A DNA stretch of 43,477 nt from assembly GCA_034436315.1 (NCBI GenBank), contig DAOTVR010000130.1, positions 1-43,477 of the forward strand, given 5' to 3'. The translations under genes were made by a program, and so were the position numbers. The notes under the pieces were generated by a model, which saw only the letters and a list, made by a program, of their open reading frames with translations, ran no database searches and had not been told where the DNA came from. Source of the stretch: Anaerolineae bacterium (GTDB lineage Bacteria; Chloroflexota; Anaerolineae; UBA1429). Below, one piece after another: positions 1 to 43,477 of this stretch. Within the stretch, counting starts at the first letter, position 1; every line of letters starts with the position of its first letter.

Positions 1-1
1 C

Positions 2-1231
2 ACCCCCTGGCAGCCCCTCGCCCCCGGCTCGCCCTACTACTTCTTCGTCCCGCGCCGGGCCGAAAACCCGCACTACCCATCCTGGCCGCAGATCAACCGC
101 ATCTTTCCCGTGAACAGCGTCGGCATCGTCACCGCGCGGGATGGGTTTACCATTGCTTTTGATAAAAGCGAATTACAAAACCGCATTCTGCAATTTCAGA
201 ACGTGCAGGGCTTGCCCGATGAGGTGCTGGCGCAGGCTTACGGACTGAAAGACAAGCCCGGCTGGTCGTTGGCCGCCGCTCGCAAAAAAGTCCAGGCTGA
301 CATGAATGCACAGAATAAAATCTACCCTATCCTCTACCGTCCCTTTGACGTGCGCTATATCTTCTACCATGAAGCCGTCATTGAACGCCCCCGCCCCGAG
401 GTCATGCGCCACATGCTGGCGGGGGAGAACCTGGCGCTCGTTATCACTCGCCAAGTAAAAGCGAGCGAAACTTGGCAACATTGCCTTGTCAGCAACTACA
501 TATTGGAATCGTCCTTAGTATCTAACCACACCAGCGAGATCGGTTACGCCTTTCCCCTCTACCTCTACCCTTCCGACGAGTCGCCGGACATGTTCCAGCG
601 GGCGCGCCGGCCCAACCTGGCCGAGTGGCTCACGCCCCAACTGGCCGCCGCCTACGGCTTCACGCCCACGCCGGAAGAGGTGCTGGCCTACATCTACGCC
701 GTCCTCTACAGCCCGAGCTACCGCGAAAAATACGCCCAGGAACTGCGCGTGGATTTCCCCCGCGTGCCCTTTACGGCGGATGGCGAGCTCTTCCGGCGGA
801 TGGCGGCGTTGGGCCAACAACTGATCGACCTGCACCTGCTGCGTCGCCCCGCCCTGCTCGCGGGGGGTGGCGCGCCGGCGGTCAAGTACCAGGGGCACGG
901 CGACGATACCGTGCAGGCCGTGCGCTACGACGCCCAGGCCCGGCGCGTGTGGATCAACGCGAACAAGTACTTTGAGGGCATCACTGCGGAGATGTGGGGC
1001 TATCCGATCGGCGGCTACCGGGTGTTGGAAAAATACCTGAAAGACCGCAAGGGCCGGCGGCTGGAAGACCCCGTGCGCTACATTCACATCGCCACGGCCA
1101 TCGCCCACACGATAGAGCTTCAGCGGCAGCTAGAAGCGCTCTACCCGCAGGTGGAGGACGAGGTTTTGCCCTTGGCCACCCAAACGGCGTCCGGGGCCGA
1201 CGCCCTCCTCGGCGGTGCGGCCGAGACATAG
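2..1231 (+). CDS. Type ISP / Type IIG restriction-modification enzyme, C-terminal region (5' end cut by window edge)
   Basis: Frame 2 is open from base 2 (TPWQPLAPGSPYYFFVP..IFPVNSVGIVTARD) into listed ORF 110..1231. The motifs YYFFVP, NSxGIxTARD, RPFDxRYIxY, NLALxxxRQ, YAFPLY, LYSPxYRxKY and DFPRVP match my memory of the C-terminal domain of LlaGI/LlaBIII-type enzymes. Confidence 0.75.
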   Translation, partial: TPWQPLAPGSPYYFFVPRRAENPHYPSWPQINRIFPVNSVGIVTARDGFTIAFDKSELQNRILQFQNVQGLPDEVLAQAYGLKDKPGWSLAAARKKVQADMNAQNKIYPILYRPFDVRYIFYHEAVIERPRPEVMRHMLAGENLALVITRQVKASETWQHCLVSNYILESSLVSNHTSEIGYAFPLYLYPSDESPDMFQRARRPNLAEWLTPQLAAAYGFTPTPEEVLAYIYAVLYSPSYREKYAQELRVDFPRVPFTADGELFRRMAALGQQLIDLHLLRRPALLAGGGAPAVKYQGHGDDTVQAVRYDAQARRVWINANKYFEGITAEMWGYPIGGYRVLEKYLKDRKGRRLEDPVRYIHIATAIAHTIELQRQLEALYPQVEDEVLPLATQTASGADALLGGAAET

Positions 1232-1276
1232 GCCGTTAGGTGCCATCAGGAGGATCCTTGAGGAGTGGAGGGAAAC

Positions 1277-1579
1277 ATGTTGAGCCGTGAAGAGATCATC
1301 GCTTTATTGCGACAGCATTACCCTTATCTTGCCGCCGAGTACGGCGTGAAGAGGGTGGGCCTGTTCGGCTCGTTCGCCGAGGGGCTTCCCGACGAGAGAA
1401 GCGACATTGACCTCATCGTTGAATTTGACCGCCCGATAGGATTCCGGTTTGTGGAATTGGCCGAATATCTTGAGCGCCTACTGGGGCGGGAAGTCGATCT
1501 ATTGACCCCCGCAAGCATCCGGGGGATTCGGATACCCTGGATTGCGGACGACATCGAGCGGAGTGTCATCTATGTCTAA
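1277..1579 (+). CDS. mntA: MNT-type nucleotidyltransferase (antitoxin of a HEPN/MNT pair)
   Basis: Has the GLFGSFAEG..DIDLIVEF (GS..DxD) minimal NTase motif. The ATG at 1277 follows GGAGGGAAAC. It overlaps the next gene by 8 nt (ATGTCTAA). Confidence 0.85.
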   Translation: MLSREEIIALLRQHYPYLAAEYGVKRVGLFGSFAEGLPDERSDIDLIVEFDRPIGFRFVELAEYLERLLGREVDLLTPASIRGIRIPWIADDIERSVIYV

Positions 1580-1925
1580 GCGCACCGACAGAGAATTCCT
1601 GAGCGATATCCTGGAGGCCATTCGTCGCATCAAGGCCTACACGGAGGGCATGACGTATGAGGCTTTCCTAGAAGATACCAAAACCCAGGACGCGGTCGTG
1701 CGCAATTTAGAGATCATCGGTGAGGCCGTGAAAAATCTCTCCGAAGAGTTACGGCAAGGGTACAGTGCTATTCCTTGGAAAAACATGGCCGGGGCACGGG
1801 ATCGCCTGATCCATCACTATTTTGGGATCAGTGTGGATATTGTGTGGGATATCGTTAGCGTTGAGCTGAACGCAGTGGCTTCTCAGATAGAACAAATCTT
1901 GGCTGCGAAGAGGGACGGCGCCTAA
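1572..1925 (+). CDS. hepT: HepT/DUF86 HEPN-domain toxin
   Basis: [20 protein letters not shown].. is a DUF86-like N-terminus. The RDRLIHHY stretch contains the Rx4H HEPN motif. It is translationally coupled to the upstream MNT gene. Confidence 0.85.
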
Positions 1926-2010
1926 CGGGCGCAGGCGAAGCGCGAGCTATCGGTCCGCTGAGGCTTCATAGGGTGCAACAAACATTTAAACCGCCACAGG
2001 GCATAACAAA

Positions 2011-2033
2011 GCGGCCGGCTTTTCGCCGGCCGC
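2011..2033 (-). terminator. Intrinsic terminator hairpin downstream of tRNA-Pro
   Basis: GCGGCCGGC-TTTTC-GCCGGCCGC is a perfect 9-bp stem. On the minus strand it is followed by TTTGTTAT. Confidence 0.6.
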
Positions 2034-2038
2034 CTGTG

Positions 2039-2112
2039 TCGGGGCGAGACGATTTGAACGTCCGACCACTTGAACCCCATTCAAGTGCGCTACCTGGCTG
2101 CGCTACGCCCCG
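2039..2112 (-). tRNA. tRNA-Pro (anticodon GGG), CCA not encoded
   Basis: The reverse complement CGGGGCGTAGCGCAGCCAGGTAGCGCACTTGAATGGGGTTCAAGTGGTCGGACGTTCAAATCGTCTCGCCCCGA folds by hand into a 74-nt cloverleaf. It has a 7-bp acceptor stem, a GCGC/GCGC D stem, a CTTGA/TCAAG anticodon stem with loop AT-GGG-GT, and a GGACG/CGTCT T stem with a TTCAAAT loop. Confidence 0.9.
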
Positions 2113-2123
2113 GGCACAGGGGA

Positions 2124-2152
2124 AGTATAGCATCCTTGAGCCCATTTAGCAA
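2124..2152 (-). promoter_or_regulatory. Sigma70-type promoter for tRNA-Pro
   Basis: The minus strand reads TTGCTA-17nt-TATACT. The -10 element ends about 11 nt before the tRNA 5' end. Confidence 0.6.
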
Positions 2153-2161
2153 ATCGCGGGG

Positions 2162-2193
2162 TGCGCTTGCGCCGAGAGATCGTTACCGGGCGG
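2162..2193. repeat. Left copy of a ~31-nt imperfect direct repeat bracketing the AbrB/PIN cassette
   Basis: TGCGCTTGCGCCGAGAGATCGTTACCGGGCGG here matches TGCGCTTGCGCCGAGATCGTCACCAGAGCGG at 3093-3123. Confidence 0.6.
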
Positions 2194-2278
2194 TGAGCAA
2201 ATAACTTAGATCGGACAAGCGTGGGCGAAGCGCCTTGGCGGGGGGATTTCGCTCAGGGCCGGGACGTTGTGGCCAAAC

Positions 2279-2728
2279 TTACGAGGGAGCTGTGGCGTGC
2301 CCTTCCTTGGAGCTCAGTGCCTCCAAAAGCTCATTGGGAAGGACGATCTTGAGGCCTGAGCGCTGGGCAATATGGGATTGACCCACAAAGTGGCGTCGGT
2401 CCAGGCTGACCAAGAAATCCACCTGGGCCCGTTTAGCCGCAGCGATGATCGGAGCATCCTTGGGCACGGTGTACTTCATCGCCTCCTTTACCTCCCGTTT
2501 GGTCGGGCGCACCATCTCGAAGCCTATCGCCTCGCACAGGCGGTCAAAGTAGGAGACGACCTCCGGCGCCTTCGCTTGGAGATTTCTCCTTGCTTCCTCC
2601 AACACCAGTTGGCTGGTCACCAAGCCTATTCCACCCCGGATGGCTTGGCGGATGATCTCCCGTGAGGCCCCCGTCTCCGAGTAGGCGGCAGCAAAGAGCA
2701 CGCTAGCATCAAGGAAGGCGCGAATCAT
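2279..2728 (-). CDS. vapC: PIN-domain ribonuclease toxin (VapC-like)
   Basis: MIRAFLDASVLFAAAY.. is a PIN N-terminus with the first acidic residue. The start at M25 of the listed ORF gives an ATGA overlap with the upstream antitoxin stop. Confidence 0.8.
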   Translation of the reverse strand: MIRAFLDASVLFAAAYSETGASREIIRQAIRGGIGLVTSQLVLEEARRNLQAKAPEVVSYFDRLCEAIGFEMVRPTKREVKEAMKYTVPKDAPIIAAAKRAQVDFLVSLDRRHFVGQSHIAQRSGLKIVLPNELLEALSSKEGHATAPS

Positions 2729-3012
2729 TCTTGGTCGGTCTTGATGCCGTATTCTTCTTCCAGGAGCTGGCCGCGGATCTCCCGACCCGCCTCGATCCAT
2801 TCCTCAAGGCTGATCCCTCGCTCCTTGAGGGCCTTGCCAAGGCGATCAAGGGCCTCCGTCGCCACCACTTCCCGAGGGCTTATAAGGACTCCATGCTCGG
2901 TCTCGATGAAGGCCACCAAGTCGCCTTTCTTCACCCCCAGCTTGCGGCGAATCGCCGCCGGAATGGTGACCTGGCCCTTCTCCTGAACCACAGACAGGTT
3001 TAAGGCTGGCAT
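2725..3012 (-). CDS. vapB: AbrB/SpoVT-family antitoxin (VapB-like)
   Basis: VQEKGQVTIPAAIRRKLGVKKGDLVAF is a SpoVT-AbrB swapped-hairpin motif. The ATG at 3012 is preceded by AGGAGAGAATCCG. The longer listed N-terminus falls in the predicted leader. Confidence 0.8.
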   Translation of the reverse strand: MPALNLSVVQEKGQVTIPAAIRRKLGVKKGDLVAFIETEHGVLISPREVVATEALDRLGKALKERGISLEEWIEAGREIRGQLLEEEYGIKTDQE

Positions 3013-3054
3013 CGGATTCTCTCCTAAAGTCATACATTCATACTTCATGGAATC

Positions 3055-3083
3055 ATTTTACTTCTCCGGCGGTTATCTGTCAA
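3055..3083 (-). promoter_or_regulatory. Sigma70-type promoter of the vapBC-like operon
   Basis: The minus strand reads TTGACA-17nt-TAAAAT. Confidence 0.6.
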
Positions 3084-3092
3084 GTGCCAAAA

Positions 3093-3123
3093 TGCGCTTG
3101 CGCCGAGATCGTCACCAGAGCGG
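3093..3123. repeat. Right copy of the direct repeat bracketing the AbrB/PIN cassette
   Basis: See 2162-2193. The two copies differ by a 2-nt indel and about 4 substitutions. Confidence 0.6.
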
Positions 3124-3207
3124 ACCCATCTCCCCCGTTACCAGTGGACCGCCTGCGCCGGGCGCACCATGGGGTGTACTTTTACGATTACACGGGCTTT
3201 GCCTCAC

Positions 3208-3236
3208 TTGACAGAGCCCCTCCCCTATGCTAGCAT
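3208..3236 (+). promoter_or_regulatory. Sigma70-type promoter of the cold-shock gene
   Basis: TTGACA-17nt-TAGCAT. It implies a leader of about 130 nt before the ATG at 3371. Confidence 0.55.
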
Positions 3237-3370
3237 GTCGCCCGGTCGCTGCCCCCGCGTCCGCGTTCGCGGGCAAGCAGTCCGAGGCCCTTGTGTGTCG
3301 GGGGCGAGGTGCCGGGGACCCGCGGGGCAAGCGAACCGTTGTAGATCTGTTGAAGGAGGTCATGGTTTCA

Positions 3371-3592
3371 ATGTCTGAGCGCATCACCGGCAAAGTCAAG
3401 TGGTTCAGCCGAACCAAGGGCTATGGGTTCATCACGCCGGATGGCGGCGAGAACACCAAGGACGTCTTTGTGCACTATTCGGCCATCCGCGGCGAAGGCT
3501 TTCGCAACCTGAAAGAGGGCGAACGGGTGGAGTTCACCCTGGAGGATACCCCCAAAGGGCCGCAAGCGTTTGACGTAGCCGTCTTGGAATAG
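3371..3592 (+). CDS. cspA: Cold-shock protein (CspA family)
   Basis: [35 protein letters not shown] carries RNP1 (KGYGFI) and RNP2 (VFVHY). The ATG at 3362 is an alternative start, immediately after GAAGGAGG. Confidence 0.92.
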
Positions 3593-3616
3593 AGAGCCAC
3601 ATCCCCCGATCCAACC

Positions 3617-3642
3617 GACCCCGACGAGCTTTCGTCGGGGTC
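3617..3642 (+). terminator. Terminator hairpin after cspA
   Basis: GACCCCGACGA-GCTT-TCGTCGGGGTC is a perfect 11-bp stem followed by ATCGTTTCCC. Confidence 0.6.
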
Positions 3643-3672
3643 ATCGTTTCCCCCTTCGACCCAGCACCTCGG

Positions 3673-3702
3673 TTGACAAAGCATGGCCTTTTATGGTAAG
3701 GT
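3673..3702 (+). promoter_or_regulatory. Candidate sigma70-type promoter upstream of the ECF sigma gene
   Basis: TTGACA-18nt-TAAGGT. The -10 element is weak. Confidence 0.35.
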
Positions 3703-3832
3703 AGGTTCGATGAACGTCTCTCTCGCGGGCAAAGGGGCCAAAGGTAAACGGTAGGTTAATCTTTCTTTATCTCTCGGGCCTTTACGTATCTTTTGCCAGG
3801 CCCTCACGTCTATAAGGAAGAAAACAGCTCAG

Positions 3833-4378
3833 ATGCGAGCCGTTGATGAAGGACAGCTCCTGGATAGAGCCAAAGACTATGATTGTGCGGCCCTGGGCGA
3901 GCTGTATGACCGTTATGCGGCCAAGATCTATAACTATATCTACTATCAGGTTGGGGACCCGGACCTGGCAGAAGACCTAACGGCCAGCGTCTTTACCAAG
4001 CTCTTGGACGCCATTCGCACGGACAAGGCCTGGCAGCTCTCGTTTTCGGCCTGGCTTTACCGTATCGCGCACAACCTCGTGGTGGATCATTTCCGCCGCG
4101 CCGAACACGAGAAGGCCCTGCCGCTCAACGAGCTCATCACCGCTGCCGTGGACGATCCGCTGTCGTCTGTGGAGCGCACCCTCTCATCGGATGCGGTCCG
4201 CAAGGCCATGCGCAACCTGACCGCGGAGCAACAGCTTGTGATCCTGCTCAAGTTCTCGGAGGAGCTGAGTAACCAGGAAGTGGCCCAGATCATGGGCAAG
4301 ACCGAGGGGGCGATCAAATCGCTACAATATCGGGCGCTCGCCGCGTTGCGTCGCTGTTTGGAAACAGATGGGTCTTAG
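3833..4378 (+). CDS. ECF-type RNA polymerase sigma factor
   Basis: Region 2 is recognisable (FSAWLYRIAHNLVVDHFRR), as is the region 4 HTH (LTAEQQLVILLKFSEELSNQEVAQIMGKTEGAIKSLQYRA). Confidence 0.9.
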   Translation: MRAVDEGQLLDRAKDYDCAALGELYDRYAAKIYNYIYYQVGDPDLAEDLTASVFTKLLDAIRTDKAWQLSFSAWLYRIAHNLVVDHFRRAEHEKALPLNELITAAVDDPLSSVERTLSSDAVRKAMRNLTAEQQLVILLKFSEELSNQEVAQIMGKTEGAIKSLQYRALAALRRCLETDGS

Positions 4379-4410
4379 CAAAGACCCGTCCGGGGATATG
4401 AGGGGGAAGG

Positions 4411-6066
4411 ATGACCAAAGGCATCGAGACCGTATTGGATGAATGTCTCGCCTGCCTCGCAGACGGGGAAAGCCTGGAGGCGTGCCTGGCACGCTATCCG
4501 CAGTTTCGGGGGGAGTTGGAGCCTCTGCTGCGGACGGCCCTCACGCTGCGCAAGGCCTACGCCCGGCCGGCTCCCTCCCAAGAGGCCCTGGCGCGCGTGC
4601 GCAGGGGCTTTTTGGCCGAGGCGGAGCGCCGCCAACGCGCCCTGGCCGAACGCAAACGGCGCGGCTGGCTCCGTTGGCAGCCCCAATTCAGCCTCTCGCG
4701 CGGGCTGGCCACGGCCCTTTTGACCCTGGTGTTGCTTTTCGGCCTCTTGGGGGGCGGGAGCATCGTCTCGGCCAACAGCCTCCCCGGCGACCCCCTCTAC
4801 GGGGTGAAGCGCGCCTCGGAGAAAATGCTCCTCCTCTTGACCTTCGACGCCCAGCAGCGCGCCGCCTTGGAGCGCCAATTTGAGAGCCGCCGCGTGGAAG
4901 AGGTCAAGAAGGTCGTGGAGCAGGGCCGACAGGTGGAGGTGGATTTCGCCGGCGTGGTGGAGAAGGTGGAGGGGGAGATCGTCTTCGTCCAGGGGATCCC
5001 CCTGCGCTGGGTCTCCGACCAACCCCCGGCCATAGGGACCGAGGTCCACGTCCGCGCCAAGACACAAGGGGAAGGCCCCCTGGAGGTCAAGGCCCTCGCC
5101 GTGCGCGAGCCGGCCCCCGCCGCGGCCCCGGTGGCCTCATCGCCCACCTTCACCGCCACGGCGACGGTCTCGTCTGAGCGCCGGCCGAGCGATACGCCGG
5201 CCGCCAAGCCCACCGACAAGCCGACTCCCACGTACACCATCCCGCCGACCGAGACGGCCCGGCCCACGGAGACGGCCACGGCGGAGGTCACCGCCACCGA
5301 GATGCCCAGCCTGACGGCCACCCCCACGCGGACGCCGACCCGCCCGCCCACGGCGACGCCCGTGCCGCCGCCCGAGGGGGTCAAGGTGCGCATTGAGGGG
5401 CGCATCGACGAGATCACCGACGCCTATTGGACGGTCAACGGCGAGCGCGTGCTCCTGCAGCGGGCCACCCGCTTCAACCTGACGCGCGCCCCGGCCCAGG
5501 TGGGCGGTTGGGCGGTGGTCGACGCCCTCAAGACCGGCGACGGCCGCCTCTTGGCGGAGGAGATCGTGGTCATGCGCGGCGCCGAGCAGCCGCCGGTATC
5601 CCGGGAGTTCAGCGGGATCATCGAGGCCATCGCCGAGGGGCGCTGGACGATCGGCGGGCGCGAGGTGCGCATCGTCGGCGATACGGTGATCGAAGGCACC
5701 CCGGCGGTGGGCGCGCTGGCCCACGTGCGCGCCGACCAATACGCCGACGGGCGCTTGGTGGCCCGACGGATCGTCGTCGAGAGCGAGCAGGTGGTGCAAT
5801 TTACGGGGATCATCAGCTCCATCGCCGCGGATCGGTGGGTGATCGGCGGTCAGGAGGTCTGGATAGATACCAACACGCGGATTGAAGGGCAGCCCACGGT
5901 GGGGGCCATGGCCGAGGTGGAGGCGCTACAGCGCGCCGACGGCACCTTGCACGCCCGACGGATCCGGGTGGAGCCGCCCGCCTCGCCGGAGGCGGCAGCC
6001 CCCACGGCCGAGCCGCCGGAGACGGCCGTCCCCACGGCCATCCCCACGGAAGGGGCCTCATCGTGA
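4411..6066 (+). CDS. Anti-sigma factor-like membrane protein with four extracytoplasmic DUF5666-type repeats
   Basis: It lies immediately downstream of the ECF sigma gene. It has a Cys-containing N-terminal helix domain, one TM segment (LATALLTLVLLFGLLGGG) and a PT-rich linker. About four units of the type FSGIIEAIAEGRWTIGGREVRIVGDTVIEG..ADGRLVARRIVV follow. Confidence 0.75.
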   Translation: MTKGIETVLDECLACLADGESLEACLARYPQFRGELEPLLRTALTLRKAYARPAPSQEALARVRRGFLAEAERRQRALAERKRRGWLRWQPQFSLSRGLATALLTLVLLFGLLGGGSIVSANSLPGDPLYGVKRASEKMLLLLTFDAQQRAALERQFESRRVEEVKKVVEQGRQVEVDFAGVVEKVEGEIVFVQGIPLRWVSDQPPAIGTEVHVRAKTQGEGPLEVKALAVREPAPAAAPVASSPTFTATATVSSERRPSDTPAAKPTDKPTPTYTIPPTETARPTETATAEVTATEMPSLTATPTRTPTRPPTATPVPPPEGVKVRIEGRIDEITDAYWTVNGERVLLQRATRFNLTRAPAQVGGWAVVDALKTGDGRLLAEEIVVMRGAEQPPVSREFSGIIEAIAEGRWTIGGREVRIVGDTVIEGTPAVGALAHVRADQYADGRLVARRIVVESEQVVQFTGIISSIAADRWVIGGQEVWIDTNTRIEGQPTVGAMAEVEALQRADGTLHARRIRVEPPASPEAAAPTAEPPETAVPTAIPTEGASS

Positions 6067-6088
6067 GCCGCATAAAGGGGGCGAGGTC

Positions 6089-7060
6089 ATGAGGAGAGCG
6101 TTCGTCAGCATCCTGGGGGTGATCGTCAGCCTGTTGGTCACTCTAATGGTCGGCGCGCCGGCGCTGGCCGCGTCGGGCCGGGGCCCGGTGCTCATCTGGA
6201 CGCCGACCCGGCCCATCGCCGTGCGCTTTGAGGGCATCCTCACTCAGGTCTCCGCGATCCCCGGCGAGTGGCGCGTGGAGGGGATCAGCTTCCTCGTCAA
6301 CGCCGAGACCGAGATCTCCCCGGAGGGCTATACCCCCCAAGTGGGCGATTACGCCATCGTCAGCGCCATCCGCGAGGGCGAGACGCTCACCGCCACGCGC
6401 ATCCTCATCCGCGAAAAGAGGCTCTTTGAGTTTCGGGGAGTCATCACCGTCCTCCCGCCGGAGCCTTACGACGGGGAGTGGCTCATCGGCGGGGTGCGCG
6501 TGTGGGTCAATTCGCGGGCCACGCTGATCACCAACCGGCCCGCGCTCAGCTACTATGCCGACGTCAAGGGACGGCTGCGCCCCGACCTCCAGGTGGAGGC
6601 GACCGAGATCGTGGTCCTGAACCCCCAGGATGTCGCCAACGGCTTTGAGTTCCAAGGCCCCATCGAGCAGATCGCCTCTACCCCCACGCAAGAGGGCCCC
6701 TGGGTGATCGCCGGGGTGCAGGGGCTGGTCAGCGCCGATACGCGCATTGAGGGCGCGCCGGCAATCGGGGCGACGGCCGGCGTCACCGGCAAGCGCCTGG
6801 CCGACGGCACCCTGTTCTTTGAGCGCATCCGCGTGCTCACCGAGGCCGAGAACCAGGTGCGCGTGAGCGGCCTCATTGAGGAGATCCAGGAGGATTATTG
6901 GCTCATCGGCGGGCAGATGGTGGAGCTTGAGGAGACGACCTTCATAGACGAAAGCCGTTGTCGCGCCGCCGTGGGCATGTGGGCGGAGGCCATCGCCTAT
7001 CGCTGCTATGGCAGCGCGCTCTGCGCCCTGCGCATTCGGGTGGAAAGGCCCGAGGAATAG
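6089..7060 (+). CDS. Secreted protein with four DUF5666-type repeats
   Basis: The ATG at 6089 follows AAAGGGGGCGAGG and gives the signal peptide MRRAFVSILGVIVSLLVTLMVGAPALAASG. Four units of the type F(E/Q)GxIxxI..W.I.G..V.V...T.I are present. The listed upstream extension overlaps the previous gene and is Arg/Pro junk. Confidence 0.75.
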   Translation: MRRAFVSILGVIVSLLVTLMVGAPALAASGRGPVLIWTPTRPIAVRFEGILTQVSAIPGEWRVEGISFLVNAETEISPEGYTPQVGDYAIVSAIREGETLTATRILIREKRLFEFRGVITVLPPEPYDGEWLIGGVRVWVNSRATLITNRPALSYYADVKGRLRPDLQVEATEIVVLNPQDVANGFEFQGPIEQIASTPTQEGPWVIAGVQGLVSADTRIEGAPAIGATAGVTGKRLADGTLFFERIRVLTEAENQVRVSGLIEEIQEDYWLIGGQMVELEETTFIDESRCRAAVGMWAEAIAYRCYGSALCALRIRVERPEE

Positions 7061-7074
7061 GGCCTAAGATACAA

Positions 7075-7150
7075 GGCTGAAGTCCTCAGCCTTCAGCGAT
7101 CAGCCATCAGCCCTCGGCTGAGGGGCTGACGGCTGAAAGCTGATAGCCGA
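7075..7150. repeat. Heptamer-armed hairpin element (family 2)
   Basis: Left arm is CCTCAGC CTTCAGC GATCAGC CATCAGC CCTCGGC. Right arm is GGGGCTG ACGGCTG AAAGCTG ATAGCCG. It lies directly after the stop at 7060. Confidence 0.7.
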
Positions 7151-7178
7151 TTTTCCGGCTCATCCTTCTAGGAAAAGC

Positions 7179-9893
7179 ATGAAGCGGAGGGTGCTCGTCT
7201 CGTTGGCTGTCCTCGCGGCAGCCTATATGTTCCTCATGGTGGACGGCTCCGCTCTAGAAACCCTCGCTTTCACGCCCTCAAGCGAAGGCTTAAGGGGGAG
7301 TTCGCTTGTTCCGCCTGCCTTGAGCCAGGCCTCGGTTTCCCACGGTGAGGAGAGCGGATCATCGCGCCTGGCCGTGGAGAGCTGGTCGCCGCCGGAGCGG
7401 GTCATCTCGGCGACGGCCGATTGCGCCCACCCCGCGCTGGCCGTGGATCGGGCCGACGGGGCGCTGCACCTCGTCTGGGAGGAGGCCGCCGCGGAGGGCA
7501 ACCGCATCGCCTACGCCCGCCGCGACGCTTTGGGCTGGCAGCCCGAAGCCCTCCCGGCGCCCCAAGGGGATAGCCCGGCCATCGCCCTGGATGCCGGGGG
7601 GCGGGCGCACATCGCCTATATCCAGGCCATCAGCGGGGAGCTACAGGTTTACCACCGCGTCCGCAGCGCGGAGGGCTGGAGCCTGCCGACCAGGGTGAGC
7701 TTGGGCGGCGGCCAATGTGCCGACCCCGATATCGCCATCGCCCCCGGCGGCGAGATAGACCTGGCCTGGGCGACCAGCCTGGGGATGATCAAACAGCTCT
7801 ACCGCGCCCGCTCCACGGATAACGGCGCCAGTTGGGGGCTGGTGGAGCCGCTCCTCTACGACGCGAGCTACGTCTACGGCTATGCCCCCAGCCTGGCCGC
7901 CGCGCCCGACGGGGGGCTCTGGTTGGCCTACCAGGGCGAGCCCGGCCCGACGGGCACCGTCGCGGCGGATATCTACGCCCTGCGATGGAGCGCGGGGCGA
8001 TGGCTTTCGCCGACCAACGTCTCTAACGGGCCGACGGGGCAATTCGCCCGAGGGGCCCAGATCGCCTGCGACTCCAGGGGGCGGGCACACCTCGTCTGGG
8101 AGACGGAGGCGCCCGATGGCCGGCTGTTCATCCAATACGCCCTCTACGCCAACGGCGTCTGGAGCGCGCCCCTGCGGCTCTCTCCGCCCACCGAATCGGC
8201 CACCGGCCCTTGCCTCGCCGTCGGCGCGGACGATACGGTCTATGTCGCCTGGATCGCCGGCCGCGCCCTGAGCTTTCGCAAGCGCGCGAGCAACGGCCTG
8301 TGGAGCGCGCTGGAGCGCATCGCCACCGACCAGGCGGGCCTACGCGGGGTGACGATCGCCGCCGATGGGGGGGCCGTCTATGTGGTGTGGAGCGCGCGCG
8401 GCCCCTCGGGGCTGCGGGAGCTCTTCTTCAGCCGGCGCTTGCCACCGCCAACGCCGACGCCCACGGATACGCCGACCCCCTCGCCCACCTTTACGCTAGA
8501 GCCCACGGCGACGCCCACGCCCACCGTGCCGCTGGTGGAAACGCCGACGGCCACGCCCACAGCAACCGAGACGCTCACGCCGACGGCGACGGTCACCTCG
8601 ACGGCCTCGCCGAGCGAGACGCCGCCCCTCAGCCCCACGCCCACCTATACGGTGATCCTCCCCCCGCGCGCCTTTATCCCCGTCGCCCTCAGGCCCGGCG
8701 GCGAGGCCTCGCCGGAGGGGAATCGCGAGACCCCCACGCCGGCCCAAGCGCGGCTGCAGGCTCTGCCGGCCTGGGCCTGGTCACAGAGCGTGGAGAACCT
8801 CTCCTCCTCCGGCGCCGATTCCCGCCAAGCCGCCCTGGCCGTGGCCCCTAACGGCACGGCCTATGCCGTGTGGCAGGAGTGGGACGAGCGCTATAGGCGC
8901 TGGATGCTCTATTATAGCGTTCGCGCGGGGGGCAATTGGTCGGCGCCGAGCCCCTTCTTCGCCGGGGAGCAGCCCGATCTGGCCGTCGGGCCGGATGGCC
9001 GGGTGCACCTCGTCTACGCCAACGAGATGTTCGGCAACTATGAGATCTATTACTCCACCTGGCTGGGGGATCGCTGGGCGGCCTCCAAGAACGTCTCCAA
9101 TACCAAGGAGGGGGTCTCCTCGCAGCCGGCCGTCGCCTGCGATGCCGGCGGCTTGCCGGTGGTGGTGTGGAGCGACACCACCGGCGGGCAGGCGTACATC
9201 TACTTTGCCTACCAGAATAACGGCGCCTGGCAGACCTATTGGGTCTCTTCCTCCTACGGTGGCAGCGCCCCCGACCTGGCCCTGGGCAAGAACGGCCGCC
9301 TCTGGCTCAGTTGGCAGGCTAAAGAGGGGGATTATTACGACGTCTTTGCCCTCTTCGGCGATGGCCGTTCGTGGAACCGGGAGGCGGTGAACGTCTCGGA
9401 TAGCGCGAGCGCCGACTCCCTCGCCCCTCGGTTGGCGGGGGACCGCTCGTGGGGGGCGTTCCTGGTCTGGCAGGAGGTCCGTAGCAGCTCGGCCATCTAC
9501 TACGCCGATACGCTGGAGGGCATTGACTGGTGGAGCGAGCCGACGAACCTCTCGCAGCTCGCCGGGCGGCCCGAACAGCCCTCTATCGCGGCCAACGCCG
9601 CCGGGGACGTGCACGTCGCCTGGAGCCACGTCGTCACCCCGGCCCAGGGGAGCCAATTACTCCATCGCCGCCGCGACCCCTCCACGGGGCAGTGGCTGCC
9701 GTTCGACGAGATCGCCCAGGAGCCAGCCAACCCCGGCCTCGGCGAGGTGGAGCTGGCCGCCGGCCCCGGCCGAGAGGTCCATGCCCTGTGGGCCAAGCCC
9801 CTGGCCAACGGCAAGCGGGATATCTACCATCGCCAGGGCGACCTGGCCTGGCCCTATCGCCTGCAGTTGCCGCTGATCTTTCGCTCCCGCTAG
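7179..9893 (+). CDS. Secreted protein with two seven-bladed propeller-like halves (sialidase/BNR-like) joined by a PT-rich linker
   Basis: An N-terminal signal/TM segment is present. A blade signature is repeated 7 + 7 times (..PALAVDRADGALHLVWEE.., ..AIALDAGGRAHIAYIQ.., ..LAVGPDGRVHLVYAN.. and others). There is one STDNGASW Asp-box. The linker is about 70 aa of PT-rich sequence. Confidence 0.6.
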   Translation: MKRRVLVSLAVLAAAYMFLMVDGSALETLAFTPSSEGLRGSSLVPPALSQASVSHGEESGSSRLAVESWSPPERVISATADCAHPALAVDRADGALHLVWEEAAAEGNRIAYARRDALGWQPEALPAPQGDSPAIALDAGGRAHIAYIQAISGELQVYHRVRSAEGWSLPTRVSLGGGQCADPDIAIAPGGEIDLAWATSLGMIKQLYRARSTDNGASWGLVEPLLYDASYVYGYAPSLAAAPDGGLWLAYQGEPGPTGTVAADIYALRWSAGRWLSPTNVSNGPTGQFARGAQIACDSRGRAHLVWETEAPDGRLFIQYALYANGVWSAPLRLSPPTESATGPCLAVGADDTVYVAWIAGRALSFRKRASNGLWSALERIATDQAGLRGVTIAADGGAVYVVWSARGPSGLRELFFSRRLPPPTPTPTDTPTPSPTFTLEPTATPTPTVPLVETPTATPTATETLTPTATVTSTASPSETPPLSPTPTYTVILPPRAFIPVALRPGGEASPEGNRETPTPAQARLQALPAWAWSQSVENLSSSGADSRQAALAVAPNGTAYAVWQEWDERYRRWMLYYSVRAGGNWSAPSPFFAGEQPDLAVGPDGRVHLVYANEMFGNYEIYYSTWLGDRWAASKNVSNTKEGVSSQPAVACDAGGLPVVVWSDTTGGQAYIYFAYQNNGAWQTYWVSSSYGGSAPDLALGKNGRLWLSWQAKEGDYYDVFALFGDGRSWNREAVNVSDSASADSLAPRLAGDRSWGAFLVWQEVRSSSAIYYADTLEGIDWWSEPTNLSQLAGRPEQPSIAANAAGDVHVAWSHVVTPAQGSQLLHRRRDPSTGQWLPFDEIAQEPANPGLGEVELAAGPGREVHALWAKPLANGKRDIYHRQGDLAWPYRLQLPLIFRSR

Positions 9894-9964
9894 GGCCTCG
9901 CGGGGCGCGCCGCCGCGCCCGAGACGGGCGGGCATAGGGAAACTCAAATTTCCCCTGAGGCGCC

Positions 9965-10735
9965 TCAAAGCGTCAGGATATCCGGCTCGCCATCGGTGAC
10001 GGCGATGGTGTGCTCAAAGTGCGCGCAGAGGCTGCCGTCCACGGTGGCCACCGTCCAGTGATCCTCCTTGACGTAGAGGATCGGGGGGCCGACGGTGAGC
10101 ATCGGCTCCAGGGCGAAGGTCATCCCCGGGCGCAGGGGGTCGCCGCGATTGCGCTTGCCCCAGTTGGGGATCTGCGGGTCCTCGTGCATCTCGCGGCCCA
10201 CGCCGTGGCCGGTGTACTCGCGCACCACCTGATAGCCCTGCGATTCGGCCCACTCCTGGATGGTGGCCGAGATATCCCCGACGCGCGCCCCCGGCCGCGA
10301 GGCCTCTATGGCCAGCCGCAGCGCCTCGCGGGTGGTGGCGATCAGCCGCTCGGCCTCCGGCGAGACGCGCCCCACCGGCAAGGTGACCGCCGCATCGCCC
10401 ACGAAACCGCCCCAGATCACCCCCACATCCAGGCTGATGATATCCCCCTCCTTCAGGCGGCGCTTGGGGCTGGGGATGCCGTGGACCAGCTCGGAGTTGA
10501 TGCTGGCGGTGATCGTCGCCGGGTAGGGACAATCGGGGAAGCTGGGGTTGGGGTAGTTCAGGAAGGCGGGCCTGCCGCCGTGAGAGCGGATGACCTCCTC
10601 GGCGATGCGATCCAGCTCCTTGGTGGTGACGCCGGGGCGCACGGCGCGGCTCATCGCCTCCAAAGCCAGGGCGGTGATCCGCCCCGCCTTGCGCATCAGC
10701 TCGATTTCCTCGCGGGTCTTGATGATGATGGGCAT
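9965..10735 (-). CDS. map: Methionine aminopeptidase, type I
   Basis: MPIIIKTREEIELMRKAGRI.. with full-length resemblance to MetAP, including the metal-ligand contexts DxGVxxxGxxGD, HGxGxxxHE and EP..T. Confidence 0.92.
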   Translation of the reverse strand: MPIIIKTREEIELMRKAGRITALALEAMSRAVRPGVTTKELDRIAEEVIRSHGGRPAFLNYPNPSFPDCPYPATITASINSELVHGIPSPKRRLKEGDIISLDVGVIWGGFVGDAAVTLPVGRVSPEAERLIATTREALRLAIEASRPGARVGDISATIQEWAESQGYQVVREYTGHGVGREMHEDPQIPNWGKRNRGDPLRPGMTFALEPMLTVGPPILYVKEDHWTVATVDGSLCAHFEHTIAVTDGEPDILTL

Positions 10736-10758
10736 GGCCGCTCACCCCACGATGTCGT

Positions 10759-10782
10759 GGGCGTTCAATGGAACGCCCCTAC
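10759..10782. repeat. Family-1 palindromic element (single copy)
   Basis: GGGCGTTCAATGGAACGCCCCTAC. Its GTAGGGG end, read on the minus strand, contains the TAG stop of the 10779..11834 gene. Confidence 0.75.
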
Positions 10783-11834
10783 GCCTGGCTGCTGGTCGGT
10801 CCCATCGCTTGGCCGAGGGAGGCCAGGGCCGGCGTCTCCACGTTGGCTTGCTTGGCGAGGCGCATCAGGTGATCGTAGAGGGCCTCCATCTCCTCCGAGG
10901 CGGCGGCCAGGTAACCGTCCACGAGCGCGGAGGCCCAGGGGATAAAGGCCATCAAGCGCACCAAGGCCACCTGCAACCCAAGCGGCCGGGCAAAGATCTG
11001 GCTCTCGGCGGGCGGGGTGATGGGGATGCCGTTGGCCGCGAGGACGGTATAGGCCTCGCGCAGGGCCTGAAGGTAGAGCCGGGCCTCCTCGGCGCTGCGG
11101 GCCATCCGGCGCACGTGGCCGCCGTTGCGGTACACGCAGGCCGCCAGCACGGCGATCATCGCCGCGTGGGTCTGCAGCCAGGGCACGATATGCCGCTGCA
11201 CCTCCACCTTGAGCCTCGCCCGGCGGAGGATGCCGGCGGCAAAGTGCAGGCGCTGCGTATCGGCCCCGTCCACCTCGCCGATGACCGTGGTCCCCAGGCC
11301 GAGGGGCCAATGGCGCACCACGCCGTCCACGAGCATCCCCCCCGTCCCGGGGAAGCCCAGGAGGGGCGGCTCCTCGCCCAGGGGCGCAGCCCCGGCGAGG
11401 TTGTGTTGCAAGAGCAAGACGGGCGTGGTCGCCGCGAGCGGCCTGAGCGCCTCCAGGGCCTCGCGCGTCTGGGTACAGGGCACGGCGACGATGGCCAGGT
11501 CATACTCCTCCTGAGAGGGCACCTCGGCGACGAGGCGCACCGCCGGGCGCAGGCGGCGATGGGTGAAGGCATCTTCCACCTGGAGGCCCCGCTCGGCCAG
11601 CTCCTGCAAGCGCCGGCCCCGGGCCAGCAGGGTCACCTCCATCCCCCAATGGGCTAGGTGAGCGGCATAGCTGCTGCCCACCACGCCGGCCCCCAGGACG
11701 AACACGCGAACCTCGCGGTTGCGTGCGCGCCGGGCCGTGATCTGTCGCCGATGGCGGGCGACGGCCCCCGCCGCCAGGCCGCCGGCCAAAAGCCCCGCCA
11801 AGCCCGCGATCGCGTACACCGTGCGCTTGCGCAT
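10779..11834 (-). CDS. Ketopantoate reductase (ApbA/PanE) family oxidoreductase with an N-terminal TM segment
   Basis: Has a Rossmann motif (VRVFVLGAGVVGSSYAAHLAHWGMEVTLLARG) and family-like length. It is the longest ORF among the competing frames. Confidence 0.65.
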   Translation of the reverse strand: MRKRTVYAIAGLAGLLAGGLAAGAVARHRRQITARRARNREVRVFVLGAGVVGSSYAAHLAHWGMEVTLLARGRRLQELAERGLQVEDAFTHRRLRPAVRLVAEVPSQEEYDLAIVAVPCTQTREALEALRPLAATTPVLLLQHNLAGAAPLGEEPPLLGFPGTGGMLVDGVVRHWPLGLGTTVIGEVDGADTQRLHFAAGILRRARLKVEVQRHIVPWLQTHAAMIAVLAACVYRNGGHVRRMARSAEEARLYLQALREAYTVLAANGIPITPPAESQIFARPLGLQVALVRLMAFIPWASALVDGYLAAASEEMEALYDHLMRLAKQANVETPALASLGQAMGPTSSQA

Positions 11835-11952
11835 CTCCTCTCCTTTATCCCCTCATCTATGCTGACGTTGCCGGGTGCTGCCCCTTAGGGGTAAGCCCCC
11901 GATGCCTCACGGACGCGCGCGGAACACCCGCCGTGAGAAGGGCGCTGGGGCA

Positions 11953-11981
11953 AGTATAGCCACGATGCCCGGCCAGGGCAA
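11953..11981 (-). promoter_or_regulatory. Sigma70-type promoter for the PanE-family/map transcription unit
   Basis: The minus strand reads TTGCCC-17nt-TATACT. Confidence 0.5.
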
Positions 11982-11998
11982 ACGCGGCTGCGTGCCTT

Positions 11999-12014
11999 GT
12001 TCACAAAAGTGAAC
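11999..12014. promoter_or_regulatory. Perfect 6-4-6 palindrome just upstream of the -35 of the 12081 gene
   Basis: GTTCAC-AAAA-GTGAAC. This is a candidate operator. Confidence 0.4.
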
Positions 12015-12023
12015 GATTGCCCC

Positions 12024-12052
12024 TTGATTTTCGCCCTCATCTTTGCTATGAT
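12024..12052 (+). promoter_or_regulatory. Near-consensus sigma70 promoter of the phage-like module
   Basis: TTGATT-17nt-TATGAT. Confidence 0.6.
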
Positions 12053-12056
12053 GGGT

Positions 12057-12072
12057 TAGAACAAATGTTCTA
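12057..12072 (+). promoter_or_regulatory. LexA-type (Cheo-box-like) operator between the -10 and the RBS
   Basis: TAGAAC-AAAT-GTTCTA is a perfect palindrome with a GAAC-N4-GTTC core. It lies 4 nt after the -10 and abuts the AGGAG RBS of the ATG at 12081. Confidence 0.55.
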
Positions 12073-12080
12073 AGGAGATC

Positions 12081-12515
12081 ATGCCCAAGAACCCCCGCAA
12101 GCGCCGCTGCGAGGTGCAGGGCTGCCGGGCCTGGGCCAAGCGCGGCGAGAGCTTGTGCGCCGCACACCTGCATTCGCGCCTGGTACAGGAGCGCCCCGAG
12201 CTGCTCCTGCCCTTGTTGCGCGCCGTGGCCCAGGGGATGGAGGAGCGCCCCCTGGACGACCTGCGGCTCATCGATCAGGAGCTGCGCAACCTCTTTTTGG
12301 CGCGGGCCTTTTTCATCGCCTGGGTGGAGAAGCTGCGCGCCGAGCCGCCCGAGAGGCCCGGCCTGGGGCCGGGGCAGTTCCTGCGCGCCTGGAACGAGTC
12401 CACCGCCCGCCTGGTGCAGCTCTTGCGCGCCCGCCGCGAGCTGGGCGGCGACCAAGAGGGGGAATTCGGCGAGCTGATCCGCAGCGTGTACGAAACGCTG
12501 GAAGGGGATCAGTAA
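12081..12515 (+). CDS. Hypothetical small protein with an N-terminal Cys/His cluster
   Basis: AGGAGATC-ATG start. The sequence MPKNPRKRRCEVQGCRAWAKRGESLCAAHLH has a C-x4-C-x12-C-x2-H pattern, and the rest is helical. I recognise no family. Confidence 0.55.
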   Translation: MPKNPRKRRCEVQGCRAWAKRGESLCAAHLHSRLVQERPELLLPLLRAVAQGMEERPLDDLRLIDQELRNLFLARAFFIAWVEKLRAEPPERPGLGPGQFLRAWNESTARLVQLLRARRELGGDQEGEFGELIRSVYETLEGDQ

Positions 12516-12683
12516 TCAGCTTTCAGCGGTCAGCTTTCGGCTGTCAGCAACCAGCTTTCGGCCGTCGGCGGTCAGTTCTTACCCTGGGGGATGATCGCTG
12601 ACCGAAAAAGCCGATAGCTGCCGGCTGACCGCTGATAGCTGATAACCGAAGGCTGACCGCTGAGGCCTGACTACTGATAACTG
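12516..12683. repeat. Heptamer-armed hairpin element (family 2) between convergent genes
   Basis: Left arm is ATCAGCT TTCAGCG GTCAGCT TTCGGCT GTCAGCA ACCAGCT TTCGGCC GTCGGCG GTCAG. After the loop, the right arm reads GCTGACC..GCTGATA GCTGATA..GCTGACC GCTGAGG. Its last units encode ..GSYQ* of the minus-strand ORF. Confidence 0.75.
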
Positions 12684-13492
12684 CCTGGCGGCAACAGCGG
12701 GGCCATGTGGCTCCAGAGGTTAAAGTAGCGCCCACCGGAGACGCGGCCCACGTCGTCGCGGTAGGCTTGGAGGAAGACGAGGGAGACGCGGCGATGCTCG
12801 GCCGCCCAGCGTTCCAGGGAGCGGAGGAGGAGCCGTGCGGGGCCCTCCACATCCCAATGGCGACAAAAGACGCCCATGTAGGCCCGTTCGGCGTCCGCCT
12901 CGGAGCGCACCAAGGCGAGGAAATCGGCCTCCAGCTCGGCCAGGACCTCGGCGGGGATGGGTTTCAGGCCCTCCCCTAAGTCTACCAAGGCCAAGTTGAC
13001 GGCTGCCAGGAGCGGCCTGGGGCACGCCCCCGGAGGGAGGGCGCGCAGCTCGGCGGCGCAGCGGGGATCGGCATTGGCCACGGTCTTCAGCTCATAGGCG
13101 CGCACAAAGCCGGGGTCGAGCAGGACTATATCGTAAGGATGAAGGGTGAAGGATGAAGGATGGACCGTGGCCCTCATCTCCCTTGGTCCCCCTTCTCCCA
13201 AGTTTGGGAGAAGGGGGGAAGGGGGTTGAGGGTCCTTCGTCCTTCCGCCTTCATCCTTCCCCATGAGGCCCAGCTCGTAAGCCAGGAGAGGAGGGTAATC
13301 GCGGTGTAGCAGGCTCGTCCAGCGGCCATCGCGGGTGGCATAGCGCGCCCTCAAGAGCGGCTCGCGCTCCAAGGCGGCGAAGGCCGCCGCGTGCAGGTCG
13401 GCCTCGCGCAGGAAGAGGTCGGGCGCATCCTGAAACTGCCGGATGAGCTCGGCCAAAGCGCGCTCTAAGGCAACGCAATGTGCAACGCTCAC
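12671..13492 (-). CDS. Hypothetical protein, possible PD-(D/E)XK-fold nuclease, with an in-frame palindromic insert
   Basis: It is the longest ORF in the region and starts with GTG. YDIVLLD..AYELKT fits an hD..(D/E)xK signature. Residues GKDEGG..FTLHP are encoded by the 13135-13262 palindrome. Confidence 0.45.
   Translation of the reverse strand: MSVAHCVALERALAELIRQFQDAPDLFLREADLHAAAFAALEREPLLRARYATRDGRWTSLLHRDYPPLLAYELGLMGKDEGGRTKDPQPPSPLLPNLGEGGPREMRATVHPSSFTLHPYDIVLLDPGFVRAYELKTVANADPRCAAELRALPPGACPRPLLAAVNLALVDLGEGLKPIPAEVLAELEADFLALVRSEADAERAYMGVFCRHWDVEGPARLLLRSLERWAAEHRRVSLVFLQAYRDDVGRVSGGRYFNLWSHMAPLLPPGSYQ
13135..13262. repeat. Family-3 palindromic element with AAGGRTG/CCTTCNN heptamer arms, inside a CDS
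   Basis: Left arm is AAGGATG AAGGGTG AAGGATG AAGGATG. The central perfect palindrome is CCCTTCTCCC-AAGTTT-GGGAGAAGGG. Right arm is CCTTCGT CCTTCCG CCTTCAT CCTTCC. Confidence 0.7.
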
Positions 13493-13508
13493 GAGTTAGT
13501 TCTCAGGA

Positions 13509-13668
13509 GTCAGCTTTCAGCGGTCAGCCATCAGCTATTGGCAGTTAGCGGTCAGCTATCGGTGATCAACCCTTCCGACTTGAAACTAACGGCTAACAGC
13601 TGACGACTGATAGCTGACAGCTGATGGCTGAAAGCTGATAGCTGACGGCTAATGGCTGATGGCCGATC
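13509..13668. repeat. Heptamer-armed hairpin element (family 2), largest copy
   Basis: Left arm from 13511 is CAGCTTT CAGCGGT CAGCCAT CAGCTAT.. Right arm from 13596 is ACAGCTG ACGACTG ATAGCTG ACAGCTG ATGGCTG AAAGCTG ATAGCTG ACGGCTA ATGGCTG ATGGCCG. Confidence 0.8.
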
Positions 13669-13680
13669 ACGGACAACCAG

Positions 13681-13709
13681 ATTGTAAGTTGGTCGCTGGG
13701 GCTTGTCAA
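13681..13709 (-). promoter_or_regulatory. Consensus sigma70 promoter between two hairpin elements, facing the 12671..13492 ORF
   Basis: The minus strand reads TTGACA-17nt-TACAAT. Confidence 0.55.
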
Positions 13710-13718
13710 CTGCGATGG

Positions 13719-13812
13719 CTGTCAGTGTTCAGCAGTCAGTCGTCAGCGGTCAGCCAGCTCTTGGCCGTCGGCCATTCCGGCTGAGGGCTGAAAGCTGGCT
13801 GCTGATAGCTAC
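13719..13812. repeat. Heptamer-armed hairpin element (family 2)
   Basis: The left arm is GTCAGTG TTCAGCA GTCAGTC GTCAGCG GTCAGCC AGC. After the loop, the right arm is GGCTGAGG GCTGAAA GCTGGCT GCTGATA GCT. It is read through by the listed ORF 13703.. but is probably non-coding. Confidence 0.7.
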
Positions 13813-13825
13813 TTCGGAGGTTTCC

Positions 13826-15337
13826 TTGGAGATTCCCGATCGCGATCGAGCCCGGCTGCGGGCCAGGCTGGTGCGCGCCCTATCGGATATCGGCGCCTTC
13901 AGCCGCGAGGTGCTGCGGCGGCCGCTGCGCGGTTACCAGCTAGAGGTGGCGCGGGCCATCGTCGCCTCGGTCCTGGGGGGCCGGGGGCTGACCTTCGCGG
14001 TGATGATGGCCCGCCAGGCAGGCAAAAACGAGACCTCGGCCCAGGTGGAGGCCTTTTTGCTCAACTACTTTCGCCGCCGGGGCGGGTACCTCGTCAAGGC
14101 CGCGCCCACCTTCAAGCCGCAGGCAGCCAACAGCCTCCTACGGCTGAGGGCGGTGTTGGAGGGCAGCCTCCTCCCCCCGCCGAAGCACGAGGGGGGCTAT
14201 ATCCTGCGCGTGGGCCGGGCGCGGGCGCTTTTCCTCTCGGCCGGCCCCCAGGCCAACGTCGTGGGGGCCACGGCGAACATCCTCCTGGAGGCCGACGAGG
14301 CCCAGGATATAGACGAGGCCAAGTGGGAGAAGGACTTTCGCCCCATGGGGGCCTCCACCAACGTCACCACTGTCCTGTGGGGCACGGCCTGGACCTCGGC
14401 GACGCTCCTGGCGCGGGCCATCCGCGCCCTGCGCCAGGCCGAGGAGCGCGACGGCCTGCGGCGCGTCTTTATCGTCCCCTGGGAGGTCGTGGCCCAGGAG
14501 GTGCCGCCCTATGGGGAGTATATCCGAGGGGAGCTGGAGCGCCTGGGGCCGAACCACCCCTTCATCAAGACCCAGTACGACCTGGAGGAGATAGATGACC
14601 AGGGCGGGATGTTCCCCCCGGCCACGCGCGCGCTCATGGTCGGCACGCACCCGCGCCAACGCGCCCCCACCGAGGGGCGGGAATACGCCCTGCTGGTGGA
14701 CGTGGCCGGCGCATCCGAGGAGCACGCCGGCGGGGGCGTTCAAGCTCTTACCAACTTGGGCGTTCCATCGAACGCCCCTACTGAGCCGCGGCGGGATTCC
14801 ACGGCCCTGACCATCGTGGAGATCGTCCGCAACGAGCTGGGGTTGCCCCGCTTCCTGGTCGTGGATCGCTACGAGTGGACGGGCACGCCCCATCACCAAC
14901 TTTACGGGGCCATCGTGCACCTGGCCGAGCTGTGGGCCCCGACGCGGATCGTCGTGGATGCCACCGGCGTGGGCGCGGGGCTGGCCTCCTTCTTGCGCCA
15001 CGCCCTGGGGGAGCGCGTGCTACCCTTCACCTTCACCCTGGCGAGCAAGAGCGAGCTGGGCTGGGGCTTTTTGGGCATCTGCAACTCGGGGCGCTTCCTG
15101 GATCACCGCGACGACGGCTCGCCGGAGCGCGAGCGCTTCTGGCGCCAGGTGGCCGCCGCCGATTACGAGGTGCTGGCCGGGCCGGATCAGCGCATGCGCT
15201 GGGGCGTGCGCGACGCGGCGGTGCACGACGACCTGCTCATCTCCGCCGCCCTCTGCGCCCTATTGGATCACCGGGCGCCGGCCCCGTATAGCGGCTCGCA
15301 GATCATCGAGGCCGGCGATCCGTTGGCAAGTAGTTAG
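13826..15337 (+). CDS. Phage terminase large subunit-like protein (ATPase plus RNaseH-like nuclease)
   Basis: Has a Walker A-like motif (MMARQAGKNETS), a Walker B motif (ILLEADEAQDI) and a C-terminal VVDATGVGAGLASFL nuclease-type motif. The start is proposed at TTG 13826, after GGAGGTTTCC. The listed start at 13703 lies in repeat DNA. Confidence 0.7.
   Translation: MEIPDRDRARLRARLVRALSDIGAFSREVLRRPLRGYQLEVARAIVASVLGGRGLTFAVMMARQAGKNETSAQVEAFLLNYFRRRGGYLVKAAPTFKPQAANSLLRLRAVLEGSLLPPPKHEGGYILRVGRARALFLSAGPQANVVGATANILLEADEAQDIDEAKWEKDFRPMGASTNVTTVLWGTAWTSATLLARAIRALRQAEERDGLRRVFIVPWEVVAQEVPPYGEYIRGELERLGPNHPFIKTQYDLEEIDDQGGMFPPATRALMVGTHPRQRAPTEGREYALLVDVAGASEEHAGGGVQALTNLGVPSNAPTEPRRDSTALTIVEIVRNELGLPRFLVVDRYEWTGTPHHQLYGAIVHLAELWAPTRIVVDATGVGAGLASFLRHALGERVLPFTFTLASKSELGWGFLGICNSGRFLDHRDDGSPERERFWRQVAAADYEVLAGPDQRMRWGVRDAAVHDDLLISAALCALLDHRAPAPYSGSQIIEAGDPLASS
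14732..14781. repeat. Family-1 palindromic element copy, in frame inside the terminase gene
   Basis: GGGGGCGTTCAAGCTCTTACCAACTTGGGCGTTCCATCGAACGCCCCTAC encodes GGVQALTNLGVPSNAPT. Confidence 0.65.
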
Positions 15338-15425
15338 CCATCAGCTATCAGCTTTTAGCCACCAGCAGTTGTCCCTTGGGCAAAGAACTAGCCGTTGACT
15401 AATGGCTGACAACCGAAAGCTAAGG
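15335..15425. repeat. Heptamer-armed hairpin element (family 2)
   Basis: The left arm is TTAGC CATCAGC TATCAGC TTTTAGC CACCAGC. After the loop, the right arm is GTTGACT AATGGCT GACAACC GAAAGCT. It begins at the terminase stop codon. Confidence 0.7.
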
Positions 15426-16040
15426 ACGATGTTGACGGAAGAGGAGCTGATCGCCCTGTGGCAGGTGGCCCGGCGGGAGGTGTTGCGCCGTTGCGGGCAC
15501 ACCCTGGCCCGCCTGCGCGCCGGCGAGGGGGGCTTTTACGAGGCCGAGGATTTCTGGCAGGACCTCTTCTTGGCCTTCTGGAGGCTGCTCCGGAAATGGC
15601 AGGCCACCACGCCGGGGGATGAGCGCGCCCTCTGGGCCGCCTGGCGCAAGTTCCTCCACCGGGGAGGGGCGCAGATCCTGCGTCGCGCGCCGATGCGCCT
15701 CTGGGCGCGGCGCGAGCAGCCGCTGGCTCCCCAGCTCCTCGCCCTGGAGGACGACGCAGACGAGGCGGAACGGCCCCTGGACCCCATGGCCCAGGAGGCG
15801 CTCATCCAGGCGGAGGACGCCGAGGCAGAGTACCTGCGTCGGGCCTGCCTGGACGACCTGGAGGCGGCCCTTTGGGCGCTTCGCCCGGGGCAGCGGCAGG
15901 TGATCTTCATGGCCACCCTCGCCGAGTTGCCCGCCGCGGAGGTGGCCCGCCTCCTGGGGCTGAGCGACGGCAACGCCATCGCCCAGCGCCTGTACGTCGC
16001 CCGCGCGGCCTTGCGAAGGCTGTTTCGTGGTGACCAGTAG
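15402..16040 (+). CDS. Divergent sigma-70/ECF-like protein (region 4 HTH); a terminase small subunit-like role is also possible
   Basis: LRPGQRQVIFMATLAELPAAEVARLLGLSDGNAIAQRLYVARAALRRL is a sigma region-4-type HTH. The ATG at 15402 lies in the hairpin arm, and the ATG at 15429 is an alternative start. The TAG stop lies inside a family-1 repeat. Confidence 0.55.
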   Translation: MADNRKLRTMLTEEELIALWQVARREVLRRCGHTLARLRAGEGGFYEAEDFWQDLFLAFWRLLRKWQATTPGDERALWAAWRKFLHRGGAQILRRAPMRLWARREQPLAPQLLALEDDADEAERPLDPMAQEALIQAEDAEAEYLRRACLDDLEAALWALRPGQRQVIFMATLAELPAAEVARLLGLSDGNAIAQRLYVARAALRRLFRGDQ

Positions 16041-16094
16041 GGGCGTTCCATTGAACGCCCCTACCGCCTCGGGCGTTCAATGGAACGCCCCTAC
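16037..16094. repeat. Family-1 palindromic elements (two tandem copies)
   Basis: GTAGGGGCGTTCCATTGAACGCCCCTAC is followed by CGCCTCGGGCGTTCAATGGAACGCCCCTAC. Confidence 0.8.
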
Positions 16095-16231
16095 ACACAC
16101 ATTTGAGGGCGCGATGAACCTGGTTGAGCTGCGCGTGCTGGCCCTTTACGAGCGCCTCCGGCGGGAGAACCGCCTCCTATTGGGGTTGATGCGCGCCGGG
16201 TTGACGCTCGCCGAGGCGGAGGTCTGGCTGG

Positions 16232-16807
16232 CTAAGAGGGCCCAGGGAGAGGGCGAAAGGATGAACCGGCCTTCACCTTCTCGGCGGCCTGGAAGCCGGC
16301 ATCCAAAGCCTTGAGGTTGAGCTCCACCGTGCCCCGAGGGGCGCGCTCGGCGATGGCCTTCTCCAGGGCCTCGCGCGAGACGATCCCCGAGAGCCCGGCC
16401 AAAAGCCCCAAGCCCACCACGTTGGCGGTGATGCTGCGCCCGGTGGCCTCCTCGGCGATCTTGGTGATGGGCACCCTGATGGCCTTGCTCGTGGGCACGC
16501 GCTGGACGTGCACCGAGTCCACGATCAACAGGCCGTCCTTCTTGAGGTCATGATAATACTTATCGCAGGCCTCCTGGCTCATGGCCAGGAGCACGTCGGC
16601 GGCGATCACCTTGGGATAGTCTATCTCCTCGGTAGAGATCACCACCTCCGATTTACTGGCCCCGCCGCGGGCCTCCGGGCCATAGGATTGCGTCTGGCAG
16701 GCGTTCTTGCCGTCGTACATCACCGCCGCCTCGGCCAGGATCAGCCCGGCCAGGATCAACCCCTGGCCCCCTTCGCCGGCCAGCCGGATCTCGTACCGTT
16801 CTGCCAT
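16232..16807 (-). CDS. 2-oxoacid:ferredoxin oxidoreductase, gamma subunit
   Basis: MAERYEIRLAGEGGQGLILAGLILAEAA..QSYGPEARGGASKSEV is a typical gamma-subunit sequence. The start follows AAGGAGGAGC. Confidence 0.88.
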   Translation of the reverse strand: MAERYEIRLAGEGGQGLILAGLILAEAAVMYDGKNACQTQSYGPEARGGASKSEVVISTEEIDYPKVIAADVLLAMSQEACDKYYHDLKKDGLLIVDSVHVQRVPTSKAIRVPITKIAEEATGRSITANVVGLGLLAGLSGIVSREALEKAIAERAPRGTVELNLKALDAGFQAAEKVKAGSSFRPLPGPS

Positions 16808-16865
16808 GCTCCTCCTTCGGTTTCGCTCAAGCCATTCATCGCGGCAAGGTGCCGCGCCCATTCCC

Positions 16866-17720
16866 TCACCCGCCAGGGGCGGATTGAAGGCCCGCCTCCA
16901 CCTGGGCGCGGGCGATGATCTTCTCGTACTCGGCGGTGTATTCGGGGAGCTCGCGATCCACCAGGATGCCGCGCACGATCTTGCTCCGGAGCTCCTCCTC
17001 GCTCATCTGGGCCGCGGCCTCCAGGGTGACCGAGTTCTCCTTGAGGGCCCGCATCATCTCCACCGCCGAGCCGACGCGGTTCATCCGCCCATAGGTCGTA
17101 TGGCAATAGCTGACAGCCTCAATGAGCGCAAAGCCCTTCTTGCGCATCCCCAGCTCGATGAACCGATCCAGCTCGCGGGCGTGGAACACCGTGCTGCGGG
17201 CCACAAAGGGCGCGCCCGCTGCCGCGGCCAGCTCGCAGGGCGAGAAGGGCTGCTCGATGTGGCCGAAGGGCGCGGTGGCGGCGATCGCGCCGGGGGGCGT
17301 CGCCGGAGAATACTGGCCGCCGGTCATGCCGTAGATGTAGTTGTTGATGACGATGGCCGTGAGGTCGATGTTGCGCCGCGCCGCGTGGATGAAATGGTTG
17401 CCGCCGATGGCCAGGGCGTCGCCATCGCCCATGACCACCAGGACGTGCATCTTGGGGCGGGCCAGCTTCAAGCCGGTGGCAAAGGCCAGGGCGCGCCCGT
17501 GGGTGGTGTGCATGGTGTTGAAATCCACGTAAACGGACATCCGCCCGCTACAGCCGATGCCCGAGATCATGGCCACGTCGTCCTTATCCAGCCCCATGCG
17601 GTCCACGGCGCGGATGATCGCCGCCAGGACGATGCCGATGCCACACCCCGCGCACCAGATGCCGGGGAACTTTTTCTTGTGGCGCAGATAGGCGTAAATC
17701 TCGTGTTCTTCTCGGCCCAT
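16866..17720 (-). CDS. 2-oxoacid:ferredoxin oxidoreductase, beta (TPP-binding) subunit
   Basis: Contains WCAGCGIG, the GDGD..IGGNH TPP motif and NNxIYGMTGGQ. Confidence 0.9.
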   Translation of the reverse strand: MGREEHEIYAYLRHKKKFPGIWCAGCGIGIVLAAIIRAVDRMGLDKDDVAMISGIGCSGRMSVYVDFNTMHTTHGRALAFATGLKLARPKMHVLVVMGDGDALAIGGNHFIHAARRNIDLTAIVINNYIYGMTGGQYSPATPPGAIAATAPFGHIEQPFSPCELAAAAGAPFVARSTVFHARELDRFIELGMRKKGFALIEAVSYCHTTYGRMNRVGSAVEMMRALKENSVTLEAAAQMSEEELRSKIVRGILVDRELPEYTAEYEKIIARAQVEAGLQSAPGG

Positions 17721-17722
17721 AG

Positions 17723-18844
17723 CTAGCCCTCTCCGATGGCCTCCAGGATTTGCCGGGGGGTGACCAGCTCGCCATCCACGCGGTTGACCCGCGTCACCTT
17801 GCGCCGCCCCACCGCCCGCTCCACCTCCAGAGCCAATTGGCCCAGGTTCATCTCGGGCACGACCACCCGCCGCGCGCCCCCGGCCAGGTGTTCGATCAGG
17901 GCCTCGTCGAAGGGCCAGATCGTCTGCAGCACCACGAGGCCCACCTTATAGCGCCTGGCCCGCGCCAACTTGACGGCGTGCGCCGCCGAGCGCGCCGTCG
18001 CCCCGTAGGCGATGACCACCGTGCGCGCCTCTTCCACGCCGTCGGCCCTGTAGAGGACGATCTGCTCCAGGTTGCGCTCTATCTTGGCGAAAACCCGCCG
18101 CCACCAGGGGTTGATCTCGTCCTGGCGCTCGGTGGGGTAGCCGGCCCGGTCGTGTAATAGCCCGGTGATGTGGTAGCGGAACCCCTCGCCGAAGCTGACC
18201 AGCGGGGGCACGTCGCTGAAGGTCTCGTCGTAGGGGAAATACCATTCCGGGGGCACGTCGGTGCGCATGCGGTCCACGATCTCCACCATCGTATCGGGGC
18301 GCACCTCAAACGGCTCGCGCATGTGGGCGATCACTTCATCCATGAGCAGGATAACCGGCGTGCGGTACTTTTCGGAGAAGTTGAACGCCTCCACGGTGAG
18401 GTAAAAGGCCTCCGGCACCGAGGAGGGACACAGGGCGATGATGGGATGGTCGCCATGCGTGCCCCAGCGGGCCTGCATCACATCCCCCTGAGAGGGCGCC
18501 GTGGGCAAGCCCGTAGAGGGCCCCAGGCGCTGCACGTCCACGATGACGCAGGGGATCTCGGCCGCCGCCGCATAGCCCAGGTTCTCCTGCATGAGCGAGA
18601 ACCCCGGGCCGCTGGTGGCGGTCATCGCCTTTAGCCCGCCCACCGAGGCCCCGATCACGGCGGCGAGGGAGGCGATCTCGTCCTCCATCTGGATGAACTT
18701 GCCCCCCACCTTGGGCAGCTCGCGGGCCAGGATCTCGGCGATCTCGGTGGAGGGGGTGATGGGATATCCGGCGAAAAAGCGACAGCCCGCGACCAGCGCG
18801 CCCTCAGCGCAAGCCGCGTTGCCTTGCATCAGTCTGACGGTCAC
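17723..18844 (-). CDS. 2-oxoacid:ferredoxin oxidoreductase, alpha subunit
   Basis: LMQGNAACAEGALVAGCRFFAGYPITPSTEI is a typical N-terminus. The GTG start overlaps the delta-subunit stop (GTGA). Confidence 0.9.
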   Translation of the reverse strand: MTVRLMQGNAACAEGALVAGCRFFAGYPITPSTEIAEILARELPKVGGKFIQMEDEIASLAAVIGASVGGLKAMTATSGPGFSLMQENLGYAAAAEIPCVIVDVQRLGPSTGLPTAPSQGDVMQARWGTHGDHPIIALCPSSVPEAFYLTVEAFNFSEKYRTPVILLMDEVIAHMREPFEVRPDTMVEIVDRMRTDVPPEWYFPYDETFSDVPPLVSFGEGFRYHITGLLHDRAGYPTERQDEINPWWRRVFAKIERNLEQIVLYRADGVEEARTVVIAYGATARSAAHAVKLARARRYKVGLVVLQTIWPFDEALIEHLAGGARRVVVPEMNLGQLALEVERAVGRRKVTRVNRVDGELVTPRQILEAIGEG

Positions 18845-19134
18845 TTGGTCCCCCCATCCTCCGCGCTCGGGATCTCCTCAACGATGATGGCGAAATCGGG
18901 GCAGTGTATCGTGCACCACTGACAGGCCACACAGCGCTCCGGATGGGCGACAACCGGGTGGTGCTCCTCGTCTTCCGCAAAGACCTGCTGTGGACAGAAG
19001 GCGATGCATAAGCCACAGCCCTTGCACCAATTGCGAAAGACCCGCACGCGCCCCCGTTTCCGCATGCGGACCCTGGCCGGCTCTTCCTCAACTGCCACAG
19101 CCCCCTCTAAGGCGGGATCCTCTTTGACCGACAC
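18841..19134 (-). CDS. 2-oxoacid:ferredoxin oxidoreductase, delta subunit (2x[4Fe-4S] ferredoxin)
   Basis: Contains CKGCGLCIAFCP and CVACQWCTIHCP. The GTG start follows GAGGAGG. Confidence 0.85.
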   Translation of the reverse strand: MSVKEDPALEGAVAVEEEPARVRMRKRGRVRVFRNWCKGCGLCIAFCPQQVFAEDEEHHPVVAHPERCVACQWCTIHCPDFAIIVEEIPSAEDGGTK

Positions 19135-19178
19135 GGCGCAGCCTCCTCGTTGCTCAGATCGGCATCGATCTCCACCCT

Positions 19179-19207
19179 ATCATAGCGCACCCCGCCGGTC
19201 CTGTCAA
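19179..19207 (-). promoter_or_regulatory. Consensus sigma70 promoter of the oxidoreductase operon
   Basis: The minus strand reads TTGACA-17nt-TATGAT. Confidence 0.6.
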
Positions 19208-19246
19208 CGGGCACAAGCCAATGCAAGCGCGCCGCGCCCCGCAGCT

Positions 19247-19276
19247 TTGACGTCCCCTCTTGGCGCGTGTTATAAT
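19247..19276 (+). promoter_or_regulatory. Consensus sigma70 promoter of the DUF3830 gene
   Basis: TTGACG-18nt-TATAAT. Confidence 0.6.
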
Positions 19277-19311
19277 CTGGGCGCTTACCCTTTAGCCAGA
19301 AAGGAGAGCCT

Positions 19312-19686
19312 ATGCGCAAGATCCGCATCACCGCCGGCGCTGTGACGGCCACAGCCACCCTGAACGACTCTCAGACGGCCCAGGCCATCTGGGAGGCCCT
19401 GCCCATCACCGCGCGGGCCAACACCTGGGGCGAGGAGATCTATTTCGGCATCCCCGTTTACCTGAAGGAGGAGAACCCCCAAGAGGTGGTGGCGCTGGGG
19501 GACCTCGGTTATTGGCCGCCGGGGCACGCCTTCTGCATCTTTTTCGGGCGCACGCCCGTCAGCCGGGGTAACGAGATCCGCCCGGCCAGTCCCGTGAACG
19601 TTCTGGGCAAAGTGGAGGGCGACCCCAAAGTCTTTGCCCAGGTGCGCGACGGGGAAAAGGTCGTGTTGGAAAAGATCAGCGAGTAA
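19312..19686 (+). CDS. Cyclophilin-like fold protein (DUF3830 family)
   Basis: MRKIRITAG..ATLNDSQTAQAIWEALPI..ANTWGEEIYF..GDLGYWPPGHAFCIFFG matches my recollection of the family. Confidence 0.75.
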   Translation: MRKIRITAGAVTATATLNDSQTAQAIWEALPITARANTWGEEIYFGIPVYLKEENPQEVVALGDLGYWPPGHAFCIFFGRTPVSRGNEIRPASPVNVLGKVEGDPKVFAQVRDGEKVVLEKISE

Positions 19687-19689
19687 GAA

Positions 19690-19752
19690 GTTATCAGTGA
19701 TCAGCAATCTGTAGTCAGACTGACCACTGATTGCTGAGAACTGATTACTGAC
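19690..19752. repeat. Heptamer-armed hairpin element (family 2 variant, almost no loop)
   Basis: GTTATCAG TGATCAG CAATCTG TAGTCAG pairs with ACTGACC ACTGATT GCTGAGA ACTGATT ACTGAC. The centre is GTCAG-A-CTGAC. Confidence 0.7.
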
Positions 19753-19773
19753 ACCTGAGAGGGGAGATACGCC

Positions 19774-20550
19774 ATGGCCTTTGAACGAGAGAGGGAGATC
19801 CTGTTGCGTGCTGAGCGCGAGCGCGTGCCCATCGGCCCGCTCTCCGACCTGGTGCCCGGCGGGCTATCCCTGGAGGACGCCCACGCGATCTGTGAGGCCA
19901 ATATCCAGAGCCGCCTGGACGCCGGCGAGAAACTGGCCGGCTTCAAGGTGGGCTTTACCAACATCGCCGTGCGCCAGCGGATGGGCCTGCCCGATTCCAC
20001 GTACGGCTACCTACTGGATACGATGATCCTGGGGAACGACGCCCGCGTGCCGATGAACGAGCTGATCGCGCCCAAGATAGAATGCGAGATCTGCTTCCAG
20101 CTCGGCGCGGACCTGGAGGGCAAGGGGTTGACCATCGCCGACGTCCTGGCCGCCACGCAAGGGGTGTGCGCCTCGTTCGAGATATGCGACGCGCGCATCA
20201 AGGATTGGAAGTGCCCCTACCCCGACTTTTTCGCCGATAACGGCTTCTCGGCCCGCGTGGTCCTCTCGGGGAAGTGGTTCCCGGTCAGCCAGGTGGACCT
20301 GCTCGGCGAGACGGTGGTCTTGACCCAAGATGGCCAAAAAATCGCCGAGGGCAAGGGGGAGATGGCCCTAGGCCACCCGGCCAACGCCGTGGCCTGGTTG
20401 GCCGGCAAGCTGGCCGAGCGCGGCAAGGGGTTAAAGGCGGGGCAGATCGTCATGACGGGCACGCTCACCCCCATCACCCCCATCGCCAAAGGCTCCACCT
20501 ACGTGGCCCGCTTCTCTACCCTCGGCGAGGTGCGGGCGACGTTCGTCTAG
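19774..20550 (+). CDS. 2-keto-4-pentenoate hydratase / 2-oxohepta-3-ene-1,7-dioate hydratase family protein
   Basis: Contains GFKVGFTNIAVRQRMGL, IECEICF and a GTLT tail. Length is typical of the MhpD/HpcG family. Confidence 0.75.
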   Translation: MAFEREREILLRAERERVPIGPLSDLVPGGLSLEDAHAICEANIQSRLDAGEKLAGFKVGFTNIAVRQRMGLPDSTYGYLLDTMILGNDARVPMNELIAPKIECEICFQLGADLEGKGLTIADVLAATQGVCASFEICDARIKDWKCPYPDFFADNGFSARVVLSGKWFPVSQVDLLGETVVLTQDGQKIAEGKGEMALGHPANAVAWLAGKLAERGKGLKAGQIVMTGTLTPITPIAKGSTYVARFSTLGEVRATFV

Positions 20551-20566
20551 AAACGGAAAGGGAAAG

Positions 20567-20594
20567 CGCGGGGGAAAGGGGTCTTTCCCCCGCG
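20567..20594. terminator. Hairpin between convergent genes (bidirectional terminator candidate)
   Basis: CGCGGGGGAAAG-GGGT-CTTTCCCCCGCG is a perfect 12-bp stem. Confidence 0.55.
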
Positions 20595-20621
20595 CGGAGA
20601 GGACTTCTTTATCGGGCAAGC

Positions 20622-21023
20622 TCATGCGTCCTTGGCCAGGTCGTGGAGCGTGGTGCTCTCTAACGCGCTCAGCAACTGCTCCTGGGCCTTGGCCAGGACG
20701 GGGTAAACCGGGCAGGTATCCAGGTACGCACACCCTTCCTGCGTCAGGCAGCGACCCAAGGCGATGGGGCCTTCAATGGCCTCTATGACCTCGCGCAGGG
20801 TGATCTGCTCGGCCGGGCGGGCCAGGGAAAAGCCCCCCTTGGCCCCGCGATGGGAGAGCACGATCCCCTTCTTGGCCAGGCTCTGAAAGATCTTGGCCAA
20901 GTAGCTTTCGGGCAGGCCCTCGGCGGCGGCGAGGTCGCTCACCAATACCACCGTGTTGGGCGGCATCTTGGCCAGGCGAACGATGCCCCTCGCGCCGTAA
21001 TCGGCCCCGCGCGTCAGCCGCAT
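20622..21023 (-). CDS. Rrf2-family transcriptional regulator (three-Cys cluster, IscR/NsrR-like)
   Basis: MRLTRGADYGARGIVRLA..LPESYLAKIFQSLAKKGIVLSHRGAKGGFSLAR is followed by C-x6-C-x5-C. Confidence 0.9.
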   Translation of the reverse strand: MRLTRGADYGARGIVRLAKMPPNTVVLVSDLAAAEGLPESYLAKIFQSLAKKGIVLSHRGAKGGFSLARPAEQITLREVIEAIEGPIALGRCLTQEGCAYLDTCPVYPVLAKAQEQLLSALESTTLHDLAKDA

Positions 21024-21061
21024 GGCGGATTCCTCCTAAAACCAAGGGCTTATGCCCACGA

Positions 21062-21090
21062 ATTGTAGCACAGAGTGCGCCCGCTGACAA
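21062..21090 (-). promoter_or_regulatory. Sigma70-type promoter of the Rrf2 gene
   Basis: The minus strand reads TTGTCA-17nt-TACAAT. Confidence 0.55.
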
Positions 21091-21117
21091 GACAAATCGC
21101 ACTCCCTTTGTCCGAGT

Positions 21118-21990
21118 TCAGACCTCAATCCCCAAGAAGGTGCGCAGGAGGAAACCGACCAGGAAGCTGAACGCGGCCACGCTCAGGCTCAGGCCGGCCA
21201 TCTCCAAAAAGCGCCTGCGGAACGGCTCATCCCGGGCGACGGAGAGGTAATAAGTGAACAGGGCGATGATCAGGATCGCCGCCGCCAAGGTGCAGCCCAA
21301 ACAGAGGTAATAGTTCGTCAAGAGCAGATAGGGCAGGATGAGCAGGAAGACGGTGAGGAGGTAGGCCGCGGTGGTGTAGAGCGCGGCCCTCAGCGGATCC
21401 TTGGCCGTCTTCTCCGCCTTCGTAGAGAGGTACTCCGAGGCCCCCATGGAGAAAGAGGCGGCGATGCCGGTGATGGAGCCGGTCAGGGCGATCAAGCGGG
21501 TATCCTGTAAGGCCAGGGTCAGCCCCGCCAGGGCGCCGGTCAGCTCCACCAGGGCATCGTTGAGGCCCAAGACCATGGAGCCGGTGTAACGCAGCCTCTC
21601 CTCGTCCAAGAGTTGGAGCAGGGCCGCCTCATGTTGATCCTCGCTGGACATGATGGCCTCGGCCTCCGGGAGCGCCTCGCGCAGGCACGCGTAGCTATCC
21701 TGGGCGCCCTCCTCGCCCCGCTCCATCAACTTGAGGCCGAAGGTGAAGCCAAAGATCCGGCTGATCCAGCAATACGCCCAGACCCTAAAGCGATCGGGGG
21801 GCACGTCCTGCTGGGTGTAGCTTCGCCAGACACGATAGTGTTGCAGCTCGTCCTGGGCGATCCTCTCCAGCACGCCCCTGTTCTCAGGGGATTTGATCGT
21901 CCGGGCCAGCCGGCTGTAAATGTGATACTCGGTGATCTCGTTCTTCTGAAAGGTCAGCAGCTTACGGCGTAGGTCTTCGCGGAGATCCAT
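21118..21990 (-). CDS. VIT1/CCC1-family Fe/Mn transporter with an N-terminal ferritin-like domain
   Basis: The ferritin-like N-terminus reads EITEYHIYSRLA..ELQHYRVW. The C-terminal TM region reads GLNDALVELTGALAGLT..GASEYLS. Confidence 0.8.
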   Translation of the reverse strand: MDLREDLRRKLLTFQKNEITEYHIYSRLARTIKSPENRGVLERIAQDELQHYRVWRSYTQQDVPPDRFRVWAYCWISRIFGFTFGLKLMERGEEGAQDSYACLREALPEAEAIMSSEDQHEAALLQLLDEERLRYTGSMVLGLNDALVELTGALAGLTLALQDTRLIALTGSITGIAASFSMGASEYLSTKAEKTAKDPLRAALYTTAAYLLTVFLLILPYLLLTNYYLCLGCTLAAAILIIALFTYYLSVARDEPFRRRFLEMAGLSLSVAAFSFLVGFLLRTFLGIEV

Positions 21991-22011
21991 CCTCCCCTCC
22001 CCGATTGTGTT

Positions 22012-22234
22012 GGGGCGTTCAATTGAACGCCCCTGCTGGACGCCCTATCCATCCCCTTATGTAGGGACGTTCAATTGAACGTCCCTACATAAGCGTTCAA
22101 TTGAACGTCCCTACCCAAGCGTCCAACTGACCGCCCCTGTATCCATCCCCTTACGTAGGGGCGTTCAATTGAACGCCCCTACCAAAACGTTCAATTGAAC
22201 GTCCCTACACAAACATTCAAACGAACGCCCCTAC
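22012..22234. repeat. Array of about 7 family-1 palindromic units
   Basis: Full units GTAGGG(A/G)CGTTCAATTGAACG(T/C)CCCTAC lie at 22061-22088 and 22155-22182. 26-nt partial units of the form nnAAGCGTTCAATTGAACGTCCCTAC, some degenerate, lie between them. Confidence 0.85.
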
Positions 22235-22249
22235 ATGTCTGCCCTATCC

Positions 22250-22438
22250 CTACCAGAGGCCGGGGATAAGGCGATAGCGCGTCTTTTGCATGTACTCCCG
22301 ATAGCCCGGCAGCTCGCGCGCCAGCACCTTTTCCTCGTTCAGGATCCTCAGCACCAGGATCACCACGATCAGCAACGTCGGCAGCATAGCCCAGTACGAT
22401 CCCAGGGCCAACGGGGTTAAAACAAGCGCGTCACCAAA
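22250..22438 (-). pseudogene. 3' remnant of an isoprenylcysteine carboxyl methyltransferase (ICMT/PEMT-like) family gene
   Basis: My own minus-strand translation gives ..LTPLALGSYWAMLPTLLIVVILVLRILNEEKVLARELPGYREYMQKTRYRLIPGLW*. That is the characteristic C-terminus of this family. No N-terminal part is present, and the frame runs into the DUF1232 gene. Confidence 0.5.
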
Positions 22439-22806
22439 GCGACGACGAAAGCCGCCAGCAAAAGCCAGATCGCGACGACCCCCACCGCCGCCGCGCGGTT
22501 GACGGGCCTCCCCTGGCGCATGACCTCGCGGGCCTTGTCGCGGCTCTCGGCCAGCACCTGCGCCGGGATCATGGCCAGCGCCAACTTGATCCCCAAGGGC
22601 ACGAGGAGGAGGTCGTCCAGGTACCCCAGGACGGGGATGGGATCGGGGATCAGGTCGATTGGGCTAAAGGCGTAGCCCACGACGCAGGCGGCGAAAACCC
22701 GGGCATACCAGGGCACCCTGGGGTCTTTATAGGCCAGGTAGAGGGCATAGATCTCGGCCTGCAGCTCCCTGGCGCGCTCCTTCCAACGCTCAATGAACGG
22801 CCTCAA
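22417..22806 (-). CDS. DUF1232 (YkvA-like) membrane protein
   Basis: Contains DPRVPWYARVFAACVVGYAFSPIDLIPDPIPVLGYLDDLLL. The start is proposed at TTG 22806, 1 nt after the upstream stop. The listed ATG at 22890 would overlap the previous gene by 83 nt. Confidence 0.75.
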   Translation of the reverse strand: MRPFIERWKERARELQAEIYALYLAYKDPRVPWYARVFAACVVGYAFSPIDLIPDPIPVLGYLDDLLLVPLGIKLALAMIPAQVLAESRDKAREVMRQGRPVNRAAAVGVVAIWLLLAAFVVALVTRLF

Positions 22807-22807
22807 G

Positions 22808-24385
22808 CTACAAATCCTCCGGGATGGGACTTCTAATGAACGGCAGGTAGAGCCGATAGCTTGGCTCAGCCTCATCCGCGCCGAGGTCATAGCCCGCCCC
22901 CATCGGCCGCGCGTCGCCGTCTATATCGGTGGCGACTCCCGCATCCACCCCGGCATCCAGCGCCGCCGAGCCGGGGCCCAGGTGGTAATCGCCGGCGGCG
23001 GGGTTGAGGAAGCGCGGATCACCATCTATCGGGTTCGTTCCCCGCAGGCCGTCGTGGGCGTTGGCCCAGAAAAGGGTGTGGTCGGCGAAGATGGTGGAGC
23101 TAGTTGGATAGGTGCTGGTGATACCCCACGTGTGGCCGGCGACGATGGTATTCGTCAGGAATAGAGTGACATAATCCTCCACATAAACGCCGTACCCCGA
23201 TCCCGACCCCACCAGGGTGTTATGGAGCAGCGTGGCGGTCAGCGGATAGGCCACATGGCCGTAAGCAGCAAAGGTTGTGCCCCCGCTGCGGGCGATGACG
23301 TTGTTGATCAGCGTTGGCCCGCCGCCGATGCTATTATACAGTTGCAGCCCTTCATTGGTTAGATTATCCACCACCCAGTTGCCCTCAAAGCACGAGCGGC
23401 TATAGCCGAGATAAACCGCGCGTCTGCCGCGATTGCCCCGGACCACGTTGCCCACGTAGTGCGCCGCGCCGTACCATTGGTAGAGCCCCGCGCCGTAACC
23501 GGTGCCCATCGCGTTGCTCCAGTTGCCCTCCACCAAGTTGCCCCGGATCAGCGCGCCACCCGGCCCCCCGCTGATGCCCCCGCCCCAGGCGCAAGACATG
23601 TTCGTGGTGGTAGCGTAGTTGCTGAGCACCCGGTTGGCCTCTACCCGCGCCCCCTCGGCCGCGCCGAATAGAAACATCCCCCCGCCATTTCCACAATCCG
23701 CGGCGCCGGCCACGTTGCTGATGACGACGTTGCCGCTGATGACCGCGCGGTCGGCGTCGCGCAGGTAGAGTCCTCCGCCGTAGCCGGTGGTGCCGGTCGG
23801 ATAGCCGGCCGTGGTGAGGGCGGCGACGTTATCGCTGATGATATTGTTGACGATGAGCGGATGGGCGCCGTACGCAAAGATGCCCCCGCCACAGCCATCG
23901 GGGTTCCCGCTGCTGGTAGGGCAGCCCTCGGTCAGCCCGGTGGCGTTGCCGCGAGCGATGATCAGGCCGTCCAAGGTGGGGGTGATGTCGCCGCTGATGT
24001 ACACCACCCGCCGCGCCCTCTCGCCATCCAAGACGGTGGGATAGGCCGCCGGGTCGCGCGTCACCGGGCCACTGGGGGCGCCGTCCCACCCGCCGTAGAG
24101 GGTGATGGATCGGGTGAGGGTGATGACGGCGGCGCCGGTGCCGGTGTAGGTACCTTGGGCCAGGTAGAGGATGTCGCCATCGTTGGCGAGGCTCAGGGCC
24201 GTCTGCAAAGCGCAGGGGTTCGCCTGAGAGCACTCCGTGCCGCTACCCGTGGGGGAAATGAAGAGGCTCCCCGGGTCGGCGCGGGCTACCGGCGAGGCCC
24301 CGCCCAAGAGCACGAACAGGGCAGCGAGGAACAGGCCGCCCATGGCCAGAGCGAAGACGATAGACCTGCACTTATCAAGGTTCAT
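22808..24385 (-). CDS. Secreted right-handed parallel beta-helix repeat protein
   Basis: Has a signal peptide and the start GDILYLAQGTYTG.. Repeated GG(G)I/LY..NN.I.N turns follow. The C-terminal motif is GDYHLGPGSAALDAG..DIDGDARP..YDLGADE. Confidence 0.75.
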   Translation of the reverse strand: MNLDKCRSIVFALAMGGLFLAALFVLLGGASPVARADPGSLFISPTGSGTECSQANPCALQTALSLANDGDILYLAQGTYTGTGAAVITLTRSITLYGGWDGAPSGPVTRDPAAYPTVLDGERARRVVYISGDITPTLDGLIIARGNATGLTEGCPTSSGNPDGCGGGIFAYGAHPLIVNNIISDNVAALTTAGYPTGTTGYGGGLYLRDADRAVISGNVVISNVAGAADCGNGGGMFLFGAAEGARVEANRVLSNYATTTNMSCAWGGGISGGPGGALIRGNLVEGNWSNAMGTGYGAGLYQWYGAAHYVGNVVRGNRGRRAVYLGYSRSCFEGNWVVDNLTNEGLQLYNSIGGGPTLINNVIARSGGTTFAAYGHVAYPLTATLLHNTLVGSGSGYGVYVEDYVTLFLTNTIVAGHTWGITSTYPTSSTIFADHTLFWANAHDGLRGTNPIDGDPRFLNPAAGDYHLGPGSAALDAGVDAGVATDIDGDARPMGAGYDLGADEAEPSYRLYLPFIRSPIPEDL

Positions 24386-24597
24386 CTCGTTCCCCCTTTC
24401 TCCTTACCAGAGGCTATATGACGCCCCACGTTCCCAAAACACGCCGGCCAGAAACGTTCATCAGCTCGCCGCCCGTTCCCTCGGAGGCGGCGGAGCCTCT
24501 CCCCGTTGCACCTTCCCCGACATCCTAGCGATAAGGTACGTGATCACTCAGATACGCGAGGATAGAACAGAAATTCGGGAGTTGGTGATACATTTAC

Positions 24598-24626
24598 ATT
24601 CTAGGATGATAGAGAGTTTGACGCAA
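24598..24626 (-). promoter_or_regulatory. Sigma70-type promoter for the beta-helix gene (about 200-nt leader)
   Basis: The minus strand reads TTGCGT-17nt-TAGAAT. Its -35 overlaps a plus-strand TTGACG. Confidence 0.45.
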
Positions 24627-24640
24627 CTCCCATCCCCCAC

Positions 24641-24749
24641 GTAGGGGCGTTCCATTGAATGCCCCTACCCAAGCGTTCCATTGAATGCCCCTACTTGACG
24701 CCTCACCCATCCCCCCGTATAGTAGGGACGTTCAATGGAACGTCCCTAT
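24641..24749. repeat. Family-1 palindromic units (three copies)
   Basis: GTAGGGGCGTTCCATTGAATGCCCCTAC, then CCAAGCGTTCCATTGAATGCCCCTAC, then GTAGGGACGTTCAATGGAACGTCCCTAT. Confidence 0.85.
24695..24723 (+). promoter_or_regulatory. Sigma70-type promoter embedded in the repeat module, upstream of the flavoprotein gene
   Basis: TTGACG-17nt-TATAGT. The -10 runs directly into the palindrome GTAGGGACGTTCAATGGAACGTCCCTAT. Confidence 0.55.
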
Positions 24750-24761
24750 CCAAGGATAGAC

Positions 24762-26708
24762 ATGAGCGAGCTTTGCGACGTCTTGATCATCGGCGGCGGG
24801 GGGGCGGCGTTGCGTGCGGCCATCGCCGCCTATGAGCGCGCTCCGGGGCTCCAGATCGTCCTGGTGACCAAGGGAAACCTGGGCCATAGCGGGGTGACGG
24901 CCACGGCCTGCTCCGACCGCATGGCCTTTCACGCCACGTTGCCCACCACCGAGCCGGGCGGCCCCGAGGCCTGGCGCTACCACGCCGAGGATATCTACCG
25001 CATCGGGGGATGCGTCTCCGATTGGGACCTGGCCGAGCTCCTGGCCAAGGAGAGCGCCCAGGCCTTTGCCTATCTGGAGCGGCTGGGGGTCCCCTGGGTG
25101 CGCCGCGCCGACGGCACGGTGGATCAATTCCTCACCGACGGCTCGCTCTACGCCCGCGCCTGCTACACCGGGCCTTATACCGCCAACCACATCGAGGAGG
25201 CCCTCCTGCGCCGCCTGCGGGAGCTGCCCATCCGTGTCGTGGAGCAGACCCTGGTGGCCGAGCTTCTACTGGACGCGCGCGGTGAGCAGGTGATCGGGGC
25301 GGCGCTCGTCTCGGAGCGGGATGGACAGATCAGCGCCCTGGGAGCCAAGGCCATCGTCCTGGCCACGGGCGGGGCCGGGCAGGCCTTTGCGGTGAACGTC
25401 TATCCCCCCGATTGCACCGGCGACGGCTACGCCCTGGCCTATCGCGCGGGGGCGGAGCTGGTCAACCTGGAATTCATCCAGATCGGCCTCTGTTCGCTCC
25501 AGACCGGGCTGGCCTGTTCCGGGGATATGATGCGCGCCCTGCCGCGCCTGGTCAACGACCGCGAGGAAGAGTTCCTGGCCCGCTACCTGCCGCCGGGGAC
25601 GACGCCCGCCGAGATGTACGGCCTCCTCTTCGCCAAAGGGGCGAGCTGGCCCGTCTCGGTGAACGAGCCCTCGCACCTCATCGACATCGCCGTCTCTCGG
25701 GAGTTGGCCGCCGGGCGGCGCGTCTACTTGGATTACGCCCGCGATCCCTGGGGTTTGGATTTCAGTGAGGGCGTTCAGTTGAACGCCCCTACAACCTTGG
25801 GCGTTCAGTTGAACGCCCCTACTGCCTCGGGTGCACGATCGAATGCCCCTACCGCGGTGCACGAGCGGGTGCGCGCATGGTATCGGGGCAAGGGATTGGA
25901 GCCGGGCGACCCGCGCCTGCGCAGCCCGCTGGAGCGCCTGAGGGCCATCAACCCCCAGGCAGTGGAGTGGCTGGCCGCGCGGGGGATTGATCTGGCCCGC
26001 GGGGACCGGGTGGAGGTGGCCCCGGCGGTGCAGCACTTTCAGGGCGGGGTCAAGATCCGCACCCGCGCCGAGACGACCCTGCGCGGCCTCTATGCGGCGG
26101 GGGAGGTGGCCGGGGGCCAGCACGGGGCCAACCGCCCCGGAGGCAACGCCCTATTGGATACGCAGGTCTTTGGGCGGATCGCCGGAGAATCCGCCGCCGA
26201 GTTCGCCCTGGCCGCCGGTAGTCGCGTCCCCTCGGTGCGCGGCCCAACGCCGCAAGACGCCGAGGACGCGATCCGACGCCTGTTCAGGGGCGTTCAGTTG
26301 AATGCCCAAGGCGGTAGGGGCGTTCAATTGAACGCCCCTACCGTGGTGCGCGAGCGGGTGCGCCGGGCCATGTCCGCCGCCTGCGGGGTTTATCGCACCG
26401 AGGCCGGACTAAGGGATCTCGTGCAAACCCTAGAGGAGCTGGCCGAGCATGGGGTCAGCGCCGAGGGTGTGCCCTTGAACGAGGCTTTGGAGGCGGCGAA
26501 CATCCTCCAGGTGGCCCGGTTGGTGGCCCGCGCCGCCCTGGAGCGCGACGAGAGCCGCGGGCCACACCTGCGCTTCGCGGCCGAGGGCTCGCTGGAGCCG
26601 CTGGCGCAGGATGACCGACGCTGGGCGCTCTACACGGTCATCCGCAGGGGGCCAGATGGCCCCCTCCTGGAGCGCCGCCGGCCCGTGCGCCCGGAGAAAG
26701 GTGTATAG
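24762..26708 (+). CDS. FAD-binding oxidoreductase of the SdhA/FrdA/NadB (FAD_binding_2) family, with two repeat-derived in-frame inserts
   Basis: Contains the [18 protein letters not shown] dinucleotide fold, [24 protein letters not shown], the active-site context HFQGGVKI, and [22 protein letters not shown]. The start at M10 of the listed ORF avoids repeat DNA. Confidence 0.85.
25769..25852. repeat. Three family-1 units, in frame within the flavoprotein CDS
   Basis: GGCGTTCAGTTGAACGCCCCTAC is followed by two 30-nt units ending in CCCCTAC. Together they encode [28 protein letters not shown]. Confidence 0.8.
26285..26341. repeat. Two family-1 units, in frame within the flavoprotein CDS
   Basis: AGGGGCGTTCAGTTGAATGCCC AAGGCG GTAGGGGCGTTCAATTGAACGCCCCTAC encodes [19 protein letters not shown]. 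Confidence 0.8.
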
Positions 26709-26722
26709 AGAAAGGACACAAG

Positions 26723-26950
26723 ATGGGTTTCACCAGGATCACTGTCAATCCTAAACAGATGGATGGAATGCCCTGCATTCGCGGGTTGCGCATCCCGGTA
26801 GCTACGGTCGTGGGCATGGTCGCCGACGGCATGAGCGAAGAAGAGATCCTTGAAGCCTTCCCCGACCTGGAGCGCGAGGATATCCGCGAGGCCTTGCGCT
26901 ACGCTGCCGAGGCCGTGCGCGAGCGCGAGCTGCCCTTGGCGGTGGCCTGA
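26723..26950 (+). CDS. DUF433 domain protein (antitoxin-like HTH)
   Basis: [53 protein letters not shown] is typical DUF433. Confidence 0.8.
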
Positions 26951-27324
26951 TGAAGTTCCTTATAGATAACCCTCTATCGCCCATGGTTGCAGAGGGTTTG
27001 CGAAGAGCAGGGCACGATGCGACGCATGTGCGCGACTATGGGATGCAGGCAGCCCTGGACGAGGAGATTTTTGCCAGGGCAGCCCAAGAGGAGCGTACTC
27101 TAGTCTCCGCAGACACTGACTTTGCTATGCTCTTGGCGCTTCGGCAAGAGAGGAAACCTTCGGTGATCTTGTTTCGGCGCGGTTCAGGGCGCCGCCCGGC
27201 ACAACAGGTAACACTGCTTCTGGCCAACCTGGATACGATACGGGAGGCGCTAGAACAAGGAAGCGTTGTCGTCCTTGACCAGACGCGTATACGCATCCGT
27301 CGGTTGCCAATAGGGGGAGGCTGA
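26950..27324 (+). CDS. DUF5615 PIN-like nuclease domain protein (toxin-like)
   Basis: [18 protein letters not shown]....[22 protein letters not shown] is typical of the DUF433 partner family. The gene junction is TGATG, a 1-nt overlap. Confidence 0.7.
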
Positions 27325-27971
27325 TGTCAGGCTTGTGCGTGCGCCCCTATGAGCCGGCCGACCGCGCGGCGGTGCTGAAGGTCGCCGCGGACGTGGCCTT
27401 CTTCGGCGAGCCGCTGGAGGCCTTCCTGGAGGATCGGTGGCTCTTCGCCGAGGCCTTTTGCGCCTATTACACCGATCGGGAGCCGGAACACGCCTGGGTG
27501 GCCTGCGCCGATGGCCAGGTGGTGGGCTATCTCTTGGGCTGCCTGGACACGCGCGCCCAGCGGCGCCGCTGGAGGCGGGAGGTCTTGCCTCGGCTCCTTT
27601 GGCGGGCGCTCGGGGGGCGCTACCGCCTGGGGAGGCTGACGGCGCGCTACGTCCTCGCCCATGCCCGGGGCCTGCTATGCGGCGAATTCCCCCGCGTGGA
27701 TTCGGCGAGCTATCCGGCGCACCTGCACATCGGCATCGCCGCCCCTTGGCGCGGGCATGGCCTGGGGCGGAGGCTCCTTGAGGCCTTCCTGGCCCAGGCG
27801 CGTGCGGCGGGGGTGCGGGGCGTGCACCTGGAGACGACCAGCCAGAACGTGGCCGCCTGTCGGCTCTACGAGCGGCTCGGCTTCCGCCTGCTGGACGCCC
27901 GCCCGACGCGCCTCTGGGCGAGGCTCATCCCCGGCCCGGTGGAGAACCGCTGCTACGGGATGGCTCTGTAG
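27324..27971 (+). CDS. GNAT-family N-acetyltransferase
   Basis: Has the acetyl-CoA motif A (IGIAAPWRGHGLGRRLLEAFL) and the motif NVAACRLYERLGFRL. The junction with the previous gene is TGATG. Confidence 0.8.
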   Translation: MSGLCVRPYEPADRAAVLKVAADVAFFGEPLEAFLEDRWLFAEAFCAYYTDREPEHAWVACADGQVVGYLLGCLDTRAQRRRWRREVLPRLLWRALGGRYRLGRLTARYVLAHARGLLCGEFPRVDSASYPAHLHIGIAAPWRGHGLGRRLLEAFLAQARAAGVRGVHLETTSQNVAACRLYERLGFRLLDARPTRLWARLIPGPVENRCYGMAL

Positions 27972-28029
27972 CCGCAGCACCCCGGCCTCGGGGAAACGCG
28001 GCTACCGCGATACCTTGGGGGGTTAAGCT

Positions 28030-28617
28030 ATGTCCAAAAGGGTCATCGTCTTCTCCCGGCAACGCCTATTGGACGGCTTTTTCAAGGTGGACCGTGCCGA
28101 GGTGAGTTACGAGCGCTACGATGGCACGATGAGCCCGGTGGTGACCCGCCTGGTCTTGGAGCGGGGCGACTCGGTGGCCGTGCTCCCCTACGATCGCGAG
28201 CGGGGCGAGGTGGTGCTCATCCAGCAATTCCGCTACCCGGCCTACGTGCGCGATGGCGATGGCTGGCTCTGGGAGATCATCGCCGGCGCGCAGGAGGAGG
28301 GCCGCTCGCCGGAGGAGGTGGCCCGCGCCGAGGCCCTGGAGGAGGCCGGCTACCGGCTGGATAACCTTCGGCACGTAGCCACCGTCTATCCCAGCCCCGG
28401 CGGCACCTCGGAGCGGATGCACATCTTCCTCGCGACGGTCAGCTCCCAGGGGCGCGTGGGCCAAGGGGGCGGCCTGGCCGAAAGCGGCGAGGACATCCTG
28501 GTGCGCACCTTTCGCCTGGAGGAGGCGCTGCAGATGGTGGAGGAGGGGTGCATCGTGGATGCCAAGACGATCATCGCCCTATACTATCTGGCCTTGCACC
28601 GGGAAGAGCTGGGTTAG
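28030..28617 (+). CDS. NUDIX hydrolase (ADP-ribose/NDP-sugar pyrophosphatase-like)
   Basis: The Nudix box is GAQEEGRSPEEVARAEALEEAGY. Confidence 0.85.
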   Translation: MSKRVIVFSRQRLLDGFFKVDRAEVSYERYDGTMSPVVTRLVLERGDSVAVLPYDRERGEVVLIQQFRYPAYVRDGDGWLWEIIAGAQEEGRSPEEVARAEALEEAGYRLDNLRHVATVYPSPGGTSERMHIFLATVSSQGRVGQGGGLAESGEDILVRTFRLEEALQMVEEGCIVDAKTIIALYYLALHREELG

Positions 28618-28618
28618 A

Positions 28619-28713
28619 GCCGTCAGTTATCAGCCGTCAGCCATCAGCTAGACTCCCCGCAAGCTGACGACTGATGGCTGAGGGCCGTTTACTAAAAGCC
28701 GACAACTGATAAC
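28619..28713. repeat. Heptamer-armed hairpin element (family 2)
   Basis: The left arm is GCCGTCAG TTATCAGC CGTCAGC CATCAGC. After the loop, the right arm is AGCTGAC GACTGAT GGCTGAG ..CAACTGATAAC. It starts 2 nt after the NUDIX stop. Confidence 0.7.
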
Positions 28714-28724
28714 AGGAGGAGCTA

Positions 28725-29507
28725 ATGGGACGAACGCTTCACGTGGCCGCCGCGCAGCTCAAGATCGCGGCGGAGGTCGAGGAGAACCTCAGGCGCATCC
28801 TGGAGACCATGCGCCGTTGCGCCGCCGAGGACGTAGAGGCCGTGGTCTTTCCGGAGACGGCGCTCACCGGCTACAGCCCCAACATCGGCCACGGGCGGCA
28901 GCCGGCGGAATGGCCGCGCATCCAGGACGGCCTGGAGGCCATCTCCCGACTGGCCCAGGAGCTGGGCCTTTGGGTCGTCGTGGGCAGCGAGGCCTGGGAA
29001 AACGAAGCCTGGGTGAACCGCCTTTACGTCTACTCCGATAAGGGCCAGCTCGCGGCCAGCTACGACAAGGTGCACCTCACCAACGACGATACGCGTTATT
29101 ACCGCCCGGGGACGCGCAACGTGCTCCTGGAGCTCAAGGGGATCAAGGTCGGGCTGCAGATCTGCTACGACGTGCGCTTCCCCGAAGGCTATCGCGACCT
29201 CCTGGCCCAAGGGGCAGAGATCATCATGCAGGGCTTTTACGGCGCGGGCAAAGACACCTGGAAGGTGCCCGTGTTGGCCGCTCACCTGCGCGCGCGGGCG
29301 GCGGAGAACGGCTGTTTCGTCGTCGCCGCGAACGTCGCCGGGCCCCTGCAGATCGTGGTCTCGCAGATCATAGACCCGCTGGGCTTGGTCCTCGCGCAGG
29401 CCAACCAGGATCACGAGGAGATCATCAAGGCCCGCCTGGATCTAGAGCGCGTCGCCGAGAGCGAGGTCCGTCGCGATTACCTGACCCGCTTCCAAGGCAG
29501 AGGCTGA
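28725..29507 (+). CDS. Carbon-nitrogen hydrolase (nitrilase superfamily)
   Basis: The catalytic Glu context is VVFPETALTGY and the Cys context is GLQICYDVRFPE. Confidence 0.85.
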   Translation: MGRTLHVAAAQLKIAAEVEENLRRILETMRRCAAEDVEAVVFPETALTGYSPNIGHGRQPAEWPRIQDGLEAISRLAQELGLWVVVGSEAWENEAWVNRLYVYSDKGQLAASYDKVHLTNDDTRYYRPGTRNVLLELKGIKVGLQICYDVRFPEGYRDLLAQGAEIIMQGFYGAGKDTWKVPVLAAHLRARAAENGCFVVAANVAGPLQIVVSQIIDPLGLVLAQANQDHEEIIKARLDLERVAESEVRRDYLTRFQGRG

Positions 29508-29585
29508 GCCTGCGTCCGGCGAATTTCAACCAACTGCCGTAACCTTTTTCCCCACCCACCGTCGTAAATCTGGACATGCTCCGCC

Positions 29586-29613
29586 TTGCAGAGACGGCCG
29601 GAGCGACTATAAT
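29586..29613 (+). promoter_or_regulatory. Sigma70-type promoter upstream of the response regulator / giant-protein cluster
   Basis: TTGCAG-16nt-TATAAT. Confidence 0.5.
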
Positions 29614-29686
29614 GGGGCCAAGGGCCCGTTCGTTTGAACCGGGTCTTCTGAGATCCTGCACGTTAGTAGAGGGAGAAGGATCAGCC

Positions 29687-30376
29687 ATGCGCATCTTGGC
29701 CGTTGATGACGACCGCAATAACCTGAAGATGCTCGCCTTCCTCCTCGGCGAGGAGGGCTATGAGGTCATAACCGCCGACAACGGACGCACCGCCCTGGAG
29801 CTACTGGATTCCAAGAACCCGGACCTGGTCATCCTGGACGTGATGATGCCCCATATGGACGGCCTGGAGGTCTGCCGGCGCATCCGCCAGACGATGGACA
29901 TCCCCATCATCATCCTCTCGGCCAAGGGGGAGACGGCGGACAAGGTCTTGGGGTTGGAGCTGGGCGCGGACGACTATTTGCCCAAGCCCTTTGACCCCTC
30001 CGAGCTGTTGGCCCGCGTGCGGGCGGTGCTGCGGCGCAGCGAGCTATCCGCCTTTGACGATTCCAAGGTCGCCGTGGCCGTCGGCGGGTTGCGCCTTGAC
30101 CCGGTCACCCATCAGGTCATCCTGAGCAATGGGAAGGCGGTGGATCTCACGCCGATTGAGTTCCGCCTGTTGCACTGCCTGATGCGCAACGCCGGCAGGA
30201 CGCTCACCCACGACTTTCTCATGAGCCACGCCTGGGGTTACGAGTACGAGGGCTATAGCAACCAGATCGCCGTTTACATCCGCCGGCTGCGCAACAAAAT
30301 AGAGCCGGACCCGGAGAACCCCACGTATATCACTACAGTGCGCGGGTTTGGATACCGTTTTGAGAGGGAACCGTAG
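29687..30376 (+). CDS. OmpR/PhoB-family response regulator
   Basis: The receiver domain reads MRILAVDDD..DLVILDVMMPHMDG..SAKG. The winged-helix domain reads LTPIEFRLLHCLM..TVRGFGYRF. The ATG at 29687 follows GAGGGAGAAGGA. Confidence 0.9.
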   Translation: MRILAVDDDRNNLKMLAFLLGEEGYEVITADNGRTALELLDSKNPDLVILDVMMPHMDGLEVCRRIRQTMDIPIIILSAKGETADKVLGLELGADDYLPKPFDPSELLARVRAVLRRSELSAFDDSKVAVAVGGLRLDPVTHQVILSNGKAVDLTPIEFRLLHCLMRNAGRTLTHDFLMSHAWGYEYEGYSNQIAVYIRRLRNKIEPDPENPTYITTVRGFGYRFEREP

Positions 30377-30403
30377 TTCAGCAATCACCCGAGGTCAGCA
30401 CAC

Positions 30404-33400
30404 ATGAAGCGTCTTTTAAGTGTCCTGTTGAGCTGCCTGCTGCTTTTGATCCCCTCGGCGGCGGGGGCGCGGAACGAGAGCGACGCCTGGGCGAGCCGGG
30501 CAAACAGGGGGGCCGACGCCCATCTGCCGTCCCCCCTCGCGGGCTCCGCGACCTGGACCTTCACCTGCCCGGCGGCGGGTAGCTGGGCCAGGAGGCCCTC
30601 GGTGATCTGCGCGACCGTGCAGGATAGCGACGGGCTGCGCGGGGATACGGCCTCGTACCGCTACTCCGTGGACGGCGGCTCCAATTGGAGCGATTGGCTC
30701 TCCGACGGCCTGGCGTACAGCTCGTCGGGGGCGACGACGGTCTATCTGACCCTGACCACCTCCTCGCTGATCGACTCCGTCTCGCTTAACCAGGTGGAGT
30801 TTCGCATCCGCGACCTGGGGGATATAGAGGAGCTCTCCGGCCCGCGCACGATCCCCGTGGACGGGACGCCGCCCACCGTCACGGCCACGCCCGATAAGAC
30901 GGGCACGTGGGTTCAGCCGCCGGTGAGGATCACCCTTCAGGCCAGCGACGCCCTTTCGGGGGTGGATCGCACGGAGTATCGCCTCCAGGGGACGATGACC
31001 TGGCAGATGGGGACTCAGATCCTCATTGATGGCTCGCAGGGCGACCGCACCTACACGTACGAATACCGCGCCTATGACCGGGCCGGCAACACCTCGGGCG
31101 TGCAGACCATCTCGGTCAACGTGGACGGCACGCCTCCGGGGCCGCCCACGAACATCTTTTGCACGCCACCCGGCTGGAGCAACGTGAACGCCTTCGGCTT
31201 GAGCTGGACGAATCCCGCGGATCCGTCGGGCATCGGTGGCGTGTACTACCAGTTGGATATAGACCCCCTCGTCGGGGGGACGCCCATCGGGCCGATCCTG
31301 GGGGAAAACATCAGCAGCCTCTCGGGGATCACCGTGAGCGGCGAAGGCTCCCACACGGTGTATATCTGGCTCGTGGACCGGGCCGGCAACTCTAGCGCCA
31401 GCACCCGGGCCGTGCGCAGCAACGCCTTCAATTACGACATCACGCCCCCCACGACCACCCCTAGCTATGCGCCGCCCCTCCCGCCAGGGGGCTGGTTCAG
31501 CGGGACGGTGGGGGTGACCTTGGAGGCCACCGACAACGCCTCGGGCATCCAAGAGACCAGATGGCGGCGCGTGGGCGGGCTGTGGAACGTGGGTAACTCC
31601 TTCTCCGTCTCCGAAAGCGGCTCCTACGAGTACCAGTCGGTGGATAGGGCCGGCAACAGCGAGGCGGTCAAGAGCCTCACGGTACAGATCGACACCGTGC
31701 CCCCGACCAGTTCCATCGCGGTATTCCCCCCGCCGCCTCCCAGCGGCTGGTATACGGGGCCGGTGACGGTCACCATCTCGGCGGTGGATCCATCTCCCGG
31801 GTCGGGCTGGGCCGGCGAGGCCTACTACCAGGTGGATGGCGGGCCATGGCAACAGGGCAACGTGGCGGTCATCTCAACCAACGGCACGCACACGCTCGCG
31901 TATTACGCCGTAGACGTGGCCGGCAACCGCGAAAGCCCCCAGACGGCCTCCAACCTGTGCCGCATAGACCAAGAGGCGCCAGCCATCAGCGCCACGCCCA
32001 GCAAGACGGGCCTCTGCCTGCAGCCTCCGGTGACGGTCACCCTGGTGGCCACCGACACCCTCTCCGGCGTGGCCTGGATGCAGTATCGCCGCCTGGGCAC
32101 CTCGTCGTGGATCACCTATACGACCCCCTTCACCGTCACGGGGGCCGATGGGCTCTATGTCTACGAGTATCGGGGGCAAGACATCGCCGGCAACACCTCG
32201 CCGACGCAGACGGTGACCCTCAACATCGACGGCACGCCCCCAGGGCAGCCCACCAACCTCGCCGCCACGCCGGTGGGGTGGACGAACGTGAACACCTTCA
32301 CCCTCAGTTGGGTGAACCCTCCCGATCCCTGCGGCATCGCCGGCGTTTACTACCAGATCGGCGTAGATCCCATCACCGGGGGGACGCCGATCGGCCCGAT
32401 CACGGGCACGGGGATCAGCTCCATCTCCGCGGTGACCGTGCCGAGCCAGGGGCAACACACGGTCTACCTTTGGCTCCTAGACGGCGCGGGCAACAGTGAC
32501 CGCTACAGCCGCCAGGTGCTCTTGAATGGCCTCAAATACGACGCTACCCCTCCCTACAGCGACCCGGCCACCGTGCAGGGTCCCTTGGGCGAGGATCCCC
32601 TGTGGTTCACGGATTGCGTCACCGTCACGATCACCGGCAACGACGCCCTGAGCGGGGTGGCGGCGCTCTATTACCAGGTGGAGGGCCAGGGGGTGGTGAC
32701 CGTGCCCGTCAGCGGCGGGCCGCCGACGGCGCGCCACTCCTTCTCCCTCTGCTACGACTGTGGCCGCAAGACCATCTCCTATTGGGCGAGGGACGTGGCG
32801 AGCAATACCCAGGCCGTGAGCGGCACCATCACCGTGCGCATGGATCGCCAAGCCCCGGCCGCGCCCATCAGCCCGACGGTCAGCCCGGCGAGCTGGAGCA
32901 ACAGCAACAACTTTGCCATCTGCTGGAGCAACCCGCCCGAGGAGTGCTCCGGCGTGGTGGCCGTCTATTACAAGAAGGGCAGCCCCCCGACGGCGAACGG
33001 CGACGGGCAGCTCTATGCCCTGCCCCTCGGGGCGCCCTCGTGCATCCCCGGGCTCACCGTGGACCGGGAGGGGCAGACGCCCGTGTACATCTGGCTCAAG
33101 GACCGCGTGGGGCTAGCGGACTATCGTACGGCCATCAGCGTGACGCTGCGCTACGACCGTACCCCGCCGACGACCGGGATCACCGTCACCGGCACGACGG
33201 GGCGTAACGGCTGGTACACCTCGCCGGTGAACGTGCGCTTCGGGCCCAACGACAACGCCTCCGGCGTGACCGAGACGCGCTATCGCCTCGACGGCGGGGC
33301 ATGGCAGCTCTGGGGCGGCGCGGACGTGGCCCTGAACACCGAGGGCACCCACGTGGTGGAATACTACTCGGTGGATGCGGCCGGCAACCGAGAGGCCACA

Positions 33401-34444
33401 CAGACGACCACGATCAAGCTGGACCTGACTGCGCCGAGCTGCACCCTGCGCGTCACCCCGGATTACGTGGGGCGGTCCGTTGAAGGGGCCAACGTATGCT
33501 GGACGGGCACGGACGGCCCCAAAGGATCGGGGATCGCCAAATACACCGTGCAATATCGCAAGGGGGCCTGTGGCAGTTGGCAGGATTGGCTCCCAGAGAT
33601 CGCGGCGGCCATCACCTGCACCACGCGCACGGGGTTGACGACCAACGATTTCCACTACTTCCGCGTGAGGGCCGAGGATAACGCCGGGCGCGTCGGGGCA
33701 TGGTCCTCGCCGGGCAGCGATTTCCTCTACGTGGAGGGCCTGAGCAACGCCTCGTTTGACTCTTGCGATTGGCCGCTCTGGATCCCCAGCACAGATAGCG
33801 CGGGCAAGCTCACGGCGCGCGTCCTGGAGGCCACCACGCGCACCGGCGGGAGCAGTTGCATGGCCCGCCTGAGCAAGGAATGGCCCCTATCGGACGTGCC
33901 GGTGAACGCCTACGCCTCGTTCTACCAATCCATCCAACTTCCTCCCCTGGAATGCGGGCGCAACCAGGGACTGATGCTCTCCTTCTGGTACCGCATCCTG
34001 ACCTACGACAACGCCTGGGGCAAGCTGCCGAATAACACCTACGGCTGGCTGGACACCTTTGAGGTGCGCATCTTGGACCGCGACGGCCGGGAGCTGGCCG
34101 AGGTGCTGCGCGATGGCCATTTCGGAGAGCACGCCGCCAACACGCTGTACGACCTGGGTTGGCGACACTACCGCGTAGACCTGACGCCCTGGGCCGGGCA
34201 GCAGATTCGCGTGGAGTTCAAGGTCTGGAACCGCGTGGACAAGTGGTATCCCACCTGGGTTTACGTGGACGATGTGAAGCTGTTGCCCTCTGCGAGCCAA
34301 AATTATAACCTCGCCGTCCCCCTGATCATGAACAGGAGCCGCCAGGGAGGCGCTGCGGGGGCGACGGCCTCTCCGGGGGGCCAGTTAGCGCCCTTGGCGA
34401 AACCGGAGTATAATGGAGGCGACCAAGCTCCCAAGCGCTCGTGA
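30404..34444 (+). CDS. Giant secreted/surface protein: about 10 Ig-like modules plus a C-terminal jelly-roll-like domain
   Basis: A signal peptide is present. Two module types alternate. Type A is D.TPP...P...pV.vtl.A.D..SGV....Y....W.....Y.Y...D.AGN. Type B is DGTPPG.PTN..P.GW.NVN.F.LSW.NP.DP.GI.GVYYQ..G.HTVY.WL.D.AGNS. The C-terminal part reads W..YRVDLTPWAGQQIRVEFKVWN..YVDDVKL. Confidence 0.7.
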   Translation: MKRLLSVLLSCLLLLIPSAAGARNESDAWASRANRGADAHLPSPLAGSATWTFTCPAAGSWARRPSVICATVQDSDGLRGDTASYRYSVDGGSNWSDWLSDGLAYSSSGATTVYLTLTTSSLIDSVSLNQVEFRIRDLGDIEELSGPRTIPVDGTPPTVTATPDKTGTWVQPPVRITLQASDALSGVDRTEYRLQGTMTWQMGTQILIDGSQGDRTYTYEYRAYDRAGNTSGVQTISVNVDGTPPGPPTNIFCTPPGWSNVNAFGLSWTNPADPSGIGGVYYQLDIDPLVGGTPIGPILGENISSLSGITVSGEGSHTVYIWLVDRAGNSSASTRAVRSNAFNYDITPPTTTPSYAPPLPPGGWFSGTVGVTLEATDNASGIQETRWRRVGGLWNVGNSFSVSESGSYEYQSVDRAGNSEAVKSLTVQIDTVPPTSSIAVFPPPPPSGWYTGPVTVTISAVDPSPGSGWAGEAYYQVDGGPWQQGNVAVISTNGTHTLAYYAVDVAGNRESPQTASNLCRIDQEAPAISATPSKTGLCLQPPVTVTLVATDTLSGVAWMQYRRLGTSSWITYTTPFTVTGADGLYVYEYRGQDIAGNTSPTQTVTLNIDGTPPGQPTNLAATPVGWTNVNTFTLSWVNPPDPCGIAGVYYQIGVDPITGGTPIGPITGTGISSISAVTVPSQGQHTVYLWLLDGAGNSDRYSRQVLLNGLKYDATPPYSDPATVQGPLGEDPLWFTDCVTVTITGNDALSGVAALYYQVEGQGVVTVPVSGGPPTARHSFSLCYDCGRKTISYWARDVASNTQAVSGTITVRMDRQAPAAPISPTVSPASWSNSNNFAICWSNPPEECSGVVAVYYKKGSPPTANGDGQLYALPLGAPSCIPGLTVDREGQTPVYIWLKDRVGLADYRTAISVTLRYDRTPPTTGITVTGTTGRNGWYTSPVNVRFGPNDNASGVTETRYRLDGGAWQLWGGADVALNTEGTHVVEYYSVDAAGNREATQTTTIKLDLTAPSCTLRVTPDYVGRSVEGANVCWTGTDGPKGSGIAKYTVQYRKGACGSWQDWLPEIAAAITCTTRTGLTTNDFHYFRVRAEDNAGRVGAWSSPGSDFLYVEGLSNASFDSCDWPLWIPSTDSAGKLTARVLEATTRTGGSSCMARLSKEWPLSDVPVNAYASFYQSIQLPPLECGRNQGLMLSFWYRILTYDNAWGKLPNNTYGWLDTFEVRILDRDGRELAEVLRDGHFGEHAANTLYDLGWRHYRVDLTPWAGQQIRVEFKVWNRVDKWYPTWVYVDDVKLLPSASQNYNLAVPLIMNRSRQGGAAGATASPGGQLAPLAKPEYNGGDQAPKRS

Positions 34445-34492
34445 CGCGCTGCATGCTACGGGGACAAAGAGGCGAAAGGCCACGAAGAGGGC

Positions 34493-36013
34493 ATGGTTGA
34501 GAGCGGGACGACGGAGGAGAAAGGGGCCCTAGAGGCCGGCGAGGGCGAGGCAGCCCCCGATCTGGAGGCGCTCTACAACGAGGGCATGGCCTATTATCGG
34601 CGGCGGCGCTGGCGCGAGGCCAAAGAGTGCTTCACGCGGCTGAACGAACTCCAGCCCAGCCGCCGGGTGGAAGCCCTATTACACGAGCTGGATATCTTTT
34701 TGCAGCTCGAGCTTGTGGAGGCGGAGACGGCGGAAGACGCTATTCCCGCCGCAGCCGCCGTTGAGGCCCGCCCCGAAGAAGAATACGAGCAAGCTCCCCC
34801 CGCCGGACAAAGGGCCTGGATCCCCTGGGTGGTGGTGGGGATCGTCTTGGCCCTGATCGGCGGCGGGCTGTTCCTCGCCTTGACGGGGCGCCTTCCCTTC
34901 GTCTCGCTCGTCTCCAGGGATCAACGGATCAAGAACCTGCGCAACCTGGGCGAGGCCTATATGGTGGCCCAGCAATACTGCAAGGCCCTGAAGACCTATG
35001 CCGAGCTATTGCCCCTGCTGCCCGAAGACCCGGAGGTCATCAACGGCGTTGAAAAGGCCAAGGCCAAGCTCTACGAGGAAGCCCAAGCCTACCTCAAGGC
35101 CAACAACCGCGAACAGGCCCTCGGCAACCTGAGATGCATCCTGGAACGGGATAGCGGCTACAAGGACGTCGCGGAGCTGATCCAGTCGTTGGAAAGGCGG
35201 CAGACCCTGGAGGCGGAATACGGTCGGGCCCACGAGTACCTGGTCAGCAACGCCTGTCGCGAGGCCGTCGACCGCCTGGAGAAGCTGCGGGCCACCGACC
35301 CGGAGTATAGCCCGGGGACGATCAGCGACGCCCTCTACGAGGCCTACATGTGCCTCGGCCGGCAGCTCATGGAATTGGTGGCGAGCGAGCTCAAGCTCGC
35401 GCCCACGGCGCAGCCGACGGAGCCGAGTTGGGCCGTCACGCAGGGGATCCTGGATAACGCCCTGGCCGCCAGCCGAGCCTTCGGCAAGGCGCTCAACGAG
35501 CGGCCCACCAGCGAGGAGGCCAAGCTGAACAAGGACTTGGCCGACAAGCTGAAGCAGGGCCTAGAGCGCTATAGCGTCGCGGCCTGGGCGGAATGCCTCC
35601 CGCCCCTGATGGCGATCTATGACCGAGACGCGGGGTACCTATCGGGCAAAGTGGCGGCGCTCCTCTGCGACGCTCGCCTTCACCTGGGCGACCTTTACGC
35701 GCGCAAGGGCGATTACCGGGCGGCGCTCAAGGAGTATCAGGCGCTTTTGGAGATGAAGGGCTGCGATCCCCAGCCGGCCCAGACGCGAGCCCGAGAGGTA
35801 GGGGTCTATCTGACTCCCTCGCCGACGCCGACGCTCACGCCGACATTCACCGCGACCCCCACGGCGACGGCCACGCACACGCCCAAGCCCACGGCGACGG
35901 CCACGCCGCGGCCGACGGCGACGCTCACGCCGACACCGACGCCCACGACGCCATCCGGCGGCGGGCGAACCGCTCCGCCGCCACCGACAGAGCCGCCTCC
36001 CGTCCGCTCGTAA
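34493..36013 (+). CDS. TPR-repeat membrane protein with a PT-rich C-terminus
   Basis: Has a TPR-like unit (LYNEGMAYYRRRRWREAKECFTRLNELQP) and one TM segment (WIPWVVVGIVLALIGGGLFLAL). Further TPR-like helices follow, then a TPSPTPTLTPT.. tail. Confidence 0.7.
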   Translation: MVESGTTEEKGALEAGEGEAAPDLEALYNEGMAYYRRRRWREAKECFTRLNELQPSRRVEALLHELDIFLQLELVEAETAEDAIPAAAAVEARPEEEYEQAPPAGQRAWIPWVVVGIVLALIGGGLFLALTGRLPFVSLVSRDQRIKNLRNLGEAYMVAQQYCKALKTYAELLPLLPEDPEVINGVEKAKAKLYEEAQAYLKANNREQALGNLRCILERDSGYKDVAELIQSLERRQTLEAEYGRAHEYLVSNACREAVDRLEKLRATDPEYSPGTISDALYEAYMCLGRQLMELVASELKLAPTAQPTEPSWAVTQGILDNALAASRAFGKALNERPTSEEAKLNKDLADKLKQGLERYSVAAWAECLPPLMAIYDRDAGYLSGKVAALLCDARLHLGDLYARKGDYRAALKEYQALLEMKGCDPQPAQTRAREVGVYLTPSPTPTLTPTFTATPTATATHTPKPTATATPRPTATLTPTPTPTTPSGGGRTAPPPPTEPPPVRS

Positions 36014-36071
36014 TGTGAAAAGGACCGGCCGACGAGAGAAGGTTTTCTAATAACTGTCTGGGGCGCTCTTG

Positions 36072-37331
36072 ATGGTAGCTGATCCCGGCGTTCGGTTGCG
36101 ATTCGTGTTCAGGAGCCTGCGCATCGGCCAAGTCCTCCTGGCCTTGGCGGGTTTCGCCCTGCCCTTTGCGCTTGCGCTTTTCCCCCTGGCGGGCGTCCAG
36201 GGCGCTCCGCTATCCTGGGAGCGCGTCCGCTCCTACCCTGGCGACCCGATCGTGCGCCGCGTCGTAGCCGGGCAAAGCGGCCAGTTGGGCGTGCTCTACG
36301 CCGTGGGCGCCCGCAGTGGCCTCTATCTAAGCCTTGATGAGGGCCAACGGTGGTCTTGGGTCGGCGGCGGCCTCCCGGAAAGCACGTGGGGCCAGGTGCG
36401 GATCGTGGACCTTGCCGTTGACCCTGCGGATGCCAGCCTGGCCTACGCGGTGGTGGCATCGCCCCCGCGCGTGCCCAGGCCGATGGTCTACTGGACGGCG
36501 AACATGGGCCTCTCCTGGCAGCCGCGTGCCAGCCTCCGCCAGGAGCGCGTGCGGGCCATCGCCCTGAATCCCTTGAACGGCAACCCTTATGTCGTCACCG
36601 CCCATGACGTCCTGCGGGGCTTTATTCCCGAGGGGGCCGATAAGGGGCTGACGCCCCGCGAGCGCTTCGCGCGGGGCCTGGATGACCTGCAATGGCTGAG
36701 CCTCAGCTCGCTGGATGGCCGCACCCTGGCCACCAGCCTGACGGTCGTCCATCCCTCGGTGACGGCTCCCGCGGAGGCCGGGCCGCTCAACCACACGCTG
36801 CGCCCCACGAGCCAGGCGGCCGCCGGGCCCTCGCCCGAGGCCCAAGAGGACCTGGCCGAAGCGCCGCTCCTTTACGTGGGAACGGAGGGCAAGGGCCTGA
36901 GCATCGTGGTGGATAGTTCCTCCCCAGGCCCCCAGCCGCTGCCGGCGCAGGAGGATGAAGACACTCGCTACGTGCGCCAAAGGGCGACCATCTACGCCCT
37001 GTGCGCGGATCCCTATTGGCCCGGCAGGGTTTACGTGAGCACCGAACGGGGGATCTATGTTAGCCGTGATGCGGGCCGAAGCTGGCATCCGACCGCCCAT
37101 CCCCTGCGCGCCCGGAGGGTCTATGCCCTCGTAACGGACCCCGTGATCGCCGATACCCTTTATGCCGGTTTGGCCGGGGGTGGGGTATACTCTAGCCAGG
37201 ATGCCGGCGCAACCTGGCAGCCCCTGGGGCAGGGGCTGGGGCGGGCCTCGGTCTTCTCCTTGGCCGTATCGGTTCGGCGCGTGCTGTACGCCGGCACCGA
37301 TCACGGCCTGTGGCGTCTGCCGCTTCAGTGA
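36072..37331 (+). CDS. BNR/Asp-box repeat propeller protein (Ycf48/sortilin-like)
   Basis: Asp-boxes are SLDEGQRWS, TANMGLSWQ, SRDAGRSWH and SQDAGATWQ. An N-terminal TM/signal segment is present. Confidence 0.7.
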   Translation: MVADPGVRLRFVFRSLRIGQVLLALAGFALPFALALFPLAGVQGAPLSWERVRSYPGDPIVRRVVAGQSGQLGVLYAVGARSGLYLSLDEGQRWSWVGGGLPESTWGQVRIVDLAVDPADASLAYAVVASPPRVPRPMVYWTANMGLSWQPRASLRQERVRAIALNPLNGNPYVVTAHDVLRGFIPEGADKGLTPRERFARGLDDLQWLSLSSLDGRTLATSLTVVHPSVTAPAEAGPLNHTLRPTSQAAAGPSPEAQEDLAEAPLLYVGTEGKGLSIVVDSSSPGPQPLPAQEDEDTRYVRQRATIYALCADPYWPGRVYVSTERGIYVSRDAGRSWHPTAHPLRARRVYALVTDPVIADTLYAGLAGGGVYSSQDAGATWQPLGQGLGRASVFSLAVSVRRVLYAGTDHGLWRLPLQ

Positions 37332-37337
37332 GCTGAG

Positions 37338-39682
37338 ATGGAGATGAAGCACAAAACCGTGAGGCCTTCGCGGAGCGTCGAGCGCGCCCTCCAGCGCGAG
37401 GGCCTCTACGGCAATCTGGCCAAATGGGGCCTACTGGCCTTTAGCGCCCCGGCGCTCTGGCTGTGGCGCGGGTTCAGCTTCGCCCAGGGCTGGAACCTGG
37501 AAACCGGGGCGTTCGTCCTCTACGCGGCGAGCAACCTGTTCTTCACCTTGGCCTTCCTCCTCCCGCGCCCCCCGATCCGGCGGGGCTTGCCGCTCCTGCC
37601 CGTCCCGGTGCGTCGGGCGCTGCTGGTCCTCTCCTTCCTGATCGATCACCTCTACGTCGCCGTGCTGATCGGGTTAACCGGCGGCCCGCAGAGCGAGCTG
37701 TATGTGCTCTTCGCCCTCCTGGCCCTCAAGGCGGCCATCTACTACTCTTTCATCAAGGAGCTGATCTTTGTCTCCTTCTTCTCCGGGATCCTCTGGGTTG
37801 GGGCGGCCTATCTGTATGCGGATAGCCTCTACTTCCTGGCCGATCCGGGGTTCATCCTCCGCTACGGCGTGCTCTTTGCGCTCGTAGTGGGCTGTATGGT
37901 CGTCGGCTGGCTCACGGAACGCTGGCGGCGTTCTATCTCCACCCTGGACGCGACCTTGCTGAGCAAGAGCAGGGACCTGGAAAACGAATCGCGGGCCGCC
38001 CAGCGCATGGCCAGCGAGCTGGCCAACCGCCTCCTGGAACTGAGGTCGCTGCAGGAGAGCATCAAGGCGATCAACTCGGCCCTGGCGCTGGACGAGCTCC
38101 TGCAGCGCATCGTGGAGAACGCCTCCCAGGTGTTGCGCGGGGCGCGCTGTTCCATCGCCCTGGTGGATGAGAGGCGTGAATACGTGGTCACCGCCGCGGC
38201 AGCGGGCATTCCCCGCGAGGAACTGTGGGGCACCTCCTTCCGCATCGGGCAAGGGGTTGCCGGCTGGGTGGTGGAGAACCGCCAGGCGGTGCTGATCCAC
38301 GCCGTGGAGCAGGACCCGCGCTTCCTGCGCGTGGGGGAGTGGCCGATCGGCTCCATGGTGAGCGTGCCCCTCATCTCCAATCATCAGGTCATCGGCGCCC
38401 TCACCGCCACCAGCCCGGAGCACAACGCCTTCACCGAGGCGGACGTGAACCTCTTGGACGCCTTCGGGGATCAGGCCGTGGTCGCCGTCAAGAACGCCCG
38501 CCTCTACGAACAACTGGTGCGCGAGGAGAAGGAGACGGCCCGGCTCTATCAAAGCGTCTTGGAGAAGAGCAACGAGCTGGAGGCGATCCTGAGGGGGATC
38601 GGCGATGGGGTCATCGTCATCGATCCGCAGTTGCGCCTGATGATGATGAACCCGGTGGCCGCCAAGATCTTTGACGTCGTCAAGGCGCCCCAACCGGGGG
38701 TGCGCCTGCCGGAGATCGTCTCCAACGAGGCGCTGTTGGACCTGGCCCAGGAGACCCTCGCGGATACTGGCGCCCCGTTGATCCGCGAGATCACCCTGGA
38801 GCGAAGCGGCGCCCAGACGGCCACCTACCAGGCCCTGGCCTCGCCGGTCAAAGGGGCCCAAGATCAGGTGCACGGCGTGGTCATGGTCCTGCGCGACATC
38901 ACCAGCCAAAAAGAGATCGAGCGCATGAAATCCAACTTCCTCTCCGTGGTCTCCCACGAGCTGAGGACGCCGCTCCATTCCATCAAGGGCTTTGTGGATA
39001 TCATCCTGATGGGCAAGACCGGACAGATCAACGAGCTCCAGCGCGATTTCCTGACCACGGTGAAAGAGTCCACCATCAGCCTCCAACGGCTGATCAATGA
39101 CCTGTTAGAGTTCTCGCGCATGGAGGCCGGGCGGGTCAAGCTGATGCCGCAGATGATCTCGGTCTACGACATAGCCGAAAAGGTGGTGGAGCAGCTAACC
39201 CCGCTGGCCCAGGAGAGCCGGCTGACGTTGATAAACGAGGTGCCGGAGGCCATCCCCTTCATTGAAGCCGATCCGATGCGTATCGAGCAGGTGTTGACCA
39301 ACCTGGTATCCAACGCCATCAAATTCACCCCGGCGGGAGGCTCCATCTGGGTCCTGGCCGAGGACGCGGGAGATCAGGTCCATGTCGCCGTCAAGGATAC
39401 GGGCATCGGCATCCCCGAAGAGGAGCAGGACAAGATCTTTCAGCGCTTCTATCAGGTCGATTCCAGCGTCACCCGCGCCTATCGTGGGGCCGGATTAGGG
39501 TTGACCATCTGCAAGTTCATCGTGGAGTATCATCACGGGCGGATTTGGGTGGAGAGCAAGGTGAACGCGGGGAGCACCTTCCACTTCACGCTGCCCAAGA
39601 GACTGCCCAAAGATGAGGCCCTGGTCATCGATTTCACCATCCCCGCCGAGAGGCGCGAGACATCACAGGAGGCGAACGAGCC

Positions 39683-39686
<4 letters not shown>
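37338..39686 (+). CDS. Sensor histidine kinase (multi-TM N-terminus, GAF, PAS, HisKA, HATPase_c)
   Basis: About 5-6 TM helices are followed by a GAF-like domain (LRGARCSIALVDE..GQGVAGWVVENRQAV) and a PAS-like domain (LEAILRGIGDGVIVID). The H-box is FLSVVSHELRTPL. N, G1 and G2 boxes are present (NLVSNAIKFT, DTGIGI, GAGLGL). Confidence 0.9.
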
Positions 39687-40867
<1,181 letters not shown>

Positions 40868-40893
40868 GAAAACGTAGGATTTACCGCAGAGAC

Positions 40894-40948
40894 GCCGAGG
40901 ACGCAGAGGCTTTTCTCCCTTTTTTATCCGCGCTCTCTGCGCCTCGGC
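40894..40948 (+). terminator. Hairpin after the aminotransferase gene
   Basis: GCCGAGGACGCAGAG pairs with CTCTGCGCCTCGGC, giving a 14-bp stem with one bulge. The loop is 26 nt and T-rich. There is no trailing U-tract. Confidence 0.35.
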
Positions 40949-41056
40949 GGTGGATTGCCCATTTTCCTACAGAAGCGAATGGGCGGGCACGACGCGCGCC
41001 GGGGAATGGCCCCGAAACGCATCCCCAGGCCCTTTAGCTGGTAAATGCTCCGGCCC

Positions 41057-41085
41057 TTGCCAGGGCTTGGGGGACATGTTATACT
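41057..41085 (+). promoter_or_regulatory. Sigma70-type promoter of the SPFH gene
   Basis: TTGCCA-17nt-TATACT. Confidence 0.55.
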
Positions 41086-41119
41086 CCGAAGCAGTCAACG
41101 TTGAAAAGGAGGCTCTTCC

Positions 41120-42013
41120 ATGCGCAAAAGACCCTCGTTGGCCTTGCGCCTCATCGGACTCGCCGTGCTGGCCATCATCGTCCTGGTGGTCATCTTCTCC
41201 AGCTACACGATCATCAGCCCCGGACATCGCGGCGTGGTGGTCATGCTGGGCCGCGTAGAGCAGACGGTCCTCTCCGAGGGCTTTCATTTGATCTTGCCCC
41301 CGGTGGTGCGCCAGGTCGTCCAGGTGGATATCCGCACCAAGAAGCTGGAGGTGGAGGCCGAGGCCGCCTCCTCCGACCTGCAGGTCATCATGGTCACCGG
41401 CGTGCTGAACTATCACGTGGATCCCCAAAACGTCAACAAGTTGTATCAGCAGGTGGGGCTGGATTACGAGTCCATCATCATCCAGCCGGCCATGCAAGAG
41501 GCCATCAAGGCGGCCACCGCTCGCTTTCGCGTGGAGCGCATCCTGATGGAACGCGCGGTCATCAAGGACCTCATCGCAAGTACCCTGACCGAGCGGCTGG
41601 CGCAGAACTATATCATCGTGGATCAGTTCTCCCTGGCCAACGTGGCCTTCTCCGAGGAGTTCAACAAGGCCATTGAACGCAAGCAGGTGGCCGAACAGGC
41701 CGCCCTGCAGAAGCAATACGAGCTGCAAGCGGCACAAAAGGACGTGGAGATCGCCCTGGCCCGCGCCGAGGGCGAAAAGAAGGCCGCGGTCATCGCCGCC
41801 GAGGGGCGCGCGGAGGCCCGCAAGGTGGAGGCCGCCGCCGAGGCGGAGGCTTTGCGCCTGATCGCCGAGCAACTGCGCGGCAATCCCGACCTGATCAAAT
41901 ACCAGTGGGCCAGCAAGCTCGCGCCCACCATCACCACCGTCCTTTTGCCCTCAGACCAGGATATCATCCTGGATGCAGGGGCATTGCTACCCGGCCAGGG
42001 AGGAAGCAAGTAG
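41120..42013 (+). CDS. SPFH/Band-7 (prohibitin/HflC-like) membrane protein
   Basis: The N-terminal TM segment is followed by GHRGVVVMLGRVEQTVLSEGFHLILPPV..V.VDIR, and the C-terminus is an Ala/Glu-rich coiled coil. The RBS is AAAAGGAGG. Confidence 0.88.
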   Translation: MRKRPSLALRLIGLAVLAIIVLVVIFSSYTIISPGHRGVVVMLGRVEQTVLSEGFHLILPPVVRQVVQVDIRTKKLEVEAEAASSDLQVIMVTGVLNYHVDPQNVNKLYQQVGLDYESIIIQPAMQEAIKAATARFRVERILMERAVIKDLIASTLTERLAQNYIIVDQFSLANVAFSEEFNKAIERKQVAEQAALQKQYELQAAQKDVEIALARAEGEKKAAVIAAEGRAEARKVEAAAEAEALRLIAEQLRGNPDLIKYQWASKLAPTITTVLLPSDQDIILDAGALLPGQGGSK

Positions 42014-42079
42014 CCGTGGCAAGTCCTCTGCGCGGCCGCAAGCCGCGGCCACGGGGGATAAATCGCCGGATTGCGGGAT

Positions 42080-42502
42080 ATGTTAATTGACTACTGGCTC
42101 GTCGGTGAGGGAGCCCAGCCGCCGGAACGCCATCAGGGAGCCGCCTTAGATCTCAAGGCCCGGCTGCCGGGCAGGGGCTGGCGGTTGGTGTGGGGCTTTG
42201 CGCGCATCCCCACAGGGGTGGCTTTGCGCATCCCCGAGGATGCCGTCGTGCGCGTCACGGGCCGCAGCGGTAACTTCCTGCGGGGCATCCTGGTGCACGA
42301 CGGGCTGGTTGAGGCCGAGTTCAACGGCCAGGAGGTCTGCGCGCTCGTCTACTGCCCCTGGCCACGGCTCATCCGCCATGGCCAGCGCATCGCCCAGATG
42401 TGGGCGCTGAGCGTCGATCGCGCGGCGTTCCGCGAGTTGCCCGCCGCGCCGGAAGGGCTGCCCCCGGCCAAGGCCGGCTTTGGCTCCACGGGTCTCGGTT
42501 AA
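42080..42502 (+). CDS. dUTPase-family protein with a divergent motif III
   Basis: It aligns by eye to E. coli Dut: GAALDL ~ SAGLDL, IPTGVAL ~ VPTGLAI, GRSG ~ PRSG, GLVEAEFNG ~ GLIDSDYQG, GQRIAQM ~ GERIAQM and AGFGSTG ~ GGFGHSG. Confidence 0.65.
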   Translation: MLIDYWLVGEGAQPPERHQGAALDLKARLPGRGWRLVWGFARIPTGVALRIPEDAVVRVTGRSGNFLRGILVHDGLVEAEFNGQEVCALVYCPWPRLIRHGQRIAQMWALSVDRAAFRELPAAPEGLPPAKAGFGSTGLG

Positions 42503-42517
42503 GGGAGGAACGAGGAT

Positions 42518-43261
42518 ATGGCGCGCATCCTGGTCGTTGACGATGAGGTGAGCGTCGTTCAGGCGCTCTCTCGGGCCCTGGATCGGCTGGGGCACACCGT
42601 CGTCGCCGCCTACGATGCCGGGCAGGCCCTCCTGCTCCTTCGGCATCAAACGCCCGACTTGGTGATCCTCGACGTGAGGCTGCCGGGGATGAGCGGGCTA
42701 CAGCTTTGCCGCTTCATCCGCACGAGCCCACGCCTGGCCTCCGTGCCGGTGCTCATCCTCTCGGTCAAAGGGCAGCCCGAGGACCGCATCGCCGGCTTGG
42801 AGGCCGGCGCCGACGACTACCTGGGTAAACCCTTTAACTTGACCGAGCTGGAGCTGCGCGTCAAGGCTCTCCTGCGTCGCGCCCGCGCACCCTCTCCCCA
42901 TACCTCGCTGACCGTGGGGCCGCTGCGCTTTGACGCCGAGGGCCGGCAAGCCCTGCTCTACGACAAGCCGCTAGGGCTCACCCCCGTGGAGTTCGATCTG
43001 CTTTACTACCTGGCCCGCCACGCCGGCGAGGTATTCTCCGCCGAGCGCCTGTTGCAAGAGGTATGGAATTACCCGCCCGGCGCGGGCAACCAGAGCTTGG
43101 TGCGCATGCACGTGCTCAACCTGCGCCGCAAGCTGGAGGAGGACCCCGCTCATCCCGTCTACCTGTGCAACATCCCGCGACATGGGTACACCCTGCGCCT
43201 CCCCCAAGGCGACGAGCCAGCGCCCGCGGCAAGGGCGCCTCAAGGGGCCCGCGAGGAGTGA
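42518..43261 (+). CDS. OmpR/PhoB-family response regulator
   Basis: The receiver domain reads MARILVVDDE..DLVILDVRLPGMSG..SVKG. The winged-helix domain reads LTPVEFDLLYYLA..PRHGYTL. Confidence 0.9.
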   Translation: MARILVVDDEVSVVQALSRALDRLGHTVVAAYDAGQALLLLRHQTPDLVILDVRLPGMSGLQLCRFIRTSPRLASVPVLILSVKGQPEDRIAGLEAGADDYLGKPFNLTELELRVKALLRRARAPSPHTSLTVGPLRFDAEGRQALLYDKPLGLTPVEFDLLYYLARHAGEVFSAERLLQEVWNYPPGAGNQSLVRMHVLNLRRKLEEDPAHPVYLCNIPRHGYTLRLPQGDEPAPAARAPQGAREE

Positions 43262-43311
43262 GCTTTGGAGAGTTCTTTTACGCCGTCTTCATGAGGCGGG
43301 CACCGAGCGCC

Positions 43312-43320
43312 TGGTATAAT
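43312..43320 (+). promoter_or_regulatory. Extended -10 element (TGgTATAAT) upstream of the last response regulator
   Basis: TGGTATAAT lies 34 nt upstream of the ATG at 43354. I see no good -35. Confidence 0.35.
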
Positions 43321-43353
43321 GGGGCTGATTCACTCTGCTTTAGGGGAGAGCGC

Positions 43354-43477
43354 ATGGCCCAGCGGGCGCATCGGGTGTTGGTCGTCGACGACGAGGCGGA
43401 GGTGCGGGCGATCATCCGGCGGGTGTTGGGCGAAAAGGGGTATATCGTCGCCGAGGCCGCCAACGGCCGGCTGGCCC
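43354..43477 (+). CDS. Response regulator receiver domain (3' end cut by window edge)
   Basis: Not in the ORF track because it is truncated. The ATG follows AGGGGAGAGCGC and the sequence reads MAQRAHRVLVVDDEAEVRAIIRRVLGEKGYIVAEAANGRLA. Confidence 0.75.
   Translation, partial: MAQRAHRVLVVDDEAEVRAIIRRVLGEKGYIVAEAANGRLA

Follow-up and report, generated by a model that had tools for sequence, protein, structure and literature searches.

A predicted LexA operator and a second conserved palindrome at the promoter of a phage-derived terminase and sigma factor cassette in Chloroflexota

What does a promoter set between two palindromes, one of them resembling a LexA operator, control on an Anaerolineae-like chromosome, and is it a DNA-damage switch? 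The question is raised by positions 11999–12083 of the 43,477-nucleotide stretch analysed here (the window), where an earlier note, made from the letters, had read such an arrangement in front of an orphan phage-like module. From sequence comparison we consider it likely that this region is controlled by LexA and inducible by DNA damage, and that it governs a conserved cassette, phage-derived and made up of four or five genes. The window has a G+C content of 66% and carries ordinary chromosomal genes, including those for a methionine aminopeptidase, a ketopantoate-reductase-like protein, a 2-oxoacid:ferredoxin oxidoreductase, two-component systems and toxin-antitoxin pairs. The order of elements previously claimed for 11999–12080 matches the DNA letter for letter, and the control region can be laid out as follows.

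11999–12014, no strand: upstream palindrome GTTCAC-AAAA-GTGAAC, putative site of a cassette-specific factor, with the conserved core TTCAC-N4-GTGAA at 12000–12013
12024–12052, plus strand: predicted promoter P_A, with a -35 element TTGATT (12024–12029), a 17-nt spacer and an extended -10 element TG-c-TATGAT (12044–12052)
12057–12072, no strand: predicted LexA operator of the Cheo-box type, TAGAAC-AAAT-GTTCTA, at about -3 to +13 of P_A
12073–12077, plus strand: ribosome-binding site of gene A, AGGAG, read from the sequence

The upstream palindrome is separated from the -35 element by 9 nt, the TG of the extended -10 lies at 12044–12045 and TATGAT at 12047–12052. The LexA-type box starts 4 nt past TATGAT and ends directly before the ribosome-binding site, with the ATG of gene A following at 12081, so that the box with its GAAC-N4-GTTC core indeed sits between the -10 element and the ribosome-binding site, as had been proposed. 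The description of P_A as a consensus promoter was too generous: the promoter scan gives it 9 of 12 matches with the TG present, which makes it a good promoter with an extended -10 but not a consensus one. The same scan found four promoter-like sites in the 4.6-kb region, where 0.4 would be expected, and comparable -35 and TG-n-TATnnT elements are seen in most of the cassette promoters compared. The box has an A/T-rich spacer between its half-sites and overlaps the promoter at its predicted start site, which is the arrangement looked for in a Cheo-box operator.

Within the window alone, the two palindromes are just mildly unlikely to occur by chance, and it is conservation that decides. GAAC-N4-GTTC is found twice (0.43 expected), the full 16-mer box with up to two mismatches once (0.22 expected) and TTCAC-N4-GTGAA once (0.02 expected). 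The earlier statement that no other GAAC-N4-GTTC was seen in the intergenic regions examined needs an amendment, as there is a second copy at 30368–30379, which runs across the stop codon of a gene for a response regulator. We rejected this copy as a LexA site because it overlaps the stop codon and because its flanks (GGGAAC...GTTCAG) misfit the extended consensus. Conservation, in turn, is extensive. The box precedes the orthologue of gene A in 18 Chloroflexota genomes, mostly Anaerolineae and taken as one genome per species, and about seven further metagenome cassette contigs have it in a like position; since the same layout recurs before an orthologous gene throughout this set, it is not a product of chance. 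The consensus of the 18 cassette sites is aATAGAAC-ATAT-GTTCTATt (also given as ATAGAACATATGTTCTAT), with an invariant GAAC/GTTC core, and in all cassettes compared 6–10 nt separate the -10 element from GAAC. This layout is kept while the A proteins are only about 40–60% identical.

The identity of the factor that reads the box is best approached through lexA itself. The check suggested by the earlier note, whether lexA promoters share the motif, was run on relatives of the same class (eight lexA genes from seven Anaerolineae genomes), and it came out positive in every case, with a TAGAAC-N4-GTTC box at all eight genes. The query for this search was an artificial sequence composed to resemble LexA of Chloroflexi, while the proteins that it retrieved carry Pfam LexA_DNA_bind and Peptidase_S24 and so are genuine LexA; the organism-named entries all read 'transcriptional repressor LexA [Anaerolineae bacterium]' or '[Chloroflexota bacterium]'. 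A search with an alignment of the LexA proteins of B. subtilis, M. tuberculosis, T. maritima and E. coli returned almost entirely Bacillus, with a few entries from E. coli, Salmonella and Thermotoga. In six of the eight lexA genes the box fills the spacer between the TTGACA and TATAAT elements of the lexA promoter, giving TTGACA-TAGAAC-N4-GTTCrT-G-TATAAT in loci L042, L046, L049 (both paralogues), L052 and L058/L061 (both paralogues), or TTGACA-T(A/C)GAAC-N4-GTTC(G/T/A)(T/G)G-TATAAT in a looser form. A lexA paralogue has a second box just past its -10 element, which is the position of the box in the cassette. In loci L050 and L170 it is the promoter of fpg, the gene directly before lexA in an fpg-lexA pair, that holds the box, and another one precedes an FtsK-like gene 3' of lexA. 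The exact GAAC-N4-GTTC occurs at no other place in the fetched lexA loci.

None of these eight lexA genes is linked to a cassette, and neither lexA nor recA was found in the 490 kb of sequence that make up the cassette loci. A connection is suggested by shared samples: the assemblies that yielded lexA loci L052 and L053 (ERZ27296006 and ERZ27296003) also yielded cassette loci L015 and L013, lexA locus L061 shares JGI sample 3300005098 with cassette locus L011, and the G+C content agrees between the lexA and cassette contigs of these samples. This is suggestive of a link between those lexA genes and cassette-bearing organisms, namely the hosts of these other cassette contigs and not that of the window. 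Several Anaerolineae genomes carry a second lexA paralogue. Outside the class, the LexA of Dehalococcoides has reportedly been shown to bind GAAC-N4-GTTC (Fernandez de Henestrosa et al., J Bacteriol 2002). Because the same motif is present in the promoters of all eight Anaerolineae lexA genes, the TAGAAC-N4-GTTCTA box very probably serves this lineage as its LexA operator, and the LexA-type reading of the downstream palindrome is thereby supported. The consensus of the cassette boxes also matches the published Gram-positive LexA consensus (TACGAACATATGTTCGTA / CGAACRNRYGTTYC; PMC2248561).

The upstream palindrome had been described as a 6-4-6 element that could bind a second regulator. The element is real and does imply a second factor, but what is conserved is the shorter core TTCAC-N4-GTGAA, with variable GTTC/GAAC ends. 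In the window it lies about 52 bp upstream of the predicted start site of P_A. This core is present with no or one mismatch in 12 of the 16 cassette promoters, whether gene B is present or absent, while the outer G...C positions vary and one clade has TTTCAC...GTGAAA. Across 1.57 Mb of fetched DNA, consisting of the cassette loci, the lexA loci and 828 kb of viral contigs, the exact core is found only 62–75 nt upstream of cassette LexA boxes, and for this reason the site appears to be separate from the LexA regulon and specific to the cassette. We considered whether it might be a LexA site with inverted half-sites and rejected this, as the GTTC/GAAC ends vary and the site is never found at lexA promoters; a likeness to Rex or CRP sites was also discarded, since the order of the half-sites is everted. 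The centre-to-centre distance between the upstream palindrome and the LexA box is 58–59, 68–71 or 81 bp. These steps are near whole helical turns and hint at a face-of-helix constraint, with the spacing classes tracking clades and so representing only about three independent events. The leading candidate for the protein that binds here is, we infer, the zinc finger of gene A.

The genes that follow had been regarded as uncharacterised. They can now be named in part, gene C as a large terminase and gene D as an ECF-type sigma factor, while A and B stay without a family match.

12081–12515, plus strand: gene A, 144 aa, zinc-finger-like protein in the small-terminase position
12671–13492, minus strand: gene B, 273 aa, antisense to the operon
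13681–13709, minus strand: predicted promoter P_B, TTGACA-17-TACAAT, reading leftward into B, 11 of 12 matches in the promoter scan
13826–15337, plus strand: gene C, 503 aa, predicted large terminase with an ATPase and an RNase H-like nuclease
15429–16040, plus strand: gene D, 203 aa, ECF-type sigma factor of the sigma-70 family (matches in TIGR02937, Pfam, PHROG and PDB)
16114–16314, plus strand: gene E, 66 aa, small and helical, carrying the motif ENRxLLxLLRxGHSL

Judged by motifs and by its modelled fold, gene C is a complete large terminase (TerL). Its Walker A (RQAGK) and Walker B (LLEADEAQ) motifs and its nuclease aspartates are invariant across 36 homologues, the invariant residues being R63, Q64, G66, K67, E158, D292, D378, D468 and D469. 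The model (pLDDT 90.5) matches the terminases of T4 (gp17), HK97, D6E and Sf6 in Foldseek with E-values of 1.8e-14 to 1e-10, at least the top 30 matches are all large terminases, and weak terminase matches are also found in Pfam and PHROG. Gene D scores 44.3 bits against TIGR02937 (cut-off 42.9) over residues 9–197. It matches Pfam Sigma70_r4_2 (region 4), phrog_1740 and ECF sigma factors in the PDB (E 3e-5), with region 2 weakly recognisable.

Gene A has an N-terminal Cys-Cys-Cys-His motif with invariant C10, C15, C26 and H29, followed by a helical region. It has no match in Pfam, PHROG, NCBIfam, PADLOC (at E up to 0.1) or PDB, and fold searches with its low-confidence model (pLDDT 67.7) returned nothing significant. 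In cassettes without B the stop codon of A overlaps the start codon of C (ATGA), which is the usual arrangement of small and large terminase genes, and A-like genes are found directly upstream of the terminase gene in about ten or more viral contigs. By its position in the cassettes without B, as read from gene order, A is what a small terminase would be: small, coupled to the large-terminase gene and directly upstream of it. The exact gene A protein is also encoded on metagenome contigs from hot springs, microbial mats and sediments. Gene B, present in about half of the cassettes and likewise without a match in Pfam, PHROG, NCBIfam, PADLOC (at E up to 0.1) or PDB, has in the window an in-frame repeat insertion of about 40 codons. 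Most of the B-containing cassettes compared conserve the P_B element, as GTTGAC-N16-18-TACAAT, in the B–C spacer. Gene E follows D in 9 of about 15 cassettes. No PADLOC match was obtained for C and D either at E up to 0.1, so that none of A to D matches a known anti-phage defence system in PADLOC.

Homologues of gene A and its neighbours are found in Chloroflexota assemblies, mostly labelled Anaerolineae. The A-(B)-C-D set is present in 18 of the 23 loci from the one-genome-per-species scan, all of them Chloroflexota, and on metagenome contigs the cassette is surrounded by five different sets of flanking genes. Gene D directly follows C wherever the contig has upstream sequence and is never found apart from it. 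Neither in the window nor in the 8–10 kb flanks of the cassette in five contexts did we find portal, capsid, tail, integrase or replication genes, and prophage- or PICI-like hallmarks (integrase, attachment sites, replication or structural genes) are absent around the cassette in the window and in loci L008, L011, L013 and L017. The term orphan phage-like module was thus well chosen, as a complete large terminase stands here while portal and capsid genes are missing from the flanks in all five contexts. The terminase family of gene C is large, with 1866 clusters at 50% identity, and the closest relative of C on a viral contig is 59% identical, compared with 62–73% among the first five cassettes compared. 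Genes B and D are absent from the viral contigs searched. In the distant chromosomal loci L033, L037 and L038 the terminase gene runs into portal or protease-capsid genes, and these loci too have a Cheo-like box upstream. Given that A-like genes precede viral terminases and that these three loci continue into structural genes, the cassette resembles the leading part of a packaging operon from a Chloroflexota phage, in which a sigma factor has apparently taken the place of the structural genes. Some copies are decaying: C is frameshifted in L008 and L040, and A in L020. The A-C-D gene set with LexA-type control appears not to have been described previously.

Could the box be bound by a repressor other than LexA, be it the product of cassette gene A, B or E or a phage repressor that is LexA-like and happens to have the motif in common? 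Each cassette does have its own copy of the box and encodes a zinc-finger protein along with two proteins that have no assigned role, and the second lexA paralogue of several Anaerolineae genomes could have targets of its own. We nevertheless regard this as improbable: the same box stands at all eight lexA promoters that are unlinked to a cassette, as well as before fpg and the FtsK-like gene, its GAAC/GTTC core stays invariant while the cassette proteins diverge to 40–50% identity, and the motif equals the known LexA consensus. An explanation in terms of RNA, with the palindromes acting as 5'-UTR hairpins on translation or stability, is less plausible by far. The box does lie between the -10 element and the ribosome-binding site and both palindromes could fold into short hairpins, but the predicted transcription start falls inside the box, so that the full hairpin would not be transcribed, and the upstream palindrome is 5' of the -35 element and outside the P_A transcript altogether. 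Moreover, the half-sites are often asymmetric (GTTCGA, GTTCGG, GTTCGC) with compensating changes absent, and in lexA promoters the same box is located between the -35 and -10 elements.

A rival of another kind holds that the cassette is a decaying prophage remnant and its operator a functionless fossil of a phage late or packaging promoter. The related loci in which the same terminase family runs into portal or capsid genes and carries the box would fit such an origin, as would the frameshifts in some copies and the repeat insertion in the window's B. Random decay would hardly explain, though, why A, C and D recur with their promoter in 18 species-level genomes and more metagenome contigs in varied contexts, why C is still 62–73% identical among the first five cassettes with catalytic residues invariant in 36 homologues, or why D is tied to C wherever it is found and is not seen in viral contigs. 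The recurrence, the invariant catalytic residues and the tie of D to C argue for retention by selection, and we give the fossil explanation as little credence as that of a different repressor.

How would such a region work? In the undamaged cell a LexA dimer on the box would block initiation at P_A. DNA damage would lead to RecA-stimulated self-cleavage of LexA and so free P_A, from which gene A, the terminase C, the sigma factor D and the small protein E would then be made. In cassettes without B, the gene arrangement indicates that A-C-D is one translationally coupled operon. Where B is present, the P_A transcript would run against B, which would have its own strong constitutive promoter, and convergent transcription, by collision or antisense pairing, would be expected to lower B and raise C and D. 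In locus L011, A and B share 32 nt at their 3' ends, which leaves no room for a terminator, so that P_A transcripts there must enter B in the antisense direction. Gene A is followed in the window by a long, imperfect hairpin made up of heptamer repeats (12508–12680), and further hairpins (13496–13800) precede gene C; because of these, read-through from P_A into C-D is uncertain in this copy, more so than in the others. A sigma-70-like or ECF-type promoter for C was not found in the B–C spacer, where the sole conserved element is the complement of P_B.

Downstream of the switch, D might steer RNA polymerase towards targets beyond the cassette, and the A and C proteins might act together as a terminase that packages DNA into phage-type particles encoded elsewhere, in a PBSX- or gene-transfer-agent-like manner. 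Packaging into particles encoded elsewhere is our best guess for the output. A terminase needs a portal-bearing capsid, and this is why we prefer a dispersed PBSX-like or gene-transfer-agent-like system. A more specific proposal, which we put forward tentatively and consider rather doubtful as it stands, is that of a domesticated, SOS-triggered 'ignition and packaging' module: the particle system would be split, with D firing distant head and tail genes and the terminase pair filling the particles, while B together with TTCAC-N4-GTGAA would act as a second safety lock. On an equal footing with it is a variant in which the cassette may be a terminase decoy, turned on at phage-induced damage, that cuts or mis-packages the DNA of an infecting relative.

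These findings matter in two ways. By comparison of loci they give evidence of the LexA operator in the class Anaerolineae, which is large and for the most part uncultured, with TAGAAC-N4-GTTC placed in the spacer between the -35 and -10 elements of lexA, and this motif can seed a prediction of the full SOS regulon. They also point to a compact set, in which a small-terminase-like gene is joined by genes for a large terminase and an ECF sigma factor and, in some copies, by two small genes of no assigned role. This set is kept in many species, apparently under direct LexA control, without adjoining capsid genes. It would represent either a dispersed gene-transfer-agent-like system or a terminase in another role, such as defence or DNA processing, and would be new biology for the phylum if true.

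Among known systems, gene transfer agents that rely on a sigma-like activator (GafA in Rhodobacter and GafYZ in Caulobacter; PMC6363796, PMC11150451) are comparable in that domesticated phage genes are placed under a dedicated sigma-like activator, possibly encoded away from the structural cluster. They differ in that the known activators are not found beside terminase genes, and the 8–10 kb flanks of the cassette show no structural cluster. To our knowledge, none of the known gene transfer agent activators is under direct LexA control. PBSX, the defective prophage of Bacillus subtilis, has the sigma-like factor xpf followed by the terminase genes xtmA and xtmB. Like the cassette, it is phage-derived with an ECF-like sigma factor beside small and large terminase genes, and it is damage-inducible, as is predicted here. 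In contrast to the cassette, PBSX forms one complete and unbroken cluster, in which portal, head, tail and lysis genes are accompanied by a repressor of its own, Xre, whereas here there are only terminase genes and a sigma factor, in the order terminase to sigma, with LexA predicted to act directly on the promoter. Direct repression by host LexA is known for some phages and prophages, such as Bacillus thuringiensis GIL01 and CTXphi. The likeness lies in a host LexA box on a phage promoter, sometimes accompanied by a second phage-specific site or co-factor; GIL01 and CTXphi are, however, complete replicating phages, while the cassette is without replication, integration, structural or lysis genes nearby. 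The predicted operator itself resembles the Cheo-box LexA operators of Firmicutes, Actinobacteria and Dehalococcoides in its palindrome, its preferred spacer (ATAT, AAAT), its overlap with the core promoter and the presence of the motif on the lexA gene itself. We know of no earlier documentation of such an operator in the class Anaerolineae. The extended consensus here is TAGAAC-N4-GTTCTA, compared with CGAAC-N4-GTTCG in the known ones, and the predicted target is a terminase and sigma factor cassette instead of a repair gene. As a switch, judged by the motif, it is unremarkable among LexA operators of the Cheo-box family.

Cheo-type boxes (GAAC-N4-GTTC, predicted LexA operators) are found upstream of the terminase gene in several phage-like relatives of the cassette, some of which have portal or capsid genes, and also in viral contigs:

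L033, 137: box upstream of the terminase gene, phage-like relative
L037, 8612: the same
L038, 2962: the same, imperfect
L040, 9015: the same, imperfect
L035, 1662: the same, imperfect
L071, 1815: box upstream of the terminase gene, viral contig
L138, 3088: box upstream of the terminase gene, viral contig
L068, 310: box in a viral contig, ~2.9 kb upstream of the small gene that precedes the terminase gene

In this phage group, repression of the packaging operon directly by LexA may be the ancestral state. Decay is under way in some copies of the cassette or its relatives: L008 (10473-10644) and L040 (10001-11470) carry frameshifts in the terminase gene, and L020 (8496-8896) carries one in gene A.

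In locus L019 (14136-14343), the element TATAAT-GCGAACATCTGTTCAC lies immediately upstream of a 52-aa ORF whose product has a lipoprotein-type signal peptide. This product may be a small membrane protein under SOS control, a type of protein that frequently acts as a cell-division inhibitor.

Regions around lexA in several Anaerolineae genomes:

L049, 4930-5500: lexA-linked cluster region
L058, 6779-7387: lexA-linked cluster region
L050, 4998-6938: lexA-linked cluster region
L052, 5267-6673: lexA-linked cluster region
L170, 5999-8140: lexA-linked cluster region

In several of these genomes a second lexA paralogue, with two predicted LexA boxes of its own, sits directly 3' of lexA, and in several an FtsK/SpoIIIE-like ATPase gene, itself preceded by a box, comes after lexA. 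Small genes come next in L050 and L170, one of them with a weak DUF6504 match. Together, these genes look like a conserved SOS-linked cluster.

Two further elements of the window contain the same half-sites:

30368-30379: second GAAC-N4-GTTC, GGGAACCGTAGTTCAG, overlapping the stop codon that ends a response-regulator gene
16041-16092 and 22046-22235: 22-nt hairpins rich in G+C that form a REP-like family, with the sequence GGGGCGTTC-CATT-GAACGCCCC followed by TAC

The former lies 25 nt upstream of the gene for a 1346-aa Ig-domain surface protein, and we considered it as a LexA site; its flanks mismatch the LexA consensus, and therefore it was rejected and is probably a chance occurrence. The REP-like hairpins, present as two inverted copies between genes D and E (16041-16092) and as a tandem array at 22046-22235, contain GTTC-N4-GAAC, that is, the half-sites of the LexA box in reverse order.

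At the start of the window (110-2800), the C-terminal part of a Type ISP restriction enzyme is encoded together with two toxins, a HepT-like ribonuclease and a PIN-domain protein. They make up a small defence and toxin-antitoxin cluster, which has no relation to the LexA-box cassette. Another ECF sigma factor gene, of ordinary type and only distantly similar to gene D, occupies 3833-4378 and is followed by genes for two DUF5666/DUF5667 proteins (region 3833-7060).

Repeats of other kinds lie between genes and inside gene B:

12508-12680, 13496-13670, 13717-13800, 7086-7112, 19719-19758 and 28618-28648: intergenic heptamer repeat arrays (TCAGCnn / GCTGAnn)
13135-13258, minus strand: (GAAGGAT)n hairpin, in-frame insertion in gene B

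The insertion, a hairpin with 26-nt arms that are 88% complementary, gives gene B ~40 extra residues that are absent from every orthologue, with the reading frame still open. The intergenic arrays, two of which flank gene B, form long imperfect hairpins (arms of ~60-78 nt, complementarity 72-78%) and look like the short tandem heptamer repeats known in cyanobacteria.

Follow-up and report, generated by a model that had tools for sequence, protein, structure and literature searches.

The window analysed here (43,477 nt) comes from a GC-rich (about 65%) bacterium of hot-spring and mat metagenomes. Within it, a long hairpin-forming element lies inside a protein-coding gene, and this gene is bordered on either side by an intergenic hairpin of the TCAGC family. 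The features of the locus are:

12516..12660, no strand assigned: flanking TCAGC-family intergenic hairpin, 3' of the host gene, with the same architecture as the element
12671..13492, minus strand: host gene, 273 aa, uncharacterised alpha/beta protein without a Pfam family; its strands E62-66 and E120-125 are joined by the loop that holds the element
13135..13262, minus strand: whole hairpin element, 128 bases; reading in the host frame GKDEGGRTKD...HPSSFTLHP
13135..13162, plus strand: left outer arm, four heptamers, AAGGATG AAGGGTG AAGGATG AAGGATG
13171..13184, plus strand: left half of the inner stem, CCCTCATCTCCCTT, which complements the G-rich tail of the core, GGGAGATGAGGG (sense strand)
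13188..13217, no strand assigned: central perfect palindrome, CCCCCTTCTCCCAA / TTGGGAGAAGGGGG, which forms the core hairpin
13219..13232, plus strand: right half of the inner stem, AAGGGGGTTGAGGG
13233..13260, plus strand: right outer arm, four degenerate CCTTCNN-type heptamers, TCCTTCG TCCTTCC GCCTTCA TCCTTCC
13509..13667, no strand assigned: flanking TCAGC-family intergenic hairpin, 5' of the host gene

The initial annotation had made its interpretation depend on ORF 12671-13492 being coding, and this is now supported by the codon-position GC of the ORF (0.73/0.48/0.78), by its 191 relatives and by an AlphaFold model with a pLDDT of 86.7 and a pTM of 0.83. The model was built on 27 sequences; an input of 8 sequences gave a pLDDT of 44. 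Residues about 71-120 are the sole low-confidence stretch without secondary structure. The protein itself found no match in Pfam, and a Foldseek comparison with the PDB returned nothing significant, the best hits being YaeQ and SfsA (E about 0.03-0.06). A neighbouring gene has a weak match to Terminase_6C (21.3 bits, cut-off 22.6), but we ruled out a phage origin, because several chromosomal contigs have the gene trio in synteny, next to housekeeping genes. None of the 20 window ORFs scanned contains a transposase domain. At gathering thresholds, Rfam identifies just one tRNA in the whole window; a permissive scan of 12400-13800 added sub-threshold miRNA-like matches and a 'skipping-rope' match (25.8 bits, cut-off 36.7), which we rejected as generic hairpins.

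Structure and reading frame of the element

The element is a long imperfect hairpin, beyond chance expectation. The RNA minimum free energy is -91.9 kcal/mol for the plus strand (z -7.6) and -84.0 kcal/mol for the minus strand (z -6.4), values reached by 0 of 200 shuffles in either case. The heptamer-array pattern gives 4 matches where 0.47 are expected (0 of 100 shuffles got to 4), and the core-palindrome pattern gives 1 match against 0.00 expected. The heptamer arms, inner pair and perfect central palindrome described in the initial annotation are found unchanged at 13135-13262. The outer arms, both period-7 arrays according to TRF, form terminal inverted repeats of 26 nt that are 88% complementary; the inner pair (13171-13184 / 13219-13232) is 86% complementary, and the central palindrome consists of 14+14 nt (13188-13201 / 13204-13217) with a 2-nt spacer and 100% complementarity. 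Its likeness to the TCAGC family in architecture also holds, since both are inverted heptamer arrays with fixed polarity.

Closer inspection of the interior reveals a small core of about 40 nt, in which a hairpin, CCCTTCTCCC-N4-GGGAGAAGGG, is combined with a G-rich tail, GGGGATGAGGG. With this core nested inside AAGGATG arms, the element is a composite and not one high-copy family. There is no second copy of the AAGGATG arm or of the core within the 43-kb window, and in the metagenome scan the composite (core plus AAGGATG arms) occurs at the orthologous locus only.

On the minus strand the element reads without a stop as GKDEGGRTKDPQPPSPLLPNLGEGGPREMRATVHPSSFTLHP (42 aa), between ..LAYELGLM and YDIVLLD.. 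of the host ORF, exactly as first described. Of its six frames this one alone is open, and it is the frame of the host gene. Read on the sense strand, the right outer arm becomes the 5' arm (AAGGATG AAGGCGG AAGGACG AAGGACC), which encodes KDEGGRTKD, and the left outer arm becomes the 3' arm (CATCCTT CATCCTT CACCCTT CATCCTT), which encodes HPSSFTLHP. Only unit 2 of the 5' arm could yield an in-frame TGA, and its codon is GGA (AAGGCGG) in all three lineages that carry the insert. Judged from these sequences, the loss of this single in-frame TGA appears to be a visible mark of selection, and selection against it may explain both the degeneracy of the 5' arm, with AAGGCGG as unit 2, and the canonical state of the stop-free 3' arm. 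The three in-frame versions were found by protein search, which detects intact proteins only, so that the in-frame finding is partly a matter of ascertainment.

According to the structural model, read-through of the element would give the predicted protein an additional loop of about 40 residues that is floppy and disordered. The predicted junction peptides of the insert are ..AYELGLMGK / DEGGR.. and ..SSFTLHPYDIVLLDPGFVR. The single metatranscriptome that touches the region covers 13414-13551, outside the element.

The insertion site in orthologues and strains

To place the element in its family, we compared the aligned relatives at the insert site. In 23 of the 27 aligned sequences the site holds a linker of only 8-16 aa; the long insert is restricted to the window/P0001, P0002 and P0003 lineages, and P0005 has a short remnant. 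All other family members, which are 214-257 aa in length, have such a short linker. The 42-aa segment is therefore an indel, as the initial annotation had supposed, in that the 23 short-linker relatives are without it, but the insertion was not clean, in that it replaced about 8 codons of the ancestral linker of 13 aa.

The inserts of the three filled lineages all start in codon phase 0, with AAGGATG AAGGCGG first and CATCCTT units at the end, and all contain the core in the same orientation. All three versions fold (z -4.6 to -7.6), and their interiors show large differences in length and content. Between the filled lineages, identity is 95-100% in the arms, 76-87% in the coding flanks and 72-76% in the aligned interior; the higher conservation of the arms than of the flanks could mean that hairpins were inserted independently and recently at a hot spot, or that the arm sequence itself is under selection. 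In a neighbour-joining tree computed without the insert columns the filled lineages form one clade, which argues for one gain and one internal deletion, the latter in P0005. Outside the insert P0005 is 92% identical to P0003, and at the insert site it carries a different 24-nt palindrome. The empty P0004 is 81% identical to P0003, and P0003 is 72% identical to the window.

Further modules are nested within some of these copies: the left arm of L008 carries TCAGC-type units, and L001 carries an additional hairpin, CAGACAAGTTTTGGTTC..GAACCAAAACTTGTCTG, without heptamer structure. In the P0003 lineage, core and arms occur once more at the stop codon of the host gene itself, and in L281 both copies have an identical left junction; in L001/L281 the core recurs at a distance of 500 bp. 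Because the composite occurs at a single locus, with one copy in the window, the case for its mobility rests on this one duplication in one lineage.

Strains that are 98.7% identical differ within the in-gene element by two substitutions and nothing else, one of them (13146 G>A) restoring a canonical AAGGATG. The TCAGC hairpin at 12516..12660 shows a 7-nt indel between strains, and that at 13509..13667 shows indels of 28 nt and 7 nt on comparison of strains and of metagenomes; such copy-number indels of 7 and 28 nt are seen in the neighbouring TCAGC arrays only and are absent from the in-gene arms. Contigs from several metagenomes of hot springs, mats and sediments carry the element, and no empty allele was seen among them. 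The element is an indel at one orthologous site, in frame, open only in the frame of the gene, sited in a loop and stable across populations. The empty, filled, further nested and secondarily deleted orthologues, together with a structural model that places the insert in a loop, make this an unusually clear record.

Origin of the element

The core hairpin is found again in L001 and L008 and, alone, in 19 unrelated IMG/VR contigs, and it forms inverted doublets in L017 and L020. Hairpins of the form (AAGGATG)n-loop-(CATCCTT)n are found in many phyla, as well as in viral contigs, with fixed polarity, mostly between genes and frequently adjoining gene ends or stop codons. No target-site duplication is seen in 70 non-redundant AAGGATG hairpins (7.1% have an adjacent direct repeat of at least 2 nt, and the control figure is 6.9%), and at the window site a duplication is not readable because the ancestral linker was partly replaced. 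We found no interior sequence common to AAGGATG hairpins of different genomes. When units were paired from the outer ends, a variant heptamer had the complementary variant in the opposite arm in 1 of 84 variant-containing unit pairs, which argues against simple hairpin-templated correction.

AAGGATG hairpins also lie in frame in real genes, namely those of TsaD (L068) and UvrD (L117), where they read KDEGGR.KDE...SSFILHPSS. A translated-arm profile run against 5.8 billion proteins returned, among the 120 matches listed, nearly all tiny spurious ORFs and no added real host genes. For annotation it matters that AAGGATG hairpins produce spurious 'hypothetical proteins' (26-81 aa) by the hundred and that they interrupt metagenome assemblies. 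The motifs AAGGATGAAGGATG and CATCCTTCATCCTT occur in no paper of the searchable library, and the core motifs occur only in unrelated papers; for the (AAGGATG)n-loop-(CATCCTT)n hairpin type, no description was found in the searchable literature.

We consider it probable that the variable surface loop of an ordinary chromosomal gene received a stretch of hairpin-forming repeat DNA, which has been tolerated and read through since. Entry would have taken place in the shared ancestor of the window, P0002 and P0003 lineages, and the build would be layered, with the small core placed within inverted AAGGATG heptamer arrays and further small modules added in the sister lineages. We infer that small hairpin modules may be copied into existing hairpins or arrays, by a route involving single-stranded DNA or template switching more plausibly than by cut-and-paste transposition with target duplication, and that the arms may grow, shrink and homogenise through slippage in 7-nt steps. 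Purifying selection on the host protein would then permit only lengths that are multiples of three and contain no in-frame TGA. The tolerated hairpin DNA is best read as selfish or slippage-born, comparable with Rickettsia palindromic elements (RPEs) and unrelated to them, and it is probably useless to the host.

How far the three filled lineages resemble one another bears on whether they acquired the insert once. Arms that are more alike than the flanks (95-100% against 76-87%), interiors that differ strongly in length and content, the different palindrome in the otherwise P0003-like P0005, and an empty P0004 nearer to P0003 than P0003 is to the window would all suit a hot spot, a sequence- or structure-defined target at which the three lineages gained AAGGATG-armed hairpins independently. 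We nevertheless regard independent gain as unlikely, because all three inserts have in common the codon phase, the first two units (AAGGATG AAGGCGG) and the core with its orientation, the aligned interiors (72-76% identical) have diverged about as far as the flanks, and the tree unites the filled lineages. The core also bears on the idea that the element grew in place from a short loop seed, through heptamer slippage and fold-back template switching, its likeness to other copies being convergent. The core recurs as a specific sequence of about 40 nt, alone in the 19 unrelated contigs and again 500 bp off in L001/L281, and slippage cannot account for it; the nested hairpin of L001, moreover, has no heptamer structure. 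Growth in place thus seems improbable to us, even though near-identical strains show multiple-of-seven indels in the neighbouring arrays, there is no target-site duplication, the interiors are not conserved between genomes and the composite is not multi-copy.

Would the insert then be kept for a function, as an RNA regulator (an RNase III target, a ribosome pause, or an array for an SD-binding or CsrA-like factor) or as an adaptive peptide linker? It has persisted through about 30% protein divergence and in several populations, its arms are conserved more than the coding flanks, and the same heptamer recurs in many phyla with fixed polarity, often at gene ends; AAGGAUG also fits ARGGAUG, which we take to be the consensus for CsrA and Shine-Dalgarno sites. 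However, the interior peptide is unconserved and predicted to be disordered, 23 of the 27 aligned family members do without the insert, P0005 has lost it, and the GGA motifs are base-paired within the hairpin and so unexposed, which makes a function quite improbable. As for removal of the segment before the mature protein is made, whether as an intron, as an intein or by translational bypassing, we give it very little credence. Bypassed or spliced elements do exist in other systems, such as T4 gene 60 and the mitochondrial byp elements, and a very stable hairpin does lie within the ORF; but 42 aa or 128 nt is far below the size of an intein or a group I/II intron, the host protein has no Pfam match, no Rfam family scores above threshold for the element, and three versions are in frame and stop-free with the TGA specifically removed, which would be needless if the segment were skipped.

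Beyond the single locus, we raise as a doubtful suggestion that 5'-(AAGGATG)n-loop-(CATCCTT)n-3' and 5'-(TCAGCNN)n-loop-(NNGCTGA)n-3' hairpins belong to an unrecognised class of self-propagating bacterial DNA. Such a class would spread via a mechanism directed by the hairpin, with no target duplication left behind, would home to gene ends, where an arm would provide the stop codon, would serve as a nest for other mini-hairpins, and could invade genes in frame, essential ones (TsaD, UvrD) included. If this is true, the presence of one heptamer in many phyla would be due to horizontal spread or else to a molecular constraint that they share, such as AAGGAUG mimicking a ribosome-binding or CsrA site. 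The over-representation of bacterial heptamer repeats has long been noted without explanation; the fixed polarity, the contact with stop codons and the in-frame TsaD and UvrD cases make their origin testable.

Comparison with known repeat systems

It is instructive to compare the element with the small repeats already known from bacteria. The AAGGATG hairpins resemble bacterial MITEs (Correia, ERIC, Nezha, Chunjie) in size, inverted ends, non-coding nature and occasional in-frame fusion to an ORF; they differ in having no target-site duplication, no interior conserved between genomes and no known parent IS. REP, BIME and REPIN elements are likewise short extragenic palindromes, often between genes of an operon and sometimes in inverted doublets, as the core is in L017 and L020. 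The core hairpin, however, has a conserved G-rich tail on one side only and lacks a GTAG or CGTC head; it has no known RAYT partner, and the arms of the element are built of heptamers.

A closer parallel in construction lies in the cyanobacterial 7-nt arrays (STRR) of Elhai et al. 2008, which are reportedly often arranged as inverted pairs and act as landing places for very small, also nested, hairpin modules. Period-7 units in both arms and nested hairpin modules are features shared with the element; the heptamers (AAGGATG, TCAGCNN), the GC-rich hot-spring host, the spread over many phyla and the position in frame inside a gene are differences.

Other heptamer repeats have been described in Beggiatoaceae, cyanobacteria and Bacteroidetes (TAACTGA; PMC4679880) and in Xanthomonas and Nostoc (GGGAATC / GGGGAYT; PMC4692102). 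These arrays are intergenic and patchy across phyla, with some inverted pairs; their forward strand has stops in all three frames, so that arrays run over the stop codons of the genes upstream, and ORFs hold reverse arrays only (PMC4679880, PMC4692102). The AAGGATG hairpins obey the same stop-codon and strand rules. The described arrays, however, are mainly direct and usually without a partner arm, whereas the AAGGATG type is regularly a hairpin of fixed polarity.

RPEs, to which the initial annotation had likened the element, are palindromic, about 100-150 bp long, and lie in frame inside ORFs, where the peptide is found at fold-compatible positions (PMC10969869). The comparison stands as regards behaviour, since the insertion is in frame and at a fold-tolerated site that forms a loop in the model; it does not extend to family membership, since host and sequence make-up differ. 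RPE families have a conserved consensus, a conserved peptide and many copies per genome, whereas here only the heptamer arms are common to copies, the composite is confined to a single locus, and the relatives of the arm family are mostly intergenic. The combination of AAGGATG heptamers with the GGGAGAAGGG core in a GC-rich host sets the element apart from RPEs by make-up. Palindromic repeats that colonise genes in frame have been documented mainly in Rickettsia; here the same behaviour is met in an unrelated, free-living bacterium.

Structure of the element and its host gene

The initial annotation described a heptamer-armed palindrome (the element) at window positions 13135-13262, and its account was correct: the arms, the inner pair and the central palindrome are all present.

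13135-13162, + strand: left arm, AAGGATG AAGGGTG AAGGATG AAGGATG
13171-13184 and 13219-13232: inner pair, 86% complementary
13188-13201 and 13204-13217: central palindrome, perfect
13233-13260, + strand: complementary heptamer arm

On the sense strand of the host gene, the 5' arm (AAGGATG AAGGCGG AAGGACG AAGGACC) is followed by CTCAACCCCCTTCC, CCCCTTCTCCC AAAC TTGGGAGAAGGGG, GACCAAGGGAGATGAGGGCC, ACGGTC and the 3' arm (CATCCTT CATCCTT CACCCTT CATCCTT). The middle of the element is a core (window 13171-13232) made of a small hairpin, CCCTTCTCCC/GGGAGAAGGG, and a G-rich tail, GGGGATGAGGG; the four G-runs of the core could in principle form a G-quadruplex competing with the hairpin. The 148-nt stretch folds as one long stem (+ strand: -91.9 kcal/mol, z -7.6; - strand: -84.0 kcal/mol, z -6.4), and for neither strand were any of 200 shuffles as good. 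The heptamer-array pattern occurs four times in the window, compared with 0.47 expected, and both the AAGGATG arms and the central hairpin are single-copy within these 43 kb.

The open reading frame that holds the element (12671-13492, minus strand, 273 aa) is a real gene, as indicated by its coding-type GC per codon position (0.73/0.48/0.78), its 191 relatives and its AlphaFold model. These relatives come from a full profile search (a word-indexed search returned 7), and 20 of them, 214-257 aa long, match at E<1e-30. An AlphaFold model from 8 sequences was uninformative, and our structural statements rest on the model from a deeper, 27-sequence alignment (pLDDT 86.7, pTM 0.83), in which solely residues ~71-120, between strands 62-66 and 120-125, have low confidence and lack secondary structure. 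The best fold matches of the protein, both weak, are YaeQ and SfsA, which are PD-(D/E)xK-like; distant family members (alignment A2) retain a D...E-x-K-like pattern (HYDLVVLNP ... AAIEFK) where the window subfamily has N-L-A, and the host protein may have a nuclease fold that has lost its activity. Small indels are tolerated at further places in the gene too: metagenome X3 has a 6-nt in-frame insertion (GGAGGC) at window 12958.

The syntenic neighbours are a 144-aa gene on one side and, on the other, a ~500-aa gene with weak terminase-like similarity, after which comes an ECF-type sigma factor; housekeeping genes surround the locus. A phage origin of the region was rejected, since conserved synteny amid housekeeping genes indicates a chromosomal location. 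At window 13703-15337, the mechanical ORF start (13703) reads through TCAGC heptamers (13721-13754), and the near-identical contig L268, where the gene is called as 503 aa, places the true start near 13826; the product has a sub-threshold Terminase_6C match only, and several chromosomal contigs show the gene in synteny with the sigma factor, the 144-aa gene and the host gene. Elsewhere in the window, a Type ISP restriction enzyme C-terminal specificity domain lies at the very start (110-1231), where the ORF may be truncated, and the intergenic region 21990-22417 contains a 94-nt tandem duplication (22046-22232) of 26-nt units, each with the perfect palindrome CGTTCAATTGAACG, which looks like a putative array of binding sites. 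One tRNA gene is present.

2039-2112, minus strand: tRNA gene

The indel and its reading frame

The suggestion that the segment is an indel is supported by the 27-sequence alignment: a long insert is present only in the window protein (with P0001), P0002 and P0003, between the conserved blocks ..YPxxxAYE and YDLxxLNP.., where P0005 has 8 residues and all other aligned relatives have a variable 8-16. The linker between the anchors measures 13 aa in orthologues without the insert ("empty"), 46 in the window, 35 in P0002, 64 in P0003 and 8 in P0005. These lengths indicate that ~8 ancestral codons were replaced besides the insertion; the indel is in frame and is not a clean insertion of the segment.

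The elements of P0002 (L008) and P0003 (L001) start with AAGGATG AAGGCGG in the same codon phase as the window, contain the same core, likewise oriented, and finish with CATCCTT units. Their interiors are set apart by added modules: TCAGC-type heptamers in the left arm of L008, and an additional perfect hairpin (CAGACAAGTTTTGGTTC...GAACCAAAACTTGTCTG) with additional left-arm sequence in L001. All three versions fold well (z -4.6 to -7.6). The P0003 lineage carries a second core-plus-arms copy exactly at the stop codon of the gene, whose 3' end is AAAGGATGA; in contig L281 both copies have the same left junction, demonstrating copying or gene conversion. Where the window has a TCAGC hairpin, the divergent intergenic region upstream of the P0003 gene (L001:4780-4950) is filled by a hairpin of a third heptamer family, (TGGTTCN)n ... 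(NGAACCA)n.

Outside the insert, P0005 and P0003 share 92% identity. Where P0003 has the element within its 64-aa linker, the P0005 gene (L009:782-1489, codons ~75-82) has a perfect 24-nt palindrome, GGGCGAAGAAC TC GTTCTTCGCCC, possibly left behind by a deletion spanning the hairpin. When the insert columns are left out of the tree, the filled (insert-bearing) lineages and P0005 form one group, which implies one gain and one internal deletion. Repeated insertion at a hot spot was also considered; as the branch between the empty P0004 and the filled clade is short, the gain may have been repeated.

Three perfect AAGGATG units in a row give each of the three frames a TGA (from ATGA), and the complementary CATCCTT strand contains zero stops. 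In the window element, the gene's frame is the only one of six that is open; the other five are closed. The sole unit of the sense 5' arm able to give an in-frame TGA is unit 2, and each of the three filled lineages has AAGGCGG there, with codon GGA; the stop-free 3' arm is nearly canonical. Between lineages, the arms are 95-100% identical, compared with 76-87% for the coding flanks and 72-76% for the interior (a binomial estimate puts the chance of at most one mismatch in 35 nt at ~0.002 if divergence is 22%). This excess over the flanks suggests homogenisation, selection on arm sequence, or recent reacquisition.

Related hairpins in other genomes and populations

The core, as CTCCCTTCTCCC-N2-6-GGGAGAAGGG-NN-GGGGATGAGGG, also stands alone, lacking heptamer arms, in 19 IMG/VR contigs (L011-L029), where it is intergenic and in some cases paired as an inverted doublet with a GGGAGAGGGG..GGGGTGAGGG variant (L017, L020). 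In the metagenome collection, the core tail and an AAGGATG arm are combined at the orthologous locus only. Because the core occurs alone and the composite at one locus, the window element is a composite of nested parts and not a single high-copy family.

Arm-family loci (L030-L267) were fetched with CMYCCTTCATCCTTCMYCCTT from species-representative genomes and from the viral contigs of IMG/VR; scanning for exact matches only, the three-unit pattern was found at no fewer than 120 and at 118 loci, respectively. Among the genome matches listed are Chloroflexota, Cyanobacteria, Planctomycetota, Acidobacteriota, Bacteroidota, Verrucomicrobiota, Proteobacteria and others. The listed loci contain 76 hairpins (70 non-redundant) of the form (AAGGNNG)n, a 3-175-nt spacer and (CNNCCTT)n, with fixed polarity: AAGGATG is on the 5' side in 119 arm-level cases vs 4 reverse, and in all 4 the arms are >230 nt apart and belong to neighbouring elements. 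Spacers are related within one genome (L125) and unrelated between genomes. A target-site duplication was sought at the 70 non-redundant hairpins, and none was found. In two metagenome contigs (L276, L278), the hairpin arms consist of AGGGATG / GGGATGA, a related heptamer, and pair with CATCCTT- or TCATCCC-type units. None of the papers in the searchable literature contains the arm sequence.

Open frames of at least 200 aa span 18% of the hairpins, compared with 82% of random intervals from the same loci. A profile of the translated arms retrieved, among the matches listed, mainly 26-81-aa "hypothetical proteins", which are false gene calls made across intergenic hairpins. According to crude gene calls, the hairpins lie mostly between tandem genes, and the upstream stop often falls within the left arm, at offsets of -22, -15, -8 and -1 from its end; this stop is the TGA within the heptamer's ATGA (70 non-redundant hairpins; also L001:5876-5950). 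An upstream stop inside the array is described likewise for TAACTGA repeats (PMC4679880). Real in-frame cases are two conserved genes, TsaD of a Tepidisphaeraceae MAG (L068:2947-4101, minus strand, aa 139-170, with PF00814 split in two stretches) and UvrD of a betaproteobacterial MAG (L117:2969-6043, minus strand, aa 711-738, within UvrD_C), and a kinase of a Planctomycetota MAG. All three inserts translate, like the window's, as KDEGGR(M/R)KDE...SSFILHPSS. The same UvrD also has an intein (~residues 293-511).

The host gene is present in hot-spring, microbial-mat and sediment metagenomes. Contigs span the element in two runs and break at it in two others; an empty allele was looked for in the metagenome contigs at this locus and none was seen. 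In a contig with 98.7% identity to the window, the element has 2 substitutions, one of which restores canonical AAGGATG. In the same samples, further contigs join both arms via other short loops and represent other AAGGATG hairpins. The sole RNA run with any of the region covers 13414-13551, outside the element. The TCAGC family, a second heptamer hairpin type, is intergenic throughout the window.

12516-12660, 13509-13667, 7086-7143, 19719-19758, 28618-28650: TCAGC-family heptamer hairpins, all intergenic

TCAGC-type hairpins are as widespread in IMG/VR as AAGGATG hairpins, and their polarity is fixed too (TCAGCNN...NNGCTGA, 47 vs 5). The arrays neighbouring the host gene show 7-nt and 28-nt indels between 98.7%-identical strains and between metagenomes. 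Because these intergenic arrays vary in length and the element does not, heptamer-step slippage operates in these genomes, yet is excluded within the gene.

Origin of the element and comparison with known systems

The best-supported interpretation is that the element is selfish or slippage-born hairpin DNA tolerated in a permissive loop, where selection on the host protein would keep it in frame and stop-free. The missing target-site duplications, the nesting of hairpins, the 7-nt unit dynamics and the one local duplication suggest that it spreads by slippage together with hairpin-directed or template-switch copying, and not by classical transposition. Growth in place and a regulatory or adaptive function were considered as alternatives to such tolerated hairpin DNA. 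Removal of the segment by splicing or bypassing is unlikely, because the frame is carefully preserved.

Unlike a MITE, the element has neither a target-site duplication nor a conserved body, and it lacks the head motif of REP sequences. It resembles the heptamer repeats of Beggiatoaceae and of Xanthomonas/Nostoc. In behaviour it is nearest to the Rickettsia palindromic elements to which the initial annotation likened it, but its sequence, host and copy number all place it outside that family. In architecture, its nearest counterparts are the cyanobacterial heptamer arrays with nested small dispersed repeats, reportedly described by Elhai in 2008.

Follow-up and report, generated by a model that had tools for sequence, protein, structure and literature searches.

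Opposed TCAGC/GCTGA heptamer arrays form intergenic hairpins in a Chloroflexota chromosome and recur in other bacteria and tailed phages

Seven intergenic loci in a 43,477-nt contig of an Anaerolineae bacterium (DAOTVR010000130.1, referred to here as the window) are best explained as members of a genome-wide class of intergenic 'heptamer-zipper' palindromes, in which an array of TCAGC-NN units on one side of a unique loop is opposed by an array of NN-GCTGA units on the other side. We tentatively prefer to read these hairpins as slippage-tolerant structured spacers that act on transcripts as REP or STRR hairpins do. We infer that the elements are transcribed, act at the RNA level and may affect expression.

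All seven loci of the original prediction were present at the positions proposed for them. Independent assemblies from ENA, JGI and Logan gave the same sequences, which are therefore not assembly artefacts. The window represents ordinary chromosomal DNA from an Anaerolineae-like member of the Chloroflexota, and homologues of its proteins carry the names Anaerolineae or Chloroflexi. A cyanobacterial origin was rejected on these homologues and on the HIP1 sequence GCGATCGC, which was not enriched (2 occurrences vs 2.7 expected). The elements, designated E1 to E7 and all intergenic, and the features associated with them are as follows.

7086-7150: E1; left arm of five TCAGCNN units (7086-7118), right arm of four GCTGA units (7125-7150); stop of a DUF5666 gene upstream (7058-7060), ATG of a 904-aa BNR gene downstream (7179)
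12509-12678: E2; about 10 units per arm, in-register arrays 12509-12576 and 12610-12677; occupies the spacer between convergent genes 12081-12515 (+) and 12671-13492 (-)
12603-12626, - strand: small hairpin followed by TTTTT, in the loop of E2
13135-13260: eighth heptamer-armed hairpin; (AAGGATG)4, inner palindrome CCCCCTTCTCCCAAGTTTGGGAGAAGGGGG, (CATCCTT)4
13503-13668: E3; left arm of about 10 units, right arm of 11, in-register arrays 13503-13535 and 13592-13666, with more degenerate left units continuing inward; lies between the start of gene 12671-13492 (-) and its promoter-like site, a predicted 5' leader of the - strand mRNA
13681-13709, - strand: sigma-70-like promoter TTGACA-17-TACAAT, located between E3 and E4 and directed towards gene 12671-13492 (-)
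13719-13812: E4; 5 + 4 units (13722-13754 and 13780-13805), ending 3 nt upstream of GGAGG (13816-13820), which is followed by the TTG start (13826) of a terminase-like gene
15334-15421: E5; left arm of five units (15334-15366), right arm degenerate; ends at AAGGA, followed by the ATG (15430) of a sigma-70-region-4 protein
19690-19756: E6; TCAGT/ACTGA variant units, right arm ACTGACC ACTGATT GCTGAGA ACTGATT ACTGACA; cyclophilin-like gene upstream (stop 19684-19686), FAA-hydrolase gene downstream (ATG 19774)
28619-28713: E7; 4 + 3 clear units (28623-28648 and 28663-28681) plus degenerate outer units; stop of a NUDIX gene upstream (28615-28617), GGAGGA and then the ATG (28725) of a CN-hydrolase gene downstream

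Heptamer periodicity in the window clearly exceeded that of shuffled DNA, with 54 matches to TCAGCNNTCAGC (at most one mismatch) compared to 3.86 +/- 2.05 in shuffles (shuffle maximum 10), and all except two of the matches lay inside the seven loci. The only 5-mers that recurred three times at a period of 7 were TCAGC, GCTGA and CCTTC/GAAGG; the same test of the window at periods of 6, 8, 9 and 10 returned no recurrent 5-mers. The unit consensus was TCAGC-Y-R, in which the five core positions were 74-93% conserved and the two spacer positions were nearly free, with a Y-R bias. This bears out, in sharper form, the earlier description of two variable positions every 7 nt. The copies resembled each other in the 5-mer core only, and their loops were not conserved. 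E6 contains units such as TTACTGA and CAACTGA, whereas the other six copies have the GCTGA core.

The two arms of a hairpin are independent arrays and not mirror copies, because their free dinucleotides were complementary no more often than by chance. Spacer complementarity between opposed arms was 0.458 in a best-register test (0.478 +/- 0.017 when permuted), and the order-preserving LCS of the spacers was 83 (84.0 +/- 2.4 when permuted); together these tests rule out that the arms are inverted duplicates. Covariation in the core was weak, the eight compensatory changes being barely above the chance expectation of 4.0 +/- 1.8. Only arrays in hairpins show the '5+2' heterogeneity: neighbouring spacers were identical in 17.8% of cases there versus 48% in solo arrays, and in 1 of 40 cases within the window. 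Across the fetched arrays, those in hairpins were at most nine units long and solo arrays reached 23; in the window, E2 has about 10 units per arm and E3 about 10 and 11. Outward growth of the arrays, with inner units more degenerate, applied to E2 and E3 but did not extend to 30 long-loop hairpins elsewhere, and was discarded as a general explanation.

Opposed arms paired far better than random. Folding z-scores against dinucleotide shuffles were -6.3, -9.1, -7.6, -5.5, -5.6 and -3.1 for six loci, while the E5 locus (15330-15430) folded weakly on the + strand (z -1.6, -27.6 kcal/mol) and well on the - strand (-44.7 kcal/mol). The proposal that each copy folds as a long interrupted stem thus stands for all seven, E5 being a weak case when read on the + strand. 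Within the window, E1, E5 and E7 folded better as antisense. This bias is not general, since among 57 co-directional contexts from other genomes and phages 28 favoured the sense strand and 28 the antisense strand, in a comparison of fold energies that serves as a proxy for G-U versus A-C mismatches. The tie gives no sign of strand-specific selection at the RNA level.

A scan of the window with a canonical terminator consensus revealed no enrichment (11 matches vs 9.4 expected). No outer stem qualified, and the only stem that did was the inner one of E2 on the - strand. The earlier statement that none of the copies is followed by a U-tract was mostly correct, the exceptions being E1, which is followed by ATTTTCC, and E2, with the TTTTT of its loop on the - strand. 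No promoters were predicted inside the arrays. None of the hairpins matched an Rfam family at gathering score, where a tRNA-Pro was the only match in the window, and a lenient scan of the window added only sub-threshold matches to generic hairpins (miRNA precursors).

The elements occupy a characteristic position relative to genes. Five copies had been placed within 0-15 nt of a stop codon; the association holds, with the distance corrected to 0-25 nt before the array or inside its first unit. The outermost units of E2 contain both flanking stop codons (TCAGTAA at 12509), and the first unit of E5 (TTAGC at 15334) overlaps the TAG stop at 15335-15337. At the other end, E1, E4, E5, E6 and E7 stop 3-28 nt upstream of a Shine-Dalgarno sequence or start, and on the coding strand their right arms, 8-28 nt ahead of the start codon, have the sequence NNRCTGA. 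Every mRNA has the GCUGA arm ahead of its start codon and the UCAGC arm behind its stop. E3 lies in a predicted 5' leader, as listed above. E3 and E4 are located in a divergent promoter region, and both hexamers of the promoter between them were kept in two relatives, L124 and L125 (TTGACA ... TAGAAT).

Similar positions were observed in other genomes and phages, where gene calls were crude (longest ORF) and distances from stop to array and from array to start are consequently blurred. Approximately 185 hairpin-stop pairs, defined by these calls, had a modal gap of about 5 nt, with 41% within -10 to +15 nt. By the same calls, 87 hairpins comprised 21 between convergent genes, 9 between divergent genes and 57 in co-directional contexts. 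Convergent and divergent spacers are equally frequent in any genome. The suggested role as a transcript 3' hairpin or terminator fits the position of the elements (convergent 21 vs divergent 9) but lacks a strand-specific signal (28 vs 28).

Comparison of strains and relatives provided direct evidence of change. In strain L483, whose flanks are 99% identical, E3 is 28 nt longer in the left arm and 7 nt shorter in the right arm, so that replication slippage in the arrays is seen directly. Between species the hairpins turned over: E2 and E3 were absent at their positions in L124 and L125. The E4 site contained a shorter TCAGC hairpin in L125 and, in L124, a (GGTTCNN)~21 / (NNGAACC)~12 hairpin with a different core; a heptamer hairpin was kept there in three of five relatives, one of them with the GGTTC core. 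In L484 the sequence changes abruptly at the E4 loop, at a junction close to the end of a contig that could reflect an assembly join. E7 was identical in four assemblies, shorter in L551 (an 89% relative) and absent in L552 (an 82% relative), where the flanking genes are 14 nt apart. The presence/absence polymorphism that had been proposed as a check was thus observed at E7, E2 and E3, and any function of the hairpins must be dispensable because of these absences. No target-site duplication was visible in the E7 and E3 empty-site comparisons.

The AAGGATG hairpin at 13135-13260 lies in frame within the conserved gene 12671-13492 (-), and the homologue in L127 is without the segment. GTAG-tagged palindromes, which belong to another family, occur elsewhere in the same window.

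The TCAGC/GCTGA architecture was found in many bacterial phyla, and tailed-phage contigs (with terminase, portal and capsid genes) carried such hairpins between most structural genes. Compact genomes usually retain only expression signals between genes. Orientation was nearly fixed, at 82 versus 2 stretches in IMG/VR, 40 versus 6 in genome loci and 60 versus 6 in viral loci. Thermodynamics cannot explain this polarity of about 40:1, because both orientations hold the same helices and loops by symmetry, and for the same reason a purely structural role leaves the polarity unaccounted for. As RNA, (UCAGCNN)n can contain no AUG, GUG, UUG or stop codon in any frame, and (NNGCUGA)n places a UGA in all three frames within 21 nt.

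TCAGC did not prove to be uniquely abundant, as scans for it returned at least 120 matches and the control core GACTC x4 gave 116 viral stretches; the difference between TCAGC and control cores lay in the share forming polar hairpins. Other cores with the hairpin architecture were GGTTC, AAGGATG, GAGTC and GGAACC, some of them in one genome. No general rule for the first arm based on purine content, G/C skew, stop codons or pause consensus fitted all of TCAGC, GAGTC, GGTTC, GGAACC and AAGGATG. The sample of fetched loci contained no autonomous element with the same ends. It did include 24 F...R pairs 0.2-3 kb apart, which enclosed ordinary genes of varied size, among them one for a methylase-like protein (by sequence reading). 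No transposase or RAYT gene was present within the 43-kb window.

The nearest known kinds to the TCAGC heptamer hairpins are the STRR heptamer hairpins of cyanobacteria and the TAACTGA repeats; the elements do not fit REPs, MITEs, an Rfam family or canonical terminators. The original view that the architecture could not be assigned to a described family requires amendment on account of these two precedents, and remains valid for the TCAGC unit, its occurrence in Chloroflexota and other phyla and its fixed polarity, none of which we found described in the literature. A 2026 paper on 3' stem-loops held nothing on TCAGC heptamer repeats.

Filamentous cyanobacteria contain intergenic hairpins of 7-base STRRs, for example between hupS and hupL and upstream of hoxW; their function is not known, and transcript stability, translational coupling and termination have been proposed (PMC2670836). 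STRRs and the present elements share intergenic tandem 7-nt units, inverted runs that fold near gene ends, and variation between strains. Their units differ, STRR1-3 being CCCCAGT, TTGGTCA and CAACAGT and the unit here TCAGC-Y-R. The hosts here are Chloroflexota, many other phyla and phages, whereas STRRs are cyanobacterial, and we did not find the 5+2 degeneracy, non-complementary spacers and near-absolute polarity described for STRRs.

TAACTGA repeats occur as direct repeats between genes in marine Beggiatoaceae and in some Cyanobacteria and Bacteroidetes (MacGregor 2015, PMC4679880). A set comprises 2-6 exact copies; 169 sets were direct and one was inverted. The repeats are predicted to lack secondary structure and are reported in forward orientation upstream of start codons in Beggiatoaceae and Flexibacter (PMC4679880). 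Like the TCAGC hairpins, they are intergenic CTGA-containing heptamers that run forward just upstream of starts with stops in three frames and are translatable in reverse; in both kinds strains differ by 7-nt indels, and the distribution across phyla is patchy. The ACTGA units of E6 and of one hairpin in L124 are within one or two bases of TAACTGA. In contrast to TAACTGA sets, the elements described here consist of two opposed degenerate arrays that form a stem, have a dominant GCTGA core and are followed by a normal Shine-Dalgarno sequence.

Resemblance to other repeat classes is more general. REP, BIME and REPIN sequences are likewise abundant palindromes between co-directional or convergent genes, often in operons and dispensable at single sites, and REPINs share the fixed inverted arrangement of two modules. 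The REPs of Proteobacteria are conserved units of 20-40 nt with a GTAG or CGTC tag, tied to RAYT transposases, whereas the present elements have arms made of simple-sequence arrays, share only a 5-mer among copies and carry no GTAG/CGTC tag. MITEs (Correia, RUP, Nezha and similar) are also short, non-coding, hairpin-forming, intergenic and variably present between relatives, but the TCAGC elements have no mirrored terminal inverted repeats, target-site duplication or conserved interior, and no autonomous partner was found in the fetched loci. Intrinsic terminators and RNase III or stabiliser hairpins are similar as stable stem-loops right after stops and between cistrons, including phage late operons. 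The stems here differ in being much longer (30-80 pairs), periodically interrupted and built of one repeated 5-mer; they mostly lack a U-tract and also occur in predicted 5' leaders.

If the hairpins are structured spacers, as we prefer to read them, replication slippage would lengthen or shorten the arrays by 7 nt or a multiple of 7 nt at a time, each arm independently. Because every unit carries the same 5-nt core, the arms can zip in any register and the stem survives indels. Register-free zipping would explain why the five core positions are conserved and why the spacers, forming small internal loops, drift. The hairpins would be transcribed together with the flanking genes, fold into a long interrupted stem-loop that brings the upstream stop to one foot of the stem and the downstream ribosome-binding site to the other, and behave in the manner of REP/BIME elements and of the STRR hairpins of cyanobacteria. 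After a gene they may block 3'-exonucleases or serve as a point of pausing or termination, and they may give the next message or, for E3, the leader a protective 5' stem; termination might also be coupled to re-initiation. As close relatives lack the hairpins or have another core, the hairpins would be dispensable modulators and not essential signals. Our reading is weakened by the missing strand-specific signature, compensatory changes barely above chance, the lack of a U-tract at most copies, the location of E3 and E4 in a divergent promoter region, and the relatives without E7, E2 or E3.

A different account, which we consider unlikely though worth keeping in view, is that of selfish DNA: a family spreading to intergenic and occasionally coding sites by copying or recombination, with phages as carriers, remodelled by slippage and persisting as harmless sequence. 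Fixed polarity would then be inherited from a founder element, where independent local origin predicts about 1:1, and the sharing of one core by many phyla and phages, the clean empty sites of E7 (14 nt in L552) and of E2 and E3 (L124 and L125), and the in-frame AAGGATG insertion in a conserved gene all agree with spread. The abrupt change at the E4 loop in L484 would do so as well, but for the possible assembly join. It is harder to reconcile with spread that target-site duplications and a conserved loop are lacking, that beyond the core no two copies are alike, and that the arms are not mirror images, unlike terminal inverted repeats or REPIN arms. Moreover, the F...R pairs hold ordinary phage genes and not a transposase, the window is without a transposase or RAYT gene, and one genome contains several cores. 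The roles first suggested included non-autonomous mobile DNA; its classical type, with terminal inverted repeats and target-site duplications, is not supported, as the arms do not mirror each other and the fetched loci yielded no autonomous partner. Local origin as a neutral by-product, by heptamer slippage and palindrome-templated repair in any free spacer without function or propagation, appears very unlikely. It would accommodate the unit-number polymorphism between near-identical strains, the rapid turnover and dispensability, the absence of strand asymmetry, and the 116 viral stretches of a control core; heptanucleotide repeats are also the most abundant long SSR class in most genomes (Mrazek 2007, summarised in PMC4679880). 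Polarity of 82:2, however, disfavours a neutral origin, being incompatible with independent random events, and five conserved positions beside two saturated ones require constraint. Hairpin arrays also differ from solo arrays in spacer heterogeneity and length, and size-constrained phage genomes keep the hairpins between most genes.

Polarity favours the suggested role as a protein-binding platform. In that case the 5-mer at 7-nt spacing would be a recognition unit for a protein, the ribosome or RNA polymerase on RNA or DNA, which the opposed arm masks or positions, and the working part would be the forward (NN-R-CUGA)n arm just upstream of starts, as proposed for TAACTGA repeats. This account seems to us rather improbable. 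Sequence and not merely pairing is conserved, with the same core everywhere, free spacers and almost no covariation. Orientation relative to genes is fixed and corresponds to the 'forward' orientation reported for TAACTGA arrays in Beggiatoaceae and Flexibacter (PMC4679880), into which the ACTGA units of E6 and one L124 hairpin grade. The codon properties of the two arms, one unable to encode a start or stop and the other rich in UGA, are consistent with such a function. GCTG every 7 nt is, in addition, a candidate match to G(-10)/Y(-1)/G(+1) of the elemental pause consensus, reportedly described by Larson and by Vvedenskaya in 2014. On the other hand, GGTTC, AAGGATG, GAGTC and GGAACC build the same architecture, some of them in one genome, so that no single factor can serve all hairpins, and the codon and pause properties fail for these other cores. 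Nor do the 21 of 87 hairpins between convergent genes have a start codon downstream. The structured spacer is the reading we retain, and the polarity leaves room for a directional factor or copying mechanism beside it.

Few features of bacterial genomes are as abundant and as poorly understood as intergenic repeat hairpins such as REP, BIME and STRR. The TCAGC family offers a clean handle on them, with a defined 5+2 unit, a slippage-tolerant structure, near-absolute polarity and occurrence in many phyla and in phage late operons. In practice, the arrays break metagenome assemblies and mislead gene callers, since the left arm is open in all frames and ORFs run into it, and in-frame copies inside genes add peptide insertions. 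A bolder and doubtful possibility is that the TCAGC/GCTGA palindromes are one unrecognised cross-phylum family of bacteria and tailed phages, whose polarity and 5-mer reflect a dedicated directional mechanism. This might be a factor reading (NNRCUGA)n on nascent RNA or DNA, as a pausing, termination or translation-insulation device that would also cover TAACTGA and some STRR sequences, or a new way of copying hairpins without transposon-like ends. If the polarity does reflect such a factor or copying mechanism, the separate reports on STRR and TAACTGA repeats would be linked into one system, with a testable model for its action on transcription or translation.

All seven heptamer-armed copies proposed in the original prediction were found in the window. 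Matches to TCAGCNNTCAGC with no more than one mismatch numbered 54, compared to 3.9 +/- 2.1 in dinucleotide-preserving shuffles, and all except two were inside the seven reported loci; period 7 was thus far above shuffled DNA. Tandem Repeats Finder independently returned arrays of period 7, 14, 21 and 28 at the hairpin loci. When all 5-mers in the window were scanned, only TCAGC, GCTGA and CCTTC/GAAGG recurred three times at period 7, and the same scan at periods 6, 8, 9 and 10 yielded nothing. Paired arrays were defined by chaining in-register cores, and the hairpins (left arm, then right arm) were as follows:

E1: 7086-7118 and 7125-7150
E2: 12509-12576 and 12610-12677
E3: 13503-13535, then a degenerate continuation, and 13592-13666
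E4: 13722-13754 and 13780-13805
E5: 15334-15366, with a degenerate right arm
E6: 19690-19752, built from TCAGT/ACTGA variant units
E7: 28623-28648 and 28663-28681

Each locus was assessed by folding, as had been proposed. Six of the seven hairpins gave z-scores of -3.1 to -9.1, and E5 (15330-15430) was weak on the + strand (z -1.6, -27.6 kcal/mol) and strong only on the - strand (-44.7 kcal/mol). Hairpin sequences were identical across separate ENA, JGI and Logan assemblies, which rules out an artefact. The heptamer hairpins are a real, robust and widespread feature.

The consensus from 85 units was T (92%), C (87%), A (81%), G (93%), C (74%), with core variants that were mostly transitions (TCGGC and TCAGT). 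The two positions after the core were nearly free, with a pyrimidine-purine bias, confirming the predicted two variable positions per 7 nt. Opposed arms were compared in 100-108 hairpins from the window, other genomes and phages. No excess of spacer complementarity was observed in this sample, either in the best single register (0.458 vs 0.478 +/- 0.017 permuted) or by an order-preserving longest common subsequence (LCS) with unit indels (83 vs 84.0 +/- 2.4), and compensated double core variants were marginally enriched (8 vs 4.0 +/- 1.8). The stems are therefore 5-bp helices split by 2x2 positions that pair by chance alone. Both spacer tests exclude arms that are inverted copies of one another; the arms are two independent arrays with a common conserved 5-mer. 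Neighboring units shared a spacer in 1 of 40 cases in the window. Across hairpin arrays generally, spacers were identical in 17.8% of adjacent units and 28% of units two apart, compared to 48-60% in solo (unpaired) TCAGC arrays, which reach 23 units where hairpin arrays reach at most nine. From sequence alone, (UCAGCNN)n excludes AUG, GUG, UUG and every stop codon in all frames, whatever the NN, and within 21 nt of (NNGCUGA)n each of the three frames meets a UGA. A GCTG every 7 nt would be compatible with the elemental pause consensus G(-10)/Y(-1)/G(+1).

The window is ordinary chromosome of a high-GC (about 66%) Chloroflexota host. Its genes include methionine aminopeptidase, pyruvate:ferredoxin oxidoreductase subunits, a two-component system and an aminotransferase, with a Type ISP restriction enzyme C-terminal specificity domain at the window start (110-1231, E 5e-87), and the nearest homologues that carry a name come from Anaerolineae or Chloroflexi MAGs. 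Two further features are:

2038-2112, - strand, tRNA-Pro(GGG)
13709-13681, - strand, strong promoter-like site TTGACA-17-TACAAT between E3 and E4

E1, E5, E6 and E7 lie between co-directional genes and start 0-25 nt past a stop codon or contain it, so that the predicted proximity to stops held over a wider range than the 0-15 nt originally given. E5, E6 and E7 end immediately 5' of the next gene's Shine-Dalgarno sequence, and 28 nt separate the end of E1 from the next ATG. E2 occupies a whole convergent spacer, with both stop codons within its outer units. E3 and E4 are in a divergent region, where the promoter-like site, kept in two relatives, makes E3 the predicted 5' leader of gene 12671-13492(-), in agreement with the one leader copy originally proposed. 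E4 is followed by 3 nt, GGAGG and a TTG start at 13826.

That start opens a gene for a terminase-large-subunit-like protein (13826-15337, weak Terminase_6C match), followed by a sigma-70 region-4 protein (15430-16040). The pair shows conserved synteny, with more than 3000 homologues mostly on Anaerolineae-type contigs, and appears to be chromosomal, not prophage-borne. Coding tandem repeats unrelated to the hairpins were present in a 904-aa BNR-repeat protein (18/36 nt, 8465-8605) and a TPR protein (6/12/24 nt, CGCCGA-type, 35820-35947).

By crude gene calls, 57 of 87 hairpins elsewhere were in co-directional, 21 in convergent and nine in divergent spacers. Since a genome has as many convergent as divergent spacers, this weakly associates hairpins with gene 3' ends. 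Array starts at foreign loci were commonest about 5 nt past the stop codon, also by crude calls. At about a quarter of foreign loci the upstream ORF had no stop before the hairpin, crossed the stop-free left arm and ended in the loop or the UGA-rich right arm, which suggests either repeat-encoded C-terminal extensions or miscalled genes.

Relatives were compared for presence or absence, as originally suggested, and polymorphism was found. The order of a 144-aa gene, the - strand gene, the terminase-like gene and the sigma-like gene was kept at 99, 85, 79, 73 and 72% protein identity. Differences by relative, including two (L551 and L552) compared at the E7 site, were:

L483 (99% strain): E3 left arm 28 nt (four units) longer, right arm 7 nt (one unit) shorter; E4 and E5 unchanged
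L125 (85%): E4 site occupied by a shorter TCAGC hairpin; E3 absent; TCAGC remnant at the E5 site; TCAGC hairpin 3' of the sigma-like gene, a place taken by a GTAG palindrome in the window
L124 (79%): E2 and E3 absent; two TCAGC/ACTGA hairpins at other places; E4 site occupied by a very large hairpin with another core, (GGTTCNN)~21 facing (NNGAACC)~12
L551 (89%): degenerate, shorter copy at the E7 site
L552 (82%): 14-nt spacer without a hairpin at the E7 site

Syntenic contigs at 72-73% (L126-L128) contained no such hairpins. These comparisons indicate unit slippage within populations and gain, loss or replacement between species, so that hairpins are dispensable at any single site. In another strain (L484:1-110 vs window 13600-13720), flanks were 99% identical, the E4 right arm was identical and the left arm had seven substitutions, mostly G to A, but sequence left of the E4 loop was unrelated; this break is either a recombination junction within the hairpin or an assembly join close to the contig end.

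With one genome taken per species, a search for four exact TCAGCNN units returned at least 120 loci. Among the matches listed, about 43 of 120 were from Acidobacteriota, with others from Chloroflexota, Planctomycetota, Verrucomicrobiota, Cyanobacteriota, Nitrospirota and further phyla, and the hairpin design was also recognizable. IMG/VR likewise gave at least 120 matches, and viral contigs with terminase, portal and capsid genes had TCAGC hairpins between most structural genes. Contigs 3300045936_000120 (L164, L212, L216), 3300045933_000102 (L501, L505) and 3300005541_000016 (L163) carry at least 10 each; L164 encodes terminase, portal and capsid and L163 a P22-type coat protein, both with GC of about 60% and hairpins between structural genes.

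Orientation was nearly constant. Among the matches listed, a TCAGC array preceded a GCTGA array within 200 nt in 40 cases in genome loci and 60 in viral loci, compared to six in each set in reverse order, part of that minority being due to neighboring hairpins. An unbiased IMG/VR pattern (three exact units per arm, loop 5-35 nt) gave 82 stretches in the observed order and two reversed. Since both orders share helices and loop closures by symmetry, thermodynamics cannot explain this polarity, which is the one result that none of the explanations tested fully covers, and the best lead.

The architecture occurs with other cores. With the 'control' core GACTC, 116 viral stretches were recovered, 13 being GAGTC...GACTC hairpins and two the reverse order. 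GGAACC/GGTTCC (GGAACCN/NGGTTCC) and GGGTTCA/TGAACCC hairpins were present too, as were GGTTCNN/NNGAACC hairpins. These cores were seen at L124:3790-4000 and in viral loci L281, L308, L332, L406 and L415, and one core usually prevails in each contig. In the window, one hairpin of this kind is coding:

13135-13260, AAGGATG/CATCCTT heptamer-armed hairpin, in frame within conserved gene 12671-13492(-)

It translates as ...GKDEGGR...HPSSFTLHP..., varies in length in L124 and L125, and is lacking from the L127 homologue.

Two palindrome families also occur nearby:

10759-10778, 14758-14777, 16037-16094, 22002-22235, 24642-24748, 25763-25824 and 26286-26339: GTAG-tagged REP-like palindrome GTAGGGGCGTTCAATTGAACGCCCCTAC
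13185-13218 (also L124:2797-2852, 5552-5969; L125:2069-2163; L127:6323-6698): CCC(C)TTCTCCCA-N4-TGGGAGAAGGG, often nested within GGCCCTCA...TGAGGGCC

The first has 14 copies in the window vs 0 expected, about seven clustered at 22002-22235. Several are in frame in coding regions, including one within the terminase-like gene and two pairs in a FAD-binding flavoprotein gene (24735-26708), read as GVQLNAP(T). The second recurs in intergenic regions of L124, L125 and L127, and its window copy has a sub-threshold Rfam skipping-rope RNA match (25.8 bits vs gathering score 36.7).

We tentatively favor structured spacers, slippage-built and slippage-tolerant, comparable to REP/BIME and to the STRR hairpins of cyanobacteria. 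With the same core in every unit, the arms could pair in any register, which would explain the five constrained and two free positions, the independent arm indels and the contrast with solo arrays; the dispensability of the hairpins counts against it. Their position between stop codon and ribosome-binding site, together with their presence in phage late operons, fits a transcript-level role. Candidates are a barrier or pause site at the 3' end, protection of the 5' end by a stem, and stop-start juxtaposition. The originally suggested terminator or stabilizer role agrees in position, but the hairpins lack the defining features of intrinsic terminators, and in 57 co-directional contexts sense and antisense folds were better in 28 each, with no strand bias and no sign of selection confined to the transcribed strand.

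Mobile DNA had also been suggested. Copying of a founder element would explain the polarity and the presence/absence pattern, yet transposon hallmarks are lacking and we regard it as possible but doubtful. An array bound by a factor, the platform originally envisaged, would explain why the core is conserved and why orientation relative to genes is fixed; in every mRNA the GCUGA arm lies 5' of the start codon, matching the 'forward' orientation of TAACTGA repeats, which is upstream of start codons (PMC4679880). It leaves the multiple cores unaccounted for, and is unlikely. Pure neutral slippage, contradicted by the polarity and the 5+2 constraint, is very improbable.

A search of Rfam and the repeat literature showed that the hairpins belong to no catalogued family: there was no Rfam match, and the defining features of REP/REPINs and of MITEs were lacking (the arms are not complementary in spacers). 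The original statement that no described family could be assigned is only partly right. The closest kinds are STRR heptamer hairpins of cyanobacteria (PMC2670836), which differ in host and unit, and TAACTGA repeats, which differ in unit and in being direct, not inverted. The hairpins are thus heptamer-repeat intergenic hairpins outside cyanobacteria, with clear precedents; their core is defined as TCAGC and their polarity is documented.

What the first reader, a model, noticed from the sequence alone, without database searches (positions are those of the whole stretch)
25769..25852. Three palindromic repeat units translated in frame inside a conserved SdhA/NadB-family flavoprotein (insert 1)
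The CDS 24762..26708 has clear FAD_binding_2-family motifs on both sides of this segment. Here it contains GGCGTTCAGTTGAACGCCCCTAC followed by two 30-nt units ending in CCCCTAC, and it reads [28 protein letters not shown].

One of the three frames of the palindrome core (GCG TTC AAT TGA) contains a stop. The copies inside genes all use the open GVQLNA frame.

The coding copies have a 30-nt period, a multiple of 3. The intergenic arrays at 22.1 and 24.6 kb have a 26-nt period. A 30-nt unit also occurs at 16065-16094.

This looks like RPE-style in-frame colonisation of an essential-type enzyme, with the frame preserved.
Basis: partly seen in the sequence, partly recalled or inferred. Interest (0 to 1): 0.7.

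Follow-up and report, generated by a model that had tools for sequence, protein, structure and literature searches.

The report
REP repeats translated inside flavoprotein gene
Three copies of a small palindromic mobile repeat (a GTAG-tagged REP element) sit in frame inside a conserved Chloroflexota flavoprotein gene and add about 28 amino acids to a variable loop; this is a real and clean example of a phenomenon already described in Rickettsia and other bacteria.

Summary
Window 25770-25852 holds two exact 23-nt units and one degenerate unit, 30 nt apart. They lie in frame in CDS 24762..26708, a 648-aa protein with FAD_binding_2 and Succ_DH_flav_C domains. A second in-frame pair lies at 26282-26341.

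Of the 120 best orthologues (median 607 aa), only a 99%-identical one carries these segments, so both are insertions. The host gene is intact and under purifying selection (dN/dS about 0.2). In an AlphaFold model both inserts are low-confidence coil.

The repeat is a 28-nt perfect palindrome, GTAGGGGCGTTCAATTGAACGCCCCTAC. This is a "double-foot" GTAG-tagged REP. The same 28-mer occurs in many phyla. It also lies inside or beside RAYT (REP-associated tyrosine transposase) genes of subclass 2.4 / Group 4, as Quentin et al. 2018 described for that class.

Only one of the three frames of the palindrome is open (RGVQLNAPT). Arrays with a 26-nt period are closed in all six frames. Frame and 3n phasing in genes are therefore what selection lets through, not a design feature.

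In-frame REP/RPE insertions are known (Ogata 2000; Di Nocera 2013). The verdict is a new member of a known kind, of moderate interest. No RAYT gene lies in the window, and translation of the insert has not been shown directly.

The parts
24762..26708 (+). Host CDS: a 648-aa FAD-dependent flavoprotein of the SdhA/FrdA/NadB/TfrA superfamily. Its specific function is unknown.
   Evidence: Pfam FAD_binding_2 (8e-48) and Succ_DH_flav_C (1e-14). All NCBIfam equivalogs score below cut-off. The Foldseek top hit is E. coli FrdA 1kf6_A, E 3e-33, TM 0.70/0.78. There are 2892 homologues with E<=1e-20, and the named ones are Anaerolineae/Chloroflexota MAG proteins.
25770..25792 (-). Insert 1, REP unit 1. 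The hairpin GCGTTCAGTTGAACGC is followed by CCCTAC, so the GTAG foot reads on the minus strand. It is translated as GVQLNAPT.
   Evidence: Exact 23-mer. Absent from orthologues.
25800..25822 (-). Insert 1, REP unit 2. It is identical to unit 1 over 23 of 23 nt, while the 7-nt spacers differ at 4 positions.
   Evidence: If 4 differences fell at random over the 30 nt, the chance that all four land in the 7-nt spacer is C(7,4)/C(30,4) = 0.0013 (my own arithmetic).
25830..25852 (-). Insert 1, REP unit 3. It is degenerate (7 of 23 mismatches) but keeps the CCCCTAC foot and the 30-nt phase. It is translated as GARSNAPT.
   Evidence: The corresponding P0002 segment SSRQDAAPT may be a remnant of the same unit; this link is weak.
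26282..26341 (.). Insert 2: a degenerate unit (TCAGGG GCGTTCAGTTGAATGC) followed by a perfect 28-nt double-foot palindrome at 26314-26341. The cores are 30 nt apart. It is translated as [19 protein letters not shown] (residues 509-527).
   Evidence: Absent from orthologues: the anchor distance is 65 aa against a mode of 50 aa.
24641..24749 (.). Cluster of three REP units just upstream of the CDS. The cores at 24647 and 24673 are 26 nt apart, and a double-foot copy lies at 24722-24749. The spurious ATG at 24735 lies in the CAATGG loop of that last copy.
22009..22234 (.). Intergenic REP cluster: 7 units in two 26-nt-period arrays plus a single copy. It is closed in all six reading frames.
16037..16094 (.). 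A double-foot REP plus a second unit 30 nt downstream. The TAG in the GTAGGG foot is the stop codon of the sigma-70-region-4 ORF 15402..16040.
14735..14781 (-). A third in-frame site in the window: a degenerate unit plus a clear unit, 24 nt apart, in the terminase-like ORF 13703..15337. They read GGVQALTNLGVPSNAPT.
   Evidence: The Terminase_6C match is weak and below cut-off. Insertion relative to orthologues was not tested.
10755..10782 (.). A REP copy between two minus-strand genes. The TAG of its foot is the stop codon of the ApbA/PanE-like ORF 10779..11834.

Best explanation
The segment is a tandem of three units of a GTAG-tagged repetitive palindromic element (REP). It belongs to the 28-nt 'double-foot' type, GTAG-GGGCGTTC-AATT-GAACGCCC-CTAC. 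The units have become inserted in a variable loop of a conserved Chloroflexota (Anaerolineae-like) FAD flavoprotein gene.

**Shown**
- The segment is an insertion relative to orthologues.
- It belongs to a dispersed repeat family of this genome.
- The gene stays intact and constrained.
- Only one reading frame of the palindrome is open, and only 3n-spaced arrays can be read through.

**Inferred**
- The insert is translated as a disordered loop (xGVQLNAPT repeats).
- It persists because insertions in the two closed frames, or with 26-nt spacing, truncate the protein and are removed by selection.
- The units were spread by a RAYT (Y1 HUH tyrosine transposase of subclass 2.4 / Group 4) acting on the single-stranded DNA hairpin and its GTAG foot. 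This is the mechanism proposed for REP/REPIN systems and shown in vitro for E. coli TnpA-REP.
- Arrays grow by adding new units next to existing ones.

As RNA, the inserted units also form very stable hairpins inside the coding region. These may affect translation or mRNA decay. No function for the host needs to be assumed.
For: **It is an insertion**
- Both segments are absent from 26 of the 27 other sequences in alignment A1, and the REP peptide from 119 of the 120 best orthologues.
- Both are absent at DNA level from L001.
- They are present identically in two independent metagenome assemblies, L002 and L003.

**It belongs to a repeat family**
- 18 matches against 0 expected.
- About 20 units at 7 loci in the window.

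**REP features**
- A perfect palindrome with GTAG/CTAC feet and a GGG/CCC stem base. As RNA it folds at -22.7 kcal/mol, z = -7.7.
- This matches the GTAG REPs of Di Nocera 2013.
- It also matches the 28-nt 'double foot' REPs that Quentin 2018 tie to TnpA-REP subclass 2.4, for example Caldilinea GTAGGGGCGAAAAATTTTTCGCCCCTAC.

**Link to RAYT**
- In L038 a Y1_Tnp gene is flanked by same-family palindromes and has one inside it. Its best NCBIfam match is REP_Tyr_transpos at 1e-20. Its only PDB hit is a weak match (E 0.012) to 4er8, TnpA-REP.
- L128 has REP-like hairpins on both sides of the gene plus one inside. L127 has one 56 nt upstream.
- 86 of the 120 best homologues encode (R)GVQLNAPT at one place after the HUH motif, although that peptide had been removed from the query.
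- Two genomes that carry the palindrome elsewhere (L066, L076) also carry such a RAYT gene.

**The host gene is functional**
- dN/dS is 0.20 against L002 (9 synonymous, 5 non-synonymous changes) and 0.195 against L001.

**The sites are permissive loops**
- pLDDT is below 50, with coil structure, at 337-360 and 511-519, within a model of pTM 0.83.
- Sister orthologues P0003-5 carry two other hairpin repeats in frame, one of them at the same site.

**Frame filter**
- The 26-nt arrays are closed in all six frames, while the 30-nt insert is open.

**Other hosts of the same 28-mer, in frame**
- MetH (L111).
- An nSTAND1 NTPase (L104).
Against: - No RAYT gene lies in the 43-kb window. Its presence in this genome is therefore untested.
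- Translation of the insert is inferred only; no proteomic or RNA data were available.
- Low pLDDT also occurs in conserved parts of the model (44-65, 113-138, 453-467). It is therefore weak evidence for a surface loop, and no solvent exposure could be computed.
- Insert 2 is 60 nt long, but the net gain is about 11 aa over the closest orthologues and 15 aa over the modal anchor spacing. Either native residues were replaced or the alignment of this variable stretch is uncertain.
- The way arrays grow (new insertion, slippage or conversion) is not resolved.
- The host's biochemical role is unknown.
Confidence: 0.85

Rival explanations
1. The segment is an ancestral, native loop of this flavoprotein family that other lineages have lost. 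Its likeness to intergenic repeats would then be secondary, with the repeats derived from the gene.
For: The region is variable in length among orthologues. P0002 has ...AAPT at the matching place, which could be read as a shared native motif.
Against: - 119 of the 120 best orthologues lack the peptide.
- The same 23- to 28-nt sequence occurs at six other loci in the window. It also occurs as an exact 28-mer in many phyla and inside RAYT genes.
- Two units are identical at every synonymous site, while the rest of the gene differs from its relatives at dS about 0.57.
Confidence: 0.02
2. The gene is a decaying or unexpressed pseudogene, so the inserts are tolerated because nothing is selected.
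For: The gene has two separate repeat insertions and a repeat cluster in its 5' leader. No expression data are available.
Against: - The 648-codon ORF is intact.
- All invariant columns of a 28-sequence alignment are retained.
- dN/dS is 0.20 between the two insert-bearing alleles and 0.195 against the insert-free relative.
- Both inserts keep the frame.
Confidence: 0.04
3. The insert is removed before the mature protein is made, either at RNA level (hairpin excision or processing) or at protein level, so the enzyme is unaltered.
For: As RNA the units form very stable structures: -48.4 kcal/mol for insert 1 (z = -5.5) and -44.6 kcal/mol for insert 2.
Against: - No Rfam family matches the region. 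The only hit in the window is a tRNA.
- The segments are far too small for an intein or for a group I or II intron.
- If they were removed, there would be no need for every genic copy to sit in the single open frame with 3n spacing.
- Rickettsia proteins with RPE-1 elements at the N-terminus are reported to be expressed in vivo (PMC3733652).
Confidence: 0.03
4. The in-gene copies were selected for a function. For example, they could be a RAYT or other protein binding site, an intragenic attenuator or mRNA-stability element, or a useful flexible linker. On this view they are more than tolerated selfish DNA.
For: - Three of the coding units share the loop variant CAGTTG (synonymous CAA>CAG), which no intergenic copy in the window has.
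- The cores of units 1 and 2 are identical while their spacers differ.
- The structures are very stable as RNA.
- The same REP is conserved inside RAYT genes across phyla.
Against: - Insert-free orthologues are the rule.
- Sister lineages have unrelated hairpin repeats at the same site. This points to a permissive site rather than a sequence-specific role.
- The third unit is decaying.
Confidence: 0.06

Closest known systems
'Double-foot' REPs associated with TnpA-REP/RAYT subclass 2.4 (Quentin et al. 2018, PMC6006769), equivalent to RAYT Group 4 of Bertels et al. 2017 (PMC5581495)
   Same: - It is a 28-nt perfect palindrome with 5' GTAG and 3' CTAC, a GGG/CCC stem base and a 4-nt loop.
- It is found in Cyanobacteria and Caldilineae-type Chloroflexota, with a patchy spread across phyla.
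[quoted passage not shown]
   Different: - The exact stem (GCGTTC/GAACGC) is not among the REPs listed in that paper's table.
- No RAYT gene is present in the window, so the link for this genome rests on other genomes.
- That paper deals with REPs inside RAYT genes, not with this flavoprotein.
GTAG-tagged REP families, including REPs inside genes (Di Nocera, De Gregorio and Rocco 2013, PMC3733652)
   Same: - It is a short hairpin with a terminal GTAG.
- It occurs as singletons, dimers and clusters, and often lies at or over the 3' ends of ORFs.
- Intragenic dimers or groups encode 20-30 aa, and clusters encode up to 82 aa.
- Chloroflexi are among the hosts (GTAG-23 in T. roseum and R. castenholzii).
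   Different: - The sequence differs from the peptides listed for GTAG-23 (for example GAAQPRTY).
- Head-to-tail arrays are common here (26-nt period), whereas that paper reports HT dimers as rare or absent in most genomes.
Rickettsia palindromic elements (RPE; Ogata et al. 2000 is cited from my own knowledge, and via PMC3733652)
   Same: It is a palindromic repeat inserted in frame in conserved genes that stay functional, and it is thought to sit in surface loops.
   Different: - RPE-1 is about 100-150 nt long and lineage-restricted, while this unit is 22-28 nt.
- This unit has a GTAG foot and a RAYT link.
- The host is a free-living Chloroflexota bacterium, not an obligate intracellular one.
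E. coli REP/BIME with TnpA-REP (Ton-Hoang 2012 and Messing 2012, PDB 4er8)
   Same: A GTAG foot plus hairpin is recognised by a monomeric Y1 HUH enzyme. This is the mechanistic model used here.
   Different: - E. coli REPs are imperfect and bulged, with a single foot, and are extragenic.
- The RAYT seen here is only distantly related (E 0.012 to 4er8).

Membership tests
GTAG-tagged REP (Di Nocera 2013) / canonical REP (Quentin 2018) | A short (20-40 nt) stem-loop with a 5' GT[AG]G tetranucleotide at the foot of the hairpin | tested here: met
   The sequence is GTAG-GGGCGTTC-AATT-GAACGCCC(-CTAC). The stem is 12 bp including the feet. As RNA it folds at -22.7 kcal/mol, z = -7.7.
GTAG-tagged REP | Many dispersed copies in the genome, as singletons, dimers and clusters | tested here: inconclusive
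   About 20 units at 7 loci in 43.5 kb, with 18 matches against 0 expected. The rest of the genome was not available.
GTAG-tagged REP | Mostly extragenic, close to or overlapping the 3' ends of ORFs | tested here: met
   Four of the 7 loci are intergenic. Two copies supply the TAG stop of the upstream gene (10779, 16038). Seven of about 20 units are genic, which is a high share.
Double-foot REP of RAYT subclass 2.4 (Quentin 2018) | [quoted passage not shown] | tested here: met
   Perfect copies lie at 16037-64, 22061-88, 22155-82 and 26314-41, and near-perfect ones at 24641-68 and 24722-49. The architecture is the same as Caldilinea GTAGGGGCGAAAAATTTTTCGCCCCTAC in the paper's table.
Double-foot REP of RAYT subclass 2.4 | A cognate RAYT gene in the same genome, flanked by (and often containing) the REP | not testable with these tools
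   The window holds no RAYT core. In other genomes the same 28-mer flanks or lies inside RAYT genes (L038, L126-L131), and 86 of 120 homologues encode it.
Rickettsia palindromic elements (RPE) | In-frame insertion in conserved genes that remain intact, shown by comparison with orthologues | tested here: met
Rickettsia palindromic elements (RPE) | Sequence homology to an RPE family, with a Rickettsiales host | tested here: not met
   The sequence is different. The hosts are Chloroflexota, cyanobacteria and others. It works like an RPE but is not a member of that family.
SdhA / FrdA / NadB / TfrA equivalogs (host protein) | Score at or above the curated NCBIfam cut-off for the equivalog | tested here: not met
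   The best score is TfrA at 296.7 bits against a cut-off of 718. sdhA_frdA_Gneg scores 234.9 against 567, and nadB 183.7 against 453. The protein belongs to the superfamily only (Pfam; Foldseek).
MITE | Terminal inverted repeats around a non-coding core of roughly 70-300 bp, with target-site duplications | tested here: not met
   The unit is 22-28 nt with no internal core. No direct repeats are evident at the flanks of the 124 copies inspected by eye. In 14% of copies the flanks extend the palindrome by 3 nt or more.
Intein, or group I/II intron | A self-splicing protein or RNA domain of characteristic size and motifs | tested here: not met
   The inserts are 28 aa / 84 nt and about 20 aa / 60 nt long. 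Rfam gives no hit in the region.

The most novel reading that the evidence does not exclude
In this Anaerolineae clade, small hairpin repeats might be a regular source of protein-loop variation rather than rare accidents. Three unrelated repeat families have entered the same loop of one enzyme in sister lineages. The genic REP copies share a codon-friendly loop variant (CAGTTG) and 3n phasing. This could mean there is a coding-adapted REP subpopulation that RAYT keeps copying within genes, or that the intragenic hairpins have been recruited as RAYT-addressable regulatory sites.
Probability: 0.08. Interest if true: 0.6.

Novelty: new member of a known kind. Interest (0 to 1): 0.35.

Why it matters
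- **Annotation.** This is a clean, checkable case for annotators. REP units in this genome create false start codons (ATG 24735). They supply real stop codons (10779, 16038). They also produce mirror-image antisense ORFs (25266..26123) and lengthen proteins by tens of residues. Gene callers and homology-based length checks will stumble on all of these.
- **Biology.** It extends in-frame REP colonisation, known from Rickettsia, Opitutus, Thauera and RAYT genes themselves, to a conserved Chloroflexota flavoprotein.
- **Permissive sites.** Two loops of the SdhA/FrdA fold accept 11-28 extra residues, and three unrelated hairpin repeat families have used the flavoprotein's loops in sister lineages, two of them the insert-1 site itself. 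This is a natural map of permissive sites that could guide loop engineering.
- **Limits.** It does not open a new class of system.

Tried and rejected
- **Rfam scan of the window at gathering threshold.** It found only a tRNA, so the repeat is not a curated RNA family.
- **Full-text search for the 16-mers and 12-mers.** No paper holds the 16-mers. The 12-mer hits are Leishmania kDNA primers and are irrelevant.
- **The search of protein representatives with the 30-aa insert.** It gave 7 hits, nearly all unrelated low-complexity repeat proteins. Only P0241 (KGVQPNAPT x3) looks related. The query is too short for a library of 1.8 billion proteins.
- **Word-indexed search with REP-peptide concatemers.** The number of host protein families therefore remains uncounted.
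- **RAYT gene in the window.** None was found. All tblastn hits of 120 RAYTs fall on the REP copies, through the shared peptide.
- **Ideas considered and dropped:**
  - CRISPR array: periods of 26 and 30 nt leave no room for spacers.
  - Integron attC: the R'/R'' cores are absent.
  - dif site: the repeat is multi-copy.
  - MITE with target-site duplication: no duplications are seen.
  - Assembly artefact: the same inserts occur in two other assemblies.
- **Solvent exposure of the inserts.** Only pLDDT and secondary structure were used.
Full report
**1. The observation**

- Window 25770-25852 reads GGCGTTCAGTTGAACGCCCCTAC, a 7-nt spacer, the same 23-mer, another 7-nt spacer, then GGTGCACGATCGAATGCCCCTAC.
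- The period is 30 nt. The third unit differs from the first two at 7 of 23 positions but keeps the CCCCTAC tail.
- The segment lies in the ORF 24735/24762..26708 (+) and is read as [30 protein letters not shown], residues 336-365 counted from the ATG at 24762.
- The 23-mer has 18 matches at up to 3 mismatches in the window, against none in 100 dinucleotide-preserving shuffles.
- A relaxed scan gives about 20 units at seven loci: 10755-82, 14735-81, 16037-94, 22009-234, 24641-749, 25770-852 and 26282-341.
- Tandem Repeats Finder confirms the 26-nt arrays at 22.1 kb.

**2. The host gene**

- The 648-aa product has Pfam FAD_binding_2 (8e-48) and Succ_DH_flav_C (1e-14).
- Its model (pTM 0.83) superposes best on E. 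coli FrdA (1kf6_A, E 3e-33, TM 0.70/0.78) and on SdhA structures.
- It scores far below every NCBIfam equivalog cut-off, the best being TfrA at 297 bits against 718.
- No iron-sulfur partner gene is a conserved neighbour in the window or in four related contigs.
- It is thus a conserved member of the SdhA/FrdA/NadB superfamily with unknown specific function. The label 'essential-type' is not established.
- The closest homologues that carry a name are from Anaerolineae/Chloroflexota MAGs.
- The start at 24762 agrees with the orthologues' N-termini. The ATG at 24735 lies in the CAATGG loop of a repeat copy.

**3. It is an insertion**

- In an alignment of 28 orthologues, only P0001 (99% identical) has the segment. 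All others pass from ...DPxGL to ...RVRxWY in about 8-10 residues.
- Among the 120 best hits (median length 607 aa), only P0001 contains a GVxxNAP motif.
- The distance between conserved anchors around site 1 is 62 aa, against a mode of 35 aa. Around the second site it is 65 aa, against 50 aa.
- At DNA level both inserts are missing from the closest insert-free relative (L001, 78% amino-acid identity). They are identical in two further assemblies, L002 and L003, which rules out an assembly artefact.
- The second insert (26282-26341, [19 protein letters not shown], residues 509-527) consists of a degenerate unit and a perfect 28-nt palindrome, with cores again 30 nt apart.

**4. The gene is alive**

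- The ORF is intact and retains every invariant column of the alignment.
- By the Nei-Gojobori method, dN/dS is 0.20 between the two insert-bearing alleles (9 synonymous, 5 non-synonymous changes) and 0.195 against the insert-free L001.
- In the AlphaFold model the inserts are coil with pLDDT below 50 (337-360 and 511-519), between confident elements.
- Some conserved stretches also have low pLDDT, and I could not compute solvent exposure. 'Surface loop' is therefore likely but not proven.
- Independent support comes from the sister orthologues P0003-P0005 (73-74% identical). They carry two other hairpin repeats in frame:
  - CAGACAAGTTTCAATC...GATTGAAACTTGTCTG, read as QTSFNL...
  - GCCCCCGACTGGATCGGGGGC, read as APDWIGG or, in the other orientation, PPIQSGA.
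- One of these sits at the same place as insert 1. These positions therefore tolerate insertions.

**5. What the repeat is**

- The full unit is a perfect 28-nt palindrome, GTAGGGGCGTTCAATTGAACGCCCCTAC. Array units are the 16-nt hairpin plus CCCTAC, which on the other strand is GTAG-GG-hairpin.
- A 5' GTAG at the foot of a hairpin is the hallmark of REP elements. Di Nocera et al. 2013 sorted such repeats into 24 GTAG families, with members in Chloroflexi and Cyanobacteria. They listed many REPs inside genes, where dimers and groups encode 20-30 aa and clusters up to 82 aa. They equated Rickettsia RPE-4 and RPE-6 with such repeats.
The hosts include Chloroflexota, several cyanobacterial genera, Ignavibacteria, WOR-3, Cloacimonadota, Calditrichota and others.
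- In 122 of 124 copies the two variable positions change together, so the palindrome is kept.
- The flanks are unrelated, except in Okeania and Trichodesmium, where the palindrome is nested in a larger repeat. In 14% of copies the flanks extend the palindrome by 3 nt or more, against 1.6% expected.

**6. The transposase link**

- One of those loci (L038) holds a Y1 transposase gene. Its best NCBIfam match is 'REP-associated tyrosine transposase' (1e-20, 74 bits against a cut-off of 80). Its only PDB hit is a weak match (E 0.012) to E. coli TnpA-REP, 4er8.
- That gene is flanked on both sides by same-family palindromes (GTAGGGGCGTTTAATTAAACGCCCCTAC, a compensatory stem variant). It also contains the canonical 28-mer in frame.
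- I searched with that protein after deleting the nine REP-encoded residues. The search gave 7894 homologues, many named RayT by JGI. Of the best 120, 86 encode (R)GVQLNAPT at one place, 10-25 residues after the HUH motif.
- At DNA level the exact 28-mer is inside the gene in L126, L128/129 and L130/131. It lies 56 nt upstream of the gene in L127. L128 also has REP-like hairpins at both gene ends.
- Two of these genomes are ones in which the palindrome was also found elsewhere (L066, L076).
- All of this matches what Quentin et al. 2018 reported for TnpA-REP subclass 2.4, which is Bertels' RAYT Group 4, common in Cyanobacteria, Chlorobia and Caldilineae. [quoted passage not shown]
- Their table lists 28-nt double-foot REPs of the same build, for example Caldilinea GTAGGGGCGAAAAATTTTTCGCCCCTAC. 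It does not list this exact stem.
- The window itself contains no RAYT core.

**7. Frame and phase**

- Translating the palindrome shows TGA in one frame (AAT TGA) and TAG in another (G TAG GG). Only RGVQLNAPT is open, and by symmetry the same holds on the other strand.
- The 26-nt arrays are closed in all six frames. The 30-nt insert is open in the gene's frame and in a mirror antisense frame.
- The other genic pair, at 14735-14781 in a terminase-like ORF, is 24 nt apart and uses the same frame.
- The rule that genic copies use one frame with a 3n period is therefore what purifying selection must leave. It need not be a property of the element.
- A 30-nt spacing also occurs after a stop codon (16043/16073), so that spacing exists outside genes too.
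- Units 1 and 2 are identical over 23 nt, but their spacers differ at 4 of 7 positions. If 4 differences fell at random over 30 nt, the chance that all four land in the spacer is 0.0013 (my own arithmetic). This argues against a simple recent 30-nt duplication. It favours separate unit additions or homogenisation of the cores.

**8. Mechanism: shown and inferred**

- Shown:
  - The segments are insertions.
  - They belong to a dispersed repeat family.
  - The host gene is under constraint.
  - The frame logic holds.
  - The same REP is linked to RAYT genes in other genomes.
- Inferred from the REP/RAYT and IS200/IS605 literature:
  - A RAYT recognises the single-stranded DNA hairpin and its GTAG foot, then cleaves and rejoins it, spreading units.
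  - Insertions in genes survive only in permissive loops and in the open frame.
- Not resolved:
  - How arrays grow.
  - Whether the very stable intragenic RNA hairpins (-48 and -45 kcal/mol) affect expression.
  - What the flavoprotein does.

**9. Novelty and score**

- In-frame palindromic repeats in conserved genes have been known since the Rickettsia RPEs. REPs within genes and within RAYT genes were catalogued in 2013 and 2018.
- This is a well-supported new instance, with a REP sequence variant and a host protein not listed in those papers. It is a new member of a known kind.
- The most attractive extra is that three unrelated hairpin repeats have colonised the same flavoprotein in sister lineages, two of them at the insert-1 loop.
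- Interest: 0.35.

Noticed in passing
window 10779-10781 and 16038-16040: The TAG inside the REP foot (GTAGGG) serves as the stop codon of two genes: the ApbA/PanE-like ORF 10779..11834 (-) and the sigma-70-region-4 ORF 15402..16040 (+). REP insertion may have reset their C-termini.
   Followed up: partly
window 24735 and 25266-26123 (-): These are traps for gene callers. An ATG in the CAATGG loop of a REP copy extends the flavoprotein ORF by 9 codons. Because the repeat is a palindrome, a 285-aa antisense ORF also reads [17 protein letters not shown] across insert 1.
   Followed up: yes
window 14735-14781 in ORF 13703..15337 (+): A further in-frame REP pair (GGVQALTNLGVPSNAPT, 24 nt apart) lies in a 544-aa ORF with a weak, below-cut-off match to Terminase_6C, next to a sigma-like ORF. 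This may be a prophage remnant. Insertion relative to orthologues was not checked.
   Followed up: partly
L123 2324-4306, L124 1700-3649 (orthologues P0005, P0004): Sister-lineage orthologues of the flavoprotein carry two other hairpin repeat families in frame at several sites, in both orientations. The families are CAGACAAGTTTCAATC..GATTGAAACTTGTCTG and GCCCCCGACTGGATCGGGGGC. One insertion is at the same site as insert 1.
   Followed up: partly
L126 3001-3570, L130/L131 3001-3576: In a Chloroflexia and a Dehalococcoidia MAG, the subclass 2.4-like RAYT gene (with the 28-mer inside it) sits between a NurA gene and a small ORF followed by a HerA-type DUF87 ATPase gene. This is a conserved position inside what looks like a DNA-end-processing operon.
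   Followed up: no
L008, L015, L023, L024, L035, L037 and about 30 other Okeania/Trichodesmium/Dapis loci: In these low-GC cyanobacteria the variant GTAGGGACGTTCCATGGAACGTCCCTAC is nested in a larger conserved repeat, found in both orientations. Its flanks read ...TTGATGAACCACATCTTCACAAGCAAAAC on one side and TGTGGTCTACCCAAATGAAAACCGCTGTAA on the other.
   Followed up: no
L004-L122 (124 copies): In 14% of copies the sequence immediately flanking the 28-mer extends the palindrome by 3-10 nt, against 1.6% expected. Either the element lands in the centre of existing hairpins or the stems grow outward.
   Followed up: partly
L111 about 7852-7879; L104 7447-7474: The same REP lies in frame in a cyanobacterial MetH, after the B12-binding domain (GRDVPWNVPTG). 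It also lies in frame in an nSTAND1 NTPase, just after the P-loop region ([11 protein letters not shown]).
   Followed up: partly
window 12516-12644, 13509-13754, 19719-19758, 28618-28648, 7086-7136: Intergenic arrays of 7-nt units (TCAGCNN and, inverted, NNGCTGA) flank ORF 12671..13492 and other genes and can pair into long imperfect hairpins. This is a second repeat class, unrelated to the REP.
   Followed up: no
window 25771, 25801, 26290: Three genic REP units share the loop variant CAGTTG (synonymous CAA>CAG in the VQL reading). Intergenic copies have CAATTG, CCATTG or CAATGG. This could reflect codon preference, a subfamily or gene conversion.
   Followed up: no
window 26723-27324: A DUF433 gene (annotated on the near-identical contig L002) and a DUF5615/PIN-like gene (Pfam match on the window ORF 26950..27324) form a toxin-antitoxin-type pair directly downstream of the flavoprotein gene. 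The insert-free relative L001 has a different small-gene pair (DUF6883/DUF4926) upstream.
   Followed up: no
window 2039-2112 (-): A tRNA gene, the only Rfam hit in the window at gathering threshold.
   Followed up: no
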